Shown: positions 1 to 64,000 of the stretch, piece by piece
How positions within the stretch are numbered: the stretch's first letter is position 1
Layout of the letters: every line of letters starts with the position of its first letter
Source of the DNA: Escherichia phage A4
Length of the DNA stretch: 64,000 bases
Strand: one strand, 5' to 3'
Sequence record: ON286972
Notes under the pieces: generated by a model
Told to the model about the DNA's origin: nothing
Database searches by the model: none
The model's input: the letters and a program-made list of their open reading frames with translations, nothing else
Program-made: the position numbers and the translations under genes

Positions 1-189
1 AAGAAATACTCTTCAGCAGTTCGTGCTCGTTCACAAGAAGAATATGAAACGTTCATTGAAAGTATTCATTATGAAACAATGACTCGTGTAGATGGAAGTA
101 CTTATGAAGTTCGCGTTACAGTACTGAAACCTGAAGTTAATCCTCTTGAGAATTTGAAACCAGTCTACTGCTGGGGAACCTCAAACTAA
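1..189 (+). CDS. 3' end of an upstream gene, 5'-truncated by the window edge
   Basis: Open frame from position 1 to TAA at 187-189, same strand as neighbours; contains two in-frame AGT-ACT/GTA-CTG motifs. Confidence 0.4.
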   Translation, partial: KKYSSAVRARSQEEYETFIESIHYETMTRVDGSTYEVRVTVLKPEVNPLENLKPVYCWGTSN

Positions 190-203
190 TACATAATAAA
201 AAA

Positions 204-229
204 GGTCGGGAATATTCTCGGCCTTTTTG
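204..229 (+). terminator. Rho-independent terminator
   Basis: Hairpin ggtcgggaa..ttctcggcc followed by T-run, directly after the stop at 189. Confidence 0.5.
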
Positions 230-242
230 TCTATGAGGCACT

Positions 243-1082
243 ATGAAATTAAATTTTATTATCAACTTTAATGTTAAAGAAACCGATCATTACGCATCAG
301 AAGATGACCGTGTTGCACCAGCTTCGTCTGAATACATCAGAAATGAAAATGTCCATATGCATGAAAATTATTTCGACTTTGGTAATTTTATTATCTACCG
401 TGGATTTAAGGATGTTGTATTCCGTTCCAGATATGAAGACTTTGAACATGCACTCATTGATGTACCGGATGAATTAGTATTCCAGTTCATGTTACTTGGT
501 ATTAAAGATTATGACTTTATAGTTTATAACCATTATACTAAGCGTATTATGATTGGTAATGATTCATATGATCTTACTTATTATTCCAGTACTGATGAAG
601 ATTTAGAAAATATTAAACGCCGTTCTGGTGGTATACGTAATTGTTCATCTTCAAACTCCAGTAGAATGAGTGAAAGGTTTTTTGATTTCAAAAATAGCAA
701 TAATAACGACTGTGAAGACGCGGACAATACTGAACATGTAATGTTTGAAATTGACCACAATAATGGATATAATGACTTCCTTAACGTTCTGAAGCCTTAT
801 ATCAATCATAAATTCGTCAAAGATGTAAATCTGGTGGCACGTGACTTACAGTACAGTGATCGTACTGGTGGTATGCCTGTACCAATGGATCGTGTATGTA
901 CGAACAATACAGTATTCAATGTCCCACGAGAAGATGTTGCATTTGTATTTCTGGCATTTTTGAATTCAGATGCACTATGGGACGATAATGAAAGACAATT
1001 TAGTTCAAGACATATTGAAATAATTCGTCAAAATACATTACTACTGTGGAAGAAATTTACTGAAAATACCCAGGACAAATAA
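243..1082 (+). CDS. Hypothetical protein (279 aa)
   Basis: Track ORF with ATG start; no recognisable motif. Confidence 0.6.
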   Translation: MKLNFIINFNVKETDHYASEDDRVAPASSEYIRNENVHMHENYFDFGNFIIYRGFKDVVFRSRYEDFEHALIDVPDELVFQFMLLGIKDYDFIVYNHYTKRIMIGNDSYDLTYYSSTDEDLENIKRRSGGIRNCSSSNSSRMSERFFDFKNSNNNDCEDADNTEHVMFEIDHNNGYNDFLNVLKPYINHKFVKDVNLVARDLQYSDRTGGMPVPMDRVCTNNTVFNVPREDVAFVFLAFLNSDALWDDNERQFSSRHIEIIRQNTLLLWKKFTENTQDK

Positions 1083-1090
1083 ATTCTTGG

Positions 1091-1099
1091 TGATATAAT
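1091..1099 (+). promoter_or_regulatory. Extended -10 element TGaTATAAT (candidate promoter for the downstream structured element)
   Basis: TGATATAAT about 85 nt upstream of the conserved block; no good -35. Confidence 0.35.
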
Positions 1100-1184
1100 G
1101 ATGAGTGGCAATATATCTTTGTCACTCTTTTTTTTTTAATCCTGAAAGGTTCCATATGGAAATGATTAAGAGCCTAATCCACTC

Positions 1185-1653
1185 GAAAATGTAGAGGGTA
1201 GATGAGTAGTCCTTTCAGTACGAACAGCAGATGAAACCCGTCAGATGTGGGCATATTATGAACCCCTCACGGCAATGCGGCTGTATAAAGAACTCCGATA
1301 AGCACACAGAGAGTTCCTAGATAGACATATAAGGATCGCACCTTACCAGATTTGCTAAGGGAGATTTCATTAGAAATTGCGGTCAACTATTTGTACAAGA
1401 TAGTTGCGTCCAAAATTTGGTGAAATCAAATACCAGTACTGTTCATATGGTACTCGTATTATGTGTCGGGATGTTTAAGACCGACGACCGTTGCTACAAG
1501 AACCGCGATAGAGAGAAACAGAGCAACCCGCTTTCGCCTCGTTAAGAGAATTCGTGATATGAAATATGTGAAGACCACCAGCGTCAAATTTTAATTCTTT
1601 CCCCCAGTGGGGGGATGAAATATGCTCTTCCAAACCTCGTCAATATTAATTAA
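1185..1653 (+). ncRNA. Candidate large structured non-coding RNA, copy 1 of 2
   Basis: No ORF of 60 aa or more; GC-enriched; conserved blocks shared with 61771-62334; hairpins with compensatory changes. Confidence 0.45.
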
Positions 1654-1776
1654 AACCATTTAGTACTATTAGAATTATTCAGAGCGTAGCGATGAATTAA
1701 TTCTACTGATGTTGATTGAGTGCTAACGAAATCAATATCGAGTACATTATTTGATGTTTCCTAAAAAGGAATAATA

Positions 1777-2319
1777 ATGCCTGTATTTTCAAAGAACAAA
1801 ACAACAGAGATCATTTATAAATCAAAAGAATTTGAAGTACTAGAAGAATTTGATAGAGATTCATTTGATGGATATAAAATAGTAAAAGAAAAAGGAACTA
1901 TCAATCATATTGTTGAGTACATGGGAGGTGTAGAACTAGCAAAAATCACTTGTAGACCTACAAAAAACCCAGTAATTTTTTCTGTTCGCTATGGACATTA
2001 CGGAGAAGAGCGATATAATTCTAATACAGTATCAAGGAAATTCCATGTTGTAGATGGGAAATTAGAAGGGGAATCCAGACAATATAGTGTTCTTGGACTT
2101 CCTTTGTCAGTGAAGTACTTCCATCAAGGACATGATGTTACTATTGAAATTATGGATTTTATTGGGTTCAATGGTACAGTAGATGACTTCAACTTCTATG
2201 TATTAGCAGAAGATGAAGCATTCAATATAATGATGAAGTACGGTTCTAGATTTAAATTTTTATATGAGTACAACCTGGACAGTAAACTGTTCGATAATAT
2301 CTTACAGAACTGTCTATAA
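1777..2319 (+). CDS. Hypothetical protein (180 aa)
   Basis: Track ORF, AAAGGA RBS-like sequence before ATG. Confidence 0.55.
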   Translation: MPVFSKNKTTEIIYKSKEFEVLEEFDRDSFDGYKIVKEKGTINHIVEYMGGVELAKITCRPTKNPVIFSVRYGHYGEERYNSNTVSRKFHVVDGKLEGESRQYSVLGLPLSVKYFHQGHDVTIEIMDFIGFNGTVDDFNFYVLAEDEAFNIMMKYGSRFKFLYEYNLDSKLFDNILQNCL

Positions 2320-2333
2320 TTAAAGGAAAATCA

Positions 2334-2948
2334 GTGATATATAATTTTGGTATTAATGACATTCCTGGCGACTCCATACCATCAAGTTTGGATTATCATA
2401 TATATGATAAATGGACTGGAATAATTAGGCGTTGCTATAGTCTTAAAAGAACTGATAAGAATTTATCATACATAAACACAACAGTTTGTGATGAATGGAA
2501 ATATTATTCCAATTTCAAAAAATGGTTTAAACTTCACTATATTGAGGGATATCAATTAGATAAAGATATAATTGGGGGAGATAAAGATATTTACTCACCT
2601 GAAACGTGTGCCTTTATACCTGGTTTAATTAACAGTTGTATAATTGACGGAAATAGAGGTAATAATTATATTGGTGTGTCGTATTTCAATGATGATAGGT
2701 GTTCCAAAAAATATAGACCTGCAATATGTAAATTTGGAAAACAAATACGAAACTTTGGGTTATTTCACACACCTGAAGAAGCTCATCAAGTATGGCAAAG
2801 GGAGAAAATAAAATATCTATATGAAATCATAGAAAAATACAGTTCTGTTGTCGATTTAAGAGTTATTAATGGAATAAAGCGTAGAATAGATATTTTACAA
2901 TATGATTTAGATAATGGTTTGATAACAGAAACAATAAGTAAAATTTAA
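2334..2948 (+). CDS. Putative DNA-binding protein with AP2-like C-terminal region, possibly homing-endonuclease related
   Basis: GTG start after AAAGGA; C-terminal YIGVS..FG.F.TPEEA pattern resembles AP2 domains seen in phage HNH/AP2 proteins. Confidence 0.4.
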   Translation: MIYNFGINDIPGDSIPSSLDYHIYDKWTGIIRRCYSLKRTDKNLSYINTTVCDEWKYYSNFKKWFKLHYIEGYQLDKDIIGGDKDIYSPETCAFIPGLINSCIIDGNRGNNYIGVSYFNDDRCSKKYRPAICKFGKQIRNFGLFHTPEEAHQVWQREKIKYLYEIIEKYSSVVDLRVINGIKRRIDILQYDLDNGLITETISKI

Positions 2949-2964
2949 TAATGGAGAAAGTATT

Positions 2965-3486
2965 ATGTCGAAGAAGGATGCTTCGAAAAAACATTCGGTA
3001 CACTTCAGTACTGGAAAAGATAACTGGACTACTCCAAAGGAATTCTTTGAAGATTTGGATGAAGTCTGGGGATTCACACTTGATGCAGCATGTGTTAAAG
3101 AAACTGCATTATGTGACAAGTTTTTTACACCGGAAGATGATAGTCTTTCACAGGATTGGGGAAACAATATCGTCTTTCTTAACCCACCATACAGCGACCT
3201 GAAACCTTGGCTATCTAAGGCAGTTGATGCTTATAATAATGGTGCAACAGTACTGATACTTGTTCCATCACGTACTGATACAATTGCATTTCAGGAATAT
3301 GCATCTAAGCTTTGTGACTGTATTTGTTTTATTAAAGGACGTTTAAAATTTGGCATCCCTGAAGAACCAGATAAAAAGACTGATAGTGCTCCATTCCCTA
3401 GCTGTTTAATAGTACTGGATAAGTACTTAACACCAGCTAAAATCAACTATCTTAAATCTCTCGGTCAGGTGATGAAGAATATATGA
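2965..3486 (+). CDS. Phage Dam-like DNA N6-adenine methyltransferase
   Basis: WTTP..F..LDEVWGFTLDAAC, FLNPPYS, PSRTDT and RLKF motifs typical of the phage N6A-methyltransferase family. Confidence 0.85.
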   Translation: MSKKDASKKHSVHFSTGKDNWTTPKEFFEDLDEVWGFTLDAACVKETALCDKFFTPEDDSLSQDWGNNIVFLNPPYSDLKPWLSKAVDAYNNGATVLILVPSRTDTIAFQEYASKLCDCICFIKGRLKFGIPEEPDKKTDSAPFPSCLIVLDKYLTPAKINYLKSLGQVMKNI

Positions 3487-4022
3487 AAGACACTTGTATA
3501 GTAACGTATGGACGTATAAATCCAGTGCATTTGGGACATGGGTTAATTTTTGATAAAGCCGTATCGATGAAAGAACAATACAATGCTGACTTGAAAATAT
3601 ACCTTAGTACTACACAAGATTGTATTAAGAATCCATTACCACCTGAATTGAAAATGTATTACACTGAGGGTTTCTATCCAAGAATTCAACACAACATCAG
3701 TACTGAAGATAATCTTTTTGATATTATGCAGGAATTGAATGGTAAGTACAGTGATGTTCTTTTCATATGTGGTTCAGACAGGATAGAAAACTTTCAAAAT
3801 GTACTTGACAGATACAATGGAAACTTGTATAATTTTCGTAATATAAAAGCAATCCAAGCTGGTATAGACCGAACCGTTAGCAAGTACAGTTCAACTGAAA
3901 TGCGTTCTTTTGCTAAGCGTGATGATTTTGAAAGCTTCAGTTCTTATCTACCAGGTGATGATAATGACTTGAAAATAAAACTTTTTAAAGATGTAATAAA
4001 ATACATGAGGAAAGAACCATGA
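3483..4022 (+). CDS. Nucleotidyltransferase of the NadD/NMNAT/PPAT class (possible NMN adenylyltransferase)
   Basis: N-terminal YGRINPVHLGH (HxGH motif) and C-terminal SSTEMR (ISSTxxR-like) motif. Confidence 0.55.
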   Translation: MKDTCIVTYGRINPVHLGHGLIFDKAVSMKEQYNADLKIYLSTTQDCIKNPLPPELKMYYTEGFYPRIQHNISTEDNLFDIMQELNGKYSDVLFICGSDRIENFQNVLDRYNGNLYNFRNIKAIQAGIDRTVSKYSSTEMRSFAKRDDFESFSSYLPGDDNDLKIKLFKDVIKYMRKEP

Positions 4023-4312
4023 CAGTACTCTTCAAAACTAACCCAGTACTATGGGAACAAAATGAAAGTTCAGGATATCGTAATATCCAAGTAGAATACA
4101 AAGGTAACACTATTGTATCGGTTGTTGCGAACAAAACCCTAGGTGAATGGACATGTCAAGTGGTTCCAATGGGTTATTCATATCGTCTGGATGAAGTTGA
4201 ATTTCTCGCTAATCTTTATTCACAAATGCAGTTCATTATGAACTTCCTTTGTACTGATACTGAACTTACACACGATGATGTAATCAACTTACTGGACAAT
4301 TTACATGTCTGA
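4019..4312 (+). CDS. Hypothetical protein (97 aa)
   Basis: Track ORF, ATGA start/stop overlap with upstream gene. Confidence 0.5.
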   Translation: MTVLFKTNPVLWEQNESSGYRNIQVEYKGNTIVSVVANKTLGEWTCQVVPMGYSYRLDEVEFLANLYSQMQFIMNFLCTDTELTHDDVINLLDNLHV

Positions 4313-4595
4313 AATAAATGATATCACTTCTATCATATTGGATGAGTGTATTTTAGGATCATACGAAACATTTTCAGTACTAGACGGTATAGAACTATGG
4401 CACATTAAATGCCGTGGTATCAATGGCTTCAGTACTGAATGCAAAAAACTCTTGACTTCGTACAGTACAGAAGGTAAACTGTGTACAGTGAGGTCATCAC
4501 CGAGTCTTTCATATACTGGATATATAATTTATCTTGGAAGTGATCATTTATTCTATCTCACCAAGGAGAACTATTTTGACAAATACAAACAGTAA
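4305..4595 (+). CDS. Hypothetical protein (96 aa)
   Basis: Track ORF overlapping the upstream stop. Confidence 0.5.
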   Translation: MSEINDITSIILDECILGSYETFSVLDGIELWHIKCRGINGFSTECKKLLTSYSTEGKLCTVRSSPSLSYTGYIIYLGSDHLFYLTKENYFDKYKQ

Positions 4596-5193
4596 TACTT
4601 ATTTTCGTTATCTACGCCTTGGGCTATCCCTTCGTCCAATTCGAGGTAAATGTGATTCTCTTGCTGATTTAGATTATGCATATTCCATTTATGATGATGG
4701 TGTACAGTATGTTCTGGGTGACTTCGGTGAGTTTGAAGAAACCAATGACAGTACTGGTATTATGGACGGCATTGAGAATCTAGATTGCATCGTAAACAGT
4801 TCAAGACATGATGTAATCAAAGAAATTCATAAATTTATTGAAACTAACACAGCAAAAACTACATGGTGTTTAGTAGGTACAGATCCACAAATGGCAATTG
4901 CTTTTGGTAATGAAGATGGATATGTAGCACAACTTATCATGGATTTTGCATCTAAAGAGAAATTTGAAGAATTCAAAGCAAAGATGGTTCAATCACTTCT
5001 TCAGATGGGTATCCCTGAAGATAAGATGCCAGAGATTCAAGATATTGAAGAATTTGTCTTAATTCCTTCAGATGAAAAATATGACGTATTATTCAGTACT
5101 CTGAACATTCCAGGTGTTATCGTTGAAAGCTTTGATGACGATGATGGTGAAATCTACATCGAACTGGATGATGATGACGACGACGATGAATAA
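4576..5193 (+). CDS. Acidic hypothetical protein with poly-Asp C-terminal tail
   Basis: Track ORF 4534-5193 trimmed to TTG at 4576, 6 nt after AAGGAGA; C-terminus DDDDGEIYIELDDDDDDDE. Confidence 0.45.
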   Translation: MTNTNSNTYFRYLRLGLSLRPIRGKCDSLADLDYAYSIYDDGVQYVLGDFGEFEETNDSTGIMDGIENLDCIVNSSRHDVIKEIHKFIETNTAKTTWCLVGTDPQMAIAFGNEDGYVAQLIMDFASKEKFEEFKAKMVQSLLQMGIPEDKMPEIQDIEEFVLIPSDEKYDVLFSTLNIPGVIVESFDDDDGEIYIELDDDDDDDE

Positions 5194-5198
5194 TAATT

Positions 5199-5227
5199 AT
5201 GCCCGACTTTGTTCGGGCATCTTTTTA
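5199..5227 (+). terminator. Rho-independent terminator
   Basis: Hairpin atgcccga/tcgggcat followed by CTTTTT. Confidence 0.5.
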
Positions 5228-5238
5228 AGGAAAAGTAA

Positions 5239-5511
5239 ATGGATTATCGAGTACTGAATAGAACATATAAAGCTTTATACAAAACATATATTGAAAGTAA
5301 AGTACATAATCCTATCATTTATAAAAATCCAGTTTATATTATATGGAATGAATATTTTACAATGATTCAAAATTACTTTTACGCTAACGAAATCTTTATA
5401 GATGGTGAAATGCGTAAGCTAACACGCGTTGATAGTATAGGTGGTGAAATTGTGTTATTCTATACTGATTCTATTATTGGACAACAATCTATAAATTTAG
5501 AGATATTATAA
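5239..5511 (+). CDS. Small paralog family protein (array 1, member 1)
   Basis: ~90 aa; shares N-terminal Y/F-rich helix and central hydrophobic motif with neighbours. Confidence 0.55.
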   Translation: MDYRVLNRTYKALYKTYIESKVHNPIIYKNPVYIIWNEYFTMIQNYFYANEIFIDGEMRKLTRVDSIGGEIVLFYTDSIIGQQSINLEIL

Positions 5512-5777
5512 TGAATTATAAGGATTTACATTTCACCTATAAACTAACATTTTATATGTATCGTTACGCTGATAACAACTTCATGGATAATGCATTTTAT
5601 CATCGTTTGTGGAGTGATTATATAAATTCTTTACGTGAACATTTTATAGGTACTATAATTCAATACGAAGGTAAAACAGTAAAAATATTTCAAGTTGATA
5701 GTTACAACGGGGATCTATGCTTCAAGGGTAGAGATTCTAGTGATGGATTACATGAGATTTATATCTATGAATTATAA
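5511..5777 (+). CDS. Small paralog family protein (array 1, member 2)
   Basis: MNYKDLHFTYKL... HFIGT motif; TAATG overlap with upstream gene. Confidence 0.6.
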   Translation: MNYKDLHFTYKLTFYMYRYADNNFMDNAFYHRLWSDYINSLREHFIGTIIQYEGKTVKIFQVDSYNGDLCFKGRDSSDGLHEIYIYEL

Positions 5778-6042
5778 GGATTTACAATTCACGTACAAAA
5801 TTCTTCATGAACAATATGAACGTGGTGAAGGAATATTAACTTACGATGAACGAGATTTTTTTCTTACATTGTGGTGTGAATATTTGGCAATGATTAACGA
5901 GATTTTTGTTGATAAAGAATATATGATTGACGACATGACTGTACGTATTATCAGAATTAAAAGTTATAATGGAAGTCTTGTTGGAATTTACTATAACAAT
6001 GAAAAGGCGAAAAGCGGATTTGTTGATTTGGAGTACCTATGA
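5767..6042 (+). CDS. Small paralog family protein (array 1, member 3)
   Basis: Track ORF 5695-6042 trimmed to internal ATG 5767 giving MNYKDLQFTYKIL, matching paralog N-termini. Confidence 0.55.
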   Translation: MNYKDLQFTYKILHEQYERGEGILTYDERDFFLTLWCEYLAMINEIFVDKEYMIDDMTVRIIRIKSYNGSLVGIYYNNEKAKSGFVDLEYL

Positions 6043-6302
6043 ACTATAATGATTTACAATTCACGTATCAACTTTTATATGATGATATGAATAACGAACT
6101 AGGTTTCTATTATGAAGCACATAATAAAATATGGTCAAATTATCTATCTGAGATACAACATCATTTTATAGGACTTCCAATACGTAGAAATAATAAAAAC
6201 TATCGTTGTACTGATGTAGTAAGTCATAGAGGTAGGTTGCGTTTAGAATTCTACCGCAGAGACGGGGACTTCATTGGTATAAATTTACTGGATTTTAAAT
6301 GA
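6039..6302 (+). CDS. Small paralog family protein (array 1, member 4)
   Basis: MNYNDLQFTYQLL... HFIGL motif. Confidence 0.6.
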   Translation: MNYNDLQFTYQLLYDDMNNELGFYYEAHNKIWSNYLSEIQHHFIGLPIRRNNKNYRCTDVVSHRGRLRLEFYRRDGDFIGINLLDFK

Positions 6303-6586
6303 TGAAAAACAACTTAAAGGAAATACAAGTATTTTATAGATTCTTATACTTGTCATATGTAACAGATGAGTACTATGAAAGTGTATATTATTTTTTATGG
6401 CAACATTACCGTACTATAGTAAGAGATTTATATATAGGAAAATCTATCATATCCAATGGTGAAAAATGTACCTGTACTGATGTCGTTAGTTTTAATGGTT
6501 CTTTAACACTGTGTTTCATATGCGATAATAATAGTGGGTCATTTTCATTAAACGTATATCAGTTAGAAGGAATAAATTTTGAATAA
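6299..6586 (+). CDS. Small paralog family protein (array 1, member 5)
   Basis: ...LYIGKSIISNG... motif; ATGA overlap. Confidence 0.55.
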   Translation: MMKNNLKEIQVFYRFLYLSYVTDEYYESVYYFLWQHYRTIVRDLYIGKSIISNGEKCTCTDVVSFNGSLTLCFICDNNSGSFSLNVYQLEGINFE

Positions 6587-6779
6587 GTGTCCATATTGTA
6601 ACAGTACTCAATTAGCTCGTTTCCGCTTAGATTCAGACTGGGCCACTGGTGCTGGGGATTTCTTTCCCATCAATGATGATGCGGAATACACTGAAGAACA
6701 GCACAAAGATTTTGATAAATCATGGCGACCAGACATTGAGTGCATTTATTGCCTTAATTGTGAGCGTGTACATGACTAA
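6579..6779 (+). CDS. Small zinc-ribbon protein
   Basis: CPYC ... CIYCLNC cysteine pairs; TTG start, so start uncertain. Confidence 0.4.
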   Translation: MNKCPYCNSTQLARFRLDSDWATGAGDFFPINDDAEYTEEQHKDFDKSWRPDIECIYCLNCERVHD

Positions 6780-7035
6780 AGCTGAACTAATAGTTCATAC
6801 ATATAAAATGATAGCCAGTACTGAGTTATCCTGTGGTGCAGATAATCCAGTACTGGACTATTTTATAGAATCTTTGAAAGAACATTATATTGGTAAATCA
6901 CTGATTCTTAATAATATTAATTTCACTGTAAAGGATGTAGCACCTGGAAAAAACGTACTAATAGTATGTGTTACTTCATCTGATAACCCAGTATACCCAA
7001 TAACAATAATTTTTGAGGTATTAGGTGATTTATGA
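6772..7035 (+). CDS. Small paralog family protein (array 1, member 6)
   Basis: Track ORF 6649-7035 trimmed to ATG 6772 (ATGACTAA overlap); contains HYIGKSLIL motif. Confidence 0.5.
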   Translation: MTKAELIVHTYKMIASTELSCGADNPVLDYFIESLKEHYIGKSLILNNINFTVKDVAPGKNVLIVCVTSSDNPVYPITIIFEVLGDL

Positions 7036-7322
7036 ATATCATTTTAATACAGAAAACATATGCTATATTGGTGAAAGATTATTCCATTACTTTCGATTCA
7101 CAAGAAAGTGCTCTACATAACCTATACAAAAACGTATCACAAGAATACAGAAATATGTTTTCTGACTTAGTAGTAGGAAGATATTTCAGTACTAGAAAAT
7201 ATCCAAAACTTCAAGTAGAAGATGTTTCTTTTTATTTCAATGGTCATATTACTATTCATAGTTTAGACCAAAATTCACCAACGTACTTAAACTTTTCATT
7301 CGATGAGGTAACCTTTTTATGA
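7032..7322 (+). CDS. Small paralog family protein (array 1, member 7)
   Basis: Same length class and motif spacing (LVVGRYF). Confidence 0.5.
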   Translation: MNIILIQKTYAILVKDYSITFDSQESALHNLYKNVSQEYRNMFSDLVVGRYFSTRKYPKLQVEDVSFYFNGHITIHSLDQNSPTYLNFSFDEVTFL

Positions 7323-7501
7323 GAACATTATTTTTTATCTGGAGTCTTTTTTCTCTTGCAGTACTGACAGTATGTGGGATTTGTTTCTTATCGACAATGA
7401 ATGTCTGGTACATTAATTTACTATTCCCATTCGTAGGTGTAGGTTTAGGATTTACTTTACATAGTGTATGTAAGGATTTCAATGACAAATCAAACAAATG
7501 A
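7319..7501 (+). CDS. Small membrane protein (60 aa)
   Basis: Two hydrophobic segments; ATGA overlap. Confidence 0.45.
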   Translation: MRTLFFIWSLFSLAVLTVCGICFLSTMNVWYINLLFPFVGVGLGFTLHSVCKDFNDKSNK

Positions 7502-7766
7502 AGTACTTATTGCTGAAACAATGAAGATGATTTATAGTATTACTACAGCACAGAATATGCCCTATCCCATTAAGTCTTTATTGAGGACCGTGTATCTTGT
7601 GACTGTGCAGGAATACTATAAATCCAAGCACAAAAGCATTATTAGTGTTCATCGTGATTATGAAAGGATTCGTATTTTGTACTGGAACAAGAACCGAGTA
7701 CGTTCTGAATGTGACCTTGCGGACTTCAAATTAGAGAATCTTTATTGTTATAAAGCGGGACAGTAG
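7482..7766 (+). CDS. Hypothetical protein
   Basis: Track ORF 7464-7766 trimmed to ATG 7482 (MTNQTNEV). Confidence 0.45.
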   Translation: MTNQTNEVLIAETMKMIYSITTAQNMPYPIKSLLRTVYLVTVQEYYKSKHKSIISVHRDYERIRILYWNKNRVRSECDLADFKLENLYCYKAGQ

Positions 7767-7824
7767 TATAAGTAGTGATATAATTGTTGGTATGGAATAA
7801 TAACTAACACAAGGAGCGTGTAGA

Positions 7825-8553
7825 GTGATTGACCGTATCAGATTTGCCAGCGAGTTAGCAAACCAATTAAACATTGCAAATTTCCAAATGCTAACATCCG
7901 TAATGGCAGAACATGCAACTGCATATTCAGTAAGTGGTGTCCAATGCGGACAAGAGAATTTACTAGCTGATGTATACAGTGAAGTGCAAGGTAAACAATA
8001 TTCAGTCAAAACATACAAGGATAAGTTTGTTAGTCTGTATATGAACGGCGATATTGAAGAAGAACGTAAGTTTACCGATTTTATTATTGAACGCCGTGTA
8101 TCAGGTGTGTCAAACCCGAATGCTGCAAGTGATGTAGTATTTGATGAAGTACTGAAAGATATATACGAAAATGAAGCAAAAAGTAAGAATCATTACAATG
8201 TACGTGAAACTAACACAGTGCTCTTGGGATATGATGAAGACGAATTTTTCTATTATTTCCGTATAACTGAAGTACCTTTTGATTATAAAAAACCACATAC
8301 CACATGTGCTCGTGAATTTACTGAAAAGAGTAAAAACTACAAAAAGCACGAAGGTAATCGTTGTAGCGTAAATGGTTATGATGAGAATGGTGTACACATT
8401 TATGAATGGGTGCACCCGAACTGTCAGACTTACACACGTTGCCTTAAAAAGAGATATAATTTAGAAGAACATGAGTCTTTCTACTTCAAAGTTAAGAAGC
8501 AAGATTATAACAGACCAGACGATTCTGAATTACTTGGTATGATTTACTTCTAA
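7825..8553 (+). CDS. Hypothetical protein (242 aa)
   Basis: GTG start 9 nt after AAGGAG. Confidence 0.55.
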   Translation: MIDRIRFASELANQLNIANFQMLTSVMAEHATAYSVSGVQCGQENLLADVYSEVQGKQYSVKTYKDKFVSLYMNGDIEEERKFTDFIIERRVSGVSNPNAASDVVFDEVLKDIYENEAKSKNHYNVRETNTVLLGYDEDEFFYYFRITEVPFDYKKPHTTCAREFTEKSKNYKKHEGNRCSVNGYDENGVHIYEWVHPNCQTYTRCLKKRYNLEEHESFYFKVKKQDYNRPDDSELLGMIYF

Positions 8554-8561
8554 GGTAAGTT

Positions 8562-8840
8562 ATGAATTTACAAAGAGATGTGTGGACATATGAATATCTT
8601 TTAGAACTTTATGGTGATATGTATATTAAAAATAAACCATACATAGACGATATAAGGGCTATGATAGATGATTTTTCTTCTGAGTTTATTCCACTTTATA
8701 CTAATAAAGAAGTTACACATAAATCAATGAATAAATCAGGTATCATTGATGAAATTGATTTTGATACACATGGTGTATATTTTTATATTATTTTCTCCAA
8801 TGATACTGTTGGTATATACACGTATAAAGAATTAAAATAA
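8562..8840 (+). CDS. Hypothetical protein (92 aa)
   Basis: Track ORF followed by terminator. Confidence 0.5.
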   Translation: MNLQRDVWTYEYLLELYGDMYIKNKPYIDDIRAMIDDFSSEFIPLYTNKEVTHKSMNKSGIIDEIDFDTHGVYFYIIFSNDTVGIYTYKELK

Positions 8841-8845
8841 GTACA

Positions 8846-8872
8846 GGCCAGCATGGATTGCTGGTCTTTTTT
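8846..8872 (+). terminator. Rho-independent terminator
   Basis: Hairpin ccagc-atggatt-gctgg followed by TCTTTTTT. Confidence 0.55.
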
Positions 8873-8883
8873 GTAGGTACATT

Positions 8884-9183
8884 ATGGACAAAATACAATT
8901 AGTTAGTAGTACGATAACAATGCTCGCAGATGCTGCCAGATGGAGCAGTGGTGGTTCCGTTAGTACTATGCTCAGTATACTCACGCAATACACCTATACC
9001 TGCAATGCAATGTTATATGGCAAGGAAGTTGAAATTGATGATCCCTATGGAATTCCCATATCATATGACCGAGGTGTAATAAAAAGGGTTACTATGAGAC
9101 TAACATATCATCCATATTTTGTAGTAGAACTTCCTGATGGAAAATTAAGAGAATATGTTGCTAAAAGGTTAAAACTAAAATGA
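8884..9183 (+). CDS. Hypothetical protein (99 aa)
   Basis: Track ORF. Confidence 0.5.
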   Translation: MDKIQLVSSTITMLADAARWSSGGSVSTMLSILTQYTYTCNAMLYGKEVEIDDPYGIPISYDRGVIKRVTMRLTYHPYFVVELPDGKLREYVAKRLKLK

Positions 9184-9758
9184 ATATTGTAGAATTAAGT
9201 ACTAAGCTGATTACTATGCGTAACGAGTGGTACAATTGGTATTATAACGGTACTGACATGGATTTTTCAAAATATCCATTTATGGAATCAGGATGTGATT
9301 CAAGATACCGCTGGTTGAGTAAAGATGATTCTGGTTTACATATTCGAGTTGATGATAGTGGTCAGGGAATTATAAAAGATTTACTTCAAGTTGAAGAACT
9401 CGTCCATGATGAGTGGTGTGATAATGATCCATACCTAGGAAATATAATTTATGTAACTGAAGATGATTGTATATTCGTCATTCAGCGTCATGGTGATTCT
9501 ATGTTTTATATAGCAGACAGCAGTACACCTGAAGGTGCAGCATCAGATGGTCTTATTCCTAAGATTAATATATTAGATTTTGGCTTACCTGAGCACTTCC
9601 AGATGAGTACTCTATTCGATATTCCACCGTTTGAGTTCTTTGAAGAATTTAAATTGTACTACAGTGATCTTCAGAAATTGAGTACCGAGAGTCGTATTGA
9701 AATAACTGTCAGGTACATGGACGGGGCAAAATTAACCGACACGGGGATAGAATTTTGA
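9180..9758 (+). CDS. Hypothetical protein (192 aa)
   Basis: Track ORF, ATGA overlap. Confidence 0.55.
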   Translation: MNIVELSTKLITMRNEWYNWYYNGTDMDFSKYPFMESGCDSRYRWLSKDDSGLHIRVDDSGQGIIKDLLQVEELVHDEWCDNDPYLGNIIYVTEDDCIFVIQRHGDSMFYIADSSTPEGAASDGLIPKINILDFGLPEHFQMSTLFDIPPFEFFEEFKLYYSDLQKLSTESRIEITVRYMDGAKLTDTGIEF

Positions 9759-10444
9759 TTAAAGATTTAGATAGAATTTTATATGTACTAAGGGGTGTAA
9801 TTACTTTACAACCACAGATTAACCGCATGGAGAGAGCCTTTGAATTAAAATCAAGAGAAACTCCATATTCACATATATCAAATGTAGTTGGATCATTCTG
9901 CTCTGAAGACTCTCCTTACGATATTTGTGTATGTGAAGTACAGCCCAGTAATGATCTTGGTTTTGCAATCTTCGATAAAAATCAAGTACTGGTCAGTATG
10001 TTTCAGTGTAATAATCCTTTCTGGAAAACATGCCTGTACCCTGATTGGGCTATGCTTGACCCTACGAATAGTAAGATTAAAGTATATGACTCTAAGAATG
10101 AAGAAGTTGTTATTGATTTAGATGAATCAATGACAGAGGAAGAACACTTCCAGCTTATGATGATGCGTGCAATGCCAGACTATGAAGCAATGATTAACAC
10201 CGTACAATACATTAAGGATACGATGAGATCATTGCGTACACATGAGTTTTGTCATCCAGTATCGTATGAACATTTGGATTTAGATTTCAGTACTATCAAG
10301 TTTAAAGATAGTGTTATTGAATATATCCAAGAGAACACTAAATTTGATTTTATTAGTACTATGATTAATAATCCTGATACAAATTTCAGGCATCAGTACA
10401 ATGAATCTTTGTCTGGTGGTCGAGATACCAGTTGGTGGAAATAA
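9755..10444 (+). CDS. Hypothetical protein (229 aa)
   Basis: Track ORF, overlap with upstream stop. Confidence 0.55.
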   Translation: MIKDLDRILYVLRGVITLQPQINRMERAFELKSRETPYSHISNVVGSFCSEDSPYDICVCEVQPSNDLGFAIFDKNQVLVSMFQCNNPFWKTCLYPDWAMLDPTNSKIKVYDSKNEEVVIDLDESMTEEEHFQLMMMRAMPDYEAMINTVQYIKDTMRSLRTHEFCHPVSYEHLDLDFSTIKFKDSVIEYIQENTKFDFISTMINNPDTNFRHQYNESLSGGRDTSWWK

Positions 10445-10445
10445 T

Positions 10446-10709
10446 ATGAATATCCAAGATAGATTGCAATTGTTGCACACACTTGAAGAAGCTGCTTTTG
10501 AACTTGTTAATAAAATTGCACAAGAACTCCCAAAAGGAACCAACGTTCGTGTTCGTGAAATGGATTATTTAACGGGAGAAATTGAAGAAAAAGTTCTAAC
10601 AGTGATCAAAGTAACATACTATGAATCAGAGTTATCAATTCAATGTAAGTCAGATAATGGTTACGTTTCCTACTATGGCACAGATGTAGATATAGAGGTA
10701 ATTAGATGA
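10446..10709 (+). CDS. Hypothetical protein
   Basis: Track ORF 10401-10709 trimmed to ATG 10446 just after the upstream stop. Confidence 0.45.
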   Translation: MNIQDRLQLLHTLEEAAFELVNKIAQELPKGTNVRVREMDYLTGEIEEKVLTVIKVTYYESELSIQCKSDNGYVSYYGTDVDIEVIR

Positions 10710-11851
10710 GTAATTTACGAGAAATATACAATGATTTAATGGAACTATGTGAATCTAATGATGCATTTTTCTATATAGATCACACAAGCCCTGGTGGTGG
10801 TTTATACCGTGTATTCACCTATCGTCTGGCATCTTATACCGATTTCACAAATAAAAATGCACTAGAAACTCGTGGTTCTATGTGGGAAATCGATTCCAAC
10901 GGAATTATGATTCGTTGTGCAGCACGTACAATGAAAAAGTTCTTCAATGCATATGAAAACCCGTACACAATGTTCAGTACTGATACGACATGTGATGATA
11001 TTGCAGTTGTAATGCCTAAACTTGATGGTTCTATCATCAGCACATTCCGTGATAACGATGGTGAAATCCGTTGCAAATCACACACTTCGTTATCTTCTGA
11101 CCATGCTATTAACAGTACTCGACTTTTGAACGAGAACCAAAATCTCTATCAATACATTGATGAAGCAGACCGTTTGGGCTATACTGTGAATCTGGAATAC
11201 ACAAGCCCAGAGTATCGAATTGTGTTACCATATCAGGTGGAACAGTTATTTGTTCTTAACGTTCGTCATCGTATTAGTGGTGAGTTGTTATGCGGTAAAG
11301 CACTACGTGATAAGTTTCCATGCCTTTCACAGTACAGTACTAATATGACAGGTAATGACATTCATCATACATTCCCGATTATGCCTACATTTAAAGAGTC
11401 AATCGATAAAGTACGTTCTATGATTGACATTGAAGGTTTTGTGTGTATAATGAAAGATGGTACAATGTGCAAAATCAAAACTGACTGGTATTGCTCTTTG
11501 CATTTAACAAAAGATTCCATTCTTATTGATTCCCATTTATATGAAGCTGTACTGACTGGTGCAAGTGATGACTTAAAACAATTGTTCAGTACTGATACAT
11601 ATGCAATGGATAAGATATTAAGAATGGAACAATTGGTATTTTCGTGCTATAATGCTTTACAAGATGAGGTAGAAAGCTTCGTCCATGCATACAAGCACTT
11701 AGAGCGAAAGGAATTCGCTCAAAAGGTTCAGCAAGATTTACCTAATGTATTGAACCGACAAGGCTTGGCCTTTGCGTTGTACAATGGCAAAAGTGTCGAT
11801 TATAAAGAGACTTTACTAAAGTACTACAAAGATGTACTAAAGGATTTTTAG
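10706..11851 (+). CDS. rnlA: RNA ligase 1 (T4 Rnl1-like)
   Basis: Extended similarity to recalled T4 RnlA: FFY.D..S..G...R.F.Y..AS, RG.MFE, KFFN..ENP, GYV..MKDG...KIK.DWY.SLH.TK, GASDDLK. Confidence 0.9.
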   Translation: MSNLREIYNDLMELCESNDAFFYIDHTSPGGGLYRVFTYRLASYTDFTNKNALETRGSMWEIDSNGIMIRCAARTMKKFFNAYENPYTMFSTDTTCDDIAVVMPKLDGSIISTFRDNDGEIRCKSHTSLSSDHAINSTRLLNENQNLYQYIDEADRLGYTVNLEYTSPEYRIVLPYQVEQLFVLNVRHRISGELLCGKALRDKFPCLSQYSTNMTGNDIHHTFPIMPTFKESIDKVRSMIDIEGFVCIMKDGTMCKIKTDWYCSLHLTKDSILIDSHLYEAVLTGASDDLKQLFSTDTYAMDKILRMEQLVFSCYNALQDEVESFVHAYKHLERKEFAQKVQQDLPNVLNRQGLAFALYNGKSVDYKETLLKYYKDVLKDF

Positions 11852-11880
11852 TACTAACTAGCCCAGCACAAGGAGAAGTG

Positions 11881-12135
11881 ATGGCTAAACCTAAGTATAA
11901 AAATGATGGTTCCCTTTCTCCTACTGAGTTCAGGAAAATACAACAAGAAATCGATGATTTACAGCACAAACGCTCAATGAAAGGTGTGAAGATTAGTAAG
12001 AAGCGAATCGAGAATACTTTTGGGTGTAGTAGTACTGAATATAAGAAGAAAAGGAAACCAAAGGATGTTAAGCCGAGAATACATGATGTAACTCGCTATA
12101 CATCGAAACGTGAAAATAAATTCGATCCACTATAA
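11881..12135 (+). CDS. Small basic protein (K/R-rich)
   Basis: ATG 5 nt after AAGGAG; track start GTG 11878 is adjacent. Confidence 0.5.
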   Translation: MAKPKYKNDGSLSPTEFRKIQQEIDDLQHKRSMKGVKISKKRIENTFGCSSTEYKKKRKPKDVKPRIHDVTRYTSKRENKFDPL

Positions 12136-12144
12136 GGAGTTCAT

Positions 12145-12381
12145 ATGAAAGTTGAAGTTCAGCATAGTATTGTTCAGGATATGTCAGTGGTTAAGTTTCT
12201 TTCTCTGAAAGATTACTTCAGATGTATCAAGTTCCTTGAAGAATCTCAATTACAGTGGACCCCCTTAAAGTACAGTTCATCCAATGACACTGCTAGTATT
12301 CGTTGTGATGAAGCTGTACTTGTAAAAATCTCCAAGCGATTTGGAGTTGGGAAATACAATGAAAAACAATCATTCAAGTGA
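12145..12381 (+). CDS. Hypothetical protein (78 aa)
   Basis: AAGGAG RBS, ATG start. Confidence 0.5.
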   Translation: MKVEVQHSIVQDMSVVKFLSLKDYFRCIKFLEESQLQWTPLKYSSSNDTASIRCDEAVLVKISKRFGVGKYNEKQSFK

Positions 12382-12613
12382 TTTGTTATATTATAAAGTA
12401 CTATCAGAATGTTTGACGGATATATTGTACCGTGAGAGTAATACTCTACGTGCAAAATATATTAACAAAAGAGTACGTTATAAATCATCTTATGATGGGA
12501 TGAATGTTTATGGTAAAATCACTAATGTATATGTAGATGATGATTTTACATTGAATATCATTGTCGATAATTGTATTGATATCTCAATTGATGATATTAT
12601 TGAGGTAATCTAA
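12359..12613 (+). CDS. Hypothetical protein
   Basis: Track ORF 12341-12613 trimmed to ATG 12359. Confidence 0.45.
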   Translation: MKNNHSSDLLYYKVLSECLTDILYRESNTLRAKYINKRVRYKSSYDGMNVYGKITNVYVDDDFTLNIIVDNCIDISIDDIIEVI

Positions 12614-12924
12614 TGAATAAAGCATTAAAAGAACTTAATAATTTAATGAATGCAGAAATTGAATTAACTAATACTATTTCTGAAATTGTTCATGATATGA
12701 TTACACAATACAAGAAATCACTCATTGGTAAGAAAGTTGAATGCTGGGATTACAACACTAAAACATGGTTCGAAACTATCATTAGTGATGTTAATGTTAA
12801 ATTTCATGTAGTTACTCATCACATTTCTGACGAGTGCTATGTAGAAGTAACTATAGGACACAACACGAGACATGAACGTTTTTCGTGGTACAATCTAAAG
12901 AATGTGAAATTTATTGAGGATTAA
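12613..12924 (+). CDS. Small paralog family-like protein
   Basis: Contains SLIGKKVECWDY motif shared with arrays 1 and 2. Confidence 0.5.
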   Translation: MNKALKELNNLMNAEIELTNTISEIVHDMITQYKKSLIGKKVECWDYNTKTWFETIISDVNVKFHVVTHHISDECYVEVTIGHNTRHERFSWYNLKNVKFIED

Positions 12925-13857
12925 ATGCCAACTATTACACTAACAGTTGGATTGCCAGGATGTGGTAAAACCACGTGGGCAGTGCAAGAAATTAAAAAAG
13001 CAAAGTCCAAGACTATCAACATCAATCGTGATGATATTCGAGAGTCTATGGCTGGGTCACATGATGCTTATAAATTCACTGATGCGAACGAGAAGTACGT
13101 AACTAATCAACAGTTCAGTGCAGCAAACGCAGCAGCAGCGAATGGATGGAACATTATTGTGTCCGATACGAACCTGAAACAAGGTTTTCGTGATGAATGG
13201 AAACGTTGGGCTAAAGATAATGGCTACGACTACAAAGAAAAGAACTTCTACGAAGATTTTGTACCGAATGAAGACCGTGGTGCAGATGTTCATGAATTCT
13301 TTAAGATTAAGGAATTCGTGAAGCTCTGTAAGAAACGCAACCTTCTTCGTGTGCGTTCAGTACAAGATGAAATCATTGACACTATGGCAGATACGTACTA
13401 TTATAGTAAGGCGATGCACATTGGTTACTATGGTAATGCACGTGAAGCTGCTATCATTGTTGATATCGACGGTACTCTTGCTCATAAGTGGGGACGTAAC
13501 CCGTTTGATGAAAGTACTGTCCTTCAGGATACACCAGATGAAGAAGTAATTCTGTCTGTCATTGCTGAGGCTGTTTTCCATAAGCGTAAGGTAATCGTCA
13601 TGAGTGGGCGTACTGAAGGGTGTCGTGCTGATACTGAACAGTGGCTTAAGAATTGGGGCATTCCCTACGATGTATTGTTAATGCGAGCTATCGATGATAA
13701 ACGTCCTGATGATGTTGTCAAATTCGAGTTGTATATGAATAACGTTGTTAATCATTACGATGTTAAGAAAGTATTTGATGACAGGGCCGCCGTTGTATTC
13801 ATGTGGCGTAAGCTACTAGGCTTGAAAGTATTTCAGGTGGAACCTGGACTATTTTGA
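12925..13857 (+). CDS. pseT: Polynucleotide 5'-kinase/3'-phosphatase (T4 Pnk-like)
   Basis: N-terminal P-loop GLPGCGKTTWA, NINRDD, and HAD-type phosphatase DIDGTLA with DDR..VV.MW; matches recalled T4 PseT. Confidence 0.9.
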   Translation: MPTITLTVGLPGCGKTTWAVQEIKKAKSKTININRDDIRESMAGSHDAYKFTDANEKYVTNQQFSAANAAAANGWNIIVSDTNLKQGFRDEWKRWAKDNGYDYKEKNFYEDFVPNEDRGADVHEFFKIKEFVKLCKKRNLLRVRSVQDEIIDTMADTYYYSKAMHIGYYGNAREAAIIVDIDGTLAHKWGRNPFDESTVLQDTPDEEVILSVIAEAVFHKRKVIVMSGRTEGCRADTEQWLKNWGIPYDVLLMRAIDDKRPDDVVKFELYMNNVVNHYDVKKVFDDRAAVVFMWRKLLGLKVFQVEPGLF

Positions 13858-13867
13858 TTATTACAAA

Positions 13868-13894
13868 GGGATCAGTACTGATCCCTTTTCTTTT
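13868..13894 (+). terminator. Rho-independent terminator
   Basis: Perfect hairpin gggatCAGTACTGatccc followed by TTTTCTTTT. Confidence 0.6.
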
Positions 13895-13909
13895 AATTTA
13901 GGTGATATA

Positions 13910-14170
13910 ATGGATAATAGTTATGATGTACATTTCAAACAATGCCAGTTGGTTTTACACTCCCTAATGGAAGAGTTGCGAATCAAGTACATAGGCAAAA
14001 TTGCTACATGTTTATCAACTGGAAGACGTGGGCAAATTGTAGAGATTTATTATTCTCCACTTAGTGATGAAATTAAAATAAAAGCTAAAATATTCCTAAC
14101 TGGATCTAACAATTTCTTGGGTGAACATATGGTAAAAATTATCTCTGAATTATCGATAACGGATGAATAA
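13910..14170 (+). CDS. Small paralog family protein (array 2)
   Basis: KYIGKIATC motif, ~86 aa. Confidence 0.55.
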   Translation: MDNSYDVHFKQCQLVLHSLMEELRIKYIGKIATCLSTGRRGQIVEIYYSPLSDEIKIKAKIFLTGSNNFLGEHMVKIISELSITDE

Positions 14171-14172
14171 AC

Positions 14173-14439
14173 ATGAATATTAATATAGATTTCCAATTTG
14201 TTAATTCACATATTCAAGTACTGAAAAATTTAGTAAAGCAACTATCAGAAAAATATAAAGATACATATGTTAAATGTGTTTATGATACAAGTGACTGGGA
14301 ACGCATTATTAAAATTGATTCAGTATATCTTGATACTAACAATAATATAGTTGTATCTGGCGTTGATATGTATGGGCATAGATACCAATTCACAACGCGA
14401 GCAACAATAACTACAGTGGATGGATATGAATACGAATGA
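14173..14439 (+). CDS. Small paralog family protein (array 2)
   Basis: Same size class and N-terminal helix pattern. Confidence 0.5.
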   Translation: MNINIDFQFVNSHIQVLKNLVKQLSEKYKDTYVKCVYDTSDWERIIKIDSVYLDTNNNIVVSGVDMYGHRYQFTTRATITTVDGYEYE

Positions 14440-14725
14440 ATTCCAAGCATTATTGAAAACATTATATCTTCTTAAAGAAGAATCTCTTGCAATGTATAAT
14501 GAAAAACAATACAAGTTTGAAGAACAACTCATTCATTTTCATGATGAATATCTTGCCTTTTTGAATAAAAAATACTCAAATGTTCAGTGCAAATATCGAG
14601 GTAGTGATGTTATTATTACCGAAATAGAATCAAGTACTTACGGATATCCATACCTTTGTTGCAAATATATCCCAAGTGATATAACATTTCGCTCAAGAAT
14701 ATATTCGAGGTTTATTTTTTCATGA
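14420..14725 (+). CDS. Small paralog family protein (array 2)
   Basis: Track ORF, overlaps upstream stop. Confidence 0.5.
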   Translation: MDMNTNEFQALLKTLYLLKEESLAMYNEKQYKFEEQLIHFHDEYLAFLNKKYSNVQCKYRGSDVIITEIESSTYGYPYLCCKYIPSDITFRSRIYSRFIFS

Positions 14726-15003
14726 ATAATGATTCATTGAAGTTTTTTTATTATCATTATCGTATTTTACGCAGTTTATATTTTTCAGAATCCGATGAAA
14801 GATTACTAACATCATTATCAGTACTGATGGATAATTACGAGAACGAATTGTCTAAATTGGTTTTTGGTGTCAATGTTCTAGATGATACCGATTTAACATG
14901 GACAATTATTGAAGTGGCGACCTGGAATGGTAATATTTTGTACAGGTGCGAACGAGCAGGTTTTTTATGGGATGCCACATATGACGAAATTAGAATTGTA
15001 TGA
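14722..15003 (+). CDS. Small paralog family protein (array 2)
   Basis: Track ORF, ATGA overlap. Confidence 0.5.
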   Translation: MNNDSLKFFYYHYRILRSLYFSESDERLLTSLSVLMDNYENELSKLVFGVNVLDDTDLTWTIIEVATWNGNILYRCERAGFLWDATYDEIRIV

Positions 15004-15280
15004 CAGGCAAGTGAAATTGATAAGAGATACTCGTCGTTTCTTTCATACTCAATTAGTAGATCCATGTTATGATATTTCCGATTTCCTTGAAACCTATCTC
15101 CTTGATCTAACTACACCACTGCTTAAAAAATACGTAGGCACAAAAGCTATATATCTTGGAAGAGAAGTTGAAATTACCAACATATCATATTCTTATGGGG
15201 CATACATGTATACGGCAAAATCTGATAATGGACAAAGATATTATGCAATACGATCAAGAGAACTTACGATTATTGGATAG
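14981..15280 (+). CDS. Small paralog family protein (array 2)
   Basis: Track ORF 14909-15280 trimmed to ATG 14981 (MTKLELYDRQ), contains YVGTKAIYLG. Confidence 0.45.
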   Translation: MTKLELYDRQVKLIRDTRRFFHTQLVDPCYDISDFLETYLLDLTTPLLKKYVGTKAIYLGREVEITNISYSYGAYMYTAKSDNGQRYYAIRSRELTIIG

Positions 15281-15572
15281 GCATCTTGCTATTCTTATCG
15301 ACCTTGTGATGGAAAGTGATGTAAAAATTTTTGAAAGTAGATTTCTTGAGGATTATAAAACTGAATTGCAAGAACTGTACAAAGGTAAAAAAGTATTACT
15401 TAGTACTGGTGACTATGGTAAAATTGAGTACGTGTATTATGAATGGAAAAAGGTTATATATTTTATAAAAACCAAAATAAAATACCAAAATAAAACAAGA
15501 ACCTATAAAGCATATTACGATTCAAATGAGATAGAGATTATATATGACCAACACGTTAATAACAAAAAGTGA
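15243..15572 (+). CDS. Small paralog family protein (array 2)
   Basis: Track ORF 15156-15572 trimmed to ATG 15243; contains LYKGKKVLLSTGDYG. Confidence 0.45.
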   Translation: MQYDQENLRLLDRHLAILIDLVMESDVKIFESRFLEDYKTELQELYKGKKVLLSTGDYGKIEYVYYEWKKVIYFIKTKIKYQNKTRTYKAYYDSNEIEIIYDQHVNNKK

Positions 15573-15867
15573 ATTAGATTATTTGAATTATATAAACAGA
15601 TACTTTCTGATTCTATATAATATACTTCTTGAAGAACAATGCACTAAATCAAACCATCAGTTATATAACTATATTAACTGTATAATTAGTGAAATATATG
15701 AATCATTGGAAAAGAGATTTAAGTACAGAACTATTAAGTGCGAAGATGATATTGTATATATTCATGGTGTTTTTGGTACAGGATATGGAATATTCGTTGA
15801 TTATAAAATACACCCATTTGATCCGTACATAGAAAATAGTATGTACATAGAAGAGATTGAACTATGA
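15544..15867 (+). CDS. Small paralog family protein (array 2)
   Basis: Track ORF. Confidence 0.5.
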   Translation: MTNTLITKSELDYLNYINRYFLILYNILLEEQCTKSNHQLYNYINCIISEIYESLEKRFKYRTIKCEDDIVYIHGVFGTGYGIFVDYKIHPFDPYIENSMYIEEIEL

Positions 15868-16181
15868 CACAAGAAGAATATAATAAATTAATAATGTACG
15901 AGAATCATTTTAATTATTGTCTGAAATGGTTATTGTACATTGATAACGTTGAGATGGATATGTACAGAAAAGAGGTGAATAAACGTGTTAAAGATTTCTA
16001 TTACGAATTGACTGATCTTTTTTATAATAATGTAGTATATGAAGCAAATACCAGTCGTGATTATGACCTTTATATCAAGCAAATATGGGGTACTGACTAC
16101 GGTCTGATGATTGATTGCAGTACTGGTCCTAATATAGACAGACCCAGTACTACATTGTATCTGGATGAGATTTTCATATGA
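15864..16181 (+). CDS. Small paralog family protein (array 2)
   Basis: Track ORF, ATGA overlap. Confidence 0.5.
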   Translation: MTQEEYNKLIMYENHFNYCLKWLLYIDNVEMDMYRKEVNKRVKDFYYELTDLFYNNVVYEANTSRDYDLYIKQIWGTDYGLMIDCSTGPNIDRPSTTLYLDEIFI

Positions 16182-16480
16182 ATGAACTATTACTTTGTCA
16201 TAAAACATACATTATGCTATTCAGAACGTGCCATGATATGCGAATTGAAGGTATACTAGACTACCCAACTATGATGATTAACTTCAGGGTGTTAATGGAT
16301 TCATATTCACAATCTGTCATTGATGCATTTGAAGGTAGAGAAATAAAGTTCAAAAATGCCAGGACAAATAATGAGCTATGTGATACAATTAAATCAGTGG
16401 GGATTTCGGTTCCAAATGTGTACGTAATCCCATTGATGTACGGAAGAGTAGTATCCACTAACGAAATTATTAGTATATGA
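16178..16480 (+). CDS. Small paralog family protein (array 2)
   Basis: Track ORF, ATGA overlap. Confidence 0.5.
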   Translation: MNELLLCHKTYIMLFRTCHDMRIEGILDYPTMMINFRVLMDSYSQSVIDAFEGREIKFKNARTNNELCDTIKSVGISVPNVYVIPLMYGRVVSTNEIISI

Positions 16481-16776
16481 TTAAAATATTATATGAAGCA
16501 GAAGAAACATATAAACTTCTGTGGGAAACTTTTATTTTTGACAAATACTATAATAGAACTGAATGGTTAGAGGTAAGTAAAATATATCTTCAAATTTTAA
16601 ATGATTATTTTTGTCCGTTCGTTGCTGAATGTAAAAATAATCCAATTGAAGAAATTAATATAATCGAAATAGTAGATGGGTTTGGTGCGTGGTTGATATA
16701 CCAAGACAACTATCACTTTTCTAATTATATCGAAGATATCGGTAAAATAATTGTAATTAAAGGAGTCATACTATGA
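16477..16776 (+). CDS. Small paralog family protein (array 2)
   Basis: Track ORF, ATGA overlap. Confidence 0.5.
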   Translation: MIKILYEAEETYKLLWETFIFDKYYNRTEWLEVSKIYLQILNDYFCPFVAECKNNPIEEINIIEIVDGFGAWLIYQDNYHFSNYIEDIGKIIVIKGVIL

Positions 16777-17378
16777 TTTATGCACTATACGTACTATACG
16801 TACTTGGTCTGGTTATTGGTTGGTTTTTGGCAAAATCTTACAACCGTAATGCACTGGCATACACAGTATTTGGTATTATTTTTACGCCAGTACTAGAACT
16901 AGGTTTACTCATTATTATGGGTCGCCGTGACATGACACCAGTCATTGACGATAATCGTGATAAAGCAGTACATGATGTACCCGTTTTTGAAGGATATACG
17001 CCAACTTTAACAGTTGATGACGTTTACATTGATGGTGCTGAAGAAGTTAAATCAGTTCAGGAAGAAGTTGAAGAAGTTCCAGTTAAAGAAGAACCACAAC
17101 CAAAAGCACCAACAACTAAAACAAAAGCAAAAACTTCTAAGAAAACGAAAGGTCGCAAGACTAGCACTAAAAATACCAAAAAAACCAGTACAACTCGCAA
17201 AAGCACTAAAACTGATAAGGAAGCATCTTCCAGTACTGATGATGGTACAAGCACTGTTCTACTGACAGCAGCAACAACTGCCGCAATTATCAGTACTTCA
17301 TCCTATAGCGACTCATCTTCCTCTTATGATAGTGGCTCTTGTGATAGTTCAAGCTCAAGTTCAGGAAGCTGTGATTAA
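16773..17378 (+). CDS. Membrane protein with low-complexity Lys/Thr/Ser-rich C-terminal region
   Basis: Two N-terminal hydrophobic helices, then KTKAKTSKKTKGRKTSTK and SSYSDSSSSYDSGSCDSSSSSSGSCD. Confidence 0.55.
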   Translation: MIYALYVLYVLGLVIGWFLAKSYNRNALAYTVFGIIFTPVLELGLLIIMGRRDMTPVIDDNRDKAVHDVPVFEGYTPTLTVDDVYIDGAEEVKSVQEEVEEVPVKEEPQPKAPTTKTKAKTSKKTKGRKTSTKNTKKTSTTRKSTKTDKEASSSTDDGTSTVLLTAATTAAIISTSSYSDSSSSYDSGSCDSSSSSSGSCD

Positions 17379-17722
17379 TGGTTCCGTTATCATCTGAACT
17401 AAGGTACTTCGAATCTCTCCTTGATCTTCAATCAGAATTCGTTAGTGCCTTAAAAAATAAATTAATAGGCAAAAAAGTAAAATTCACTCAAGAGTATATT
17501 GACCACATCAATAAGGCTAAGGAGGATGAAGTAGATTCTGACTGGATTTATTGTGATGATGAAGCTTCTCATATCAACGAAAATACAGTTATGTTTATTA
17601 CTTTGTTGCGAGTAAAGAATTCATCAATCTATGTTGATGTGGAATATGAAAATCCAAAAAGTTCTGAATGGTACGGATTCACTTACCGTTTAGATCGTTT
17701 AGAACTAATAGAAGAGGAATAA
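17378..17722 (+). CDS. Small paralog family-like protein
   Basis: KLIGKKVKF motif. Confidence 0.5.
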   Translation: MVPLSSELRYFESLLDLQSEFVSALKNKLIGKKVKFTQEYIDHINKAKEDEVDSDWIYCDDEASHINENTVMFITLLRVKNSSIYVDVEYENPKSSEWYGFTYRLDRLELIEEE

Positions 17723-17965
17723 ATGATTTTATTTTTTGCTTTGTATGGTGTAGGAGTACTGAGTACATTTTTGAGTACTTTTCTTATCATCAATTGGGGT
17801 TCTTTTAAAGATACCCCTACCACAATGATTAATATTAGTACCTGCTCTATGTTATCAGTACTGTGGCCTGTGTCGTTGGTGTATCTTTTCATTTCAATCT
17901 GTAAAGATTTTTACGATACACTAACAAAATTCAAGAAGAAGAAACATGACAAAGACGGAAATTGA
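17723..17965 (+). CDS. Small membrane protein (80 aa)
   Basis: Two hydrophobic segments. Confidence 0.5.
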   Translation: MILFFALYGVGVLSTFLSTFLIINWGSFKDTPTTMINISTCSMLSVLWPVSLVYLFISICKDFYDTLTKFKKKKHDKDGN

Positions 17966-18200
17966 ACAGTTAAAGATGTTACAATCGTTATCTGATGATT
18001 TTGTCCAACGTGCTAAGCACAAATATATTGGTCAAGAAATTCTTCTTAAACACTCCAGAGGTTGGCAAAAAATATGCATAAGAGATATGGGAACATATCA
18101 TGGTGATGTGCGATATTACGTAGATTGCTATGTTAATGACCAAATTGCCAATACTCAAGTTGTCACCTATGATAAAATTATATGGATTAAAGAACAATGA
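17946..18200 (+). CDS. Small paralog family-like protein
   Basis: KYIGQEILL motif. Confidence 0.5.
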   Translation: MTKTEIEQLKMLQSLSDDFVQRAKHKYIGQEILLKHSRGWQKICIRDMGTYHGDVRYYVDCYVNDQIANTQVVTYDKIIWIKEQ

Positions 18201-18940
18201 AACATTTCTTAGAAGTAACAGTTCCTGATGAAAAAGATTTGTATATAGTAGGAGACATTCACGGTAATGCAAAACTATGGGAACATACCAAGAAAGAATT
18301 TGGTATTACTCCTGAAGATTATGTATTCAGTTTAGGCGATTTAATTGACAGAGGTGAGCAAAGTGCTCACCTTTTGTTTGAGTTTTTATTCGCTGAGAAT
18401 CGATATATGATCATGGGCAATCATGAATCGATGTGTATTGATTCTGCAACTCATCGTGACTGGTATCATTGCTGGACACAGAATGGGGGCGATAAGTTCC
18501 TGGAAGAAGTTGGTGTATCAGGAGTGGAATTCTTCCGTCAGTACTTGGACCAGCTACCTATGATTATCCAAATCAATCACAGAGGACTCAAGATTGGTCT
18601 TGTACATGCAGGTGTAGATCTGAAGTACAATGACTGGAATAAGTTCATTACTGGGACAAAATCAATGTCCAGTGATACAATTGAGTCATGCCTATGGGAC
18701 AGAAAGACATTTGATTTCTGTAAAGCCAACAACGTCTTTAATGCATCACGTATTACCAACGTAGATTATGTACTTAGTGGGCATACTGCCGTGTTTGATC
18801 CCCTCATTTATGGTAACCGTATCTGGATTGACAGTCAGTTTCTTACTGGTGATTTGACTATTGCTACCCCACAAGGTGGTAAGATGCGTTATTTGCGTAA
18901 AGAAAAAGACGAATATTCATTTAGTCGATTCAAAAGGTAA
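18197..18940 (+). CDS. Ser/Thr protein phosphatase (PPP family, lambda-phosphatase-like)
   Basis: GDIHGN, GDLIDRG and GNHE metallophosphatase signature motifs. Confidence 0.8.
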   Translation: MKHFLEVTVPDEKDLYIVGDIHGNAKLWEHTKKEFGITPEDYVFSLGDLIDRGEQSAHLLFEFLFAENRYMIMGNHESMCIDSATHRDWYHCWTQNGGDKFLEEVGVSGVEFFRQYLDQLPMIIQINHRGLKIGLVHAGVDLKYNDWNKFITGTKSMSSDTIESCLWDRKTFDFCKANNVFNASRITNVDYVLSGHTAVFDPLIYGNRIWIDSQFLTGDLTIATPQGGKMRYLRKEKDEYSFSRFKR

Positions 18941-18945
18941 TTATT

Positions 18946-19224
18946 ATGCATGACATGATTGATAGTGCATTAACCGAATTTAACTTTTTTAAAAAATCAC
19001 TCGATGCAATAATCAATGATACCAACCAACAAATGAAAGACCATTTAAGTGATAAATTGGTTGGTCGTTGGGTTGAGCTACCATATATAGATGGAACTAC
19101 TGTTGGTGTGATTCATAGAATTGTAACAATTCATGAAGTGAAGGTGTATGTTGAAATTCTGGTTGACAATGAAACTAACAAATGTTTTGTACAATTAAGT
19201 ACTGAAGATTTAACTTTTTTATAA
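18946..19224 (+). CDS. Small paralog family-like protein
   Basis: KLVGRWVELPYIDG motif. Confidence 0.5.
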   Translation: MHDMIDSALTEFNFFKKSLDAIINDTNQQMKDHLSDKLVGRWVELPYIDGTTVGVIHRIVTIHEVKVYVEILVDNETNKCFVQLSTEDLTFL

Positions 19225-19233
19225 GGATATAAA

Positions 19234-19461
19234 ATGAAAGTAATTTATGTTCAGGTTGAAAAATATCAAACTGAAGATGGTCGCATTTTTGATTCAGCTA
19301 AACAAGCTGAGCATCATGAACGTATTATTTCTGGTGTTCGTCGCATTTGTCCTAAATGTAACGGAACACAACAAGTTCCCGATGAAGAATTTCGTCGCTA
19401 TTATGCATGTCCAGATTGTGATGGTAAAGGATATGTAGAAAAACAAGAGGTATGGAAGTGA
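19234..19461 (+). CDS. Small zinc-ribbon protein
   Basis: CPKCNG ... CPDCDGKG cysteine pairs. Confidence 0.5.
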   Translation: MKVIYVQVEKYQTEDGRIFDSAKQAEHHERIISGVRRICPKCNGTQQVPDEEFRRYYACPDCDGKGYVEKQEVWK

Positions 19462-19871
19462 AACTATATTGCTTAACAAACATGTACTGTCAGGGTGTTC
19501 AGGCTGGAGTTCAGGCATTTCATGCTGGTATTAAACTTGTCAAAGAGTATGAAGGTTCAGTATTCAGTACTCTAATCGATGAATGGTATAATGAGCACGA
19601 AACTATTGTAATCCTCAATGCTGGCAACCAAGATAAATTAACCACTCACTATGAGAATCTATCCAAACAGGGCAAGGTTCCATTTGCTAAATTCAATGAA
19701 CCAGGTTTGAACGATACCCTCACTAGTGTAGCAGTATTATGCACTGAAGAAATGATTGATGACATGGCACTGATGCGTACTAACGACCCAATGACTGATT
19801 TACAGCTATGTCACAAATACGGTCATATGTACGAAACACTAAAAGCTATGAGTACAATGAGGACTATTTGA
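19452..19871 (+). CDS. Hypothetical protein (139 aa)
   Basis: Track ORF. Confidence 0.5.
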   Translation: MEVKLYCLTNMYCQGVQAGVQAFHAGIKLVKEYEGSVFSTLIDEWYNEHETIVILNAGNQDKLTTHYENLSKQGKVPFAKFNEPGLNDTLTSVAVLCTEEMIDDMALMRTNDPMTDLQLCHKYGHMYETLKAMSTMRTI

Positions 19872-21067
19872 TGAATTTTCCTGAAAAGATTTTCGTCGCA
19901 AGACGTTTTGTTAGTGGGGATCAGGTTGACGGATATATTATCGACGCAACTAAAATGCACACTAAAGCATTTGAAACTAAGAAAGAACGTGTTGAGTACT
20001 GGGCAAGAACCAATAATATGCCGTCACTTACACTCGACAATGAACCGAAAAAAGGTTTCGCTATTGTTCAGAAATTGATTCACAGTGGTCGCGATACTTA
20101 TTTCGTTTGCCGTCACCCAGAAGGATTTGAGTTCAATATCACTGCAAACAATATGCTGGACTTAATCACACACAATGATATCGTTAATGGTGTATTCCAA
20201 GATGCTATGTTCTTTAATAATAATCTTGAACTCATTAATGGTAATACAAAAACATTTGCTAAGATGCAAGAGAAGCAAGAGAAAGCTGAAGAACGTAAAT
20301 GCGTTGTTGGTGAGTTGAAAGTTGGTGATGGATTCCTTTATAACAAAAAAGAGTACTACTATTGTGGTCGCGTTCATGCTCTTTGTTTGAAGAAAACTAA
20401 AGAATTCTCTTTACCTAACAAAAGTTCTTTCTATCATATGGTGTATTGTATCGCTGATGGTACATATGGTGTATGTGCAAGCCTTGACCGATACGAATTA
20501 ACACCCAGAGCACTCCATAACGTTAAAACAACAATGGAAGCTGAAATTGTTAAAGCAAATGCGTATTTCAATACGTACCGAATGCGAACTGAGAACGCAT
20601 TAGGTGAATGCAATAGACCAGTACTGATCAGTACTAAATCATTTAAAAGTACTGATATGAAAGTAAAATACACTGAAATCACTAAAGACGTTCTTGTTAA
20701 TGGTCGTTTCAATGAAAACGTATTATTCATGACTGAACAGAATGGTCAAAAATATCGTGTATTCTTTGGTATTTCAGATAACAACAGCAGAAATTCTTAT
20801 GGATATTATCGCCATGATTATTCTATAGCGTACAAGGGTGATTTTGAAAAATACTGCGGATACCCAGTAGAAGTTGATGCGAATGGTGTAATGTCAATGG
20901 ATGTTGATATCGATGAACATACATCTTTCAATACATGGCGTGGTTATAATTCACCTTTCTATCCACCAACCAAACGATACAGTAATAATACATCAGAATC
21001 TAATAAAAAACCTATGGTTCATATTAGCACTGACTGTCCTATTTTTTATGGAACCTATTATCTATAA
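19871..21067 (+). CDS. Hypothetical protein (398 aa)
   Basis: Track ORF 19808-21067 trimmed to ATG 19871 (TGATG overlap with upstream stop). Confidence 0.5.
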   Translation: MNFPEKIFVARRFVSGDQVDGYIIDATKMHTKAFETKKERVEYWARTNNMPSLTLDNEPKKGFAIVQKLIHSGRDTYFVCRHPEGFEFNITANNMLDLITHNDIVNGVFQDAMFFNNNLELINGNTKTFAKMQEKQEKAEERKCVVGELKVGDGFLYNKKEYYYCGRVHALCLKKTKEFSLPNKSSFYHMVYCIADGTYGVCASLDRYELTPRALHNVKTTMEAEIVKANAYFNTYRMRTENALGECNRPVLISTKSFKSTDMKVKYTEITKDVLVNGRFNENVLFMTEQNGQKYRVFFGISDNNSRNSYGYYRHDYSIAYKGDFEKYCGYPVEVDANGVMSMDVDIDEHTSFNTWRGYNSPFYPPTKRYSNNTSESNKKPMVHISTDCPIFYGTYYL

Positions 21068-21076
21068 GGGAATATA

Positions 21077-22495
21077 ATGAGCATTTTAGCAATTCTGGAA
21101 CAAATCAAAAAGACTTCAAGTACACTTGGTAAGAAAGCAATCCTTGAAGAAAACAAAAACAATGAAACACTCAAAAAAGTACTGAAATATACGCTAGACC
21201 CTACTATCGTAAGTGGCTATAAGAAGCTACCAGACGCTGCTGACGTGTATCAACATATGACGTTAGATGAAGCTATTGATAAGCTAGAATGCATCTATAA
21301 GCGTGGTGTGACGGGTAATACAGGGCGTGATTTCATTGCTTCAGTACTAGGTGCTGTTCCTGAAGATGACCAGGAAGTTCTCCGTAAAATGCTCACGAAG
21401 AACCTTGATTGTGGTATTCAGGAAAAGAACTGTAATGATGTATTCGGTAAAGGCTTCATTAAAGATGAACCTTATATGCGTTGTTCATTGATTGACAAGA
21501 AAACTGCTAAGAACATCAACTTCAAAGATTATGGTTATGCCGTTGCTGAAGTTAAGATGGATGGTCAGTACTTGAACCACGTTGTTATCAATGCATCATT
21601 AACATCCACTTCCCGTAATGGTAAGATTTATGACTTCCTCGGTTGTCGTGATGCTGAAATGGCTGGTCTTGCTCATCATATCCAACGTACAGATGAACGT
21701 TTCAGTAGTGGTGTAGTCTTTATGGGCGAGGGTTTAGTACTGGATACTGATGGGGAAACTATTCTTCCACGTACAACTGGTAACGGCATCATTCAGAAAG
21801 CTGGTAAGGATACTATCACCCAAAACGAAGCAATGCGTACTGTATTTGTACTATGGGATGTAGTGCCATACGATGCATATTGTGATGGTATCTGGGATGT
21901 AAAACGTAAGGAACGACGCGAGATTCTCGAAGGTGCAATCAATGCATTAGGTAGTGAATTCGTGCGTATGGTTGGATATCGTAAGGTGAAGGATCTCAAA
22001 GAAGCCTTTGCTTACAACTCTGAACTCATGAGTTCCGGTGAAGAAGGTTCAGTACTGAAATGTGAAGATGGTATCTGGAAATCTCATACTTCTCCTAAGC
22101 AGTTGAAAATGAAATTGAAAATGCAACTGGACTTGCGTATTGTTGGTTTCAATGAAGGTGAAGGTAAGCGTAAAGGTATGCTTGGTTCTTTACAACTGGA
22201 AAGTGCTTGTGGTACACTAAAAGTAAGCGTAGGAACAGGCATTAAAGAGAAAGATGCTGAATGGACATTTAAAACCATTTGGGAAAGAATGCAAGAACTC
22301 ATTGGTAAAGTTGTTACAATTGAGTGCAATGACGTAGTATATGATAAGCGTACTGGTGAACCGTCACTATTCTTACCAGTGTTTATTGAATTTAGATTTG
22401 ACAAAAACACTTGTGACGATTATACTCGTATCTTAGAAATTCGCGATAGTGCAGTTGAGGTCTTCTCAAACAGTATTATTGAATCACTTGGCTAA
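21077..22495 (+). CDS. ATP-dependent DNA ligase (T4 gp30-like)
   Basis: N-terminus KKAILEENKNNETLKK parallels recalled T4 ligase KQAILEKNKDNELLKR; motif I AEVKMDG (KxDG); similar length. Confidence 0.9.
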   Translation: MSILAILEQIKKTSSTLGKKAILEENKNNETLKKVLKYTLDPTIVSGYKKLPDAADVYQHMTLDEAIDKLECIYKRGVTGNTGRDFIASVLGAVPEDDQEVLRKMLTKNLDCGIQEKNCNDVFGKGFIKDEPYMRCSLIDKKTAKNINFKDYGYAVAEVKMDGQYLNHVVINASLTSTSRNGKIYDFLGCRDAEMAGLAHHIQRTDERFSSGVVFMGEGLVLDTDGETILPRTTGNGIIQKAGKDTITQNEAMRTVFVLWDVVPYDAYCDGIWDVKRKERREILEGAINALGSEFVRMVGYRKVKDLKEAFAYNSELMSSGEEGSVLKCEDGIWKSHTSPKQLKMKLKMQLDLRIVGFNEGEGKRKGMLGSLQLESACGTLKVSVGTGIKEKDAEWTFKTIWERMQELIGKVVTIECNDVVYDKRTGEPSLFLPVFIEFRFDKNTCDDYTRILEIRDSAVEVFSNSIIESLG

Positions 22496-22514
22496 ACATT
22501 TATTGGAGGTAATT

Positions 22515-23306
22515 ATGAAATTTGTCGTAACATCTGATGTGCACGGTGGCACTGATTACCTCCACAGTGGTGATTACAGTGACACAGTACTGATCATTGC
22601 TGGTGACTTTGATGAAGTTAAACGCAGCCGTTATCGTACTGGTATCGAATCACTGTGTAAGCAGTTCAAGAATGTAGTACTGGTTCCTGGCAACCACGAG
22701 TACTACGGTTCGAACATTTACAAAACGCATCAAGTACTGTCCGATATACAAGATGAGTTTCCTAATTTCATCTTTTTGCAAAACAAATTTGTATGGCTGG
22801 ATGGTGTTTTGCTCGTTGGGAGTACTCTGTGGACAGACTTTGACAAAGGTAATTCCATGACGAAGTTTGATGCTCGTCAGAAGATGAACGATTACAAACA
22901 CATCCGTCATGGAACAACATCCGAGCCTTGGCGTAAGAAACTGACACCAGAAGATACTGAGTTCATGCATCACAAAGATAAACAATTTATCAAAAATTCA
23001 GTTGACACAGTACGCTTAATGCAGGATAATGATTTCAAGGTCATCGTGATTACCCATCACGCACCGAGTTTTCAAAGTGTTTCACCAAAATATAAAAACG
23101 ATTCACTGAATGGTTGTTACTGTTCAGACATGGATCAGTACATTGAAGATTTGGGTGCTGATGTTTGGATTCATGGTCATGTTCATAGTAGCTTTGATTA
23201 CCACATCGGTAAGACACGTATCATTTGTAATCCAAGAGGTTACGAATCTTATAGTGGAGCTTGTGAGAATTTCGATTACAATCCTAAATTGGTATTCGAA
23301 ATCTAA
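22515..23306 (+). CDS. Calcineurin-like metallophosphoesterase
   Basis: Trimmed to ATG 22515 after GGAGG; SDVHGG, AGDFDE and GNHEYYG motifs. Confidence 0.7.
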   Translation: MKFVVTSDVHGGTDYLHSGDYSDTVLIIAGDFDEVKRSRYRTGIESLCKQFKNVVLVPGNHEYYGSNIYKTHQVLSDIQDEFPNFIFLQNKFVWLDGVLLVGSTLWTDFDKGNSMTKFDARQKMNDYKHIRHGTTSEPWRKKLTPEDTEFMHHKDKQFIKNSVDTVRLMQDNDFKVIVITHHAPSFQSVSPKYKNDSLNGCYCSDMDQYIEDLGADVWIHGHVHSSFDYHIGKTRIICNPRGYESYSGACENFDYNPKLVFEI

Positions 23307-23315
23307 GGGATTACT

Positions 23316-23711
23316 ATGATATATACATTGCATACAAAAGACAAAATGATCGTAATCAATGGAAGTGCTCGTATGTTCCAAAGATATGGTATGCGTCTGG
23401 TGACATATTGTGATAAAGTTCAATTCTATGATGATAAGAAAGGAATCAACTCAGTACTGAAAGATAGGTATCACTATAGTCGTGATATCCAGAGAGCAGA
23501 TGATTTGGATTCTTTTAGTGGTAAAGTGTACGTTGTTGTTTGTGATGATAGTAAAGGTGATGTGTTACCTTTCAGTACTTTTGCATGTAATATGTTCTTT
23601 AGAAATGAACTCCCTGATTCATTAAGAATGATTGAGGTTGATTTTGATACCATACCATGTGGAATTCGTTTAGAATTTCTTAACGCACTGGTATCAATTA
23701 GGGAGTACTGA
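23316..23711 (+). CDS. Hypothetical protein (131 aa)
   Basis: Track ORF. Confidence 0.5.
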   Translation: MIYTLHTKDKMIVINGSARMFQRYGMRLVTYCDKVQFYDDKKGINSVLKDRYHYSRDIQRADDLDSFSGKVYVVVCDDSKGDVLPFSTFACNMFFRNELPDSLRMIEVDFDTIPCGIRLEFLNALVSIREY

Positions 23712-24094
23712 TGAAAATTATTACTGTGTACACAATTGTATATAATAACGAAATCAAGTACGTGTTAAATGCAAACTTACACCACACTAGAGGTGAAACA
23801 AAGTTACAACAGAACAGTACTGAAATCTCTCACTACTGGCTGGATGATGATTCAGTTGAAGTGTATATTGATGGTCGTGCTGAATACTATGATGCAGTTT
23901 TCTTTGAAGATTTAGATAAATCGAACGAATTCTTCATTTATGTCAGTACTGACCAATATTATACGCATTCTTTGTTTGACATTACCAACACTTCTGTGTA
24001 TGATACATGTATGGTTAGGTTACTGAAGATAGACCCAACTCTGTACAACAAAGAAACAATTTACGGTTTACTAGATTTTACAAGAAAATTGTAG
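23711..24094 (+). CDS. Hypothetical protein (127 aa)
   Basis: Track ORF. Confidence 0.5.
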   Translation: MKIITVYTIVYNNEIKYVLNANLHHTRGETKLQQNSTEISHYWLDDDSVEVYIDGRAEYYDAVFFEDLDKSNEFFIYVSTDQYYTHSLFDITNTSVYDTCMVRLLKIDPTLYNKETIYGLLDFTRKL

Positions 24095-24119
24095 ACAAAT
24101 ACGAACACTGTGATATAAT
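24092..24119 (+). promoter_or_regulatory. Sigma70-like promoter with extended -10
   Basis: TAGACA, 16 nt spacer, TGaTATAAT, about 35 nt upstream of the ClpP start. Confidence 0.45.
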
Positions 24120-24154
24120 ACTCACATCAATGAAACAATAGAGGAAAATATACA

Positions 24155-24850
24155 ATGACTCAACAATTTATGTTTGGTGGTTATGCGAATGGTGAAACAA
24201 CTAACATTTCAATTCCATATGTAGTTGAAAAAGTTAATGGCAACGAACGTACTTATGATCTAGCATCTCGTATGATGCAAGACCGTATCATTTTCCTTGA
24301 TACTGATTTCAACGACCAGATGGCACATATCATCAAGCAACAATTGGTGTGGTTGGATTCTCAAGGTTCTGAACCAATTACTCTTTATATTTCCTCGCCG
24401 GGTGGTAGTGTTCATGCAGGTTTGGGTATTTCTGATATTGCTAAATCTTGTGTATCACCAATCCGCACAGTAGTGATGGGTTATGCAGCATCAATGGGTT
24501 GCTACACACAATCAGTAGTTGGTACTAAAGGTTATCGTCTTGGTGGTAAACGCTCGTACTTTATGTGTCACCAAGTAAGTTCTGGTACACAAGGTCTGAT
24601 CACTGATCAGAAAATTGCACTAAAACACTCTGATGCATTGAACACATTGCTGACGAAAGAAATCGCTGAAGCTGTAGGTGTTTCTCATGAAAAACTACTA
24701 GAAGATGCGGACCGCGATTTGTGGTTGAGTGCAGATGAAGCACTTGAGTATGGTGAACTTGGATTTATCGATGGTATTATCCTTGGTCCACGTAATGAAA
24801 AAGGTCAATACCTAGTTAAACGTCGCGGTGGTGTGGAAGAGTGGGTATAA
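24155..24850 (+). CDS. clpP: ClpP-family serine protease
   Basis: RIIFL, LYISSPGGSV, GYAASMG and HQ motifs align with E. coli ClpP catalytic regions. Confidence 0.8.
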   Translation: MTQQFMFGGYANGETTNISIPYVVEKVNGNERTYDLASRMMQDRIIFLDTDFNDQMAHIIKQQLVWLDSQGSEPITLYISSPGGSVHAGLGISDIAKSCVSPIRTVVMGYAASMGCYTQSVVGTKGYRLGGKRSYFMCHQVSSGTQGLITDQKIALKHSDALNTLLTKEIAEAVGVSHEKLLEDADRDLWLSADEALEYGELGFIDGIILGPRNEKGQYLVKRRGGVEEWV

Positions 24851-24876
24851 TTCAGTACTAAAACTTAAAATATATT

Positions 24877-24901
24877 ATGCCTCACTATGTGGGGCATTTT
24901 C
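24877..24901 (+). terminator. Probable terminator
   Basis: Hairpin atgcctcac/gtggggcat followed by TTTTCT. Confidence 0.35.
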
Positions 24902-24913
24902 TAAGGAGTTAAA

Positions 24914-25207
24914 ATGTCAAAGAAACTTGTACGAAACTCTAGCACTGAAGAAGTTGAAATTCTTGATGATTCGGAATTCATCAGTACTGCACTAGAGCAG
25001 ATCAGTACTCAAGCGTTAGCACTAAAAGACATTAAAGAATCAGAAGACCTACTGGTTGGTATGGCTGAAATTCTTGAATTGATGCAAGAAGTTCTTATGA
25101 AGAACAATATTAAACCAATTGATGCGGTGCAATATGCTGCAAATTTGCGAGCCGAACACGGTTCATTCAACGAGAAAAAAGCTGTCAGCACAGAAGATAA
25201 GGAATAA
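24914..25207 (+). CDS. Hypothetical acidic protein (97 aa)
   Basis: AAGGAG RBS, ATG. Confidence 0.5.
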   Translation: MSKKLVRNSSTEEVEILDDSEFISTALEQISTQALALKDIKESEDLLVGMAEILELMQEVLMKNNIKPIDAVQYAANLRAEHGSFNEKKAVSTEDKE

Positions 25208-25211
25208 TACA

Positions 25212-25658
25212 ATGGCTAATGAACAATACAAAGATGGTTATGATGCGTTTAAAAATAAACTAGTATTGTCACCAGAACAACTTAAAATGCAGCATCCAAT
25301 TTTCCGTCAAGGCTATCGTGCTGCACAAGCTGACGCAATGAAGAAAAACAATGTAACCTTCCCAACTACATTGTTTGATATTCCTAAACGTCCTGAAGTG
25401 TTTAAGGCTGATTGGACTGATATTATGGCAGCAACTAAACGACCACGTTTTGCAAAACTACATACCGACGAAGGTAAATGGCTGCTAATGGGTATCATGA
25501 AAGCTGTTGAAAAACGTGCACATACTATTGTCCGTTATCGTGATGTTGTTACTATGGTAGATGAAGCATTTGATATTGTACTTCAGTACGGCTACGATGA
25601 AGGTGTATTAACTGTTGAAGATTGTCAACAATATAACTATACACCGACCGAAAAGTGA
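25212..25658 (+). CDS. Hypothetical protein
   Basis: Track ORF 25119-25658 trimmed to ATG 25212 just after the upstream stop. Confidence 0.5.
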   Translation: MANEQYKDGYDAFKNKLVLSPEQLKMQHPIFRQGYRAAQADAMKKNNVTFPTTLFDIPKRPEVFKADWTDIMAATKRPRFAKLHTDEGKWLLMGIMKAVEKRAHTIVRYRDVVTMVDEAFDIVLQYGYDEGVLTVEDCQQYNYTPTEK

Positions 25659-25668
25659 TTAAATAAAT

Positions 25669-25690
25669 GGGAGTCATTGTACTCCCTTTT
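25669..25690 (+). terminator. Rho-independent terminator
   Basis: Hairpin gggagtcattgtactccc followed by TTTT. Confidence 0.55.
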
Positions 25691-25706
25691 CGCATAGGTA
25701 AATTAT

Positions 25707-26060
25707 ATGAGTAAAGTTTACATTTCTGTTGATATGGATTATTCATCTGATCCTATATGGACTTCTGAAACAGGAGACTATTGGATTAATGATGATCTTG
25801 ATGGATACAAAAAACTTTTTAGTGCAGGTTTAATGCATAGCTTGTATGTTTACCAGCAAATTTGGGAGGCATCCAATTGGAGTTCATATCTGTCACCATC
25901 GGATATGATAAATGTGGAAGCACCTGGGATGTTTATGATCCAACAAGCATCACATATATTAAGTCAAGCTTGTGCAGTACAAATAAAGAAGGAGTTTCCT
26001 GACTGGCACGTCTTTTATTGGTGCGACGCAAGTAACACTAGGAAGGAGGTAATACTTTAA
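25707..26060 (+). CDS. Hypothetical protein (117 aa)
   Basis: Track ORF. Confidence 0.5.
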   Translation: MSKVYISVDMDYSSDPIWTSETGDYWINDDLDGYKKLFSAGLMHSLYVYQQIWEASNWSSYLSPSDMINVEAPGMFMIQQASHILSQACAVQIKKEFPDWHVFYWCDASNTRKEVIL

Positions 26061-26569
26061 TGATCTTTAAAATCACTAAAGAAAGCAGTATTGAGTTCTC
26101 AAAAAATATGTTTTTAATAAATGAGTACGCAAAAAATATCAGTACTGAAGCAATAGAAATAACCAAGAAATGGTACGATAATTATTTGAATACAAGAAAA
26201 TGGTATCATAAAATTAATGATTACCAGTGGTTTCTTACTACTATAACTGAGGGAGATGGACTAGTATTAAGATATAATTGTATGAATTTTAATTACATTG
26301 GACTTGATTTCAATTCAACAATTGTTGGTATGGATATTAAAAAAATTAGAAAATTAACATCAATCAATACTAAGGAAATATATGAAGAATCGGGTAAAGT
26401 TTGGGAAGCTGTAACATTTATGATTAAGCACTCGTCATTTATGTATAGAAATTATGATATTAGTATGGATTTACAAAGTCGTAATATCCCATATACTTTA
26501 GATGAAAAACAATATCATCACATGAAAATGTGTGAAGAGATGGTTGAATCTTTAAAATTAAAGGAGTGA
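26060..26569 (+). CDS. Hypothetical protein (169 aa)
   Basis: AAGGAGG RBS. Confidence 0.5.
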   Translation: MIFKITKESSIEFSKNMFLINEYAKNISTEAIEITKKWYDNYLNTRKWYHKINDYQWFLTTITEGDGLVLRYNCMNFNYIGLDFNSTIVGMDIKKIRKLTSINTKEIYEESGKVWEAVTFMIKHSSFMYRNYDISMDLQSRNIPYTLDEKQYHHMKMCEEMVESLKLKE

Positions 26570-26570
26570 T

Positions 26571-27092
26571 ATGAACTATAATCAATTATCACAAGAAGAT
26601 ACTGATATTTGGCTAAAGAACGTAAACAATACGTTGGAACTTGTGCGACAATGTATTTCGGAAGCTGACCGTGTATCAGACGAAGCTAAAGAAAAAACAT
26701 ACAAACACTTTCACCGTAATATCTTCATGAAAATTTATGCACTTACTATGTATAATATGTACAAACCATCTGATATTTTTATTGGGTTGTATAGTGGGGC
26801 GATGTTCACATTAGGTGGGATTTTTTCAGATACTGGTCGTACATTAGAACAAAACGAAAAAGATGTTATCGTGGCAGTTGATAAGATTATGAATAAGGAA
26901 GTGGATTTCATTCTGGAAATCGTTCGTTGCTGGAATGTTTATAGCTCAAAACCATTTGACATTACACAGAAAGATATAGTAGACTATATGCGTATTTTAC
27001 GTACACATCAGATCTGTAAAGAACTATTAACCAATTTAGGGACATATGATGAAACATACAACGTGGTTGAAGATAGCCAGTGTCGTTGCTGA
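26571..27092 (+). CDS. Hypothetical protein (173 aa)
   Basis: Track ORF. Confidence 0.5.
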   Translation: MNYNQLSQEDTDIWLKNVNNTLELVRQCISEADRVSDEAKEKTYKHFHRNIFMKIYALTMYNMYKPSDIFIGLYSGAMFTLGGIFSDTGRTLEQNEKDVIVAVDKIMNKEVDFILEIVRCWNVYSSKPFDITQKDIVDYMRILRTHQICKELLTNLGTYDETYNVVEDSQCRC

Positions 27093-27528
27093 GGAAAGTA
27101 AGTGTCTTTCCCAGAAAGTAGGTTGTGTTATTGTAAAGAATAACCGAGTATTGAGTACTGGATATAACGGTACACCATCAAAGCAACCTAACTGTTGTGA
27201 TGTTAATAAACATCTCGTAAACAATGGTCAGTTTCAGGATTGGATTGATGAAGATGCAAAACACTTACATCACGAGTGGAGCAACATTCATGAGATCCAT
27301 GCGGAAATGAATGCATTACTATATAGTTCACCACAAGAACGTCAGGGTGCAACACTTTACACCACACTCCAACCGTGCTATACTTGTTCTAAGTTAATCG
27401 CTGGTAGTGGTATTTCTCGTGTAATTTACGAAAAATCGTATCCTCGCACTCCACCAGAAGCTATTAAAGTACTGGAAGATGCTGGGATTATTGTAAATTG
27501 TATCTATGATAATGGACTCAATAAATGA
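27046..27528 (+). CDS. cd: dCMP deaminase
   Basis: Zinc-binding HAEMNAL and PCYTC motifs; close parallel to recalled T4 Cd (LQIA..VS.ESKC.S.KVG.VI.KN.R..STGYNG). Confidence 0.9.
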   Translation: MMKHTTWLKIASVVAEESKCLSQKVGCVIVKNNRVLSTGYNGTPSKQPNCCDVNKHLVNNGQFQDWIDEDAKHLHHEWSNIHEIHAEMNALLYSSPQERQGATLYTTLQPCYTCSKLIAGSGISRVIYEKSYPRTPPEAIKVLEDAGIIVNCIYDNGLNK

Positions 27529-27785
27529 CAATGGTATATTTGTTTCTAGGTTGTATTGTTATATTTGTATTGTTTGCTATCTATTGTTTAGTTGATACTG
27601 ATTATTCAATGCGTGGTAATAAGAATTATCAAGTACGTTTTTCCCCGCATAATAACAAGTACTACATTGTGAATGTTAGCCACACTACTGGTCGTGAAAT
27701 GAAAGTAACTGGTAGATTTGGCTTTACAATTTACTATGATAACCAAATTGATGTTGATTATGTTGTTGAAAAGTTAAATAAATGA
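27525..27785 (+). CDS. Small membrane protein (86 aa)
   Basis: N-terminal hydrophobic helix. Confidence 0.45.
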   Translation: MTMVYLFLGCIVIFVLFAIYCLVDTDYSMRGNKNYQVRFSPHNNKYYIVNVSHTTGREMKVTGRFGFTIYYDNQIDVDYVVEKLNK

Positions 27786-27786
27786 G

Positions 27787-27812
27787 AAAAGGAGCCTATG
27801 GCTCCTTTTTTA
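27787..27812. terminator. Bidirectional terminator between convergent genes
   Basis: Hairpin ggagcc-tat-ggctcc flanked by A-run and T-run. Confidence 0.6.
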
Positions 27813-28187
27813 TTATGCTTTTTTACGTAGGATGTATTGTCCATTATGTAATTTAATTTTGTGAATCATGTACATAGTGCAAAACCCTTCAATACCTGCT
27901 TCTTCATCTTTCAATTTAATGAAGAAAGTATTATCTCTTAGGCTTTCTACAAGGCTTTCATCTGAATCTTCGAAATTCATGATATATGAATCTTTATTTC
28001 TATACACCATCTGAACATATTCATAAACCTTACCGCTTTCATCGATTAGATCATAAGTATGTGCTGAACGTTGTTTTAAAATATATAGTTTACCAAGAAT
28101 AGCTGCTCCATTAATTTTAGCACCAGTAATTTCGATACCATTAATAGAAAAAGGAAGTCTTCCGGTTAATGCAATTGGTTTACCCAT
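27813..28187 (-). CDS. Small protein paralogous to the N-terminal domain of the Ig-repeat protein
   Basis: Trimmed to the ATG with GGAG RBS; LPFSINGIEITGAKINGAAILGKLYILKQRSAHTYDLID resembles the N-terminus of 28245-30413. Confidence 0.5.
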   Translation of the reverse strand: MGKPIALTGRLPFSINGIEITGAKINGAAILGKLYILKQRSAHTYDLIDESGKVYEYVQMVYRNKDSYIMNFEDSDESLVESLRDNTFFIKLKDEEAGIEGFCTMYMIHKIKLHNGQYILRKKA

Positions 28188-28244
28188 TATTATACTTCTC
28201 CAAGTAAAGTGCATGATAATTTTCATGCACTATATTATTAAAAA

Positions 28245-30413
28245 TTAAGCACTGATTGTTACAGTTGCAGTATCAGTTTTATTGCCATTCGCAGTAGTCA
28301 CTGTAATGACTACAGTACCTTCTTCTAGAGCAGTTACTAATCCATCATCACTAATAGATACTTTAGTAGGTTCATCTGCACTATAAGTTACTGATTTGTT
28401 AGTTGCGTTAGCTGGAAGAACTTCTGGAACTAGTTGAACTGTTTTAGTACCTGATAGTGAAAGATCAGTGGCTTTAGGTGTTAAACCAACGCTGGATACT
28501 GGTACTGGAATATTAACAGTTACAGCACATTTTGCAGTTTTTGCACCATCAGTAGTTTTTACAGTGATATCAGCAGTACCGTTTGCAACAGCAGTGATTA
28601 AACCACTTGCACTAACAGTTGCGACCCCAGCAGCAGAAGTACTATAAGTTACTGCTTTGTTAGTTGCATTAGCTGGTAGTACAGTTGGTGTTAGTTGTTG
28701 AGTTGCACCAACAGATGTTAAAGTTGCTGTTGTTGGAGAAACAGAAACACTAGCTACAGGAACTGGGATTGACACAGTAATGACACCTTGACCTGTTTTA
28801 CCACTTCCATCAGCGGCAGTTGCGATAATGTTTGCAGTACCGTTAGTTAACGCAGTTACAACACCAGTACTAGCATCAACTTTCGCTACAGCAGGTGCAC
28901 TAGAAGACCATGTTACAGCTTTATTAGTTGCGTTAGCTGGAAGAACTTCAGCAGCCATTGCTTGAGTTGCGTTAACAGCAGTCAATGTTTTAGTTGCTGG
29001 AGTAACATTAATAGTTGTTACTGGAACTGGAATTGCTACAGTTACTGCACAAACTTTACTAAAGCCACCATCAGCAGTAGTAGCCGTGATATTAGCAGTG
29101 CCATTCGCTACCGCAGTGATTAAACCACTTGTACTAACGGTTGCAACACCAGCAGCAGAAGTTGCGTATGTTACTGCTTTGTTACGAGCATTAGCTGGTA
29201 GAACAGTTGCAGTTAATTGCTGTGTTGCACCAACAGAAGTTAATGAAGCGGTTGCAGGTGTTAGGTTAATACCAGTTACTGGAATCGTCACATCAATAAT
29301 TGATTGTGCGGTTTTTTCACCATCAATAGTTGTTACTGTAATAGTGGCAGTACCATTATTAACAGAAGTTACTAAACCGTCATCATCAACTTCTGCTACT
29401 GTAGGTGCAGAAGATTCATAACGAACTTCCTGATTTGATGCAGTTCTTGGTAGTACCGTTGCTGTTAATGGTTCATTTGCACCAATAGTAGTGAATGTAT
29501 ATGTTTCAGGTGTTAACGTAACACCAGTTACTGCTGTTTGAACTTTAATAGAAGAAGTATCAGTAAATGAACCATCTTCAGTTGTTGCAGTAATAGTAAC
29601 ATCACCATTGGATACACCTGTTACCAACCCAGAATCTTTATCAACTGTTGCAACGGATGGAGCAGATGAAGCCCATGTAACTTTCTTGTCTGTTGCTGAG
29701 GCCGGAGTAACTTCAGCTAACAATTGTTGAGTTGCCCCAACGTTTACAGTTGCAGTTTTAGGAGAAACGGTAACACCAGTAACACCAGTACTGACAACGA
29801 TAGAACACACATCTGTGAAATCACCATCGTGAGTTGTTACGGTTACATCAGCATTGCCATTTGCAAGTGCAGTTGCTAGACCTGTTTGAGCATCAACTTC
29901 AACGATTGTAGGAGCAGATGAAGAGTAGGTTACTGCCTTGTCTTTTGCATTAGATGGAACTACTTGGGCTGATAGTTGTTTTGTTGCACCAACTTTAAGA
30001 GATGCATCTTTGGGTGTAATTACAACACCAGTTACGGGGACATCAGCATTAACATAATCGCGTTTTACGATACGACCATTATTTAATTTAATAACACGAC
30101 CCATATAAAGCATAGTATATCCCATGCTAATACCATCATCAACATAGATCATGAATGAATTGTCTTGAACCATATTAATTGCGTCTGCTGGTTCAACAGA
30201 ATTTGGAATGTCGATACCACGAGTATCATACCAACGCATGGAAACTTTGTAATAGATATCACCATTATCATTGATGAGATCATACACGTTACCGGAACGT
30301 TGACGGTTAATATATAAAGTTTCGGTTAACACCTTACCATCGATTTTAGCGACGGAAACTTTAATACCACCAATACCAAAAGGCAATTTACCTTCACTAG
30401 ATATTGCTTTCAT
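28245..30413 (-). CDS. Virion-associated candidate with N-terminal domain plus seven Big_2 Ig-like repeats
   Basis: Seven ~85 aa repeats of VTPA..L.VGATQQL.A.VLPANATNKAVT..SSAP.VA.V...GL.TAV..G.A.IT..T.DG; late promoter upstream. Confidence 0.75.
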   Translation of the reverse strand: MKAISSEGKLPFGIGGIKVSVAKIDGKVLTETLYINRQRSGNVYDLINDNGDIYYKVSMRWYDTRGIDIPNSVEPADAINMVQDNSFMIYVDDGISMGYTMLYMGRVIKLNNGRIVKRDYVNADVPVTGVVITPKDASLKVGATKQLSAQVVPSNAKDKAVTYSSSAPTIVEVDAQTGLATALANGNADVTVTTHDGDFTDVCSIVVSTGVTGVTVSPKTATVNVGATQQLLAEVTPASATDKKVTWASSAPSVATVDKDSGLVTGVSNGDVTITATTEDGSFTDTSSIKVQTAVTGVTLTPETYTFTTIGANEPLTATVLPRTASNQEVRYESSAPTVAEVDDDGLVTSVNNGTATITVTTIDGEKTAQSIIDVTIPVTGINLTPATASLTSVGATQQLTATVLPANARNKAVTYATSAAGVATVSTSGLITAVANGTANITATTADGGFSKVCAVTVAIPVPVTTINVTPATKTLTAVNATQAMAAEVLPANATNKAVTWSSSAPAVAKVDASTGVVTALTNGTANIIATAADGSGKTGQGVITVSIPVPVASVSVSPTTATLTSVGATQQLTPTVLPANATNKAVTYSTSAAGVATVSASGLITAVANGTADITVKTTDGAKTAKCAVTVNIPVPVSSVGLTPKATDLSLSGTKTVQLVPEVLPANATNKSVTYSADEPTKVSISDDGLVTALEEGTVVITVTTANGNKTDTATVTISA
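28250..30050 (-). repeat. Tandem ~260 bp coding repeats (Big_2 domain units)
   Basis: Recurring gttactgctttgttagttgcattagctgg-like segments at ~260 bp periodicity. Confidence 0.6.
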
Positions 30414-30449
30414 ATACTTTCCTTTATAAATTGTATTGTAGTGTTATAT

Positions 30450-30457
30450 TATTTATA
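30450..30457 (-). promoter_or_regulatory. T4-type late promoter TATAAATA
   Basis: Plus-strand TATTTATA (TATAAATA on minus) about 37 nt upstream of the minus-strand start at 30413. Confidence 0.55.
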
Positions 30458-30481
30458 TTATACCAAAAGTATTTTAGGATT

Positions 30482-30504
30482 AAAAAAGGAGTCCGAAGAC
30501 TCCT
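30482..30504 (-). terminator. Rho-independent terminator (minus strand)
   Basis: Hairpin ggagtc-cgaa-gactcc with T-run on the minus strand, just downstream of the gene ending at 30517. Confidence 0.5.
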
Positions 30505-30516
30505 TAAAATATAAAG

Positions 30517-31020
30517 TTATTGGAAACGAGCATACGGTGGAAATCTGGTTTGGTCAGGCCAATCTTTCGGAGAGAAGTAAGCAGTGAATTGCATTTTATC
30601 ATTTGAATAAAGAACAAAATCATCTGGCTTTATTATAACTTTAGACAACGAATTTGGCTCCACGTTCGTTCTTCTGAAAATTATTTCACCATTATGTAAT
30701 TTTATTTTATTACTTTGATATTGAATACCAAAACCATACTTATTATTAATAGCATCAGCTTCTTTTATGCAAAATGTATTATTTGCTAAAGATTTAGCAA
30801 TTTCAGCATCGTCATCATCATACTACAATGTTGATTTATCTTTATTTCTACCTGTGATTTTTATCTTGAAATTTTCAGATATTAAATCATATGAATCGAA
30901 TGTTCTTTGTTTTATAACATACAATTCTTTAACAAATACTTGCCCTTCTATCTTTGCAGCAGTAACCTGCAATCCACCTATAACAAATGGAAATTGATCT
31001 AAGCCAGCTATTGGTTTCAT
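30517..31020 (-). pseudogene. Third N-domain paralog interrupted by a single in-frame TAG (nonsense allele or read-through gene)
   Basis: Track ORF 30823-31020 ends at TAG; the same frame continues 101 codons to TAA at 30517-30519 and stays similar to paralog 27813-28187. Confidence 0.45.
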
Positions 31021-31154
31021 AACATCTCCTTACCTTAAAAATGGGATTGTAAACTGCCTCCCAATATGATACCATAGTTCAAATGGTCAATTGGTAAATC
31101 AATGAACTTAACAAAAACACTTGATACTACAGTCATAATTGTTCAGTTTTGCAC

Positions 31155-31183
31155 TTGACATAATTGATCAATTATTGTACTAT
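31155..31183 (+). promoter_or_regulatory. Candidate sigma70-like promoter
   Basis: TTGACA, 17 nt spacer, TACTAT, about 35 nt upstream of 31219. Confidence 0.35.
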
Positions 31184-31218
31184 TATTTATGTTCCTTAAC
31201 TCAAATCCGAGGTAATCA

Positions 31219-31824
31219 ATGAAACGAATCTTGAAAGAGATTGTACAAACCGTTGTTTTAATCGCTGCATTAAACTTTCCGGCAGCGGCAGAAGTTTCAA
31301 AAAAATCATCAGTTTTTCTATTAAATGAACATGTTGTGTCAATTGATGGTGAACTAAATGATGAAACTGTACAAGAAGTGAAGAAGTTGTGGAAAGAAAC
31401 AAGATTTAAAATTTTAACAATTACATCACCTGGTGGAGATTTTGATGCAGGATTAGATTTGGGATTGTTTGTGGCTGCTAAAAAGTTAACTGTTTATGTC
31501 CCAAAGCAATGTAATTCGTCTTGTAGTCTGGTTTTTTTCTCTGCATCATCTGAACGTAGGGATATGAGTGATACCGCAGTGATGGGTTTACATAACATCT
31601 CACTAGTATCTACGAATGGTGCAGATCCAGATACGACATTCGTTTCAGTTAGACAGTTGATGGAGTTTACACATCAAGTCTCAACTAAAGTTGGGTATCT
31701 TTTTACACTGTACGCACATAACGGTATCCCCGCTGAAACACTCATTGATATCAGTACTAAACATGGTGAGGATATCGTTGTCTTACGAAGAACAGATCTA
31801 GTTAAATGGGGAATTATTCAATAA
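31219..31824 (+). CDS. Secreted ClpP/NfeD-like serine peptidase-fold protein
   Basis: N-terminal signal-like segment, then ILTITSPGGDFDAG resembling the ClpP-class SPGG motif. Confidence 0.45.
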   Translation: MKRILKEIVQTVVLIAALNFPAAAEVSKKSSVFLLNEHVVSIDGELNDETVQEVKKLWKETRFKILTITSPGGDFDAGLDLGLFVAAKKLTVYVPKQCNSSCSLVFFSASSERRDMSDTAVMGLHNISLVSTNGADPDTTFVSVRQLMEFTHQVSTKVGYLFTLYAHNGIPAETLIDISTKHGEDIVVLRRTDLVKWGIIQ

Positions 31825-31951
31825 AAGTTGTATTTTTTATGAAGCAATGATATAATCCTAATACTAATTCATGATTTTGGTTAAGGGTGGTGTACTGCCA
31901 CCCGATTTTAAGATATAATGGTTGCACATTAAACAACCAAGGAAACAAAAA

Positions 31952-32215
31952 ATGACAGAATTATCACATCTTCAAGGCTGGACAGAGTTCATCTTCTATG
32001 CTACTATAGTTACATATGGAATCATTGTTCTTTTATCAGTGATTATGGCAAATGATTTTAAGAGTGGTTTTCTTGAAGAAAATGGTGAGTTTTCTTCTAA
32101 AACTGAAAAGTACTTTTATTATTTCTTTAAAATTTCGTATACAATTTTACTCATAATTTTGGGTTTACTATTGTATTTCATGTACACAATCTTAGATGTA
32201 ATGCATCTTTTATAA
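31952..32215 (+). CDS. Small membrane protein
   Basis: Trimmed to ATG 31952 after AAGGAAA; two hydrophobic helices. Confidence 0.45.
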   Translation: MTELSHLQGWTEFIFYATIVTYGIIVLLSVIMANDFKSGFLEENGEFSSKTEKYFYYFFKISYTILLIILGLLLYFMYTILDVMHLL

Positions 32216-32226
32216 CGGAGATAACA

Positions 32227-32829
32227 ATGACTTGTATTATTGCTTACACTGATGGTAACACATCTTTTATCGCGGGTGACAAACTGGGTAGTAATGGTTT
32301 CACTAAAGCAATTCAAACTGAACCAAAAGTGTTTGAAAAAGAATTCATCAAAATCGATGAAAGTGGATTGAATCGCACCAAAGAAGTTATGGCAATGGGA
32401 TACACGTCGAGCTTCCGCATGGGACAATTGCTGACGTATAAACTTGATTTACCTGAACAGCAATCAAACCAAACATTCTCACAGTACTTAGTACTTGAGG
32501 TAATCCCACGTATTCGCACACTATTCAAAGAAGAATGGGGTGCTCGTGATACAACTCAAGATGTGGGTGGTGGTCAATTTATCATTCTTCATAATCATAC
32601 AATTTATGAAGTGCAAGAGGACTTTTCAGTACTCCAGCCTAAGACTCAAATTACGTCAGTAGGTAGTGGGACATATCATGCAATTGCAGCTATGCAAGCA
32701 TATATTGAAGTTCAAAAAGAAACAGGTGTTAAGATGGTTGATCGCACCGATTCTATCTTCAAAATTGTAAGTGATAATGTTACCAGCGTTAGTGCTGAGT
32801 ATGATTTACTAAGCTATCCTAAGCTGTAA
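32227..32829 (+). CDS. Ntn-hydrolase, HslV/proteasome-beta-like peptidase
   Basis: Thr2 after Met, IAGD and SVGSG..YA.AA motifs paralleling E. coli HslV. Confidence 0.5.
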   Translation: MTCIIAYTDGNTSFIAGDKLGSNGFTKAIQTEPKVFEKEFIKIDESGLNRTKEVMAMGYTSSFRMGQLLTYKLDLPEQQSNQTFSQYLVLEVIPRIRTLFKEEWGARDTTQDVGGGQFIILHNHTIYEVQEDFSVLQPKTQITSVGSGTYHAIAAMQAYIEVQKETGVKMVDRTDSIFKIVSDNVTSVSAEYDLLSYPKL

Positions 32830-32889
32830 TACAAAAAAGGGGATTCTTATAATCCCCTATATTAATTTAATAAGGAGAGTATTATAACT

Positions 32890-33102
32890 ATGATAACTAT
32901 CAATTACTTTTCACTATGCTTTGTTTATTTTGTTGTTGTATTTCTAGCAGTTGTAGCGTACAATAATATTAAATGTATATATAAAATTATCAAAAACAAA
33001 GAGAAATTCAATGGATGGATGATATATCACATTGTCATCTCGGTTGTGTGTATCTTATTTGTATACGATTTGAGTTCATTAGGTACAGTAGGTAAGCTAT
33101 GA
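32890..33102 (+). CDS. Small membrane protein (70 aa)
   Basis: Two hydrophobic helices; AAGGAG RBS. Confidence 0.45.
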   Translation: MITINYFSLCFVYFVVVFLAVVAYNNIKCIYKIIKNKEKFNGWMIYHIVISVVCILFVYDLSSLGTVGKL

Positions 33103-33851
33103 TTTCTGACTCTTTTATAAAAAATAAAGGTAATAAACGTGTATTGGTTATTTCCGGTGCAGGTCTATCCGTTGAAAGTGGGATGGAACCGTTTCGCATG
33201 GACGATGGCCTATGGGATCAATTTCAAATAAATGATGTATGTAACATTGCACGTCTTAGTACTAAGTATCATTTAGTACACACTTTCTATAATACATTAC
33301 GTGTTAAAATGAAAGATTGTGTTCCTAATGATATGCATTATTATATCAAATCTCTAGAAGATACATACGGTGATAACTTTTTACATATGACTTCGAATAT
33401 GGATGATCTCTATACTCGTATTGGTGGTAATGAATTAAAGTTACATGGTAATTTAAAAGAAGTTATTGAGAATTTTACAATTGGTGGTGACGATTATAGT
33501 ATTGTGGATTGTGGTTATGAACCGTACATTCCGAAAGAAGGTGTCTTTGCGAAACCAAACGTAGTGTTCATTGGTGAATATTATCGTTATGTTGATGGTG
33601 AAAAACTCCCAATATACGATGAGCGTAATTTAATATTGCAATCCTTAACAGAAGATGATACAGTTGTAGTCATTGGTAGCAGTGACACAGTACTGAAATG
33701 GTCACATCTGGTTGCTTGTTTACCATGCTTTAGTGTTAATATCAACATCAGAAAAAATGATAACGATTTCATGTTCAATGAAAAAATTATAAAACCAGCT
33801 ACAAAAGCGATTCCAGTACTGGAAACTATCATTAAGGATAGAATGAAATGA
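33099..33851 (+). CDS. Sir2-family (sirtuin-like) protein
   Basis: VLVISGAGLSVESG..PFR..DGLW and HMTSNMDDL...HG motifs match the sirtuin NAD-binding core; no Cys4 zinc module seen. Confidence 0.7.
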   Translation: MISDSFIKNKGNKRVLVISGAGLSVESGMEPFRMDDGLWDQFQINDVCNIARLSTKYHLVHTFYNTLRVKMKDCVPNDMHYYIKSLEDTYGDNFLHMTSNMDDLYTRIGGNELKLHGNLKEVIENFTIGGDDYSIVDCGYEPYIPKEGVFAKPNVVFIGEYYRYVDGEKLPIYDERNLILQSLTEDDTVVVIGSSDTVLKWSHLVACLPCFSVNINIRKNDNDFMFNEKIIKPATKAIPVLETIIKDRMK

Positions 33852-34396
33852 TTCGAGAAGTACCTCTAGGTGAGTATGGTAAACGAGCAAACTTTGTATT
33901 CTGTTACTTCTTTGCTCGAAATTGTAACCCATATAAAGGTTATGAATTAAATGATATCCCTGTTGTGAATCTGGTATTACTCCAGCTTCGTTGGGATGGT
34001 TTACTGGGTGGTTGTGGTGGAACAGTCGAAGATACCGATGCCACCTTAGAAGATGCACTATTCCGTGAAATTCAGGAAGAGATGGATTATAATATTTTCA
34101 TCGAACAACTGAAACCATTGAAAACTTACGAACTATATCCTGGAGCACATACCCATAGCTATAGTTATGAAGTTACTTACGAAGAATTGAATGCGATTCG
34201 CGACGGATACAGTACTGCTAAACATGCAAGTGCAGAAGTGGCTGGTGTTAATTTATGTCACATTTCTCGTTATTCAAAGGGACAAAACCGAGAAGCAGGA
34301 TATAATAATCTTATGACACAAAACTTCATAGGAACTGCTAAAATGGAATTAGAACATCTTGTTCAATCCGAGAATTTACTGATTAGTTACTTATAA
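33848..34396 (+). CDS. Nudix-like hydrolase
   Basis: GGTVEDTDATLEDALFREIQEEM approximates the Nudix box GX5EX7REUXEE. Confidence 0.45.
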   Translation: MIREVPLGEYGKRANFVFCYFFARNCNPYKGYELNDIPVVNLVLLQLRWDGLLGGCGGTVEDTDATLEDALFREIQEEMDYNIFIEQLKPLKTYELYPGAHTHSYSYEVTYEELNAIRDGYSTAKHASAEVAGVNLCHISRYSKGQNREAGYNNLMTQNFIGTAKMELEHLVQSENLLISYL

Positions 34397-34407
34397 GGTG
34401 AATTATA

Positions 34408-34740
34408 ATGTCTTACTCAATGTTTCTGGATGATATTCGTGATCCTGAAAAGTATTATCCAAATCAAAACATGGTTTTATGTCGTGATTATGAAAGTGCA
34501 TGTGCTTATGTAAATGAACATGGTTTACCACAATTTATTAGCTTCGATCATGACTTAGGTGATGTTGGGGAGGATGAAAAAACAGGGTATTCATTTGCAA
34601 AATTTCTAATTGATTATATGGTCGAAAACAATATCAGTACTGAATTCGATTATATCATCCATAGCAGTAATCCTGTAGGGAAGGTCAACATTGACACATA
34701 CTTACAGAATGGTTTTAGATTTTTGAGAGGGGACAATTGA
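34408..34740 (+). CDS. Hypothetical protein (110 aa)
   Basis: Track ORF. Confidence 0.5.
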   Translation: MSYSMFLDDIRDPEKYYPNQNMVLCRDYESACAYVNEHGLPQFISFDHDLGDVGEDEKTGYSFAKFLIDYMVENNISTEFDYIIHSSNPVGKVNIDTYLQNGFRFLRGDN

Positions 34741-35036
34741 CAAAACATCATATACAAAGCTTTATAATCACAAGTGTTATATTTCTTGTTGTGTTTTGGT
34801 TCTTCTATCATCAAGATCAAACCAAGCACAGAAATATATACTACCGTACTGCTGTTGTTACTGACATAGGGCAGTGTGAAGAAAATACATGTTCATTTAC
34901 TTATAAGACTGAAGATGGGTCTATTAAGTATGGAGCATCAAGTAAACCAGTTTCAGTTGGGCAAATTGTTTACAATGAATGCTGGACAGAAAAGGCTCGC
35001 GGTCACCGCTGCTACGTTGACTATGAGCCACAATAA
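34737..35036 (+). CDS. Small membrane-anchored protein
   Basis: TTG start overlapping the upstream stop; N-terminal hydrophobic helix. Confidence 0.4.
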   Translation: MTKHHIQSFIITSVIFLVVFWFFYHQDQTKHRNIYYRTAVVTDIGQCEENTCSFTYKTEDGSIKYGASSKPVSVGQIVYNECWTEKARGHRCYVDYEPQ

Positions 35037-35100
35037 GAAGTGTCTGAGTCTATAATCTACCGTAGAGCACAAGGATGTGCTCATAACTCAAGGATGTTTT

Positions 35101-36540
35101 ATGAAAAAATACACAATTGACACAAACGTACTACTATCCGATCCAAATGCAACTGTAGCATTTGATGGGGCAGCAGTGATTCTACCATTCACTGTTCTTG
35201 AAGAACTTGATTCAATCAAGAGCCGTAATGTTGACGTATCACGTGATGCACGTTTCGCAATCCGTAACATCGATGCAATTCTGAAAGATGCTACTCATGA
35301 AGAAATCAGCAGTACTGGTGTTAATATTGCCAATATCCACAAAAATATGGATGCATCCAGTAAGCTATTCGTTATGACGAATGAAGAAGCTGAAGCACTT
35401 ATTCGTATGGGCGGCAGTGAAGATAAAGTAGAAACTCTACTTAAAAGTACTGTACCAGATGACAAAATCATTCTAGTGGCTTTGGCATCACAATCAGTAC
35501 TGGTAACTCGCGACATTAACATGCGTATCAAAGCAATGAGCTACGGTGTTGAGGTACAAGATTACCGTCATGACGTTGCAATCGAAGATAGTGAGTTGAT
35601 TCATATTGGTCAGCACCACCTTGATATTGATTTCTGGAAAACATTCAGTGAAGTTAATAATGCTGAAATTAAATCCCAACAAGAAGGTCGCCGTCTATAT
35701 CACTATATTCCAACCGCATTGATTCAAGATGTTCTACCAGATAATCTATGTATTGGTGATTATCTATATGATAATGCTGATGTACTATTCGTATACGAAG
35801 GTCAATCTGCTATCGAAGAAGAAGACGGTTCACTAACACCTGAAGATATTTTGGTATTCCAGGATATTGGTCAAAGTATCGCTCTTCGTGCTAAAGTTTG
35901 GGATATTAAAGCAAAGAATATTCAACAGGCACTAGCAATTAACAGTATTCTTGACCCTGATGTACATTTGACAGTACTACTCGGTTCAGCAGGTACTGGT
36001 AAAACATTGATTACTGTTGCTACTTCACTCGAATTAGTGCTGGAAAAACGTAAATACGATCGTATAATCTTCTCCAAAACACAAGATTCTCAATTTGAAG
36101 AAATTGGTTTCTTGCCTGGTTCTGAAGCTGAGAAGGTCATCCCATTCTGTGGGGCTGCAATTGATGCACTAGAGTATCTACACAAAGACGATGCTAACCC
36201 ACAAGGTAGTATTGAAGAGATTCTCAAACGTAACGTAATGCAGTTTAAAGCATTGAACTTTATTCGTGGTCGTTCTTTTACTAATACAATTCTAATTGTT
36301 GATGAATTCCAGAACATCACCCCTGCACAGGCAAAAACTATTCTTACCCGTGCAGGTCAAAACTGTAAGGTTATCATTATGGGTAACTTAGCACAGATTG
36401 ATAGTAAGTTTATTAGTCCAGTTAATAGTGGTTTGACATATGTAACTGAAAAATTCAAAGATTGGGAAGGGTGTCGTATCATTGAATTGGAAGGTGTTGT
36501 ACGTTCTGCACTTGCAGAGTTTGCAGAAGAAAATATGTAA
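35101..36540 (+). CDS. phoH: PhoH-like ATPase with N-terminal PIN domain
   Basis: Trimmed to ATG 35101; PIN-like N-terminus (IDTNVLL), Walker A GSAGTGKT, Walker B-like ILIVDEFQN. Confidence 0.8.
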   Translation: MKKYTIDTNVLLSDPNATVAFDGAAVILPFTVLEELDSIKSRNVDVSRDARFAIRNIDAILKDATHEEISSTGVNIANIHKNMDASSKLFVMTNEEAEALIRMGGSEDKVETLLKSTVPDDKIILVALASQSVLVTRDINMRIKAMSYGVEVQDYRHDVAIEDSELIHIGQHHLDIDFWKTFSEVNNAEIKSQQEGRRLYHYIPTALIQDVLPDNLCIGDYLYDNADVLFVYEGQSAIEEEDGSLTPEDILVFQDIGQSIALRAKVWDIKAKNIQQALAINSILDPDVHLTVLLGSAGTGKTLITVATSLELVLEKRKYDRIIFSKTQDSQFEEIGFLPGSEAEKVIPFCGAAIDALEYLHKDDANPQGSIEEILKRNVMQFKALNFIRGRSFTNTILIVDEFQNITPAQAKTILTRAGQNCKVIIMGNLAQIDSKFISPVNSGLTYVTEKFKDWEGCRIIELEGVVRSALAEFAEENM

Positions 36541-36547
36541 TCTATTA

Positions 36548-36576
36548 TTGACATTAAATGTGTTCATTGCTATAAT
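36548..36576 (+). promoter_or_regulatory. Consensus sigma70 promoter
   Basis: TTGACA, 17 nt spacer, TATAAT, about 30 nt upstream of 36609. Confidence 0.65.
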
Positions 36577-36608
36577 GAACACACCATTATCGAAGAAGGA
36601 AGTAAATC

Positions 36609-36797
36609 ATGGCTAAACAACCTAAGAAAAAAGAACCAGAAGTTAAAGTTAAAAAAGTGAAAGTTATTCAATCCAAAGAACAACGCACTTATGAGCTACG
36701 TAAAGCTGAAACTTTAAGTGGGCTTCAGTCTCTACGTAAGCAAGGTGTACTAACACGTGCACAATATCGTGAACTGGTTGCACAAAAAGGTTTTTGA
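36609..36797 (+). CDS. Small lysine-rich protein (62 aa)
   Basis: Directly downstream of a consensus promoter; GAAGGAAG RBS. Confidence 0.55.
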   Translation: MAKQPKKKEPEVKVKKVKVIQSKEQRTYELRKAETLSGLQSLRKQGVLTRAQYRELVAQKGF

Positions 36798-36902
36798 TTT
36801 AACGCGTTTTTTTGGAGTTCTTAATAAATACTTTCATAAGAATAATAATACTTTTTATGAATTTAAAAAGAACTCCATGTGTTATTTCAGTAAGTTTTTC
36901 AT

Positions 36903-36928
36903 CCCTGTCAATTGGCAGGGATTTTTTA
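36903..36928 (+). terminator. Rho-independent terminator
   Basis: Hairpin ccctg-tcaattgg-caggg followed by ATTTTTTATT. Confidence 0.55.
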
Positions 36929-36941
36929 TTGGTGGTAAACT

Positions 36942-37688
36942 ATGGATCTTGAAAAACAAACCGAAGCAATCATCACCGAACTAATCAAAATTGGTTATAA
37001 ATGCCCATTTATCTATGGTTCGTGGAATACTTTTTGTTTGTATAAGTATGATGACAAATTACCAAATGATATTGATGTTATTAATATAGTACCAGAAGAG
37101 TTTGAAGAAGGTGAGTTCTCTGTAAAATTAGATTGTATTGATATACCTGTCAATATTGAATGTATGACTCTCAATCATCTTCGTGTCGAATTAATGCGTG
37201 GTGATGTTAAATACTATACCATCGGTTTTGGTACTATTGTACCGAAATGTGCAAATCATCTTTTGATGTACCTTGGTCATATCGGTTCGGTTATGATGAC
37301 ACGCCGTAACAGTGAGATTCGTAAAATTTGCAGTACTGCATCAGATAAAGCCTTTAATAAAGGAAAAAAGAAGTTGACAGTACTGGAAGATTACGATAAG
37401 ATGTTAGGACTAAAGAACATCTGGCATAGCATTCACTTCATCTATATCATTACGCATTATTACAATCTGTACAGATCTAACACTGAACATGAAATGAATA
37501 TTGCGTCGATGAAACAAGAGTTTGATGTGCTTGAAATGCTGAACATTCGCGACAACATCTATAAGATATATGATGAAACATATGGTGATTATCATGTAAA
37601 AGCACAAGCTGTTATTGATTACGCGAAACCGATTCGTAACAAACTGATGACTGAATTTAGAAAATTATACCCCAAGGAGGATGTATGA
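36942..37688 (+). CDS. Hypothetical protein (248 aa), possible minimal nucleotidyltransferase fold
   Basis: GS followed ~17 aa later by DID; weak evidence only. Confidence 0.45.
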   Translation: MDLEKQTEAIITELIKIGYKCPFIYGSWNTFCLYKYDDKLPNDIDVINIVPEEFEEGEFSVKLDCIDIPVNIECMTLNHLRVELMRGDVKYYTIGFGTIVPKCANHLLMYLGHIGSVMMTRRNSEIRKICSTASDKAFNKGKKKLTVLEDYDKMLGLKNIWHSIHFIYIITHYYNLYRSNTEHEMNIASMKQEFDVLEMLNIRDNIYKIYDETYGDYHVKAQAVIDYAKPIRNKLMTEFRKLYPKEDV

Positions 37689-37751
37689 AAGATACTTTCA
37701 GAGGTCGCATGACTTTCCATTAAGGAACTTTAACTTAATGGAGAAAATAAT

Positions 37752-38309
37752 ATGTTCTTTGACCAAACATTTACGTTGTACCATGATTCTGGAAAAGTAG
37801 AGATTGTTGATAATCTTCTACAATATATTGCTGACCACGAAGGGGTTGAACGATTTCACAGCAAAATGAAATTTGATTTATCCGAGTTCAACAAGAAGAA
37901 TCGTGAATCATTCTGGAAAAATCGTTTCTATTATGAAATGTATCCTGAAAAGTTTGTCAGTTATTATCTCTGTACTGAAAAAGGTTTACTTGTATCGCCT
38001 GATTTACTTATGGGTGAATACATGGTTCTCTATAATGAGTACTGGGAACATAAACGTAAGGCCCGTGACACCGAATGGCGACACAAACGCTCTTACATGT
38101 ACAAGCATAACCATTTTCGCTACAAACGTCCTAAGACCCAACAAGAGCGTCGTATGGCGTGTGCAGTACTGAAGGATGATGGTGAACCTGATATTCGTGG
38201 AAAACGCAAGATGCGTTCACTACCGACATATTGGGACGATTTTAGAACAAGACACAGTACTGGCTGGAAATACAGTACTAAACGTAAACATCAATACAAA
38301 GGGAGCTAA
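37752..38309 (+). CDS. Hypothetical basic protein (185 aa)
   Basis: GGAG RBS; K/R/H-rich C-terminal half. Confidence 0.5.
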   Translation: MFFDQTFTLYHDSGKVEIVDNLLQYIADHEGVERFHSKMKFDLSEFNKKNRESFWKNRFYYEMYPEKFVSYYLCTEKGLLVSPDLLMGEYMVLYNEYWEHKRKARDTEWRHKRSYMYKHNHFRYKRPKTQQERRMACAVLKDDGEPDIRGKRKMRSLPTYWDDFRTRHSTGWKYSTKRKHQYKGS

Positions 38310-38324
38310 TGCTCCCTATTTTTA
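38301..38324 (+). terminator. Rho-independent terminator overlapping the stop codon
   Basis: Hairpin gggagcTAAtgctccc followed by TATTTTTA. Confidence 0.55.
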
Positions 38325-38336
38325 TATAGGTATATT

Positions 38337-38666
38337 ATGAACAAAATTGACGTTGAAGTTGTTATTGGCTATATTGAAATTGAACAGTGTGGTATTGATA
38401 CATTTATTGACACTCTTAATAAGTACCGTGCAGAGTACAAGGGGCACATTAGTCTTTCACCAGACGGTGGTTACGGCGGGTTCGATGGATACAATGTAAT
38501 TTGGACACGAGAAGAAACGGATGAAGAATACAATATCCGTTTGCAGTTAGAATCACAACGTCGCGAAGAAATTGAACGTCAAGAAATGAAACATTTAATG
38601 AACAAGAAATCATTAAGTGCTGAAGAGAAATCTAAACTTCTAAAATATATCAAGGATTACATGTAA
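38337..38666 (+). CDS. Hypothetical protein (109 aa)
   Basis: Track ORF. Confidence 0.5.
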   Translation: MNKIDVEVVIGYIEIEQCGIDTFIDTLNKYRAEYKGHISLSPDGGYGGFDGYNVIWTREETDEEYNIRLQLESQRREEIERQEMKHLMNKKSLSAEEKSKLLKYIKDYM

Positions 38667-39316
38667 TGAAAAATGTAACTCAAGAAAAGATTCTGTATCA
38701 CGCTAAACATAACGGTTCTTTCAATATTATTAGTCGAGAATACGTTGGTCATATGGCTAAGTTGATTGATAATTTATTGGAATTTGATTTCCTGAAATGG
38801 GAAACTAATAATCTTTGGTATGAATACGCTGGACAGCAATGGGAAAGTGATTATGATAATGCAACACATTCATATACTATCACCAAAGCAGGTGAAGTTC
38901 GTTTAGCCATTATGCGTTGTGCATATGCTTACAAAAATCACAAAGGTGAAGAAAAACATACTCGCAGAAATGAAGAGCTATTGCTTCTCATGGAATCAGC
39001 GAAAGTTACAATGTATGATTTGTTCAACCATCCGCGTTGGTATGAAAATCTAACCAAAGCAGAGTACAAAGCGTTGCGTTACATTGATGAACAGACCAAA
39101 ACGCCAATTTTAGTAGATGATGTAAGTGACGGTGAACTAAGCCTCAAATGTGTATTTGACAATTCCAGTACTGAGAGCATTGCTGACATTTCAGTACAAA
39201 TGGCACTTAAAGCTATGGAACTATTCAAGACGCAATACCAAGGTACAAATGCCGATGAAATTGAACGTGAGTTCATTACACGCGTACAGATTGCATTAGC
39301 TAAGACCAAAACTTAA
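38666..39316 (+). CDS. Hypothetical protein (216 aa)
   Basis: Track ORF. Confidence 0.5.
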   Translation: MKNVTQEKILYHAKHNGSFNIISREYVGHMAKLIDNLLEFDFLKWETNNLWYEYAGQQWESDYDNATHSYTITKAGEVRLAIMRCAYAYKNHKGEEKHTRRNEELLLLMESAKVTMYDLFNHPRWYENLTKAEYKALRYIDEQTKTPILVDDVSDGELSLKCVFDNSSTESIADISVQMALKAMELFKTQYQGTNADEIEREFITRVQIALAKTKT

Positions 39317-39334
39317 AAACATTGGAAAATAATC

Positions 39335-39520
39335 ATGAAAAGACTTGCATATGTATTAGTATTAATGTTAATATCATCTTGTTCACTAATGGACTTTAAA
39401 TACAGTACACAATACTATTCAGTGTTTGAAGAAGCACCAGATAACTGTTTACTAGAAAGTAATCAGATGTATGTCATTAATGGTGAAACAAAATTACAAT
39501 ACATTTGCAAAGAGGATTAA
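39335..39520 (+). CDS. Small lipoprotein
   Basis: Signal peptide with lipobox-like LISSC. Confidence 0.5.
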   Translation: MKRLAYVLVLMLISSCSLMDFKYSTQYYSVFEEAPDNCLLESNQMYVINGETKLQYICKED

Positions 39521-39523
39521 TTC

Positions 39524-39757
39524 ATGAAAAAGATTATCATTTCTTGTTTAGTTGCTGGGGCAACCTTACTCGTAGGCTGTGCACCTAAAGTTAACGAGAT
39601 GGATGCAGAAATGATCCGTAAGGACTTAACTAAACTGAATCATAATGGCACACTCTATGCCTGTCATGAGATGCGTCACGGACAGGATCTAAATCTTATG
39701 TGTCGCAAAATTGTTAACCGCAAACGCTTAACAACAGTTCCAAAGGATGCTCAATGA
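39524..39757 (+). CDS. Small lipoprotein
   Basis: Signal peptide with lipobox-like LLVGC. Confidence 0.5.
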   Translation: MKKIIISCLVAGATLLVGCAPKVNEMDAEMIRKDLTKLNHNGTLYACHEMRHGQDLNLMCRKIVNRKRLTTVPKDAQ

Positions 39758-39779
39758 AAGACGTAATGGGATATAAACT

Positions 39780-40139
39780 ATGAGTGATTATGTTGCATTC
39801 CTACATCGTTTTGGTAAAGCTGAAGAAAAGCACATCATTCGTCTACCAGCTTATGGTGAGAAAGACTGGTACAAAAGTACTATCAGCGTAGGTGCATTCC
39901 GTGACCGTGAAGCTGAATTCTTTCTCGGTAAGCAACATGAACGAGCAGTACTTTGCTCCCTTTGGCGTTTAGACGAATGGGATGAAGAGAATGCAAGAAC
40001 TGCGGTATCAATGCTTAAAATTGTTGGCATTGCAAACTATCAGCACCCATATGATCTATTACCTACGTTTACCCATGCTTCATTGTTTGACTTTTATAAA
40101 GCAATCGGGTATGATTATAAAAAGAAACGTTATATCTGA
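39780..40139 (+). CDS. Hypothetical protein (119 aa)
   Basis: Track ORF. Confidence 0.5.
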   Translation: MSDYVAFLHRFGKAEEKHIIRLPAYGEKDWYKSTISVGAFRDREAEFFLGKQHERAVLCSLWRLDEWDEENARTAVSMLKIVGIANYQHPYDLLPTFTHASLFDFYKAIGYDYKKKRYI

Positions 40140-40149
40140 GGATCAATCC

Positions 40150-40953
40150 ATGTCGAATCCAATCTGTAAGCATTGTTCAAAAACTAAATTCTACCATGAA
40201 CCACATACATTGAAATGTCCTAAACCTTCTCGTTCTCTTCTCGTCACTTATGAAGATGTTAATGTATATGATGAAGTAGTTTCTGAACCAAACGTTTTAG
40301 TTATTCCAGAAATCAATCAAACCGTAAGTACATTACTAGATTGGAAAGAACAGATTACCAATGTAGATGATTTTGTTATTCCGTTACATGACAAACAATG
40401 GGTTTTTGATACGATTTATAAAAATGCCGATGTTGATTGTGAAGAAGAAGCAGATGACCTAAAATGTGCATTAAACAATTGTGATGGAACTGTCGTTTTA
40501 GGTAAACCGGATACTGCAAATGATGGAACTTATCTAATGTTTGGTATGAAAACCAATATCGGTGAACTTGAAGATGATTATTGCCTTCTTGATAATATTA
40601 CATTAATAGAATGGAGTAAGCTTTCTAATTTAGAATTGATTGAAATTGGCACTTTTGAAAGTCATATGGATATTGATGAAAGTAAGAATAAAGGTATTAA
40701 TGCCTTTATGTCTGAAGTTATTGGGCGTTCATTGTATAGTCCCGATTCCGTTGATATCAAAACGACTGCTGATTGTAAAGCATTCCTAAAGCAAGAATAT
40801 GATGTTGAAAAAGCAAAACGCATTAAAAAAGAAAAATGGGGTCAAATCGAATACCGCTTATTTGAATCAGATGAAGGTAGACATTACACCTTAGTATCGT
40901 ATAACGATAAACTAATTTCTCATTACGCTTTTGCATATAACGAAGACTACTAA
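40150..40953 (+). CDS. Hypothetical protein with N-terminal Cys/His cluster
   Basis: Track ORF 39982-40953 trimmed to ATG 40150; CKHCSKTKFYHEPHTLKC. Confidence 0.45.
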   Translation: MSNPICKHCSKTKFYHEPHTLKCPKPSRSLLVTYEDVNVYDEVVSEPNVLVIPEINQTVSTLLDWKEQITNVDDFVIPLHDKQWVFDTIYKNADVDCEEEADDLKCALNNCDGTVVLGKPDTANDGTYLMFGMKTNIGELEDDYCLLDNITLIEWSKLSNLELIEIGTFESHMDIDESKNKGINAFMSEVIGRSLYSPDSVDIKTTADCKAFLKQEYDVEKAKRIKKEKWGQIEYRLFESDEGRHYTLVSYNDKLISHYAFAYNEDY

Positions 40954-40959
40954 TAGTTC

Positions 40960-40986
40960 AGTACTGTCCATGTGGCAGTACTTTTT
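40960..40986 (+). terminator. Rho-independent terminator built from the CAGTACTG palindrome
   Basis: agtactg-tccatgtgg-cagtact followed by TTTTT. Confidence 0.5.
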
Positions 40987-40997
40987 ATGGAGACTAT

Positions 40998-41615
40998 ATG
41001 ACTACATCACAAAAGTACTGGTGGATTTTGGGACACCCTGAATTTATCAATAAAGACTACGTTGATGCTCGCATTGATGTTGAGCCACACGATGTATGTC
41101 CCATCACAAATCGAATTGAAGATTATCCGGCCCTGAATACAAAAACACAGTACTGGATCGAAATGCTAACTCCGTTTTTCGATGAAGACGAAGGGAAGTT
41201 CGTTCGTGGACATGAGTACGAGTTGGATTGTGGTGGTGATACATATGAAGAAGCAATTGATAATTTATACACCAAGATCCTAGAAAAGTACGGTGATTAC
41301 ACACAAGAAGAAGCGGAAGCTAAGTATGATGCTGTACATCAGCGTGTAGTGACGAAAAGTGCTTTTCCTTCATCAATGTTCCAACCAGAAGAACTTCGTA
41401 ACACATGGGAGAACTCAAAATTATCTGAAATTGAACGTGATTATATTCCAGGTGATATTGAAAACATTAAAGGTACAATAAAAGCCTTGAAAGAATTCCT
41501 CAAAACTTGTACAATAGAAGAACAAGAAGAGGCAAACAAACATTTACAATCCGAGGAATGTAAACTATGGGTGCTTGAGGAATCACTTAGAAAAGGCATA
41601 GACTACAACATATGA
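40998..41615 (+). CDS. Hypothetical acidic protein (205 aa)
   Basis: Track ORF. Confidence 0.5.
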   Translation: MTTSQKYWWILGHPEFINKDYVDARIDVEPHDVCPITNRIEDYPALNTKTQYWIEMLTPFFDEDEGKFVRGHEYELDCGGDTYEEAIDNLYTKILEKYGDYTQEEAEAKYDAVHQRVVTKSAFPSSMFQPEELRNTWENSKLSEIERDYIPGDIENIKGTIKALKEFLKTCTIEEQEEANKHLQSEECKLWVLEESLRKGIDYNI

Positions 41616-41980
41616 ACCCGAAATTGCTTAAACTGGTAGAAGAACTCCGTGAGATGCCGCCGATTGAACAAGTTGGCAATTACAAACGGTATAGAGTAAT
41701 TGCTCGTGCACTGGATAAGAAAGGTCGAGTACTGGCTACTCGTACCAACTCTTACACACAGACTCACCCTAAGCAGAAAGGCTTTGCAATTCGTGCGGGT
41801 CGCCCTCAAGGGGAATTTTTACACGCTGAAATTTCGTGTCTTCTTGCTGCTCGTGCTGAAGTACATACTCTTCTTATCGCTCGTGTAAGTAAAGATGGAA
41901 TTCCAGTTCCAGCAAAACCTTGTGAGATTTGTACATTAGCAATTCAGGAGTACGGGGTAAAAGAGATTATCCATACATGA
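41612..41980 (+). CDS. Small CDA-fold zinc deaminase-like protein
   Basis: HAE and PCEIC zinc-ligand motifs in a 122 aa protein, distinct from cd. Confidence 0.55.
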   Translation: MNPKLLKLVEELREMPPIEQVGNYKRYRVIARALDKKGRVLATRTNSYTQTHPKQKGFAIRAGRPQGEFLHAEISCLLAARAEVHTLLIARVSKDGIPVPAKPCEICTLAIQEYGVKEIIHT

Positions 41981-42198
41981 AAATTGAACGATATCAGCAC
42001 CATACTGTACTGTTTGGTGAATCAATAATGTACTATTATATTTTTGAGCCAAAACATTCGTTACAAATAACTATATACGAAAATGGTAAATTTAAAGATA
42101 CCAATTTCCCATTACATGAATTGGCATTATATTCCAGTACTGATCACTTTAAGCATTTAGTATTTGTATATTGTATTCCAAATGAAAACGAGGAATAA
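41977..42198 (+). CDS. Hypothetical protein
   Basis: Track ORF 41929-42198 trimmed to ATG 41977 (ATGA overlap). Confidence 0.4.
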   Translation: MKIERYQHHTVLFGESIMYYYIFEPKHSLQITIYENGKFKDTNFPLHELALYSSTDHFKHLVFVYCIPNENEE

Positions 42199-42200
42199 CT

Positions 42201-42611
42201 ATGTTAGAAGATGAGTTTCTAAAATTAAGTAGAAAGATATTTGATATACTAGGTGATGAAACAGATTTCAATCTAAGCGATAAAGATATCCCATTGGAAG
42301 ATGGTGGTTTCTTTTTCGCATTTGGATCTACGTATAATCTGGATATTTCAAAGCCTATCAGTGATGATAGTGATTATACTGCAACAACATATTTTGATTT
42401 CCAGCTTAATGGACACAAAGAGCGTTTACTAACGTACAGACGTAAAGGTAGTTTCAATAGAACCGAGATTACATTAATGGATTTTGAGAAACGCATCGAA
42501 CTCGCGAAGAAACATCCATTCATCAGTACTCATGCGTTTAATAGGCTAATCGATCTATTAGACAGTTATCCAGAGACAATACGAGGGTCATTACGTTTAA
42601 ATGCAGATTGA
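42201..42611 (+). CDS. Hypothetical protein (136 aa)
   Basis: Track ORF. Confidence 0.5.
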   Translation: MLEDEFLKLSRKIFDILGDETDFNLSDKDIPLEDGGFFFAFGSTYNLDISKPISDDSDYTATTYFDFQLNGHKERLLTYRRKGSFNRTEITLMDFEKRIELAKKHPFISTHAFNRLIDLLDSYPETIRGSLRLNAD

Positions 42612-42786
42612 AATTTTTAAAAAAGAATATGATGGTGAAAGTATCTGTGATATCCAACGTGATGTACATGAAGCGTTTAATTCCAGATTCAATCCATTAG
42701 TTGCTCAAATTCCACAAGATGAGTATGGATTCCAGGAAGGTACATTTACTGTAACTATTACATGGAGTCCAGATGAGACTAATTAA
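42601..42786 (+). CDS. Hypothetical protein (61 aa)
   Basis: Track ORF. Confidence 0.4.
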   Translation: MQIEIFKKEYDGESICDIQRDVHEAFNSRFNPLVAQIPQDEYGFQEGTFTVTITWSPDETN

Positions 42787-42865
42787 ACTATTCATTGGTT
42801 GCAGTGCAATTGCAATTTATATGTTATGCTAATCTGGTCAGTTGTTATTTTGTCTATTCTATAAA

Positions 42866-42890
42866 GCACCCAAGTGGTGCTTTTTGTGTT
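42866..42890 (+). terminator. Rho-independent terminator
   Basis: Hairpin gcacc-caagt-ggtgc followed by TTTTTGTGTTT. Confidence 0.55.
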
Positions 42891-43019
42891 TGTACAGTAC
42901 TTAATCAATTGCACTTTTCCTTGATTTAGGTCAAGAGAAAAAGGCCAATATGAGGCTATAATGCTCTTTGTTGAAGTTAAATAAATTCACCCAAACGAAT
43001 AACATACAAGGAATGTGAA

Positions 43020-44825
43020 ATGCAAATAGATAAATTATATACGGACGTAACTAACTTCCTCAACCAGAGTAACGCTGATTTAACAAACGAAAATGCAAAT
43101 AAAGACGCTAAATGTGTTAATACACATCGTGATTTATTGGCAGGTATTCTTTCTAAACATTATTCCCAAGATGTGATTCCTGATGAATTGATGAAGTGGC
43201 ATAATGAAGGTTACGGTCATATTCATGATTTAGACTATTACATTAGCCCATTAACAAACTGTTGTTTAGTTAATTATCCTGATATGCTTGCTAATGGCTT
43301 CATGATTGGTTGTGCCAAGATTGAAGAACCAAAAAGCTTTGGGGTAGCTTGTACAGTACTAACACAGATTGTTCAGGCTGTTGCAAGCTCACAGTACGGT
43401 GGTCAGTCGTTGGCTCACATTGACACTGGCCTTGCACCATATGTACAAAAGTCATGGAATAAACTTCTAGAAAAACAAAAGAAATACAATCTTAGTACTG
43501 AATTCATTGAAGATGAGTTGCGTAAGGAAGTTTATGACGGTTGTCAAACAATTCTATATCAAACAAACTCAATGATCAGTACTAATGGTCAGGCTGCGTT
43601 CATTTCTTTAAGTTTAGGATTAGGTACATCTAAATTTGAAAAACTAATCACTGAACAATATTTGAAAGTACATGAAAATGGACTAGGTAAAGATAAGATT
43701 ACTCCAGTATTCCCTAAAGTAATATTCTTTCTTCAGGATGGAATTAATATGAACAGTACTGATTGTAATTATGACTTAAAACAATTAGCTATGCGTTGTG
43801 CAGCTAAACGCATCTATCCTGATTTTGTATCAGTACCTTTGAATCAAAAAGTTACTGGAAGCACAACTATTCCTGTTACTCCGATGGGATGCAGAAGTTT
43901 CTTAGGGAAATGGGAAAATACACAAGGAGAAGAAAAATACAATGGTAGATTCAACCTTGGCGTTGTGTCTATCAACTTACCACTAATTGCTCTTGAGAGT
44001 GAGTCTGATGGTGATTTCTTTGATAAGATTGACGAGCACATGAATATTGCTTACAGAGCACAGATGAACCGTGTAGAACGTTTAAAAGGTACAAAGGCAA
44101 AACAAAACCCTATACTTTTCGCTGAAGGTGCGATTGCACGTCTTGATCCTGAAGACACTATTGACCATTTATTTTATAATGGTTATGCTAGTATCAGTAT
44201 TGGTTATGTTGGGTTATCTGAGTGTTCAGAGATCCTCACTGGTTCAATTAGTAAAGAGTTCTGTATGAGTATTTTGAACTACATGAAAGCAAAATGTGAT
44301 GAATTCAAAAAAGAGAGTAACATTGCATTTAGTCTTTACGGTACACCAGCAGAATCACTATGTTATAAATTTGCACGTTGTATTGAGGCAAAACATCCTT
44401 CAGTACTGAAACGTGACTTTATCACTAACTCATTCCATCAACCAGTATGGGTTGAAAGTACACCTTTTGCTAAATGGGATTATGAGGAAAACTTTGCTTA
44501 TCTAAGCAATGGTGGTAATATTAGCTATGTCGAAACACCAAATCTAGCTAATAATATACAAGCACTAGAAACATTAATAAATTTTGCTTATACTAAAATT
44601 CCATATTTTGGTATTAATCAGAAGGTCGATAAGTGTTTTGAATGTGATTTTGAGGGTGAATTTAGTGTAGATAAAAATGGTTTCCATTGTCCGGTATGTG
44701 ACAACCGCAATGAACGCACAATGTCGGTTATTCGCAGAGTATCAGGATATCTTAGTGCACCAAATAGTCGCCCGTTCAATAAAGGTAAACAAGCTGAAGT
44801 TATTCAACGTATACAACACATGTAA
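43020..44825 (+). CDS. nrdD: Anaerobic ribonucleoside-triphosphate reductase
   Basis: 601 aa; C-terminal Cys cluster CPVCDNRNERT and glycyl-radical motif RRVSGYL; uninterrupted. Confidence 0.9.
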   Translation: MQIDKLYTDVTNFLNQSNADLTNENANKDAKCVNTHRDLLAGILSKHYSQDVIPDELMKWHNEGYGHIHDLDYYISPLTNCCLVNYPDMLANGFMIGCAKIEEPKSFGVACTVLTQIVQAVASSQYGGQSLAHIDTGLAPYVQKSWNKLLEKQKKYNLSTEFIEDELRKEVYDGCQTILYQTNSMISTNGQAAFISLSLGLGTSKFEKLITEQYLKVHENGLGKDKITPVFPKVIFFLQDGINMNSTDCNYDLKQLAMRCAAKRIYPDFVSVPLNQKVTGSTTIPVTPMGCRSFLGKWENTQGEEKYNGRFNLGVVSINLPLIALESESDGDFFDKIDEHMNIAYRAQMNRVERLKGTKAKQNPILFAEGAIARLDPEDTIDHLFYNGYASISIGYVGLSECSEILTGSISKEFCMSILNYMKAKCDEFKKESNIAFSLYGTPAESLCYKFARCIEAKHPSVLKRDFITNSFHQPVWVESTPFAKWDYEENFAYLSNGGNISYVETPNLANNIQALETLINFAYTKIPYFGINQKVDKCFECDFEGEFSVDKNGFHCPVCDNRNERTMSVIRRVSGYLSAPNSRPFNKGKQAEVIQRIQHM

Positions 44826-44834
44826 GGAGATATT

Positions 44835-45197
44835 ATGTCAATTCAAGGTAAACAAGTCATGTCTGGTGAGCACCGTGGAACTATCATGCTAATAGAAAAT
44901 GATATTGCACGTATTATTGTATCAAAGACCTTTTCTGAAGATGATGAAGTACTTTTGAGTACTTTTGATGGTGAGGTACTGCGTGATGTGGAAATTCAAC
45001 ACGCACCGAATATTGAAGGTGGGCAGCACTTGAATGTAAATGTTCTATCTAAAGAACAACTCATTGATGCACAAAATAATCCAGAAAAGTATCCGCAACT
45101 TACAATTCGTGTTAGTGGTTATGCAGTTCGTTTCAATTCACTAACAAAAGAACAACAAGATGATGTAATCAATCGTACTTTTACTAAAGGTCTATGA
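44835..45197 (+). CDS. grcA: Autonomous glycyl-radical cofactor (GrcA/YfiD-like)
   Basis: [11 protein letters not shown] and [35 protein letters not shown] are near-identical to recalled E. coli GrcA/PFL C-terminus. Confidence 0.85.
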
Positions 45198-45529
45198 TGG
45201 ACTTAAAACCAATTGTAGTTAACAAATATAAAGAACCATATGATGTGTATATTGGTCGTGGGTCTAAATGGGGAAATCCATTTACCCACATTAATGACAA
45301 ACAAACAAAGGCAGAGTTTATAGTTCCGACACGAGAAGAGTCGATTGAGAAGTTCAGAGAGTATCTTATCCAAAGAATTGAAAATGGTGAGGTTACTATC
45401 GAAGAACTACTTGAATTGGCTGGGAAGCGTCTTGGGTGCTTTTGTAAGCCAAAATCATGTCATGGTGATGTTCTTGTAGAAATAGTGAGTGCAATATTAG
45501 ATGAATTACCAGACGATAATCAAGGATGA
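45194..45529 (+). CDS. DUF4326-like protein
   Basis: [15 protein letters not shown] and [13 protein letters not shown] motifs recalled as typical of that family. Confidence 0.55.
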
Positions 45530-45980
45530 TTTAGTTAATGGGGAGGGAGTTAGATGCTCCCTTTTTGTTTCAGGGTGTAGCCACGGATGTGAAGAATGCT
45601 TCAACGAAAAAGCATGGGATTATCGCAGTGGTTCAGAATTCAGTACTGAAACAGTTGAAATCATCCTGAATGAACTTAACAAGCCATATGTACAAGGATT
45701 ATCCCTTTTAGGTGGTGATCCATTGATGCCAAAGAATATCAGTACTGTTATTGAGTTATGTAAAGTAGTAAAAGAAAAATATCCAAATAAAGATATTTGG
45801 TGCTGGAGTGGTTATACTTTAGAGGAAATAATAAATAATCATGCCTCCGCAATACTAGAGTACATTGATGTATTAGTTGATGGTAAATTTATTCTTGAAG
45901 AAAAGAATTTAGAATTACCATTTAGAGGCTCTAATAATCAACGTATTCTTCGTAAAGGAGTAGATTATGCGTTATCTTGA
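45501..45980 (+). CDS. nrdG: Anaerobic ribonucleotide reductase activating protein (radical SAM)
   Basis: [24 protein letters not shown] (CxxxCxxC) and GGDPL; parallels recalled T4 NrdG N-terminus. Confidence 0.85.
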   Translation: MNYQTIIKDDLVNGEGVRCSLFVSGCSHGCEECFNEKAWDYRSGSEFSTETVEIILNELNKPYVQGLSLLGGDPLMPKNISTVIELCKVVKEKYPNKDIWCWSGYTLEEIINNHASAILEYIDVLVDGKFILEEKNLELPFRGSNNQRILRKGVDYALS

Positions 45981-46125
45981 TATTATTTCTGAAAAGATAC
46001 AGAAACGTGGAAATGAGTGGGTTGTTACTGACCACACAGGGAAGAAAGTTCTCGGTCGTCACCCAACCAGAAAAGAAGCACTTAAACAATTAAGAGCAGT
46101 TGAATTTTCTAAACACGGCGGTTAA
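45967..46125 (+). CDS. Small hypothetical protein (52 aa), below the ORF-track cutoff
   Basis: ATG 6 nt after AAGGAG; MRYLDIISEKIQKRGNEWVVTDHTGKKVLGRHPTRKEALKQLRAVEFSKHGG. Confidence 0.4.
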   Translation: MRYLDIISEKIQKRGNEWVVTDHTGKKVLGRHPTRKEALKQLRAVEFSKHGG

Positions 46126-46133
46126 TATGAAGA

Positions 46134-46157
46134 AGCACCCTTTGGGTGCTTTTTTTA
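46134..46157 (+). terminator. Rho-independent terminator
   Basis: Hairpin agcaccc-ttt-gggtgct followed by TTTTTTT. Confidence 0.6.
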
Positions 46158-46164
46158 TACTATT

Positions 46165-46172
46165 ATAAATAC
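46165..46172 (+). promoter_or_regulatory. T4-type late promoter TATAAATA
   Basis: Exact TATAAATA about 30 nt upstream of the 894 aa gene. Confidence 0.55.
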
Positions 46173-46202
46173 ACTATGGATATCTAGATAAAAGGGATAT
46201 AT

Positions 46203-48887
46203 ATGGCAAAGAAAATATATGGTGGCATTGATGTTACACATAATGTAACAGTCAAAGGTAAGAGAAGTGTTCAGAGCATCAATGATAACGTATTTGATGA
46301 AAATGGCAATCTCACAATAGATGCATATACACAAGATGATATGCTGGAAATGGTTGGTATGTTACCCATTTCTCGTTATGGTACACAAAACTATCTACCT
46401 GCTGGTGTCAATGGTACAACAGTTGGTTCTTCAGAAAATACTAAATCCAGAAATACAAAATTATTTTTGGAAGATGATAACACTTTAGTAATGCTACGTC
46501 CTGGTACAAATGGGAGTACACAAGGGGTTTATTATAGTTATATGACCCAGGCGGTTGGTACAACAAATACAAGTCGTATGGTTAATACTACTCGTGCATA
46601 TAAACCAAATTATTTTGGTGATTATTATGCATACCATTTATATTCATGTAGTGATGATATTACATGTGGTATGGCAAGTAATGGTTCAATTAATAAACTT
46701 TTTGTATCCGTTAATAATGGCACAATGAACGATGCAATGCATACCGGAATTTTAATTGATGACTATGCTTCAGTTAGGCCAATTGGTGAAGTACAATTTG
46801 TTATTCGTGCAGAAGATGGTGCATTATACTTTTTCAGTTTAGATACACCAAGCAATACTCTTAAAATATCAGTGGTTAAAGTTACTTTTAGTCCAAGTAA
46901 TAACCCAGGTGGTGGTACTTATAGTGTTACTAGAATTACTGGTTGGGCCACAAGAACTTTTTATAATGCAATGGTATATGATGACAATATTGTTCCAACT
47001 ATGAAAATAAATTCAACAAATACCAATGATAATCCATACGTTTTAATTCCAAGTGGTATTATTGGGTTTGGTATTTATATGACAGACCCAGATTTATATG
47101 TTGCACAGAAATCAGGTACAACTACATTTAAATTTAGATTATGTGGCGATATGTGGATGACTAACGGCAGATATGATATACGACCACAACACAGTTTTAG
47201 TATGACTTTTGATATTGCTACTAAGCAATGTGCATTGGATAATATGACAACTACTACACCAGTTGCTGTTTATGATAATGGTACAAGCATGAATGAATCT
47301 GGTCCATGTTTAACAACTGACCCGTTTTATCTTCACGCAGGTGGACGTAACATTTTCAGTAATTATTGCTATGTTCCATCAACTGGGGATGCGTTTTGCT
47401 CATTTTCACCAAACCTTGCAGAAGCATTGAATATATCATATGCAAAATACCCACCCAAATCATTATTTGATTTAATGGATGTTAGAAGTGTATCGGCAAC
47501 TGATTTTATTAATGGTGTCGTATCACCAAGATTTGGTTCAGCAGTTGGTTCATTCCAAGTGGGTGTGGAGTTATTACCAAATAACAGTACTAAGCAATAT
47601 TCAAGACGTTCAGGTGATGGTCGTTTTTATCCATCCTATGCTGTACATAAAGCTACCCCGAACTTTACATTTAAGTCTCTAGACTATGGTAATGTTCTTG
47701 GCTATGAACCAACACCAGACCGAGCGTTTATAACTACACCAGAATCTAGAATTTTTATAAGTTCAATTTCTGGTTCAACGGTAACGACTAATGGTGGTGT
47801 TTTGGTGGCTGATAATAGAACATCAACGCCAATTAGTTTTGATTATAAAGGTAATGTACTGAATAATGGTACAATCAGTATGTCACAAGATATAATGAAT
47901 TCCATTAGAAATTCCGAATTTGCTAAAGTTGCTAGTTCATGGAATATATCACCAGCATCAATAAAAACATTATCTGTATTTGTTCCACAACAAACTGATA
48001 TTCCTGTTTTTGGTGTTCTTGCAGCATCTACTACAGCCCGTGGTCTATATATTCGAGTTGTTGAATTGAATGTCAATACAAGAACTGGTGATATTACAAC
48101 ATGGTCGTTCAAACGTTTAGTACATGAAAGTGTTCAAGCTGGGGATTACAAAACAGATACCGCATATCATCTTGATAGTGGAAGTATTGGTATTACTATA
48201 TATGATGCGGGTTCTTTCTACTTCATTGGTGGTGGTATTCCTGGTTTCTTTAATACAGTTGGTAATACAAACTCTCCATTTTTCCGTGCTACAGTGGATA
48301 AAGCGACAGCCCAATTTAATAATTTCCATATAGCTGGTGCACGTCCGATCTATGCATTAGATGGTCAACCATTCGCTTTACCTAACATTGGGTTTGGTAT
48401 TCTTCAAAGTATAGATAATAATAACAAAACAATTTTTAGAACATATGGTACAACATTAGCGGATTATAATGCATGGACTGATAAAGGAAATCCATTTATA
48501 TGTCTTGTTTCCCAAGATGTTGCTCAAGGTTTTATTATATACTTCACCGAAGAGACACCAGTACTGATATCCGGTAAACACTATACATTACCAATATCAA
48601 ATATAGATTTAACAACTGTGAAAGCAAATCCTGCCAATACTACATTTTATGTGTATATTAAATTAGTACAGGGTATTGCAAACTATCATATATCAACAAC
48701 TGAATTAGCTGAAACTCATTCAATATTCTGGATTGGTACAGTGAAAACTGATAATTTACAAATAACCGAAATTAATATAGAAAAACGTTCTCGTTTAGAC
48801 CTGTTTGGTTCATCATTCAACGCTGCCGGAAGTTCCTTCCCAGTAAGTTCTGGGTTCCCTTCAAGTTCTGGTAATGTGAATTGGTAA
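46203..48887 (+). CDS. Large late (structural, fibre-like candidate) protein, paralog A
   Basis: 894 aa behind a late promoter; N- and C-terminal regions similar to 49499-52240. Confidence 0.6.
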   Translation: MAKKIYGGIDVTHNVTVKGKRSVQSINDNVFDENGNLTIDAYTQDDMLEMVGMLPISRYGTQNYLPAGVNGTTVGSSENTKSRNTKLFLEDDNTLVMLRPGTNGSTQGVYYSYMTQAVGTTNTSRMVNTTRAYKPNYFGDYYAYHLYSCSDDITCGMASNGSINKLFVSVNNGTMNDAMHTGILIDDYASVRPIGEVQFVIRAEDGALYFFSLDTPSNTLKISVVKVTFSPSNNPGGGTYSVTRITGWATRTFYNAMVYDDNIVPTMKINSTNTNDNPYVLIPSGIIGFGIYMTDPDLYVAQKSGTTTFKFRLCGDMWMTNGRYDIRPQHSFSMTFDIATKQCALDNMTTTTPVAVYDNGTSMNESGPCLTTDPFYLHAGGRNIFSNYCYVPSTGDAFCSFSPNLAEALNISYAKYPPKSLFDLMDVRSVSATDFINGVVSPRFGSAVGSFQVGVELLPNNSTKQYSRRSGDGRFYPSYAVHKATPNFTFKSLDYGNVLGYEPTPDRAFITTPESRIFISSISGSTVTTNGGVLVADNRTSTPISFDYKGNVLNNGTISMSQDIMNSIRNSEFAKVASSWNISPASIKTLSVFVPQQTDIPVFGVLAASTTARGLYIRVVELNVNTRTGDITTWSFKRLVHESVQAGDYKTDTAYHLDSGSIGITIYDAGSFYFIGGGIPGFFNTVGNTNSPFFRATVDKATAQFNNFHIAGARPIYALDGQPFALPNIGFGILQSIDNNNKTIFRTYGTTLADYNAWTDKGNPFICLVSQDVAQGFIIYFTEETPVLISGKHYTLPISNIDLTTVKANPANTTFYVYIKLVQGIANYHISTTELAETHSIFWIGTVKTDNLQITEINIEKRSRLDLFGSSFNAAGSSFPVSSGFPSSSGNVNW

Positions 48888-48897
48888 TGGAGATAAT

Positions 48898-49488
48898 ATG
48901 GCTTATAAATTTAGATCTGATGTGGAAGCGTATGCTTCCGTTAAATCACAAGGAAAAAATACTGGGACCACGATAACTGATCGTTCTGGTAATGTGTATC
49001 AAGCTGATGCTAATGGGAATGTTGATGTACCACTCATGAGTACAGATGATGTGAATTACATTACCAGTTCCTTTCCGTTATCACAATTTGGTTCACTTTA
49101 CAGTACTGAACCATTGGGTATTTCTGCTGCTGGTTTCAATTTAACTTTCAGTAAAGAATTACCATTGTTCATGGCGGGAGCGGTTTATACCCTCCCTGCT
49201 AAAACAATAACGGACCCAGGAGTTACTGGAACTAATATTGAAACACATTATGTATATGTTATATTAGATGTTGGGGTAGCTGACTACCTCATTTCTAAAA
49301 CTCAACGCCCTGAAAGTAGTGTTAATATGTACATAGGACAACTGACAGTTTTCCCAGATGGCATTACAGGGGTCAGTATAAATAAAGTGTCAAGATTTGA
49401 CGACTTCAGAGTAAGTGCTACAAAAATTGGTTCAGCTATCCCTATCAGTTCTGGTACACCAGATGTGAATAGTGGGACAGAATGGTAA
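48898..49488 (+). CDS. Short protein carrying the C-terminal module of the large late paralogs
   Basis: 196 aa; C-terminus aligns with the last ~100 aa of both flanking large proteins and ends in W. Confidence 0.55.
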   Translation: MAYKFRSDVEAYASVKSQGKNTGTTITDRSGNVYQADANGNVDVPLMSTDDVNYITSSFPLSQFGSLYSTEPLGISAAGFNLTFSKELPLFMAGAVYTLPAKTITDPGVTGTNIETHYVYVILDVGVADYLISKTQRPESSVNMYIGQLTVFPDGITGVSINKVSRFDDFRVSATKIGSAIPISSGTPDVNSGTEW

Positions 49489-49498
49489 AGGAATATAT

Positions 49499-52240
49499 AT
49501 GGCTTCGAGACGAATTATAGGAAACGCAGAAATACTAGGGAATTTGAAAATTAATGGAAAGTATGCATTACGTTCCTTTAATGGATTCCCTGCTGATTCT
49601 GCTGGTAATATCACTTACCAATATTATGACAAAGCGGAAGTGGATCAAATGTTTGATATGCTTCCTGTTTCAAGGGTAGGTGATCAAGATTACCTACCGA
49701 TGAGTATTAACGGTACATTTGAAGGTGCTTCTTCCTTTTCATTTGCAAAAATAATGCAACCTTGTATCATTGAAAATGATGGTACTGGTGTAATTTTACG
49801 TGCAGGTACAAATGGAAGTTCTTATGGTTTCTATTATGCTTATATAAAAAATATAAGAGATATAGAAACATTAACTCAAGATAATATAATTACAACCAAC
49901 ACGATGTATAGACCTTCTGTGCTACCAAGTACTGATTACATTTATGAATTTTATGGGTCAAATGCATATGAATTACTATTTTGGGAATCAACTGATAGAG
50001 CATCATACTACCTTACATTAACAAATGAAACATTAAATGAATCAGCACACAAACATTGCAGAATTCCAAAAACAGCAATAACAAATAAACCAATCTATGC
50101 ACACATCGTAAATGATTCAGTTTATATATGGTGTATGGATTCAAGTGTATTGAGTAGTGTTCGCGGGTGTGCATTTATCATATACACAGTACCTTTAACT
50201 GCATTTAATACTGGTTCAGTTTCGACAGTAACACAGATTAGTGGTTATTCAGGAAGAACTATAAGAAATGTAACATACACTGCATCTAATAATATTCGTG
50301 TTTATGATAGTTATTCAGCGTTGGGTTCAGGTGGTGATGCACTAATAGCATATGATAATGGTGTTTCCAGAATAGATTATTGGGAAAATAACGCATTTAA
50401 TACCCAAGCAGTTCTTAGTCCAGATGGTACAAAAATAAGAGTAGCGATATATCCAGGGTTTCGTGTCTTAACCGCAACAAAAACATCTGGTGTATATGCA
50501 CTTGGTATCAGCTTTACATATGATATCAGTACTAAAACAATGACACTTGACGGTTCTGAACGTGGTCCAATCAGAGTATCAGCTAATGCATCAACTGGTA
50601 GTATAACAGTGAGTAACCCGTTTTCAATCAATATGGAAAACTTTACAGGGTTTTATGATGGTGCACTTGGTAACTATGGTTCAATCTGTCAAACTTCTGA
50701 TGGTTTTGTTTTCACTACCAAAGCAAGATGGTCATCCATGCCGACCTATGCAGTACAAACATACAAAGTTTCTGGTACACCTTATGATAGTTGGGTTGCT
50801 AAAACACGTACTGGTAGTAATTTAAAACGCGTAGAAGTAATGCCCGTTTATGGTTCACCTGTAGGTGAAAACTTAATAGGTGTTCGTTTCGTTGATAAAC
50901 GTAAGATACTTGTTGCATGTTCTGGTACTGCTGATGGAATTTCTTATGGTTATGATAGTACAGTTTTTACTGAAATAGGTGAGAATCCAACTTATAGTTA
51001 TAAAAACTTGGAACAAAATACCACAATGAATGGTTTTGCACCATCAGGTAATAGACACTATTTAAGTACTGATTACAAATATGCAGGTATGGTAACATTG
51101 GTTGATGCCAATGGAAATGTCAGCACTTATGGATCTTCTTTAATAGAAGGTATCGATAAACCAGCTTATGGAAAATTCGACCCTGTTACAATGGACTTTA
51201 ACAGTGATAGATATGAAATTTCAGGAACTACATTATCAGGTATAGGTTATAATGCCGTTGCTAAAGCTGGATTGACTGGAATAACTGAACATAAAACTGT
51301 TTTTTATTATGTACCTGATACTACATATTCTAAATCTATTGCAGTCACTTCTGCACTAAACGGTACTACCAACGTGTGTTATATTATTTTTTCCGAAATA
51401 TCATGTAGTGCACTGGGTACAAGTGGTACTATAATTTTACGTGGTATTAGTGTTGATACAGCAAGATATACATCAATCACGAATACATTCCAAATTTCAC
51501 CAAATGAAATGATCAAACGTTGGGCTGGTATGACTGTTGCTAAGTTTAGTGGTTTTAACTACTTAGGTGTGAACATTTTATATGGCATTGATACCCCAGG
51601 TTGGACTCGTTATCCTAACATGATTGCTAAAGTGAAAAATGGTATTATTTCAAGTCAACGATATATGGAAACAACTTATATTTCAAACGCACAATTTGAT
51701 ATAGGTACAATTCCAGGGATTGGGTTTGGATATTACCAAATGAACAAAAACGATTATCAAACTAAATCAGTTTTTGCTGTATGTGGTACTACTGAAGCAG
51801 ATATGGATAAACTAATATCTGGTAATGAAACGATATCACAGTACTTAGTTGTTGCTTCACAGGATGTGGCACAAGGGTTCAACGTGTACTTTTCACAAGA
51901 AGTACCAGTTTTCTTGGGTGGAAAGTTTGCAAAGATACCACCGACTATGATAGACTTATCTACCATAAGTACTACACCAGATAATTCAACATTCTACATA
52001 TATGCGGTTATGGATAGAGGTACATCTACAGCTTCGTATCAGATATCACTATATCAATTATCAGAAACTATGACATCAACCTACATTGGTAAGATAGTAA
52101 CTGATGCTAATGGTATTGCATCAATCGAGTCTGAAAAAGTGTCCAGATTCTTGCTATACCGCCCAAGTACCTACAATCGTGGTTCTGCTATCCCAGCTAG
52201 TTCTGGGTTACCATCACAATCTGGTACTCGTTGGAGTTAA
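49499..52240 (+). CDS. Large late (structural, fibre-like candidate) protein, paralog B
   Basis: Track ORF 49472-52240 trimmed to ATG 49499; shares MLP.SR.G.Q.YLP, LRAGTNGS and DVAQGF..YF motifs with paralog A. Confidence 0.6.
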   Translation: MASRRIIGNAEILGNLKINGKYALRSFNGFPADSAGNITYQYYDKAEVDQMFDMLPVSRVGDQDYLPMSINGTFEGASSFSFAKIMQPCIIENDGTGVILRAGTNGSSYGFYYAYIKNIRDIETLTQDNIITTNTMYRPSVLPSTDYIYEFYGSNAYELLFWESTDRASYYLTLTNETLNESAHKHCRIPKTAITNKPIYAHIVNDSVYIWCMDSSVLSSVRGCAFIIYTVPLTAFNTGSVSTVTQISGYSGRTIRNVTYTASNNIRVYDSYSALGSGGDALIAYDNGVSRIDYWENNAFNTQAVLSPDGTKIRVAIYPGFRVLTATKTSGVYALGISFTYDISTKTMTLDGSERGPIRVSANASTGSITVSNPFSINMENFTGFYDGALGNYGSICQTSDGFVFTTKARWSSMPTYAVQTYKVSGTPYDSWVAKTRTGSNLKRVEVMPVYGSPVGENLIGVRFVDKRKILVACSGTADGISYGYDSTVFTEIGENPTYSYKNLEQNTTMNGFAPSGNRHYLSTDYKYAGMVTLVDANGNVSTYGSSLIEGIDKPAYGKFDPVTMDFNSDRYEISGTTLSGIGYNAVAKAGLTGITEHKTVFYYVPDTTYSKSIAVTSALNGTTNVCYIIFSEISCSALGTSGTIILRGISVDTARYTSITNTFQISPNEMIKRWAGMTVAKFSGFNYLGVNILYGIDTPGWTRYPNMIAKVKNGIISSQRYMETTYISNAQFDIGTIPGIGFGYYQMNKNDYQTKSVFAVCGTTEADMDKLISGNETISQYLVVASQDVAQGFNVYFSQEVPVFLGGKFAKIPPTMIDLSTISTTPDNSTFYIYAVMDRGTSTASYQISLYQLSETMTSTYIGKIVTDANGIASIESEKVSRFLLYRPSTYNRGSAIPASSGLPSQSGTRWS

Positions 52241-52247
52241 AAAATTA

Positions 52248-52276
52248 AGCCTGTCTATTGACAGGCTTTTCTTTTA
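52248..52276 (+). terminator. Rho-independent terminator
   Basis: Hairpin agcctgtc-tatt-gacaggct followed by TTTCTTTTAT. Confidence 0.6.
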
Positions 52277-52286
52277 TCCGTATAAT
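52258..52286 (+). promoter_or_regulatory. Consensus sigma70 promoter overlapping the terminator hairpin
   Basis: TTGACA (inside the hairpin), 17 nt spacer, TATAAT, about 20 nt upstream of 52309. Confidence 0.6.
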
Positions 52287-52308
52287 GCTAAAAAACTAGG
52301 AGGAAACT

Positions 52309-52869
52309 ATGGTACAATCACGTTTTAGACCACCGCTGTCACCAGCACAGTTACAACGTTTAAAAGAAAAAGAGCAGCACTTTCAGAATACCCTAGTAGT
52401 TCGTTTGCTATGCAAAAGTGTAACTCTTAAAGATTTTGTGAAAACCGATAATGATCGTAAATCACTTATCGAACTTAAGTACAAGTTAAGTAAGCATAAA
52501 CTATATGGATTACTGGCAGAATACACCCAAAATCCATTCAGTGATCGTTGGTCTATGGTTCAAAAAAAACTGTGGGGTGGTGATGAAGAATTCATACTAC
52601 GCGATTTAAAAAATGCAATCATGTTTAAGGTTGAGTATACACCAGCAGGGATTGAACACAGAACCGAAGAAACTATCATTCAATCAAGAGATTTGTCATG
52701 TGTTGTTTCTTCAAACTTCGGTGTTCATTATGATATGCTTGATGATGATGAGTTAATGATTCTGTTCCATGTCATTATTGGTGCTGAAGATATTAAAGAA
52801 AAGTTATCACAAATTGAAGAAGAACAGCGTAAATTCAAAATCCAAAAGAGAATAACTGATTTATATTAA
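52309..52869 (+). CDS. Early paralog triplet, member 1
   Basis: ~170-186 aa; shares TD.DR...I..K..LS.H N-terminal motif with the next two genes. Confidence 0.55.
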   Translation: MVQSRFRPPLSPAQLQRLKEKEQHFQNTLVVRLLCKSVTLKDFVKTDNDRKSLIELKYKLSKHKLYGLLAEYTQNPFSDRWSMVQKKLWGGDEEFILRDLKNAIMFKVEYTPAGIEHRTEETIIQSRDLSCVVSSNFGVHYDMLDDDELMILFHVIIGAEDIKEKLSQIEEEQRKFKIQKRITDLY

Positions 52870-52878
52870 GAGGTTACT

Positions 52879-53379
52879 ATGTTTTTCAAAAAGAAAAATA
52901 ATGATCACAAAAGAGAAAATGTAGAGTGGTGTACATTAATTCTTCCAGTACTGATGAAAAGCTATTCTTTAAAAGAAATTATCCGTACTGATGAAGATCG
53001 TAGAACTATACTTAAAATTAAAGAAATGTTAAGTTCTCATTCTCTAATGAAACTAATCACAGACCTAGTTAAAGAACCATACGGTGAACGTTGGTTATAT
53101 GAACCAGTATTCATATATGGTAATCATATCAACCGTGTAAAATTGTTTGATACCGAAACTAAGGTTGATTTTAATGCAGTAACATATTCATCTAAAGATT
53201 ATGATGAAAAACATACATTTGTTTATATTAACGGAGATGCGAATATTCTACCTAAACATGAACAAATGTTTTTGTTTCATTTACTCGTTGCACTTCGTGA
53301 GCTTGAAACAAAGTACAAGAAGTTAGAATACGAGCAGCATAAACTTAATGAATTTAATAAATTAAAAGGATTATACTAA
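52879..53379 (+). CDS. Early paralog triplet, member 2
   Basis: LKEIIRTDEDRRTILKIKEMLSSH. Confidence 0.55.
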   Translation: MFFKKKNNDHKRENVEWCTLILPVLMKSYSLKEIIRTDEDRRTILKIKEMLSSHSLMKLITDLVKEPYGERWLYEPVFIYGNHINRVKLFDTETKVDFNAVTYSSKDYDEKHTFVYINGDANILPKHEQMFLFHLLVALRELETKYKKLEYEQHKLNEFNKLKGLY

Positions 53380-53882
53380 TGTTCTTCGGTAAACATAAAG
53401 TAAAAGATGATGGTATTCTTCAGTACTTAGTTGCGTTGATTTTAAACAAAAGTACTTTATTAGTACCTAATATTAAATCAGACAAAGATCGCAGAGAAAT
53501 TATTCAAAACAAATATCTTCTTTCAAAATGTGATCCTGTTATCTATGCATTTTGTAAGTACTGTTCAAAAAACTTGTTCAGTATTCATGTAGATTTTGAA
53601 AGACACGAGAGTAGAACAGATTCTAGGATCAACGTGTATATAATTAATGATTTAAATCGAGGGAATCGAGGGTTCATGTTCTGGATGGACGGACGTGATA
53701 TACGTGTGCGTATTAAAATGTCGGTTGGGTGGAAGGATTTTTCAACTTCTGTATCTGATTATCTTGTACTTCACGCACTATATAACAGTATTACTAACGT
53801 GAAAGATATCGACAAGAAAATTCAGGAACAAAAAGAACTGGATGATGCAAAGAACGAATACTTACAATATTACAGGAGTTAA
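53379..53882 (+). CDS. Early paralog triplet, member 3
   Basis: IKSDKDRREIIQNKYLLSK; ATGA-type overlap. Confidence 0.55.
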   Translation: MFFGKHKVKDDGILQYLVALILNKSTLLVPNIKSDKDRREIIQNKYLLSKCDPVIYAFCKYCSKNLFSIHVDFERHESRTDSRINVYIINDLNRGNRGFMFWMDGRDIRVRIKMSVGWKDFSTSVSDYLVLHALYNSITNVKDIDKKIQEQKELDDAKNEYLQYYRS

Positions 53883-53885
53883 TAT

Positions 53886-54287
53886 ATGGATCTTGATGAT
53901 GTGTATAGCACCATAAGACAGATGGATTCGTATAAAAAAGTATATAGTGGTTACAAGAGTGATAAACAATTTTATGGAATCGGGGAGTATGATGTAATAT
54001 CATTCGAATACGATGATACTGGTGAAAGTTCCATTAATATTGTTTGCCCTCGTGACCGTGAAAATAACTTCATGTACGTTGAAATCAATAATGATGGTTT
54101 ACACTTTACTAAAATATTAAATGGTGGCAAACAATCTATTTCTCTGGATTTATCCGAAGAAGAAAAGTTCTTTCAAGAAGATACTATAATCAATCTTGGT
54201 TTTAGTTTATCAGAATACAAAGTTCTTCATAAAGATTTCATGAAGTACTATAATGGGTTTCTTAAGGAGCTAACATTACATCTATGA
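53886..54287 (+). CDS. Hypothetical protein (133 aa)
   Basis: Track ORF. Confidence 0.5.
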   Translation: MDLDDVYSTIRQMDSYKKVYSGYKSDKQFYGIGEYDVISFEYDDTGESSINIVCPRDRENNFMYVEINNDGLHFTKILNGGKQSISLDLSEEEKFFQEDTIINLGFSLSEYKVLHKDFMKYYNGFLKELTLHL

Positions 54288-55525
54288 ATAATAACAAATT
54301 TCTTGAACAAACAATTGTGAAGCACTTAGCAGGTTCACAAGCGTATGGAACCAGTACACCTGAAAGTGATACGGATTATCGTGGTATTTTTCTTGCTAAC
54401 AAAGAATTCATCCTTACGCCTTTTTATAATGTAAAGGAAGTTTCTGATTCAAGAGAAGAAGATACTAAATTCTATGAACTAAACCAGTACTTAAGACTAT
54501 ACACAGAGGCTAACCCAAATATCCTTGAATCACTATGGGTCGATCCTGAACACATCGTAGAAAGTACTGAGATCTATGATTATCTACGCACTTTCAATCA
54601 ACAATTGCTTAGCTCAAAGATTGCACACTCTTATACTGGTTATGCCTATAATCAGGTTAAGCGTATGTCTAATCACCACGGGTGGATGGATAAAGAGCGT
54701 ATTGCTGAAAAACGTCTAAATGAAATCTTAGAAGATTTTCCAGTAGATGAAACTTTAGCATGGATGTATGAAAACTTCCCACACTATTTGGTAGAACGTT
54801 TAGATACTTCTAAACTACATCCATTTAATGCTAAGAAAATAGATTTTGAAAAATACATGCGTGATACTTCATTGCAGTTAGTTTCAACTAATCCGTTGAA
54901 ACAGTATCATTTTGTACGTTTAGTACATAATTACAGTACTGATAAAGTACTAGACCGTGATTTCAACTTATTGGATTATAACAATGGGTACGAATTAATT
55001 CATTACGGTGAAAATATCTTTGGTGTTATTATCAATCCTAATGAAAGTACAGTTAACGCGGATGGTTCTTTACGTTATTTCAACAAAGAACGCAGTACTG
55101 AAGAATTGAAAGTACGACCTGAACTCATTGTTAAATTCAATGAAAAAGAATACAGTGAGAACAGTGAGAACCGTAAAAGTTATCACAAATGGAAAGAGAA
55201 TCGTAATGCTAAACGTGCAATTCTTGAATCCAAACACGGCTACGATTGCAAACATGCTATGCATACGATCAGACTTTTGAATACAGCCGAAGAAGCATTA
55301 CAAAGCGGTATTATTCTGGTGAAACGTCCTGATGCTGATATGCTAATGGATATTCGCAACGGTAAGTGGAAATATGAAGAAGTCATGGAGTACTTTAACG
55401 ATAAGGTAAAATATATTCGTGAAGTACTTTATCCTAAGTCAGTACTCCCGAAGAAACCAGATATTGCATTAGCTGCGAAAGTACTGTTAGATATTCGCGA
55501 AATGCAGTGGTACGGTAAGAAATAG
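54284..55525 (+). CDS. Pol-beta-superfamily nucleotidyltransferase-domain protein
   Basis: N-terminal LAGSQAYGTSTPESDTDYRGIF (GS...D.D nucleotidyltransferase signature). Confidence 0.5.
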   Translation: MNNNKFLEQTIVKHLAGSQAYGTSTPESDTDYRGIFLANKEFILTPFYNVKEVSDSREEDTKFYELNQYLRLYTEANPNILESLWVDPEHIVESTEIYDYLRTFNQQLLSSKIAHSYTGYAYNQVKRMSNHHGWMDKERIAEKRLNEILEDFPVDETLAWMYENFPHYLVERLDTSKLHPFNAKKIDFEKYMRDTSLQLVSTNPLKQYHFVRLVHNYSTDKVLDRDFNLLDYNNGYELIHYGENIFGVIINPNESTVNADGSLRYFNKERSTEELKVRPELIVKFNEKEYSENSENRKSYHKWKENRNAKRAILESKHGYDCKHAMHTIRLLNTAEEALQSGIILVKRPDADMLMDIRNGKWKYEEVMEYFNDKVKYIREVLYPKSVLPKKPDIALAAKVLLDIREMQWYGKK

Positions 55526-55609
55526 TATTATTGAATATTGGTCTAAATGGGTCTAAAAAATCCACTTAGACCAATAAATACCCAATAATAACTAATTTAA
55601 GGATGGATT

Positions 55610-56239
55610 ATGGCTATTTCCTTTTACACCACAATGGAAGTTACTGGTGTTGTTAAATTCTCGAAAGCTGAATTTAAAAAACCAATATTAACATTTGATA
55701 CATCGTCTTTTAATATTATCAGAACACACGAAATTTCTGGTGCAGATAATCATTTAAGTAATTCAGTGATTACAACACTAGGAACAGATAGCAACCAATC
55801 GTTACAGATTGCTGCGTGGGCTGGGATGACAGAGACTAATAACGGTGTTAAAATACAAGCACGCACAACAAATGACACAAACAGTACTGAATGGGTTACA
55901 TTATATGATAGCTCCAACAGTACTGTGACAGTATTACCACAAGCTGATAGTTACGATATAGATACCAGTACTGGTAATAAAGTTTTTAATTTAACTCTAA
56001 ACAAACCAAACACTACAATTAATATCCTTCCTAATGCTAAAACTCAAGTATATGATTGCACTGTTATCATAGAACAAGGCACAGGTTCAAATCTTGTAAG
56101 CTGGAGTTCTAATGTGAAATGGTCATTCAATCGTCAAGTTCTTCTTTCATATGAACAATCCCAAAAAGATATAATTTCCCTAGAAACCTATGATGGTGGT
56201 ATTACATGGTACGGTGCTCTTATTCGAGCAGGGGTATAA
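55610..56239 (+). CDS. Hypothetical protein (209 aa), Ser/Thr/Asn-rich
   Basis: AAGGATGG RBS. Confidence 0.5.
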   Translation: MAISFYTTMEVTGVVKFSKAEFKKPILTFDTSSFNIIRTHEISGADNHLSNSVITTLGTDSNQSLQIAAWAGMTETNNGVKIQARTTNDTNSTEWVTLYDSSNSTVTVLPQADSYDIDTSTGNKVFNLTLNKPNTTINILPNAKTQVYDCTVIIEQGTGSNLVSWSSNVKWSFNRQVLLSYEQSQKDIISLETYDGGITWYGALIRAGV

Positions 56240-56240
56240 A

Positions 56241-59024
56241 ATGACAAAATATAACATAGATAACGTTATACAATTACTTTATGGTCATCATAGATTTTTA
56301 GAAAGAAATACAGGTGATACAGTAGATCCAACAAAACAGCATTACGTAATAAACGATCAAGGTGTATTAGCAAATAACCGTCATTTTATTAATTTCAGTG
56401 CAATGGAAGGTCAACCAAATGGTGACGGGACAACTGAGGGTCAAAGTCTTTTGATCATTGGTTATATCTATGCTTATCTTGCAACTAATGATGAAATGTT
56501 TTTGGATAAAGCTAAGTATTATTGGGACGCATATCACAAATATTTTTATGCTAATAGACAGTTTCCAGATCCACCACGTCCATTACAATGTAACTGGATT
56601 GTGAATGCTAAAGAACCAATACTCGCCAACTGGCCTTTGTCAGATGATGATTGGCCTACTCACGGTGGATTCAAAGGCGTAGAATTTAATTTCATAGATG
56701 GTCAATGTCGTATTCCACATGATGAGCCGTATTATGGACAATTCCTTGATAAAGTTACTTTTGCATTCAAAGGTGCACTTGCATGGAATCAGATTAACGC
56801 GTCAGTACAGGCAATATTACCAGATGGTAGTACTGACTGGGATAACCCTGGTGAACAATATGATGTTGATTGGGTAATTGATTACTTAGGACGTAAAGTA
56901 GATTATAATGGGGATATTATCAGTACTGGACACTATGAGTCAGAAAAAGGAACAGTACAGGTAAAAGACAGAACATTAAATGGTGTTTATAAATTAAACT
57001 TCGCTAATAGACAACCTGTTGAATTTGGTGGTACGTACATCGCACGTAATCAGATGCAACACAACCGTCCATTACATGTTCCTATTACTCTTGACTTTGC
57101 TGATAACGCATCTGATGCTGAATTATGGTTCAGTGATGCTTCTTACTTGTTATATAAAATAACAAAGGAAAGAAAACATTATCTTGGATGGAAATGTTCT
57201 TTACTTACTTGTTATGCATATGGTGACATTGATGCATTTGATAAATTCTTCAGACAAAGTACTAAAGTATCTTCGCCATTTACTGATGGTATTTCATATG
57301 ATTATTTTTATCCAAGTGATGCGATTGCTACATATTCCCGCAACGTTGATGGTTATATCAGAATACGTCAGGAACAAAGTGCACAAAGTACTCTTGAACA
57401 GCAAGCAATATGGTTCAGACTAAATTCTGATTCGAAATTGGTTGTTGATTATGGTGGAATATGTGATGATGGTTCTCCATTAACATTTAAGCCAGTACTT
57501 GACTTATCAAAAACAAAAAGTGATAATGATGCTATAAGATACCGTTGTGGTTTACCACTGAGTACCAGTACTGAAATTAAACACTCTGAAACTCCATTAA
57601 GTGTTTTTGTCCGTGAGAAGAAAGATGATGGTAGCTCTTATATTATGGCTGACAGCCGTTCAGTTGTTGATTATGGGGGAGCCGTATATAAAATGGAATA
57701 TAGTACTGATATTCTTGGTTCCAGAGTTGATACTATATGCGATATCAGTACTGGTGAAGACGGTGGTATAGTTGTAGGATTTTGGTTATTAGATTCAGAA
57801 AAAGCACCTATTAATTCTTTTACATATCGTTCATATGAAGATGATTTTAATATCAGAATCGAAGATGATAATGGATGGCGTTGGTGGTGGATGATTCCTG
57901 CAACACATGGTGAATGGACCACAATAGAATTGAAACCAGAGGATTTACATCTTTCTGGATATCAGCCAAATCACAGCGATGATCCTGACCCAGAAGCCCC
58001 AGTATATAGTGAATTGGAAGATTTCACTCTATTACCCGATACAACACCAATCAATGGAACTGCTAAAATCCAATGGTATTGTATAAATGATATTCCACCA
58101 CTATATACATCCGAAAATGGCGATGACTATACAATGACATTCTCTATTACTGTTTCTGGAACAGCAGCATATTCGGCGTATTTGGGGGATTGTGTAATTA
58201 AAGATTATGAATTAAATTCGTTACGTTACACTCCTGGTACTATTCCATTTTCAAATATTACTGATCCATATGCAAATCAGTACGGTGGGTGGCGTGGACT
58301 ACCATATCCTGGATACCAATACCCAGTAATTTACTGCTTTAAAGACGAACCAGTAGACCATACAAGAATGGGTAATATGTTGGATTTTATGAAAGATTCA
58401 CAAGAATGGTTTACAAACCAATTCGGTACAGTTGGTCCTTGTGCACAGGCATATGTATGGAACCGCTGGGACAACCTCAAATATGGTGAACCTGATACGT
58501 TTACAATGTTACACTGGGGTGATGAAGCATGGAGTGGATATGAACCACGTGCATTCTTTGGTGCGGCTCGTTGCTGGCAAGAATTAGCAGAGCGTGGTGA
58601 AGAACCACCAGTTGAATTGGTTGAGTTCTGTGAGAACTGGATTAACTTTTTAATTCAATTCCAGGATGAAAATGAAGGTCGTTCACCAACAATCTTTAAT
58701 AAAGATGGAACAGTTGAAGGCCCAGCATGGGATTTCACAGGACATATGTGTGGATTGTGGTTGGCAGGTGGTAGTGCATGTGGCTTAGCTGGGTGCAAGA
58801 TTGAACGCTTACCAGAAATGGTTGACAGATTGGTTGATGAATTGCAAAATAACTATGTAATAACAAAACCAGGTTCACCGATGAACGGCTCATGGAGTCC
58901 AGCAGTTCGAGAAGATTCAGACAATGGGATGTTCTTTGGATTTTGGGCTGGTGAAATCATGCGTGGTCTTGGTTTGTACTCAATGTACAGACTGAACTCA
59001 CACAATCGTTATAGTGAATTATAA
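56241..59024 (+). CDS. Large hypothetical protein (927 aa)
   Basis: Track ORF 56190-59024 trimmed to ATG 56241 immediately after the upstream stop. Confidence 0.55.
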   Translation: MTKYNIDNVIQLLYGHHRFLERNTGDTVDPTKQHYVINDQGVLANNRHFINFSAMEGQPNGDGTTEGQSLLIIGYIYAYLATNDEMFLDKAKYYWDAYHKYFYANRQFPDPPRPLQCNWIVNAKEPILANWPLSDDDWPTHGGFKGVEFNFIDGQCRIPHDEPYYGQFLDKVTFAFKGALAWNQINASVQAILPDGSTDWDNPGEQYDVDWVIDYLGRKVDYNGDIISTGHYESEKGTVQVKDRTLNGVYKLNFANRQPVEFGGTYIARNQMQHNRPLHVPITLDFADNASDAELWFSDASYLLYKITKERKHYLGWKCSLLTCYAYGDIDAFDKFFRQSTKVSSPFTDGISYDYFYPSDAIATYSRNVDGYIRIRQEQSAQSTLEQQAIWFRLNSDSKLVVDYGGICDDGSPLTFKPVLDLSKTKSDNDAIRYRCGLPLSTSTEIKHSETPLSVFVREKKDDGSSYIMADSRSVVDYGGAVYKMEYSTDILGSRVDTICDISTGEDGGIVVGFWLLDSEKAPINSFTYRSYEDDFNIRIEDDNGWRWWWMIPATHGEWTTIELKPEDLHLSGYQPNHSDDPDPEAPVYSELEDFTLLPDTTPINGTAKIQWYCINDIPPLYTSENGDDYTMTFSITVSGTAAYSAYLGDCVIKDYELNSLRYTPGTIPFSNITDPYANQYGGWRGLPYPGYQYPVIYCFKDEPVDHTRMGNMLDFMKDSQEWFTNQFGTVGPCAQAYVWNRWDNLKYGEPDTFTMLHWGDEAWSGYEPRAFFGAARCWQELAERGEEPPVELVEFCENWINFLIQFQDENEGRSPTIFNKDGTVEGPAWDFTGHMCGLWLAGGSACGLAGCKIERLPEMVDRLVDELQNNYVITKPGSPMNGSWSPAVREDSDNGMFFGFWAGEIMRGLGLYSMYRLNSHNRYSEL

Positions 59025-59055
59025 GTTGACAACCAACAAACAGTGATATAAACTA

Positions 59056-59087
59056 AGAGAACTTCATGAGAGGTTCTCTTTTTTTTA
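59056..59087 (+). terminator. Rho-independent terminator
   Basis: Hairpin agagaac..gttctct followed by TTTTTTTT. Confidence 0.55.
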
Positions 59088-59099
59088 TAAGGTGAAAAA

Positions 59100-59525
59100 A
59101 TGCTAAACGAACAAATCAAAGACGCACTACGTGTACTGAATCGCGAAGTTAGCCGTATCCATAAAAGTACTGATCGTTATAAAGTAATGCATGAAATTAA
59201 ACTAGAATTAGAAGCTATCAATAAGGGTGAATGGTTCCTTGAACCAGAATACCGTACACGTGAACCATCTGACGTTGAAAAAGCAATTGCAAAATTCATT
59301 TCTGGTCGTTATAGTGATGTATCAGAGAAAGATGTACTGATGAATTTACATTTAACCTCCTTAGAAATTGAAGAAAAATTCAAATTTGATTCACTGGACT
59401 GGGTAGAAATGATCATGGAACTTGAAGATGAATTTAAGGTTGAGATCGAAGATAAGTATGAATCAGGTGATACCAGAATCGTACATCTCGTAGCACATGT
59501 ACAAACAATGATCGATAAACGATAA
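59100..59525 (+). CDS. Hypothetical acidic protein (141 aa)
   Basis: Track ORF. Confidence 0.5.
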   Translation: MLNEQIKDALRVLNREVSRIHKSTDRYKVMHEIKLELEAINKGEWFLEPEYRTREPSDVEKAIAKFISGRYSDVSEKDVLMNLHLTSLEIEEKFKFDSLDWVEMIMELEDEFKVEIEDKYESGDTRIVHLVAHVQTMIDKR

Positions 59526-59570
59526 TTTTCAGCACTCTAAATAATATCATCATCTATAGGAGATATTATT

Positions 59571-59945
59571 ATGAGTGTACTAGATATTATTGTTTCAAAA
59601 GTACTGATACCGTTCTGGAAACCAATTGCGTTTGTTCTCCTGATGGCATCATGTACTTTTGGAGGCTGGAAGGCTAATACTTTTTATACTGGGTATAAAG
59701 AAAGTATTGAATTAAAAATAGAGAAGAAAGTAGATGCGGCTTTAAGTAAAATTGAAAGCCAAAATACCAAAAACTATGTAGAAACTAAACAGATAATGCA
59801 AAATAATGCAAAGGTAATAGAAACTAAAGTACCAGTTATTATTGAGCGTGAAGTGTATAGAAATGTATGTTTAGATGAAGAAGGGGTAAAACTTTTGAAT
59901 GATCTAAAACAAAATTCACTTGCAGCTAGAGAGAAATTTAAATGA
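59571..59945 (+). CDS. Candidate i-spanin (type II membrane protein)
   Basis: N-terminal transmembrane helix then predicted coiled-coil periplasmic region; followed by overlapping lipoprotein gene. Confidence 0.4.
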   Translation: MSVLDIIVSKVLIPFWKPIAFVLLMASCTFGGWKANTFYTGYKESIELKIEKKVDAALSKIESQNTKNYVETKQIMQNNAKVIETKVPVIIEREVYRNVCLDEEGVKLLNDLKQNSLAAREKFK

Positions 59946-60256
59946 AATACATATTAACATTCTTGATTACTTTTATGTTTATCACTGGGTGTTCTAATAA
60001 GGTTCCAGTTCAAGCGTCACCAATAATCACCCAGGAAATATTATTAGAACGATGCGAAGAAGATACACCAATTCCTAAAAAAATTGTTGTTGACTCACAT
60101 GGTAATAGAGGATATGCTGGTGATGAAATTCTTAACGTTCTGACGCGTTGGGATTCCATGTACAATGATTGTGCACTGAGATATGATGCACTAATTGATA
60201 CAATTCGCAAACTCCAAGACCAAAATATTCGTGTTAACATAAAAGTTAAGGAATAG
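59942..60256 (+). CDS. Candidate o-spanin (outer-membrane lipoprotein)
   Basis: Signal peptide with lipobox ITGC; ATGA overlap with the upstream membrane protein gene. Confidence 0.4.
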   Translation: MKYILTFLITFMFITGCSNKVPVQASPIITQEILLERCEEDTPIPKKIVVDSHGNRGYAGDEILNVLTRWDSMYNDCALRYDALIDTIRKLQDQNIRVNIKVKE

Positions 60257-60257
60257 T

Positions 60258-60869
60258 ATGTCTAAATATCATGTTTATTATGTAACCAAATTGAGTTTAC
60301 TAGATGAACTCAATCATACTAGTACCAAAATGAAACGTTATACTTATAATGGTATTACTTTCAGATACTTTCCACAAAAAGTACTAACATTCGTTAAGAA
60401 TTGTAAGTGCATTGCTTGTGGCATCGAGGCTACAGAAGTTCGAATCGAACGTTCCAACTGTAGTGATCCGGTATATGGTAAACCGCATTTAAATGTGTAT
60501 GCAGTATGTGGTCTTTATGAAGTTATGATGACTGTAGATCATAATCATCTTGCATCTAAAGGTGGTGCTGATTTGGAGTCAAACTTTAATACAATGTGTG
60601 CGAGATGTAATCAGTTGCGTTCAAATAAAACTGAAACGGTTGATGAATTCCTTGAGAAAGTCAAAAACCGAAATCTACTTGAAGAACATATGAATCGTTA
60701 TTTCAATAAGATTGAGAAGGAAAGTAAACGTCCTACACCAGAAATGCTCGAAGAACGTAGATTGCGTCAAGAGCTATGGGATAACGATCATCTGTGGCAT
60801 GTTCGTGAGTACGGGCGACACATGAAAGCATTAAAAAAGGCACAAAAGCTGTTGGATAAACATGAGTAA
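60258..60869 (+). CDS. HNH endonuclease
   Basis: CKCIACG ... VDHNHLASKGG ... NTMCARCN: HNH motif with flanking zinc-binding Cys pairs. Confidence 0.75.
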   Translation: MSKYHVYYVTKLSLLDELNHTSTKMKRYTYNGITFRYFPQKVLTFVKNCKCIACGIEATEVRIERSNCSDPVYGKPHLNVYAVCGLYEVMMTVDHNHLASKGGADLESNFNTMCARCNQLRSNKTETVDEFLEKVKNRNLLEEHMNRYFNKIEKESKRPTPEMLEERRLRQELWDNDHLWHVREYGRHMKALKKAQKLLDKHE

Positions 60870-60882
60870 TATGTTATAATAG

Positions 60883-60908
60883 GGACTTGAGAAATCAAGT
60901 CCTTTTTT
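60883..60908 (+). terminator. Rho-independent terminator
   Basis: Hairpin ggacttga-gaaa-tcaagtcc followed by TTTTTT. Confidence 0.6.
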
Positions 60909-60922
60909 AATGGAGAAAATAA

Positions 60923-61279
60923 ATGAAATCAAAAATCTTTTTACCACAGTTAATGTGGCATCTTGCAGAGTTAGATGAAGATGATGTGTATACAGACTAT
61001 GGTGCATGGGATGACAGTACTGAAACCGTTGGTCCAGATGTGCAGTACAAAATCATTTGCAATGAAAGTAAAGGGCATAGACGATTTACTGAAGAATTTG
61101 ATCTTGTTTTTCTTGACATAAACGAGAACAAGTATTATCATTGTACGTATGAACGAGGTTTAACAGAATATCGACCACAACGACCATTCGAGTATGAAAC
61201 GGATGGTGTTAAGTGCAATGAAGTTTCTGTTACCAGAGAAGAAATTATCACTTATAGAACTTTGTGGAAATATGTGTAA
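60923..61279 (+). CDS. Hypothetical protein (118 aa)
   Basis: GGAG RBS. Confidence 0.5.
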   Translation: MKSKIFLPQLMWHLAELDEDDVYTDYGAWDDSTETVGPDVQYKIICNESKGHRRFTEEFDLVFLDINENKYYHCTYERGLTEYRPQRPFEYETDGVKCNEVSVTREEIITYRTLWKYV

Positions 61280-61677
61280 TGCTTAAAGATTTAGATTTTT
61301 CAAACTTAGAAATTGTTAGTGCTGTGAAAAATATCTCTGACATGGGAGACGAAAAGACAGTACTGTTAACTATTACATTTGTCAAAGAAGAAGATAGTTA
61401 TTTACATCTTACAGGTATTGAAGAACTAATTCATAAAACTAATCTACAAGATAATAGGAAGTATATTAAGCTTCAGGCTTCCTATACGAAAAAAACGTCA
61501 AATTTTGTAGACCTAAATAGTGTAGTCAAGGTGGTATTCAATCACCCTGAACAAAAGTACAGAAATGTGTCACGCAATGAGACAGATGCCAGTACTCTAC
61601 AGCTTCTTCAGGATATTGAGTTCATTGAAACAGTATTTGAACGAAGCAGCAAAGAATTGAAAAAAGTTTATATGTAA
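61279..61677 (+). CDS. Hypothetical protein
   Basis: Track ORF 61264-61677 trimmed to ATG 61279 (TAATG overlap). Confidence 0.45.
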   Translation: MLKDLDFSNLEIVSAVKNISDMGDEKTVLLTITFVKEEDSYLHLTGIEELIHKTNLQDNRKYIKLQASYTKKTSNFVDLNSVVKVVFNHPEQKYRNVSRNETDASTLQLLQDIEFIETVFERSSKELKKVYM

Positions 61678-61698
61678 TTGGGACAATACTTTATATTG

Positions 61699-61707
61699 TG
61701 CTATAAT
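61699..61707 (+). promoter_or_regulatory. Extended -10 element TGcTATAAT (candidate promoter for structured element copy 2)
   Basis: TGCTATAAT about 65 nt upstream of the conserved block; weak -35. Confidence 0.35.
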
Positions 61708-61770
61708 TATATTGTAATGGAAAATGTCAGTGGACGTTTTAACAACGGACAAGAAGAACCTACTTCTCTT

Positions 61771-62334
61771 GAAAATGTAAAGGATAGATGAGCCTTCCCA
61801 CTGAGGCGATGAGCAAAAGAAACCCGTTAGTACCATCCAAGTGCATTCATACAAACGCGAAATAAGACACGGATCACACGGCGACACGGCTCAATAAAGA
61901 ACTCCGATAAGCATACAGAGAGTTCCTCGATAGATGTATAAGGATCGCACCTTACCAGATTTGCTAAGGGAGTTTTACTTAAAACAAGCGGTCAATTTTT
62001 CTACGGGAAAGTTGCACCCAAAATTTGAGTAAAACGAGTACTGAATTGATCGAATAGTTCCAGTACTTTAGTGCAGGGGATGAAAATACCTGCGACCGTT
62101 GCATATGACTGCGATAGAGAGAAACAGAGCAACCCGCTTTCGTTCTCCAAAAATTGGACACCCTTGATCCGTCCAAAATATGGAGAAATTCGCAATTCGA
62201 TAAATTCCGATGCCATCAGCGTCAAAATCAAGAACCTTAATTGGTTCTTTTTTAATATCATTCCCCTGCGGGGGGATGAAAATGTCCTCAACAAATCCCG
62301 TCAATCTTTAAAAGTACAATACAATATTAATTAA
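61771..62334 (+). ncRNA. Candidate large structured non-coding RNA, copy 2 of 2
   Basis: Shares ordered conserved blocks with 1185-1653; embedded track ORFs are not conserved in copy 1. Confidence 0.45.
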
Positions 62335-62397
62335 TATGAATGAGTGAGTTATCGTAGATAACGAAACGAATTCTTGAGTTACGAGAGAACGAAGTGA

Positions 62398-62814
62398 ATG
62401 AGTAACGCAACGAATATTAAAAATTCATCTGATTTAACCAAAGAATTGTTTAAAAAGTTTTTTGAGTATCAAATCAATGAAGAGCATGGAATTAAACAGA
62501 ATTACATAAGTACAATAAAAACCAATAATATCCGAACTGAAATCTATGATAGTGTAATCGAATTTATTAATGCATTGAGTACTGAAAGACCTATAGTAGT
62601 TTTGTTTTTTAAACGAGATTATCCAGTACAAGTCAACAGGAATGTTCATTTCATTACAGAAAATGATTTAAGTACTTACACAACGAGTTCTCTTAGGAAT
62701 TGTATACTGATAGTATGTGATGACTCCGAGTATTATAGTAAAGTTGTATGGGATAGAAGACGTAATTCAGTAATAAGAGATATGAATCCCGAATTTACAT
62801 TTCTGATCAAATAA
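62398..62814 (+). CDS. Hypothetical protein (138 aa)
   Basis: Track ORF. Confidence 0.5.
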   Translation: MSNATNIKNSSDLTKELFKKFFEYQINEEHGIKQNYISTIKTNNIRTEIYDSVIEFINALSTERPIVVLFFKRDYPVQVNRNVHFITENDLSTYTTSSLRNCILIVCDDSEYYSKVVWDRRRNSVIRDMNPEFTFLIK

Positions 62815-62825
62815 ATAGACATAGA

Positions 62826-63287
62826 ATGACTCCCTGGAGAGATTTTATGGAAAATATTAACGACTTGCGACATGTTATGGACTTCATTGGCTGTACTGAA
62901 GAAGACAGTGCTTATGATGAAGTACTATTGACATTTATTGAAAACAGCATTATACTACCAGCAATTGCACATAGCTGGCATTTACAAAGTAAACACTACA
63001 CAAAACATCTACAATTAGATGAGTTGTATAAAGAGTTACCAGAATATGTCGATGCGTTCATTGAAGGCATTATGAACACTCGTGGTGCTTTACAAATTGG
63101 TACTGGACACAGTTATAAGTTCACACCAATTGAACAGTGTATTCCGATTCTTGAAGAATACTGTGAACAATGTAAGTACGTTCATGCTATGCTTGAAGAA
63201 GCTGAAGACTATGGCAGTACTAATACCCTTGAAGATATAATGAGTTTCATTGAGGGTACTTTATATAAACTTAAGTATCTTGAATAA
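62826..63287 (+). CDS. Hypothetical acidic protein (153 aa)
   Basis: Track ORF. Confidence 0.5.
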   Translation: MTPWRDFMENINDLRHVMDFIGCTEEDSAYDEVLLTFIENSIILPAIAHSWHLQSKHYTKHLQLDELYKELPEYVDAFIEGIMNTRGALQIGTGHSYKFTPIEQCIPILEEYCEQCKYVHAMLEEAEDYGSTNTLEDIMSFIEGTLYKLKYLE

Positions 63288-63296
63288 TATAAACAT

Positions 63297-63326
63297 GGAG
63301 AGTCATTTTGACTCTCCTTTTCTTTT
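63297..63326 (+). terminator. Rho-independent terminator
   Basis: Hairpin ggagagtc-atttt-gactctcc followed by TTTTCTTTT. Confidence 0.6.
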
Positions 63327-63341
63327 ACTATAAAAAAGAGG

Positions 63342-63701
63342 TTGACTATGAGTGATTATCGCATAACAGCAGGTCTTATTGCACGTTTAGTAGATCCAGT
63401 ACCACGAGAAGATTGGGAATCTATCACTGACCGTCTGTTTCAAGCAGATGTAAACCTTCATATTTCTTATGATGGTATGCTAGTATATAGTACTGATAAA
63501 GATGTTACAATGTACGAGTTTGATATTCTCATTGGAGAACCAAGTGACAGTACAGAATTCAGTACTAAATGTGAACGAGAAGGTCTTTGCATTGATACTT
63601 CTTCTATTAAGCCTTATGTATCTTTATGGTATGATGGTGCTGATAGTCCAATGTCAACTACTGAAATCGGTGATTTCCTGAATGCAAATCAAAAAAATTA
63701 A
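63342..63701 (+). CDS. Hypothetical protein (119 aa)
   Basis: GAGG RBS. Confidence 0.5.
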   Translation: MTMSDYRITAGLIARLVDPVPREDWESITDRLFQADVNLHISYDGMLVYSTDKDVTMYEFDILIGEPSDSTEFSTKCEREGLCIDTSSIKPYVSLWYDGADSPMSTTEIGDFLNANQKN

Positions 63702-63750
63702 ATTCCATCAGCATTGCTCAATTCATGAATGTGATGACTGTGGTATGTGT

Positions 63751-64000
63751 ATGAGTGATATTTTTACAGTTTCCTGTAAAGGATTCAAATTCACACATGG
63801 TGAACCTGCGTATTGTTATGGTACAGAAGAAGGTGATATTGAAGTAGTACTGAAAGAGTTGTTCCAGTACTTGCAAAGTGCAGGGCATGATGTTACAATG
63901 CCCACATATTATGAAGATGAATATGACACTCATGTGGAAGAAAACATTTACTATAATCAATTCGTTTATGGTAATGGTTTTATCACATACCTTCACGAGA
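63751..64000 (+). CDS. 5' part of a gene running off the window end
   Basis: ATG 63751 (MSDIFTVSCKGFKF...) open to the window edge; absent from the track because it has no stop. Confidence 0.35.
   Translation, partial: MSDIFTVSCKGFKFTHGEPAYCYGTEEGDIEVVLKELFQYLQSAGHDVTMPTYYEDEYDTHVEENIYYNQFVYGNGFITYLHE

Follow-up and report, generated by a model that had tools for sequence, protein, structure and literature searches.

Gene A of Escherichia phage A4 is very probably a young amber pseudogene, produced by a TTG-to-TAG change in a dispensable and redundant paralog at a variable virion-protein locus. The window that we analyzed is a stretch of 64,000 nucleotides from this jumbo phage, which is Asteriusvirus-like (sequence record ON286972), and gene A is the first of three tandem paralogs, A, B, and C, that lie on its minus strand (positions 27813 to 31020). 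A single T>A change in the A4 lineage converted a leucine codon (TTG) into an amber codon (TAG) at codon 66; in the course of events that we propose, translation would stop after 65 residues, and the next 303 nucleotides would no longer be translated. The mutation is very recent and affects a dispensable copy, the same allele of which also carries a deletion of four codons. In close and more distant relatives, the same copy has been inactivated or deleted by other lesions.

Gene A starts with an ATG at positions 31020 to 31018 and has 65 sense codons before the TAG at 30825 to 30823 (CTA on the plus strand). After the TAG, its frame remains open for 101 sense codons until a TAA at 30519 to 30517. 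These positions agree exactly with the preliminary description, which had presented the open reading frame (ORF) at 30823 to 31020 as part of a paralog that is intact except for a single TAG. The TAG is indeed in frame, but the copy is not otherwise intact: a 12-nt deletion removes an invariant tyrosine, and the immunoglobulin (Ig)-like domain is shortened. The features of gene A are as follows.

31063–31090, minus strand: promoter-like site upstream of gene A (TTGACC and CATATT, 16 nt apart), from a consensus scan
31026–31031, minus strand: ribosome-binding site AAGGAG, 5 nt before the ATG, the same in 5 of 5 aligned alleles
30826–31020, minus strand: 5′ part of gene A (65 sense codons), encoding the first beta-strand half of the N-terminal domain (GenBank USL83542.1)
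30864–30865, minus strand: junction of the 12-nt in-frame deletion relative to the intact allele, from the DNA alignment
30823–30825, minus strand: amber codon TAG, codon 66; TTG (Leu) in the intact alleles and TTA (Leu) in contig L006
30520–30822, minus strand: the 101 former codons past the TAG, comprising the rest of the N-terminal domain (its second half, up to about codon 116), about 40 Ig-like residues, and a 9-residue tail
30544–30548, minus strand: end of homology to the long L006 form (>1221 aa), from the alignment
30517–30519, minus strand: TAA, the original stop codon of gene A and also the stop codon of the 171-aa intact allele P0003
30486–30505, minus strand: intrinsic terminator (hairpin and T run) directly past the TAA, between genes A and B; one found, 0.3 expected from shuffles

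Given the composition of the sequence (35% GC), 101 consecutive stop-free codons have a chance of about 1e−3, and 102 of the 8,075 stop-to-stop intervals in the window are at least that long. The translation past the TAG had been described as aligning with the 124-aa paralog at 27813 to 28187, and a tblastn search of the window with that paralog returns one continuous match from 31017 to 30670, which runs straight through the TAG (41.7% identity over 120 aa, E = 1.4e−26). In a tblastn search of phage records, residues 4 to 158 of the fused gene A ORF match a 212-aa protein of phages RaK2 and K64-1 in one piece (44%, E = 2e−31). From 30544 to 30548 onward, the window shares a short 3′ form of the gene with contigs L009 and L010 and with phages UE-S1 and ph0011.

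The sequence of the promoter-like site is conserved in UE-S1 and ph0011. We regard this site as weak evidence because such sites are no more common in the region than in shuffled sequences. Since gene A is served by a ribosome-binding site and a terminator of its own, together with the promoter-like site, the TAG probably exerts no polar effect on genes B and C. Past the TAG, the first in-frame start codon is a GTG at 30663, and there is also a TTG at 30648 with GGAG 9 nt upstream. From this TTG, GenBank annotates the 43-aa A4_465 (USL83541.1; 30648 to 30519, minus strand) within the post-TAG region. The product of either start codon would be a mere fragment of the Ig-like domain, and A4_465 is most likely an annotation artifact of the split gene.

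The other two paralogs are intact.

28245–30413, minus strand: paralog B, 722 aa, with the N-terminal domain and seven Big_2 Ig-like repeats
27813–28187, minus strand: paralog C, 124 aa, with the N-terminal domain only; resembles 121Q gp471 and phAPEC6 gp347 in length class and in its position at the locus

The fused gene A ORF matches two families of virion structural proteins, phrog_33171 (residues 1 to 116, E = 4.1e−16) and phrog_10468 (E = 5.2e−8). Because the former match spans residues 1 to 116, the TAG falls inside the conserved N-terminal domain. Judged from such similarities, gene A belongs to a family of virion-associated structural proteins with Ig domains that is found in RaK2- and 121Q-like jumbo phages and shares an N-terminal domain of about 115 residues. 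This domain is itself taken to be virion associated, as the presumed anchor. Within the family, presence in virions has been demonstrated by mass spectrometry for one protein, phAPEC6 gp347 (8 peptides, 75% coverage; PMC7247149, Table 1). The locus is syntenic in 121Q, RaK2, UE-S1, ph0011, and phAPEC6, with a dCMP deaminase block on one side and genes for ClpP/HslV-like proteases on the other.

The N-terminal domain has no Pfam family and no relative in PDB by sequence, and its fold matches are weak and of the SH3/Tudor type. AlphaFold2 models, made for the RaK2-type protein (pLDDT 84) and for paralog C (pLDDT 82, pTM 0.75), have five strands (residues 22 to 60), a helix (residues 76 to 81), and five more strands (residues 87 to 120). 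The models place the TAG at codon 66 between two beta-strand halves of the domain. This architecture leaves room for the idea that the 65-aa product remains functional in shortened form, as one small beta-barrel with the ability to bind the virion, given that it would comprise a complete five-strand half-domain resembling small SH3/Tudor-like barrels. We consider such a role extremely unlikely and infer that the 65-aa product has no function.

Gene A can be compared with its closest known counterparts. phAPEC6 gp347 and 121Q gp471 have the same N-terminal domain (phrog_33171, 41 to 44% identity) and the equivalent genome position, but they are intact, single-copy proteins of 125 aa that consist of this domain only; gene A, in contrast, is an additional copy that extends into part of an Ig-like domain and is broken by a TAG and a 4-codon deletion. 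The best full-length homolog of gene A is F403_gp039 of Klebsiella phage RaK2, together with the "Ig-domain containing protein" of phage Muenster (212 aa). Like gene A, the RaK2 protein combines the N-terminal domain with a Big_2 Ig-like domain at a syntenic locus. However, its Big_2 domain is complete (residues 132 to 209) and its gene has no internal stop codon, whereas gene A covers only about the first 40 residues of the Ig-like domain, which is shorter at its C-terminal end than in the RaK2 protein and in L006.

Decoration proteins of the T4 Hoc type offer a broader parallel. Hoc of phage T4 is a dispensable protein of the virion surface, with Ig-like domains and one anchoring domain, and it varies between relatives. 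The gene A family resembles such proteins in having Ig-like domains and presumably a single anchor domain. Searches of Pfam and PHROG yielded no match between the gene A family and Hoc. Unlike in Hoc, the presumed anchor of the gene A family is N-terminal and has no relative of solved structure.

We compared the variability of the locus between positions 27813 to 31020 of the window and contigs L001, L002, L007, L008, and L009. There are three paralogs in A4, L009, and L010 and one in UE-S1, ph0011, 121Q, and RaK2. Paralog B differs in length with its content of Big_2 repeats (UE-S1, 633 aa; A4 and L010, 722 aa; L009, 808 aa; ph0011, 890 aa). The cluster changes fast among close relatives, with the number of paralogs ranging from one to three and the number of repeats varying.

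The TAG is reproducible across assemblies. The 65-aa ORF with exactly this stop codon underlies the GenBank protein of A4 (USL83542.1) and recurs in contigs of three other samples, SRR18825480, SRR18825437, and ERZ14213548. While the SRR18825480 contig is 100% identical to the window over 12.2 kb, the ERZ14213548 contig (L004) differs from it by 3 single nucleotide polymorphisms (SNPs) in 6,576 nt. With three SNPs of its own, ERZ14213548 represents a separate lineage, and at least one clearly separate assembly therefore has the TAG. For this reason, the sequencing error that had been offered as one of three explanations of the TAG can be rejected. An error in sequencing or assembly, with a sense codon as the true state, would draw only on the general prior of single-base errors in phage assemblies. 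Against it stand the recurrence of the same ORF and stop codon in USL83542.1 and in the contigs of three other samples, one of them a separate lineage, and the position of the TAG outside homopolymer runs. We regard the chance of such an error as negligible.

The ancestral state of codon 66 can be read from an intact allele, P0003, that encodes 171 aa and occurs in contigs L009 and L010. It was found in the 90%-identity protein cluster of the 65-aa ORF, and its sources are phage-sized contigs in E. coli assemblies and ERR7425836. At codon 66, P0003 reads TTG (Leu) instead of TAG. Identity to the window over 16.5 kb is 99.06% for L010 and 98.55% for L009. Inside gene A, the window and L010 differ only by TTG/TAG and by the 12-nt in-frame indel, and the 306 nt past the TAG contain no substitutions relative to L010 or L009. 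Just outside the ORF, the T run of the terminator is one base shorter in the window than in the intact-allele sequence. The presence of TTG in relatives that are about 99% identical indicates that the TAG is the derived state, reached by a single T>A change. Given that the TTG allele occurs in relatives with up to 99.06% identity, the A4 branch acquired the TAG when it had diverged by less than 1%.

These comparisons bear out the very recent nonsense mutation that the preliminary description had listed among its explanations, and the comparison of alleles that it had proposed, with TTG or TTA at the site in relatives, marks the TAG as derived. In the phage collection, the only near DNA matches to the region are the Asteriusviruses UE-S1 and ph0011 (82 to 85% identity), and searches of IMG/VR, JGI metagenomes, and complete E. 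coli genomes returned no further alleles.

The TAG is one of several lesions of gene A. In the window, the 12-nt deletion (junction 30865/30864) eliminates four residues of strand 5 (IYKD or YKDI), including Tyr54, which is one of 22 invariant columns in an alignment of seven family sequences. In addition to the TAG at codon 66, L004 has acquired a second amber codon (TAT>TAG) at codon 101 (window position 30718) and a His109Asn change (30696). These are two of its three SNPs in 6,576 nt, and both lie within the 306 nt past the TAG (P = 0.006). L006 (SRR30543657), which is 97.7% identical to the window, has TTA at the TAG site and an extra A at codon 105, which causes a +1 frameshift; its homology to the window ends at about 30548.

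A programmed frameshift at the inserted A was considered and judged unlikely, as the sister alleles lack the extra A. The insertion site is a run of five A's, which is too short for transcriptional slippage, and we know of no +1 frameshift motif at this position. Past the inserted A, the frame of L006 (8001 to 11955) runs for more than 1221 aa with Ig-like domains of the HYDIN/ASH/Cep192 type rather than Big_2, and the contig ends before a stop codon.

In more distant relatives, deletions have left only remnants of gene A. UE-S1 retains the promoter region, the ribosome-binding site, the ATG, and some 95 nt at the 3′ end, where its tail is the one seen in the window, and ph0011 retains about 25 nt. 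In 121Q, a 43-aa "hypothetical protein" upstream of gp471, gp472 (L007 4873 to 5004), begins with MGEPIAGQDQFPFTLGG; by this sequence, gp472 is a 5′ remnant (about 30 codons) of a gene-A-like paralog and not a real gene. Decay of the region downstream of the TAG in relatives, which the preliminary description had named as the observation that would speak against its reading, is thus seen in L004, UE-S1, ph0011, and 121Q.

Before these lesions, gene A was under constraint. Between the window and L006, 157 homologous codons have accumulated 14 synonymous and 3 nonsynonymous substitutions (P = 5e−8 under neutrality, with a neutral expectation of 19.7% for the synonymous fraction). Past the TAG, the counts are 10 synonymous and 2 nonsynonymous (P = 4e−6). 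The excess of synonymous substitutions indicates that the frame was coding and constrained until shortly before the TAG and the L006 frameshift arose, and that both lesions are young. Such an excess would fit a very recent pseudogene; taken alone, it does not separate neutral from selected loss. Likewise, the lack of substitutions past the TAG in the A4 allele is consistent with a very young pseudogene and would equally fit continued constraint.

Alternatively, the TAG could be functionally read through at a useful rate, either by an amber suppressor tRNA of the phage or the host or by leaky termination, to yield products of both 65 and 167 aa. This possibility draws on a frame that is still open past the TAG and identical to the intact allele, on the second nonsense codon of L004, which is also amber, and on the tRNA clusters that Asteriusviruses carry. 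However, the stop codon is not conserved, being TTG or TTA in relatives with 98 to 99% identity. A read-through product would still lack Tyr54, which is invariant in the aligned family, and L004 has added a second stop codon and a missense change past the TAG. In the window, TAG serves as a normal terminator: it ends 6 of the 99 ORFs, and other stop codons back it up within a few codons. The context and structure of the site argue in the same direction. The TAG is followed by UAU (UAG-UAU), and studies of the base that follows a stop codon identify UAG-U as an efficient terminator in E. coli. No RNA structure that would promote read-through was found, with the 116 nt around the TAG folding no better than shuffled sequences (z = −0.71). 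Overall, stop codons are used very unevenly in the window, whose 99 ORFs end with TAA in 50 cases, TGA in 43, and TAG in 6. Genome-wide reassignment of TAG was also considered and rejected: the coding ORFs of the 64 kb contain no other mid-ORF TAG, and genes that end with TAG have a second stop codon nearby.

The search for a tRNA with a CUA anticodon, which had been proposed along with the suppressor hypothesis, likewise found none in any region scanned: the window, which contains no tRNA genes at all; L020, L021, and L022/L023; the UE-S1 cluster; and the whole genome of Asteriusvirus ECO103 4-12-1. In A4 itself, the scans covered the window out of a genome of 355,528 bp, and a suppressor tRNA could in principle lie in the remainder. 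The seven tRNAs of the ECO103 4-12-1 genome form a single cluster (Thr-TGT, Asn-GTT, Met-CAT, Ser-ACT, Arg-TCT, Ser-TGA, and Gly-TCC). All seven recur in UE-S1, where ARAGORN also calls a tRNA that has a four-base anticodon (tcat) and overlaps a coding sequence. This call corresponds to the "Undet" tRNA reported for UE-S1 (PMC12805682) and is probably spurious.

In L020, an A4-like genome that is tied to A4 by one identical neighboring 117-aa protein only (USL83815.1), the cluster comprises Ser-TGA, Gly-TCC, Ser-GCT, Met-CAT, Asn-GTT, and Thr-TGT. L021, a shorter contig from the sample with the double TAG, has Gly-TCC, Ser-GCT, Met-CAT, Asn-GTT, and Thr-TGT, and the clusters of genomes with an intact allele are similar to those of L020 and L021. 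The anticodon of the second tRNA-Ser is ACT in ECO103 4-12-1, UE-S1, and L022 and GCT in the A4-like L020 and L021. The tRNA loci noted on individual contigs are as follows.

L011, 32413–32504: tRNA locus
L022, 11543–11634: tRNA locus
L020, 10910–10999: tRNA locus
L019, 4413–4487: tRNA locus

That both nonsense codons of the lineage are amber is as expected if they were tolerated in an amber-suppressing host, but the chance probability of this coincidence is 0.07, which is not significant. With a stop codon that is not conserved, no CUA-anticodon tRNA in the scanned regions, and TAG acting as a normal terminator, the regulated read-through by a suppressor tRNA that had been suggested is not supported, and we consider functional read-through of any kind very unlikely. 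Because the same copy is being lost in related phages, we interpret gene A as an ordinary young pseudogene and not as a case of programmed read-through.

Known cases of stop codons with coding function differ from gene A in these same respects. The A1 protein of phage Q-beta and the genes of TAG-recoded phages share with it an in-frame stop codon that is followed by a long, open, and homologous frame. In those systems, however, the stop codon is conserved and is accompanied by a leaky context or a suppressor tRNA, and recoded phages have in-frame TAGs in many genes; gene A has none of these properties. Amber pseudogenes of redundant phage paralogs, on the other hand, match gene A in their single-base change from sense to stop, intact sister allele, accumulating lesions, and deletion remnants. 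Nothing essential distinguishes gene A from them, and it is unusual only in the many independent lesions that affect one copy among very close relatives.

This concentration of lesions raises the possibility that inactivation was selected. If loss of gene A were favored, for example because its protein is sensed by a host defense or hinders adsorption, knockouts would sweep repeatedly. Such a scenario shares with ours the mechanism, a nonsense mutation; the two part only over what keeps the allele in being. Consistent with it, at least six lesions have hit one copy in close lineages (the TAG at codon 66, the 12-nt deletion, the TAG at codon 101, the +1 frameshift, two large deletions, and the 5′ remnant), the 14-to-3 synonymous excess signifies strong recent constraint, and the SNPs of L004 cluster in the region (P = 0.006). 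Nevertheless, relaxed selection on a redundant paralog predicts the same pattern, since paralogs B and C are intact, and intact alleles persist in at least two lineages. Moreover, the sample is small, and no defense system is known to target the gene A family. We therefore regard selected inactivation as unlikely and infer that the loss of gene A is neutral. It is similarly improbable, if marginally more so, that gene A is not drifting to loss but is either turned off time and again to the phage's advantage or expressed conditionally, in hosts that suppress amber codons. Were the repeated, advantageous switch-off true, the many null lesions of one copy among phages with 98 to 99% identity, together with the signal of recent purifying selection, would mean that this virion-surface protein would be costly on some hosts, possibly as a trigger of defense, and the gene would represent a contingency locus.

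If gene A is a young pseudogene, as we propose, the A4 ORFs deposited as a "putative structural protein" (65 aa) and as "hypothetical" (43 aa) are parts of one disrupted gene, which should be marked as a pseudogene. They would provide no evidence of recoding, and no new mechanism is implied. The locus is a small but clear case of rapid turnover among very closely related jumbo phages, which differ in paralog number, in the number of Ig-like repeats, and in whether a given copy is intact. This turnover could bear on differences in host range or surface adhesion between therapeutic Asteriusvirus isolates. In the literature, we found no paper describing phage A4.

Two observations concern other parts of these genomes. 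In the window, intergenic gaps of more than 300 nt without an ORF of at least 70 aa occur, for example, at 55526 to 56189, 1083 to 1776, and 2320 to 2964. In L006, a gene inserted beside a PhoH-like gene (1661 to 2422), with no counterpart at about 36540 to 36900 of the window, encodes 253 aa with a YadA_anchor domain and a weak match to collagen repeats, and its product resembles a trimeric autotransporter adhesin.

What the first reader, a model, noticed from the sequence alone, without database searches (positions are those of the whole stretch)
33099..36540. Adjacent Sir2, Nudix and PhoH/PIN genes suggesting NAD or nucleotide manipulation
A sirtuin-like protein overlaps by ATGA a Nudix-like hydrolase, and a PIN-PhoH ATPase follows 0.7 kb downstream; a NadD/NMNAT-class adenylyltransferase is encoded at 3483-4022. 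Sir2 and Nudix together could consume and process NAD/ADP-ribose, or the set could act to restore NAD levels depleted by host defence NADases.
Basis: inference. Interest (0 to 1): 0.5.

Follow-up and report, generated by a model that had tools for sequence, protein, structure and literature searches.

The report
Jumbo-phage sirtuin–Nudix–cREC NAD module

Summary
The genes exist as described. Sir2 (33099-33851) overlaps a NUDT16-like Nudix (33848-34396) by ATGA, and PIN-PhoH follows (probable start 35101, end 36540).

The window is a RaK2-like jumbo phage, 76-80% nucleotide identity to Asteriusvirus. All 15 related jumbo-phage loci that extend far enough downstream keep Sir2→Nudix/cREC→TM→PIN-PhoH. 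In 9 of them Nudix and cREC are one fused protein. 15/16 have NAD+ salvage genes (Nampt + NMNAT-Nudix, i.e. NARP2) just upstream, and 14/16 have an Acb1-like 2H gene. The window lacks all three.

The Sir2 keeps every NAD-pocket and catalytic residue, folds like E. coli CobB, and has no zinc cysteines. This neighbourhood was described in silico by Iyer et al. 2022 as a predicted NAD+-dependent RNA-repair system; I found no experiments.

My best reading is that the sirtuin transfers ADP-ribose from NAD+, most likely onto an RNA phosphate end, and Nudix+cREC dismantle the by-product. "Restoring NAD" is not supported, because nothing in the set makes NAD. The 3483-4022 ORF is a HIGH-motif nucleotidyltransferase; calling it an NMNAT is unproven. 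Verdict: new member of a known (predicted) kind, moderate-low interest.

The parts
32838..32858 (+). G+C-rich hairpin (weak terminator-like) after the HslV-like peptidase gene. It marks the upstream edge of the gene block.
   Evidence: 8-bp stem, 4 GC pairs; sequence
32890..33102 (+). 70-aa hydrophobic (about 2 TM) ORF whose stop overlaps the Sir2 ATG (ATGA). It is lineage-specific and occupies the position where relatives carry the 2H/Acb1-like gene.
   Evidence: Homologue found only in L009. No PHROG or PADLOC hit.
33099..33851 (+). Sirtuin of the phage-specific, zinc-less, CobB-derived clade (250 aa). Motifs: GAGLS 20-24, FR 32-33, invariant C48, FYNTLR 63-68, TSNMDD 98-103, catalytic H116, KPNVVFIGE 152-160.
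   Evidence: Pfam SIR2 2.1e-19. Closest PDB sequence is E. coli CobB, 1.6e-21. Invariant residues. AF2 pLDDT 91.8. Foldseek top hit CobB, TM 0.77-0.85. No CxxC..CxxC motif. No PADLOC defence-Sir2 hit.
33848..34396 (+). NUDT16-like Nudix hydrolase (182 aa), ATGA-coupled to Sir2. Nudix core R73-E74-I-Q-E77-E78 is intact.
   Evidence: PF22327 3.8e-19. PDB human NUDT16, 3e-13. Conserved motif across 15 loci. Fused to cREC in GAP32-like phages.
34408..34740 (+). cREC (cyclic-phosphate-processing receiver-like) domain protein, 110 aa. Invariant residues D8 D9 R11, F46-D47-H48-D49-L50, S86, N88.
34737..35036 (+). 99-aa protein with an N-terminal TM helix and a C-terminal domain with 4 invariant cysteines. 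It is always found between cREC and PhoH in this phage family. Role unknown; it may not belong to the NAD module.
   Evidence: PHROG 14661 'membrane protein' 1.2e-34. Alignment of 15 loci. Synteny.
35101..36540 (+). PIN + PhoH (PhoH2-type architecture, 479 aa from ATG 35101; the mechanical ORF starts at GTG 35077). PIN acidic residues: D7, E34/E35/D37, D120/D121, D138. Walker A GSAGTGKT 295-302. Walker B VDEF 400-403.
   Evidence: Pfam PIN_4 1.2e-21 and PhoH 1e-43. NCBIfam PhoH2 model at 162 bits, below its 680 cut-off. PDB 3b85 PhoH-like, 2.9e-21, with the P-loop aligned. Start inferred from tblastn. Motif positions.
36548..36576 (+). Perfect sigma-70 consensus promoter (TTGACA-17-TATAAT with TG) immediately after the PhoH stop. 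It marks the downstream edge of the block.
   Evidence: 12/12 matches; sequence
10706..11851 (+). Context, not adjacent: T4 Rnl1-type RNA ligase, 21 kb upstream. A candidate sealing enzyme if the module heals RNA ends.
   Evidence: Pfam RNA_lig_T4_1 1.8e-15 and T4_Rnl1_C 7.2e-15
12925..13857 (+). Context, not adjacent: T4 Pnkp-type polynucleotide kinase/phosphatase.
   Evidence: Pfam HAD_PNKP 4.9e-42 and AAA_33 7e-14
3483..4022 (+). Context only: HIGH-motif (HxGH / SSTEMR) nucleotidyltransferase, overlapping the end of a Dam methylase gene. NMNAT identity is unproven.

Best explanation
Sir2, the NUDT16-like Nudix and cREC form one NAD+-consuming module.

- Sir2. It is a CobB-derived sirtuin that has lost its zinc ribbon but kept the full catalytic set. 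It cleaves NAD+ and transfers ADP-ribose onto an oxygen nucleophile of a substrate. The most likely acceptor is a phosphate at an RNA end, such as a 2'-phosphate left after a 2',3'-cyclic end is opened. That would release nicotinamide and ADP-ribose-1'',2''-cyclic phosphate and leave a clean RNA end, as Tpt1/KptA does.
- cREC. This Rec-fold enzyme with an Asp/His pocket opens the cyclic phosphate, either on the RNA or on the ADPr by-product.
- Nudix. It splits the ADP-ribose pyrophosphate into AMP plus a ribose phosphate.
- Sealing. The phage's T4-type Pnkp and Rnl1, 21 kb upstream, could seal the healed ends.
- Nicotinamide recycling. In most relatives nicotinamide is recycled by adjacent Nampt + NMNAT-Nudix genes. 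This window's lineage has lost them, along with the 2H gene, so the module here must draw on host NAD+.
- PIN-PhoH. This RNA helicase/RNase-type protein is co-transcribed by position, but its functional tie is unproven.

Shown: gene content, motifs, folds, synteny and the fusion. Inferred: the substrate, the chemistry and the biological role.
For: 1. Active enzymes. The Sir2 clade keeps G20/G22/G28, F32-R33, N100, D102 and H116 invariant or nearly invariant, and its model is confident. The Nudix REIQEE core is kept. cREC keeps invariant D8, D9, D47, H48, D49, S86 and N88 on a Rec fold.

2. Physical coupling. There are ATGA overlaps TM70/Sir2 and Sir2/Nudix, no terminator-like site inside 32890-36540, a hairpin before the block and a consensus promoter after it.

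3. Fusion. Nudix and cREC are one polypeptide in GAP32 and 8 other loci.

4. Recurrent linkage in unrelated phage families. In rV5-like phages the order is Rnl1-type RNA ligase-cREC-Sir2 (7 contiguous loci). In T5-like phages Sir2 is followed by HAD_SAK_2, an 'RNA repair' HAD (about 25 loci).

5. Nampt lies within 8 kb of Sir2 in 27/80 loci, and NARP2 directly upstream in 15/16 jumbo loci. This fits recycling of the sirtuin's nicotinamide product.

6. The zinc-less 'VCN' clade is distinct from ordinary CobB-like sirtuins. Only 2/30 of the top-ranked representatives have the Zn motif, against about 55% further down.

7. No KptA/Tpt1 in the window. Elsewhere in viruses KptA is itself found fused to Nudix.

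8. The same proposal was reached independently from comparative genomics by Iyer et al. 2022 (PMC9503650 section 3.7.3).
Against: - No experiment on any member was found.
- Sequence and fold are closest to true protein deacylases (CobB, Sir2Af1, SIRT5). The hydrophobic residues at the acyl-lysine tunnel positions (V156, I158) and the FR loop are retained (tunnel assignment is from my knowledge of Sir2Tm/CobB structures).
- No sirtuin is known to act on RNA.
- In this window the 2H enzyme that would generate a 2'-phosphate is absent. The resident T4-type Pnkp can already remove 2',3'-cyclic and 3'-phosphates without NAD+ (established T4 biochemistry).
- The 2H in relatives is Acb1-like (PF23474 5.7e-16). 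Acb1 is an anti-CBASS nuclease family rather than a proven RNA-end enzyme, which weakens one pillar of the published RNA-repair argument.
- cREC and HAD_SAK functions are themselves only predictions.
- Three sampled cREC loci from other large phages showed no consistent partner.
- No Sir2 fusion to Nudix or cREC appeared among the ten longest of the 150 best representatives.
Confidence: 0.4

Rival explanations
1. Ordinary sirtuin chemistry. The phage Sir2 is a CobB-like NAD+-dependent protein lysine deacylase, or a protein mono-ADP-ribosyltransferase, that retunes host or phage proteins. The Nudix (with cREC) removes the O-acyl-ADP-ribose/ADPr product.
For: - The closest sequence and structural relatives are E. 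coli CobB and SIRT5, with about 40% identity to CobB over the first 112 residues (my count on the alignment).
- The class-III FY..RR signature is retained in T5- and rV5-type members and in most of the top 150 relatives.
- Catalytic His/Asn/Asp, the FR loop and the VxF/I-GE motif are conserved.
- Nudix hydrolases are known to hydrolyse O-acetyl-ADP-ribose (established knowledge: Ysa1/NUDT5). NUDT16 removes protein ADP-ribose (established knowledge).
Against: - The whole clade lacks the four zinc cysteines present in characterised deacylase sirtuins.
- The jumbo-phage subclade has replaced the succinyl-binding Arg position (FYNTLR).
- None of the recurrent neighbours is a protein-modification enzyme. 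They are RNA-end or nucleotide enzymes instead.
- The cREC fusion to Nudix has no obvious role in this scheme.
Confidence: 0.25
2. Counter-defence island. Nudix + cREC (with the Acb1-like 2H and NARP2 in relatives) destroy host immune nucleotides (ADPr-derived or cyclic signals) or strip host-made ADP-ribose adducts from phage RNA, DNA or proteins. Sir2 modifies a host factor.
For: - In 14/16 related loci the gene directly upstream of Sir2 belongs to the Acb1 anti-CBASS family.
- It is preceded by Nampt + NMNAT-Nudix, the NARP2 pair. KVP40's NARP2 was shown experimentally to overcome NAD-depleting defences (bioRxiv 10.1101/2024.02.11.579819).
- NUDT16-family enzymes cleave ADP-ribose adducts and nucleotide caps (established knowledge).
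- cREC was originally proposed as a cADPr / cyclic-nucleotide processor (PMC7824862).
Against: - This scheme gives no role for an NAD+-consuming sirtuin.
- The window itself lacks Acb1 and NARP2 yet retains Sir2-Nudix-cREC.
- No match to any known anti-defence protein family for the three core genes.
- Linkage with an RNA ligase in rV5-like phages is not explained.
Confidence: 0.2
3. One reading: the set rebuilds NAD+ depleted by host NADases.
For: A HIGH-motif nucleotidyltransferase that could be an NMNAT lies at 3483-4022. Relatives do carry NAD+ salvage next to Sir2.
Against: - Neither Sir2, Nudix, cREC nor PhoH synthesises NAD+.
- No Nampt/Namat/Adps-like gene was found in 64 kb: tblastn found none and there was no NAPRTase or Pribosyltran Pfam hit among the ORFs scanned.
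- The putative NMNAT is 29 kb away and fails every curated threshold.
Confidence: 0.03
4. No functional unit. The genes are neighbours only because the RaK2-like genomes are collinear. PhoH and the TM protein in particular are unrelated to Sir2.
For: - The whole 60-kb region is collinear between the window, Asteriusvirus and GAP32, so synteny within this family is weak evidence.
- PhoH is not near Sir2 in rV5-like loci, and is on the opposite strand 3.6-4.5 kb away in T5-like loci.
- Kae01-like phages have an unrelated 122-aa ORF inserted between Sir2 and Nudix.
Against: - The Nudix-cREC fusion.
- cREC-Sir2 adjacency arises in two unrelated phage families. I estimate the joint chance at about 1e-4 from gene counts.
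- ATGA coupling.
Confidence: 0.1

Closest known systems
Type-1 'sirtuin-centred NAD+-utilising RNA-repair' neighbourhood of jumbo phages (Iyer, Burroughs, Anantharaman & Aravind, Viruses 2022, PMC9503650 section 3.7.3; prototype Serratia phage BF, AQW88637.1). A computational prediction.
   Same: [quoted passage not shown] Same phage group (RaK2/GAP32/BF-like). Nudix and cREC are separate or fused.
   Different: The window lacks the 2H gene listed for the type and lacks the adjacent NARP2 genes that 15/16 relatives have. A 70-aa membrane ORF sits in the 2H position.
Tpt1/KptA RNA 2'-phosphotransferase pathway (ART fold) with a 2H cyclic phosphodiesterase and Macro/Nudix clean-up
   Same: Proposed logic only: NAD+ is used to remove an RNA phosphate as ADP-ribose cyclic phosphate, and the by-product is processed by a cyclic-phosphate esterase and a Nudix. 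KptA-Nudix fusions exist in viruses.
   Different: No homology: this is a Sir2 Rossmann fold, not an ART fold. The activity is untested, and no sirtuin is known to act on RNA.
E. coli CobB / class III sirtuins (SIRT5)
   Same: Best sequence and structure match. NAD pocket, catalytic His, FY..R motif.
   Different: No Zn-binding cysteines. Invariant Cys48 in a 'VCN' motif. Diverged C-terminal half. Phage-specific gene contexts.
Human NUDT16 / Xenopus X29 (U8 snoRNA decapping, (d)IDP hydrolysis, ADP-ribose removal)
   Same: Pfam Nudt16-like family, the same atypical Nudix box (GG.VE..D..LE..L.RE..EE), and alignment across 150 residues.
   Different: Phage protein, about 25-30% identity by my estimate from the alignment. 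Fused or adjacent to cREC. Substrate unknown.
PhoH2 (PIN-PhoH RNA helicase/RNase of mycobacteria)
   Same: Same two-domain architecture, with PIN acidic residues and Walker A/B intact.
   Different: Scores 162 bits against the 680-bit equivalog cut-off. Phage-encoded. Reported in the RaK2 virion proteome (PMC5259590).
NARP2 (phage Nampt + NMNAT-Nudix; Osterman et al., bioRxiv 10.1101/2024.02.11.579819)
   Same: Sits immediately upstream of the same Sir2 block in GAP32, RaK2, Kae01 and others.
   Different: Absent from this window.

Membership tests
Sirtuin (Pfam SIR2), class III/CobB-like | Profile match above the curated threshold | tested here: met
   PF02146 at 70.6 bits against a cut-off of 24
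Sirtuin (Pfam SIR2), class III/CobB-like | NAD+-binding GAGxS loop, FR loop, Asn/Asp of the TQNxD motif, and catalytic His | tested here: met
   G20-A-G-L-S24, F32-R33, N100, D102 and H116 are invariant or nearly invariant in 21-30 clade members
Sirtuin (Pfam SIR2), class III/CobB-like | Four-cysteine zinc ribbon in the small domain | tested here: not met
   No CxxC..CxxC motif. Only C48 is conserved. 2/30 of the nearest representatives have the motif, against about 55% of more distant ones.
Sirtuin (Pfam SIR2), class III/CobB-like | Sirtuin fold | tested here: met
   AF2 pLDDT 91.8. Foldseek CobB TM 0.77-0.85, E 4e-18.
Sirtuin (Pfam SIR2), class III/CobB-like | NAD+-dependent lysine deacylase activity | not testable with these tools
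   Needs an enzyme assay
Defence-type Sir2 NADases (ThsA, DSR1/2, Sir2-HerA, Sir2-pAgo) | Match to defence Sir2 profiles and presence of partner domains or genes (SLOG, HerA, pAgo, sensor domains) | tested here: not met
   No PADLOC hit at E<=0.01. The protein is a stand-alone 250-aa Sir2. The top 50 fold matches listed are all deacylase-type sirtuins.
NUDT16-like Nudix | Profile match plus the catalytic Nudix-box glutamates | tested here: met
   PF22327 at 69.6 bits against a cut-off of 27. R73-E74-x-x-E77-E78 are conserved in 15 loci. PDB NUDT16 3e-13.
cREC (PF20274) | Profile match | tested here: met
   80.3 bits against a cut-off of 27
cREC (PF20274) | Receiver (CheY-like) fold with a conserved acidic pocket | tested here: met
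cREC (PF20274) | Never paired with a histidine kinase; linked to NAD/ADPr or RNA-end enzymes | tested here: met
   Adjacent to Nudix and Sir2 here, fused to Nudix in 9 loci, and next to an RNA ligase in rV5-like loci
cREC (PF20274) | Cyclic-phosphate hydrolysis | not testable with these tools
   A prediction only, in PMC7824862 and PMC9503650
Iyer et al. 2022 type-1 sirtuin RNA-repair neighbourhood | Phage-clade sirtuin + Nudix + cREC + PIN-domain gene in one neighbourhood | tested here: met
Iyer et al. 2022 type-1 sirtuin RNA-repair neighbourhood | Linked 2H phosphoesterase | tested here: not met
   No tblastn hit of GAP32_118 or ENKO_139 in the window. The position is taken by a 70-aa ORF.
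PhoH2 (PIN-PhoH) | N-terminal PIN plus C-terminal PhoH P-loop ATPase with intact motifs | tested here: met
PhoH2 (PIN-PhoH) | Equivalog-level similarity to characterised PhoH2 | tested here: not met
   NF053827 at 162 bits against a cut-off of 680
NARP2 NAD+ reconstitution pathway | Nampt (nicotinamide phosphoribosyltransferase) | tested here: not met
   No tblastn hit in the window. No NAPRTase-type Pfam family among the ORFs scanned.
NARP2 NAD+ reconstitution pathway | NMNAT | tested here: inconclusive
   ORF 3483-4022 has the HxGH and SSTEMR motifs. hhalign P=70% against phage NMNAT-Nudix. TIGR00482 at 20 bits against a cut-off of 112. No Pfam hit.
Tpt1/KptA 2'-phosphotransferase | ART-fold PTS_2-RNA domain | tested here: not met
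   No such domain in any scanned ORF of the window. Sir2 is a functional analogue at most.

The most novel reading that the evidence does not exclude
The zinc-less, CobB-derived phage sirtuin is the first sirtuin that works on nucleic acid. It would be an NAD+-dependent RNA phosphate-end ADP-ribosyltransferase/2'-phosphotransferase, a non-homologous analogue of Tpt1. cREC would be a new Asp-based cyclic-phosphodiesterase and the NUDT16-like Nudix would dismantle the ADPr by-product. In this lineage that three-enzyme core would suffice without any 2H enzyme or phage NAD+ salvage.
Probability: 0.3. Interest if true: 0.75.

Novelty: new member of a known kind. Interest (0 to 1): 0.3.

Why it matters
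Phage sirtuins are widespread: tblastn hits in 974 of 50,697 phage records. I found no experimental study of any of them. If the predicted activity is right, it would add a second, unrelated enzyme fold to NAD+-dependent RNA repair. It would also give cREC its first biochemical function and explain why NAD+ salvage genes sit next to Sir2 in many large phages. This window offers a minimal version (Sir2 + Nudix + cREC, without 2H or NARP2) that would be a clean starting point for biochemistry. As a genomic observation it is not new: the neighbourhood was published in 2022, and related phage records already annotate Sir2, Nudix and PhoH.

Tried and rejected
- Defence-type NADase Sir2. Rejected: no PADLOC hit, stand-alone domain, CobB-like fold.
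- NAD+ restoration by this set. Rejected: no Nampt/Namat in the window.
- Looking for Sir2 fusions to Nudix, cREC or Macro. I took the 150 best of 1.84 billion representatives and ran Pfam on the ten longest. Only Sir2 duplications or unannotated extensions turned up, with no informative fusion.
- Sampling cREC neighbourhoods in three other large phage contigs. No consistent partner; one RNA_ligase gene lay 3 kb away. Uninformative.
- Looking for tRNAs or known RNA families near the block. None in 64 kb.
- Assigning ORF 36942-37688 (conserved downstream) to the RlaP/NTase families by BLASTP and PDB search. No support.
- Pinning ORF 3483-4022 to NMNAT. Only superfamily-level support.
- Literature searches for experimental work on phage Sir2 or cREC. 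Nothing beyond the two Aravind-group papers. One search failed on a term that was too short.
- Whether Asteriusvirus-like genomes carry Nampt elsewhere was not resolved. Only the window and ±8 kb of L009 were examined.

Full report
**What the sequence shows**

All genes in 32890-36540 lie on the + strand and are tightly packed.
- A 70-aa hydrophobic ORF (32890-33102) ends in ATGA with the start of a 250-aa Sir2 (33099-33851).
- Sir2 ends in ATGA with the start of a 182-aa Nudix (33848-34396).
- Eleven bases later comes a 110-aa ORF (34408-34740).
- A 99-aa ORF (34737-35036) overlaps its stop.
- After about 64 bp comes a PIN-PhoH protein. Relatives' proteins align from the ATG at 35101, so the GTG at 35077 picked by the ORF finder is probably not the start.

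Pfam assigns these families:

| ORF | Pfam family | E-value |
|---|---|---|
| 33099-33851 | SIR2 | 2.1e-19 |
| 33848-34396 | Nudt16-like | 3.8e-19 |
| 34408-34740 | cREC_REC | 1.8e-22 |
| 35077-36540 | PIN_4 | 1.2e-21 |
| 35077-36540 | PhoH | 1e-43 |

PHROGs agree.

A hairpin follows the preceding HslV-like peptidase gene (32838-32858). A perfect sigma-70 consensus promoter sits just after the PhoH stop (36548-36576). No terminator-like site lies in between. The six genes therefore look like one transcription block.

One of them, cREC, is the most informative neighbour.

**Where the window comes from**

- The region is 76-80% identical in DNA to Asteriusvirus coliphages of the PBECO4/121Q type.
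- It is collinear over tens of kilobases with Cronobacter phage GAP32 and Klebsiella phage fENko-Kae01.
- Proteins 99% identical occur on contigs of about 358 kb filed under E. coli.
- It is therefore a RaK2-like jumbo phage.
- The window also encodes a T4 Rnl1-type RNA ligase (10706-11851), a T4 Pnkp-type kinase/phosphatase (12925-13857), two calcineurin-like phosphoesterases, a DNA ligase and an RlaP-like nucleotidyltransferase.
- It has no tRNA and no Rfam family hit.

**The proteins**

*Sir2*
- Its closest solved relatives by sequence are E. coli CobB structures (E 1.6e-21). The first 112 residues align well and the C-terminal half is diverged.
- Across 21-30 clade members the invariant or nearly invariant residues include the GAGxS loop, F32-R33, N100, D102-D103, H116-G117, K152-P153 and E160. 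This is the complete NAD+ pocket and catalytic set. A clade-specific Cys48, Y64 and R68 are also invariant.
- There is no four-cysteine zinc ribbon anywhere in the clade.
- The AlphaFold model is confident (pLDDT 91.8). It superposes best on CobB (TM 0.77-0.85), then on archaeal Sir2Af1 and SIRT5. The 50 best matches listed are all deacylase-type sirtuins.
- No PADLOC defence model matches it.
- I searched 1.84 billion representatives with the clade profile. The 30 nearest almost all lack a CxxC..CxxC motif (2/30). About 55% of ranks 31-150 have it, and most share the class III FYNxRR signature.
- The protein is thus a distinct zinc-less offshoot of class III sirtuins.

*Nudix*
- It aligns over 150 residues with human NUDT16 (3e-13).
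- It keeps the REIQEE catalytic core in all 15 related sequences.

*cREC*
- It has no solved relative by sequence.
- Sixty-one homologues keep D8, D9, R11, F46-D47-H48-D49-L50, S86 and N88 invariant. That pattern looks like an enzyme pocket rather than a signalling domain.

*PIN-PhoH*
- It has the PIN acidic residues and Walker A/B motifs.
- It scores far below the PhoH2 equivalog threshold.

*99-aa protein*
- It has an N-terminal transmembrane helix and four invariant cysteines.

**Comparative census**

I fetched 80 viral loci encoding relatives of the Sir2. I labelled their ORFs with profiles built from the window and from annotated relatives.

*RaK2-like jumbo loci (16)*
- All 15 that extend far enough show Sir2 → Nudix/cREC → TM protein → PIN-PhoH. 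One contig is truncated.
- Nudix and cREC are one fused polypeptide in 9 and separate in 6.
- 15 of 16 carry an NMNAT-Nudix gene and a Nampt gene within 8 kb upstream.
- 14 of 16 carry a 148-aa 2H gene directly upstream of Sir2.
- Only the 121Q-like locus L009 and this window lack all three. tblastn finds none of them in the 64-kb window.
- Pfam places that 2H protein in the Acb1 anti-CBASS family (5.7e-16), above its match to the generic 2'-5' RNA ligase family.

*Other phage families*
- In rV5-like phages the order is Rnl1-type RNA ligase-cREC-Sir2 (7 contiguous loci, and 4 more with the ligase within 3.2 kb). Nampt lies 7-8 kb away.
- In T5-like phages Sir2 is followed by a HAD_SAK_2 "RNA repair" phosphatase. 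A PIN-less PhoH lies 3.6-4.5 kb away on the other strand.
- About 25 loci show none of my probe families.

*What this supports*
- Well supported: Nudix-cREC (fusion), Sir2-cREC (adjacency in two unrelated families) and Sir2-Nampt (27/80 loci).
- Sir2-PhoH is supported only inside one collinear family, so it stays uncertain.

**What is known**

- The jumbo-phage survey that defined cREC (PMC7824862) and the virus-wide NAD+/ADPr survey (PMC9503650) come from the same group.
- It also describes the rV5 and T5/SP15 configurations. It proposes that this sirtuin clade acts like KptA/Tpt1, removing RNA 2'-phosphates with NAD+, while the neighbours open cyclic phosphates or process ADPr>p.
- I found no experimental work on a phage Sir2 or on cREC.
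- Nampt + NMNAT is the NARP2 pathway, shown with the KVP40 genes to overcome NAD+-depleting defences.
- NARP3 (PnuC + NadR) is unrelated to this locus.

**Interpretation**

*Part I hold with fair confidence (about 0.75).* Sir2, Nudix and cREC are one NAD+-consuming, ADP-ribose-processing module.
- Sir2 produces nicotinamide plus an ADPr-linked product.
- Nudix and cREC take that product apart.
- In relatives NARP2 turns the nicotinamide back into NAD+.
- This lineage retains the module after losing NARP2. That argues for catalytic use on specific substrates rather than bulk NAD+ hydrolysis.

*Which acceptor the sirtuin uses is inferred.* The recurrent partners (RNA ligase, HAD_SAK, cREC, a NUDT16-type enzyme, PIN-PhoH) point to RNA ends, so I favour the published RNA-repair model at 0.4.

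Evidence pulling the other way:
- The fold and sequence are those of a lysine deacylase.
- No sirtuin is known to act on RNA.
- The window lacks a 2H enzyme and already has a T4-type Pnkp.
- The relatives' 2H is Acb1-like. Together with NARP2 this makes the upstream region of relatives look like an anti-defence island.

I therefore keep two substantial rivals: a protein deacylase with O-acyl-ADPr disposal (0.25), and counter-defence by degrading ADPr-derived signals or adducts (0.2).

The ORF at 3483-4022 is a HIGH-motif nucleotidyltransferase. Its NMNAT identity is possible but below every curated threshold.

**Verdict**

- The system is a reduced member of a kind that has been described only by prediction.
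- It is not surprising to a specialist, but it is a compact, testable candidate for the first biochemical function of a phage sirtuin and of cREC.

Noticed in passing
window 45194-45529 (+): A 111-aa DUF4326 protein (PF14216 5.4e-25; motif [10 protein letters not shown]...CFCKP..CH) sits between the anaerobic ribonucleotide reductase genes nrdD (43020-44825) and nrdG (45501-45980). The jumbo-phage survey (PMC7824862) lists DUF4326 as an enigmatic domain linked to NAD+/ADPr systems.
   Followed up: partly
L004:4300-4746 (GAP32_118) and L005:4531-4977 (ENKO_139): The 2H gene directly upstream of Sir2 in 14/16 related jumbo-phage loci matches Pfam Acb1 (anti-CBASS), 5.7e-16. That is better than its match to the generic 2'-5' RNA ligase family (25.8 bits, below the cut-off). 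With the adjacent NARP2 genes, this makes the upstream region of relatives look like an anti-defence island. The window lacks all of it.
   Followed up: partly
window 36548-36576 (+): A perfect sigma-70 consensus promoter with an extended -10 (TTGACA-17-TGCTATAAT) sits right after the PhoH stop, ahead of a 62-aa lysine-rich ORF (36609-36797).
   Followed up: no
window ~35058-35100 (+): The short spacer before the PhoH ATG has a 6-bp hairpin (GAGCAC-AAGGAT-GTGCTC) and a duplicated CAAGGATGT. One copy carries the Shine-Dalgarno sequence, so this may be a translational control element.
   Followed up: no
window 36942-37688 (+) and 37752-38309 (+): Two ORFs downstream of PhoH are conserved in position in 13-15 of 16 related loci. 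Neither has a Pfam, PDB or PADLOC match; the second hits only a PHROG of unknown function. The first has a GS...DxD-like motif, and a relative's annotation cites HHpred similarity to AadA nucleotidyltransferase.
   Followed up: partly
window 54284-55525 (+): A 413-aa protein matches RlaP, the 'RNA repair pathway DNA polymerase beta family' (PF10127 2e-17). It is another predicted RNA-repair component in the same window.
   Followed up: no
The pairing is conserved in Asteriusvirus annotation ('DNA methyltransferase' then 'cytidyltransferase').
   Followed up: partly
L005:5744-6112 (ENKO_141); also L011-L014: Kae01-like phages have an extra 122-aa ORF with no family match inserted between Sir2 and Nudix. 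The ATGA coupling seen in the window is therefore not universal.
   Followed up: no
window 34737-35036 (+): A membrane-anchored 99-aa protein with four invariant cysteines (GQC...C...CW...C) is always wedged between cREC and PhoH in this phage family. Its function is unknown.
   Followed up: partly
window 19452-19871 (+): A weak Pth2 (peptidyl-tRNA hydrolase) match (Pfam 1.5e-4, 22.4 bits against a cut-off of 23; NCBIfam 4.9e-4). It lies next to the NinI-like phosphatase and DNA ligase genes.
   Followed up: no
whole window: Sir2, cREC and the 3483-4022 ORF each have 98-99% identical counterparts in public assemblies. For the last two, these lie on NCBI contigs of about 358 kb labelled Escherichia coli. 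This phage therefore seems to be present in public data as an unrecognised contig rather than as a named phage record; the best named phage is only 76-80% identical in DNA.
   Followed up: no

Follow-up and report, generated by a model that had tools for sequence, protein, structure and literature searches.

Escherichia phage A4, a Rak2/121Q-like jumbo coliphage, encodes a short protein that the sequence-only reading had singled out as a second, minimal deaminase of the cytidine deaminase (CDA) fold, and the locus raises the question of whether this protein is an active enzyme and, if so, on which substrate it acts. The gene lies on the + strand at 41612..41980, stop codon included, of the window, by which we mean the whole stretch of 64,000 nucleotides that was analysed; it starts with ATG, encodes 122 aa and is the orthologue of gene 490 of phage 121Q. 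The zinc-ligand pair HAE...PCEIC claimed for it was found in this reading frame, with HAE at codons 71-73 (41822..41830, + strand), which opens helix 2 and provides the zinc ligand His and the catalytic Glu, and PCEIC at codons 103-107 (41918..41932, + strand), which opens helix 3 and provides the two Cys zinc ligands. Hence H71, C104, C107 and the catalytic E73 are all present, and the loss of a third zinc ligand or of the active-site Glu, which was named as the observation that would speak against the assignment, has not occurred. Profile searches agreed with this, since the protein carries the [HC]xE and PCxxC signature of the deaminase superfamily (PF00383), scores above the gathering cut-off of the Pfam model (30 bits against a cut-off of 25, E = 5e-7) and matches PHROG 174 (5.8e-13), while the NCBIfam TadA model gave no match.

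The genome also encodes the canonical dCMP deaminase (cd, 27046..27528, + strand), which matches PF00383 with 78 bits and PHROG 174 at 1.7e-60. Its earlier assignment proved correct, as every published dCMP-deaminase synapomorphy is present: C20, NGTP, the CC...H zinc insert, HAEMNA, TLYTT and a Tyr after strand 4 (cf. PMC3239186 Table 1). BLASTP found no similarity between the two proteins, and the catalytic residues of the smaller one are intact, which supports its reading as a second, minimal CDA-fold deaminase besides cd; the lack of BLASTP similarity also led us to reject the idea that it is a recent paralogue of cd.

The AlphaFold2 model of the minimal deaminase (pLDDT 91.6) contains the three-layer alpha/beta/alpha core with strands 1-4 and helices 1-3. 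Helices span residues 3-14, 72-80 and 105-114, with an insert helix at 53-61, and strands span residues 28-34, 40-45, 86-92 and 118-121; as in the deaminase fold, HAE opens helix 72-80 and PCxxC opens helix 105-114. The N-terminal region previously described as a short extension does exist, but in the model it is mostly helix 1 of the fold itself (residues 3-14) and not an added element. At the other end, the protein stops directly after strand 4 (EIIHT, codons 118-122, 41963..41977, + strand) and is without strand 5 and helix 4. The loss of strand 5 is predicted from the model to leave the A4 protein with a more open active site. The fold-search matches of the model were deaminases throughout, including cytidine, blasticidin-S and dCMP deaminases.

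Within the cytidine-deaminase superfamily, the A4 protein falls into a large, uncharacterised branch that is confined to viruses and cut to the catalytic core. The family comprises proteins of 96-166 aa in 844 clusters (E <= 1e-10), and all 75 members of the family alignment match PF00383. Some members are without both helix 1 and strand 5; we know of no natural CDA-fold enzymes smaller than these, which go down to 96-100 aa. Strand 4 is the last element in about 40% of the representatives, helix 1 is missing as well in about 20%, and in 62 of 150 representatives the protein ends within 2 aa of the Thr equivalent to T122. The catalytic set is nearly invariant in these 150 representatives (H71 in 149, E73, C104 and C107 in 150, P103 in 149). 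Between strand 2 and HAE lies a conserved insert, 24 aa long in 120 of 150, with the family motif N-S-Y-x-K-T-H-P-x-Q, which in A4 reads NSYTQTHPKQ (codons 46-55, 41747..41776, + strand); the conserved positions are N46 (148), Y48 (116), K50 (128), T/S51 (149), H52 (136), P53 (135) and Q55 (132). Position 50 is Q in the A4 protein itself, compared to K in the 128 representatives just mentioned. A near-invariant basic residue, R91 (41882..41884, + strand), stands at the end of strand 3 and is Arg in 147 of 150, and the loop from R91 to P103 is 11 aa long in 141 of 150. This arginine is a candidate ligand of an anionic (phosphate) group, and, judged from the alignment, the conserved basic residues K50, R91 and K/R102 would be compatible with an anionic substrate. 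Selection on the gene is strongly purifying (dN/dS 0.043 for the comparison with phage 121Q), and orthologues share 92-97% protein identity while their DNA identity is only about 79%.

We compared the family with the characterised deaminase clades. PHROG 174 is common to the A4 protein and to the dCMP deaminase (ComE(B)) clade, which includes T4 Cd, S. mutans dCD (2hvv), S-TIM5 dCD (4p9c) and human DCTD, and in a profile search of the PDB the best matches were dCMP deaminases (2hvv, 2e-5; cyanophage S-TIM5 4p9c, 6e-5; T4 1vq2, 3e-4); a profile was required, as the single sequence returned noise only. In contrast to dCMP deaminases, the family has no second zinc site: there is no Cys in the insert in 116 of 150 representatives, and the insert of the A4 protein is a single helix without Cys. 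The clade motifs are also absent, with N46-S-Y-T in place of NxxP (NGTP in cd), HAE-I-S-C in place of HxE-x-NA (HAEMNA in cd) and T86-L-L-I-A90 in place of TxxxT (TLYTT in cd), both positions of the latter varying in the family; neither Pro at N+3 nor Asn at E+2 is among the six commonest residues listed for the 150 representatives. Helix 4 and the parallel strand 5 of dCMP deaminases are missing, longer relatives having an antiparallel beta4-beta5 hairpin instead. The aromatic residue after strand 4 is present in the family (Tyr in 98 of 150), although it is His in the A4 protein, and the H-to-C spacing is 33 residues in the minimal deaminase compared to 29 in A4 cd. In dCMP deaminases, an insert at the same position caps the pocket and limits the substrate to a soluble base (PMC3239186).

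The best structural matches of the A4 model were found in the CDD/CDA and blasticidin-S deaminase (BSD) groups, namely Mtb CDA (4wif) and BSD (1wn5/2z3h), and tetrameric CDAs (mouse, B. pseudomallei, plant, yeast and B. subtilis) matched a longer relative with a TM of 0.57-0.71. The CDAs are of like size (about 120-135 aa) and share the long loop from strand 3 to PCxxC and, with the longer relatives, the topology of the C-terminal hairpin; their C[H]AE motif of helix 2 corresponds to the family HAE, which is the minority His variant, the usual ligand being Cys. However, the PCxxCR of CDD/CDA is absent, with Arg in only 18 of 150 and Thr in the A4 protein (PCEIC-T), and the hairpin with a Glu at the end of strand 5 is absent in the A4 protein, where strand 5 is missing. 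The ribose motif of B. subtilis CDA is N-x-E, and the family has N-S-Y at the corresponding place. No CDA was found at E < 1 in the PDB profile search. The model of the longer relative P0051 has an antiparallel beta4-beta5 hairpin (strands 125-130 and 133-138), and among 79 extended tails, 50 carry a Glu within tail positions 6-12, approximately the expected end of strand 5; hence, the family ancestor may have had a CDA-type hairpin and Glu. TadA/Tad2 have HAE...PCxxC and the strand 2 Asn in common with the family, and TadA structures gave weak matches in the PDB profile search (E 0.01-0.05), but EPCxMC, the helices after strand 5 and helix 4 are all absent, the A4 protein having AKPCEIC.

Among the toxin deaminases, MafB19 has the HxE signature, the Asn at the end of strand 2 and the Gly before strand 4 in common with the family, and its model, PF14437, is matched by 41 of 75 members, the A4 protein scoring 13 bits, below the gathering threshold of 27. 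This model is not discriminating, since A4 cd scores better on it (2.8e-15). Whereas toxin deaminases are C-terminal domains of secreted polymorphic toxins accompanied by an immunity gene, the family proteins stand alone without one; they have Y/F at the corresponding position instead of Gx[CH]xE, and their genes lie in phage genomes and metagenomic contigs and not on bacterial chromosomes. In the toxin clades YwqJ, BURPS668_1122 and XOO_2897, the C-terminus is reported to be cut back to strand 3 or 4 (PMC3239186). No member matched a Pfam deaminase model at E < 0.01 beyond PF00383, MafB19-deam and Bd3614-deam, so that the YwqJ model is not matched, and none of the PADLOC defence-deaminase models matched the minimal deaminase at E <= 0.01. 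The earlier caution that the substrate of such a small deaminase is open was well placed, as the protein does not possess the defining features of dCMP deaminases, of CDD/CDA or of TadA.

All family members that we found came from phage genomes or metagenomic contigs. Scans of 5,426 complete E. coli genomes and of 72,556 plasmids returned none, and a narrow exact peptide motif had no match in 185,579 species genomes; a family-wide exact peptide pattern, applied to the same 185,579 genomes, matched only ten MAG contigs, spread over diverse taxa; nine were shorter than 9 kb, and the tenth measured 58.5 kb. On these E. coli, plasmid and species-genome scans, the last of which used exact peptide patterns, we rejected a cellular origin or a prophage copy. 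The cultured carriers examined have a G+C content of 31-39%, their hosts being far richer in G+C, and some metagenomic carriers reach 53-56%; the link of the family to AT-rich genomes is correlative. In databases, the family goes under the names "hypothetical protein", "dCMP deaminase" and "TadA" (the latter for some members at JGI), and none of these names is supported by clade-defining features. Several related phage records call the minimal deaminase "dCMP deaminase", and the second small deaminase of related phages was indeed already listed as "CMP/dCMP deaminase" in records and in one paper. For the Rak2-like phage CBB, two CMP/dCMP deaminases were said, from annotation only, to feed thymidylate synthase (PMC5259590). 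Deaminases are not mentioned in a survey of jumbo phages (PMC7824862), and our literature search found no experimental or biochemical work on any family member.

In the A4 genome, the gene lies next to nrdD/nrdG. Its start overlaps the stop of an upstream 205-aa gene (40998..41615, + strand, PHROG 16370; ATGA at 41612-41615), which is syntenic only within Rak2-like phages, and its stop overlaps the ATG of a downstream, translationally coupled 73-aa ORF (41977..42198, + strand; ATGA at 41977-41980), for which the only homologues among the fetched loci were in phage 121Q (L001 and L005 being the same 121Q region) and which matched neither Pfam nor PHROG. The neighbours had no match to Pfam, PHROG functions or PADLOC, and the fetched loci of different lineages shared no neighbour gene of any kind, immunity, inhibitor and partner genes included. 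We considered whether the 73-aa ORF or the 205-aa gene could supply strand 5 in the manner of a split gene, or act as a partner or inhibitor, and rejected this on account of their narrow distribution and the lack of a shared neighbour; the split-gene idea is also countered by the 62 of 150 diverse members that stop at the same Thr. A two-gene module with the Aeromonas phage neighbour 4L372D_073, which is annotated in its record as similar to a GAP32 protein, was likewise rejected, as no homologue of this neighbour was found near the Rak2-like deaminase loci or in the window. The deaminase gene is, in summary, a stand-alone gene.

We consider that there is about an even chance that the protein is a zinc-dependent, oligomeric and unregulated deaminase of free pyrimidine nucleosides or nucleotides that supplies thymidine synthesis. 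It would be an active, stand-alone, zinc-dependent hydrolytic enzyme reduced to the catalytic core, that is, to helix 1, strands 1-2, the capping insert helix, helix 2 with HAE, strand 3, helix 3 with PCxxC and strand 4. The candidate substrates are dCMP/CMP or (deoxy)cytidine, in which the cytosine ring would be converted to the uracil form, and the product, deoxyuridine or dUMP, would pass to the phage thymidylate synthase. An AT-rich virulent phage (35% G+C) could in this way convert the C pool of a more G+C-rich host to T. Since it has neither the second zinc site nor the C-terminal elements found in dCMP deaminases, the enzyme would probably escape the allosteric control of the latter, which are activated by dCTP and inhibited by dTTP. 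It is probably a homo-oligomer, in which neighbouring subunits would close the exposed active site, as in the tetrameric cytidine deaminases. Aeromonas phage 4L372D (35% G+C) is annotated with a thymidylate synthase and a dUTPase, and there the family member is the only CDA-fold deaminase found in an HMM search; as a control, the same HMM recovered both deaminases of the window.

A redundant dC-to-dU role is not obviously needed where another enzyme can perform it, as in A4, which has cd, and in a phiKZ-like phage, in which a family member occurs alongside a Dcd-type dCTP deaminase (100 kb of the 278-kb genome were read). There is a smaller chance that the target is one left untouched by the canonical enzymes, for instance a nucleic acid, a cytosine nucleotide that carries a modification, or an immune signal based on cytosine. 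If it were a non-standard small molecule, for which we see a limited probability, the enzyme would complement cd or Dcd instead of duplicating them, and might act on 5-methyl- or 5-hydroxymethyl-dCMP released from methylated DNA, on a cytosine immune signal such as cCMP, or on a nucleoside antibiotic. Coexistence with cd and Dcd argues for such a different substrate. It is also favoured by the K-T-H-P-x-Q insert and R91, which are unique to the family, by the lack of the motifs with which CDA and dCMP deaminases recognise ribose and phosphate, by the restriction of the family to viruses, by the blasticidin-S deaminases among the top structural matches and by the C5-cytosine methyltransferase reported in the related phage phAPEC6 (PMC7247149). 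However, no neighbourhood shows a conserved link to DNA modification or anti-defence, PADLOC gave no match, and the situation in 4L372D, where the sole CDA-fold enzyme accompanies a thymidylate synthase, fits the dC-to-dU conversion.

That the open site admits polymeric DNA or RNA, so that the protein would edit or mutate host DNA, tRNA of the phage or the host, or transcripts, seems to us rather improbable. The ending after strand 4 resembles the truncation of some toxin deaminases that target nucleic acids (PMC3239186), and the MafB19 matches of 41 of 75 members, the JGI label "TadA" on some of them and the presence of the dsDNA deaminases DddA and DddB low in the fold-search list point in the same direction. 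The weight of these likenesses is reduced by the higher score of cd on the MafB19 model, by the absence of a TadA model match and of TadA features, and by the weakness of the DNA-deaminase fold matches (TM 0.25-0.51, E > 0.05); moreover, the capping insert, which is conserved, points to a small substrate, and a DNA deaminase acting without restraint would harm the phage genome too, yet no gene for immunity or inhibition is conserved next to it. The very small size, the missing strand 5 and a canonical enzyme in the same genome that could cover the chemistry might instead suggest an inactive remnant, or a structural or regulatory protein with a deaminase-like shape. This is very unlikely, because zinc ligands and catalytic Glu retained in 149-150 of 150 divergent representatives, the low dN/dS and the 844 clusters form the pattern expected of an active enzyme.

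The family illustrates how small a deaminase fold can become while still being maintained by selection. If supply of thymidine synthesis from free pyrimidines is indeed its role, the family would represent a widespread, previously unexamined pyrimidine-pool route of large virulent phages, in which an unregulated minimal C-to-U deaminase works beside or instead of an allosteric dCMP deaminase or Dcd, and this would help to explain how AT-rich phages replicate in G+C-rich hosts. Should the substrate be otherwise, the family would represent a novel weapon or means of counter-defence of phages and a very small deaminase scaffold, and a non-canonical target would place it in a functional class of phage deaminases of its own and offer base-editing tools a very compact scaffold.

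The ORF at 41612..41980(+) opens with ATG in the ORF listing and encodes a protein of 122 aa, the small deaminase. In the DNA sequence, codons 71-73 (nt 41822-41830) read HAE and codons 103-107 (nt 41918-41932) read PCEIC, as the sequence-only reading had claimed. The protein thus has the full set of CDA-fold catalytic-site residues, three zinc ligands and the catalytic Glu, including the third ligand and the Glu whose presence that reading had left to be checked. The protein matches PF00383 in Pfam (30 bits against a gathering score of 25, E=5e-7) and PHROG 174, 'dCMP deaminase' (5.8e-13). The ordinary dCMP deaminase of the genome, the canonical cd, is likewise supported at 27046-27528(+), with 78 bits for PF00383 and 1.7e-60 for PHROG 174. 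Thus, with its catalytic residues intact and a PF00383 match above the gathering score, the ORF is a second, minimal CDA-fold deaminase beside the canonical cd. By BLASTP the two proteins show no similarity; they are therefore not recent paralogues, and this origin was rejected. The cd ORF as listed shares 47 nt with the preceding 173-aa ORF (26571-27092), and its annotated start (MMKHTTW...) may be right.

We then modelled the small deaminase with AlphaFold2 (pLDDT 91.6, pTM 0.83, 22-sequence alignment). The model has a helix at residues 3-14, strands at 28-34 and 40-45, an insert helix at 53-61, a helix opening with HAE at 72-80, a strand at 86-92, a helix opening with PCxxC at 105-114 and a strand at 118-121, the chain ending at T122. 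What had been taken for an N-terminal extension is mostly helix 1 of the fold, and the protein is predicted to be the four-stranded core, without strand 5 and without helix 4. Foldseek against the PDB returned only deaminases, at a modest TM of 0.49-0.56 (M. tuberculosis cytidine deaminase, blasticidin-S deaminases, human dCMP deaminase and PBCV-1 bi-DCD), and unnamed viral proteins in BFVD matched at TM 0.73-0.83. By sequence, a PDB profile search placed dCMP deaminases first (2hvv, 2e-5; 4p9c, 6e-5; 1vq2, 3e-4), and cytidine deaminases were not among the hits at E<1.

We searched 1.84 billion cluster representatives with a profile built from 22 relatives. It matched 3,844 clusters at E<=1e-3, of which 844 reached E<=1e-10, and the top 150 representatives are all 96-166 aa long. 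Among these 150, E73, C104 and C107 are invariant (150/150 each), T/S51, H71 and P103 occur in 149 each, N46 in 148, R91 in 147 and A72 in 143, followed by Y/H/F121 (138), H52 and T/S122 (136 each), P53 (135), Q55 (132), G96 (130), K50 (128; Q in the window) and Y48 (116). N46 and H71 are separated by an insert of 24 aa in 120/150, and the loop between R91 and P103 has 11 aa in 141/150; K50, R91 and K/R102 are conserved basic residues. In a 75-sequence alignment of the family, PF00383 was found in all 75, Bd3614-deam in 12 and MafB19-deam in 41, the last model not being discriminating, since the canonical cd of the window scores better on it. Helix 1 is also missing in 29 of the 150 representatives. 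The tails beyond PCxxC are bimodal, 62/150 ending at most two residues from T122 and 79/150 having at least eight extra residues. For a longer relative of 143 aa (P0051), the model (pLDDT 88.1) has strands at 125-130 and 133-138 joined by a two-residue turn, a predicted beta4-beta5 hairpin with helix 4 absent; its best fold matches were homotetrameric cytidine deaminases (TM 0.57-0.71), against 0.44-0.61 for dCMP deaminases and 0.46-0.53 for TadA variants.

The deaminase superfamily has been split into two divisions with synapomorphies for each clade, one with a C-terminal hairpin (CDD/CDA, BSD, DYW, MafB19, YwqJ, SCP1.201) and one with helix 4 (dCMP deaminase/ComE, TadA, RibD, GuaD, AID/APOBEC) (Iyer et al. 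2011, PMC3239186). Of the dCMP-deaminase features, the family lacks the second zinc motif in a bihelical insert, NxxP, HxE-x-NA, TxxxT and the Y before helix 4, the aromatic residue that follows strand 4 being the only one shared; the canonical cd of the window, used as a positive control, has them all (C20, NGTP, CC...H, HAEMNA, TLYTT, VIYEKSY). The CDD/CDA synapomorphies are C[H]AE, PCxxCR and an E closing strand 5 (PMC3239186). The small deaminase has the HAE, but the R of PCxxCR occurs in 18/150 representatives and is T in the window, and strand 5 is absent from the window protein, a Glu being found at tail positions 6-12 in 50 of the 79 extended tails. Neither the EPCxMC nor the C-terminal helices of TadA are present, and the NCBIfam TadA model gave no match. 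The toxin clades resemble the small deaminase in HxE, in an insert bearing a His and in being truncated after strand 4. Unlike it, they form the C-terminal domains of secreted toxins and are accompanied by immunity genes. Profile searches of the kind proposed in the sequence-only reading place the protein in PF00383 and the superfamily, and the comparison of clade features leaves it without those that define dCMP deaminase, CDD/CDA and TadA. On these grounds, we file it at superfamily level as a distinct, virus-restricted clade outside every named clade, with the topology of the hairpin division and its nearest sequences in the dCMP-deaminase group.

The window belongs to a divergent Rak2/121Q/PBECO4-like jumbo myovirus of enterobacteria, whose DNA is ~80% identical to that of Asteriusvirus-type phages. 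Orthologues of the small deaminase are 92-97% identical in protein in E. coli and Salmonella jumbo phages, 72% in RaK2 and ~55% in GAP32, CBB, Serratia phage BF and a Yersinia phage; relatives at 28-47% occur in phiKZ-like Pseudomonas phages, Aeromonas phages (115-139 kb) and the Synechococcus myoviruses ACG-2014f and S-SCSM1. Of 50,697 phage records, 195 contain a match. Compared with 121Q, the gene is 79% identical in DNA and 94% in protein, with a dN/dS of 0.043 at near-saturated synonymous sites; the gene is functional and strongly constrained. Record names range from 'hypothetical protein' through 'dCMP deaminase' (121Q gene 490), 'deaminase', 'cytidine/deoxycytidylate deaminase' and 'deoxycytidylate deaminase' to 'tRNA(Arg) A34 adenosine deaminase TadA'. 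The RaK2 paper lists a single deaminase (PMC3622015); a second deaminase-like gene in Rak2-like phages is already recorded, as annotation only.

Outside phages, a narrow motif scan of one genome per species (185,579 bacterial and archaeal species) found no relative, and the family-wide motif NSYxKTHPxQ found ten loci in the same genomes, all on MAG contigs; both scans used exact peptide patterns, which divergent cellular homologues could escape. The ten loci are of scattered taxonomy (Methanoregula, Peptococcaceae, Paludibacter and Paceibacterota among them), on nine contigs of <9 kb and one of 58.5 kb, and are most simply explained as contigs of phages that were binned into MAGs. Neither the 5,426 complete E. 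coli genomes nor the 72,556 plasmids searched contained a family match; 33 viral loci came from IMG/VR, and the 'E. coli' database proteins of the family lie on ~350-kb contigs, the size of these phage genomes.

The gene overlaps both neighbours by ATGA, its start with the stop of the upstream gene (41612-41615) and its stop with the ATG of a downstream 73-aa ORF (41977-41980). When all ORFs of 47 fetched loci and the window were clustered, no protein family other than the deaminase was common to several lineages, and no conserved immunity, inhibitor or complementing partner gene was found. The upstream 205-aa gene is syntenic in Rak2-like phages only, and the 73-aa ORF has homologues in 121Q only among the fetched loci. 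The neighbours belong to PHROGs of unknown function and had no Pfam or PADLOC match; hence, the small deaminase gene stands alone. It lies near a nucleotide-metabolism block but outside it, nrdD (anaerobic class III ribonucleotide reductase, 601 aa, 43020-44825) being 1 kb downstream. In 121Q, an nrdG-like activase gene comes after nrdD, and the 159-aa ORF 45501-45980 is its positional counterpart.

Other features of the window were noted. The RaK2 locus contains a homologue of the 323-aa ORF 39982-40953(+) (PHROG 36508, unknown function) but the corresponding 121Q locus does not, and this ORF is a variable gene amid otherwise conserved synteny; since its first ~50 codons overlap the preceding ORF 39780-40139, its true start is probably an internal ATG. 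In 121Q, two extra genes, 492 ('HrgC') and 493, lie between the small downstream ORF and a 136-aa ORF (L001, the 121Q locus, 6366-7598); their counterparts are absent from 41980-42611 of the window, a gene-content difference between close relatives. ARAGORN found no tRNA or tmRNA gene in the entire 64-kb window. For 25000-45000, relatives annotate PhoH-like, Sir2-like (NAD-dependent deacylase), WGR-domain, nudix hydrolase and Clp/head-maturation protease genes, some of which (Sir2, nudix, WGR) may have a bearing on conflicts with the host over NAD or ADP-ribose.

We next looked at what accompanies the small deaminase. In the window it coexists with the canonical cd. In the first 100 kb of the phiKZ-like Pa_AttikonH10 (PQ741806.1; loci L002/L048), a member with 33% identity (49005-49364), among early-region genes all annotated as hypothetical, coexists with a Dcd-type dCTP deaminase (75656-76225), thymidylate synthase, thymidylate kinase, DHFR and RNR. 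A dCTP deaminase has also been reported in phiKZ-related Ralstonia phages (PMC5468394). When the whole 138,690 bp of Aeromonas phage 4L372D were scanned in six frames, the family HMM and the window cd, as queries, found the small protein alone, as an HSE variant, and no other CDA-fold ORF, alongside an annotated thymidylate synthase, a dUTPase and two RNR genes; as a control, the family HMM recovers both deaminases of the window.

This 4L372D genome (MK813939.1) has one block of small genes present three times (loci L049 1-20300 and L051 35400-38690), with 'Sano_07-like' copies at 5723-5887(+), 14178-14342(-) and 138006-138170(-), one copy of the block inverted relative to another, and an unannotated 3-kb gap at 8.4-11.6 kb; the pattern looks like that of long terminal repeats or inverted repeats, or else like an artefact of assembly. 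Its gene 073 (L049 31492-32535, -; 347 aa), which adjoins the small deaminase, is recorded as similar to a GAP32 protein and has a 'GG...DVDMYF' motif reminiscent of nucleotidyltransferase; no homologue lies near the deaminase in Rak2-like loci, and the window has no significant match.

The cultured carriers examined are all AT-rich, with a G+C of 34.9% in the window, 31% in the RaK2 locus, 34-37% in phiKZ-like phages, 33.5-35% in Aeromonas phages and 39% in the S-SCSM1 locus, their hosts having a far higher G+C. In dCMP deaminases, the insert caps the pocket and limits access to a soluble base (Iyer et al., PMC3239186), and at the corresponding position the family has an insert of fixed length and conserved sequence. 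Taken together, the co-occurrence, the AT-rich carriers, the fixed insert and the basic residues make deamination of a free cytosine nucleoside or nucleotide the most likely activity, with dCMP and deoxycytidine among the candidate substrates. The enzyme would feed dUMP to thymidylate synthase without the allosteric apparatus of canonical dCMP deaminases, probably as a homo-oligomer, which would close the active site left open by the absent strand 5; we give this proposal about an even chance. Because the small deaminase coexists with cd or Dcd, its substrate could instead be a different small molecule, which we consider unlikely, or a nucleic acid, which seems slightly less likely still.

In summary, the finding is not surprising in kind, as annotated relatives already exist and deaminases of the nucleotide pool are classical in phages. 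Since phiKZ-like phages carry a member, phiKZ, which is well developed as an experimental model, is convenient for testing the function of the family. The novelty lies in defining a large, uncharacterised and virus-only clade that is pared to a four-stranded core and lacks the features that define the families after which it has been named.
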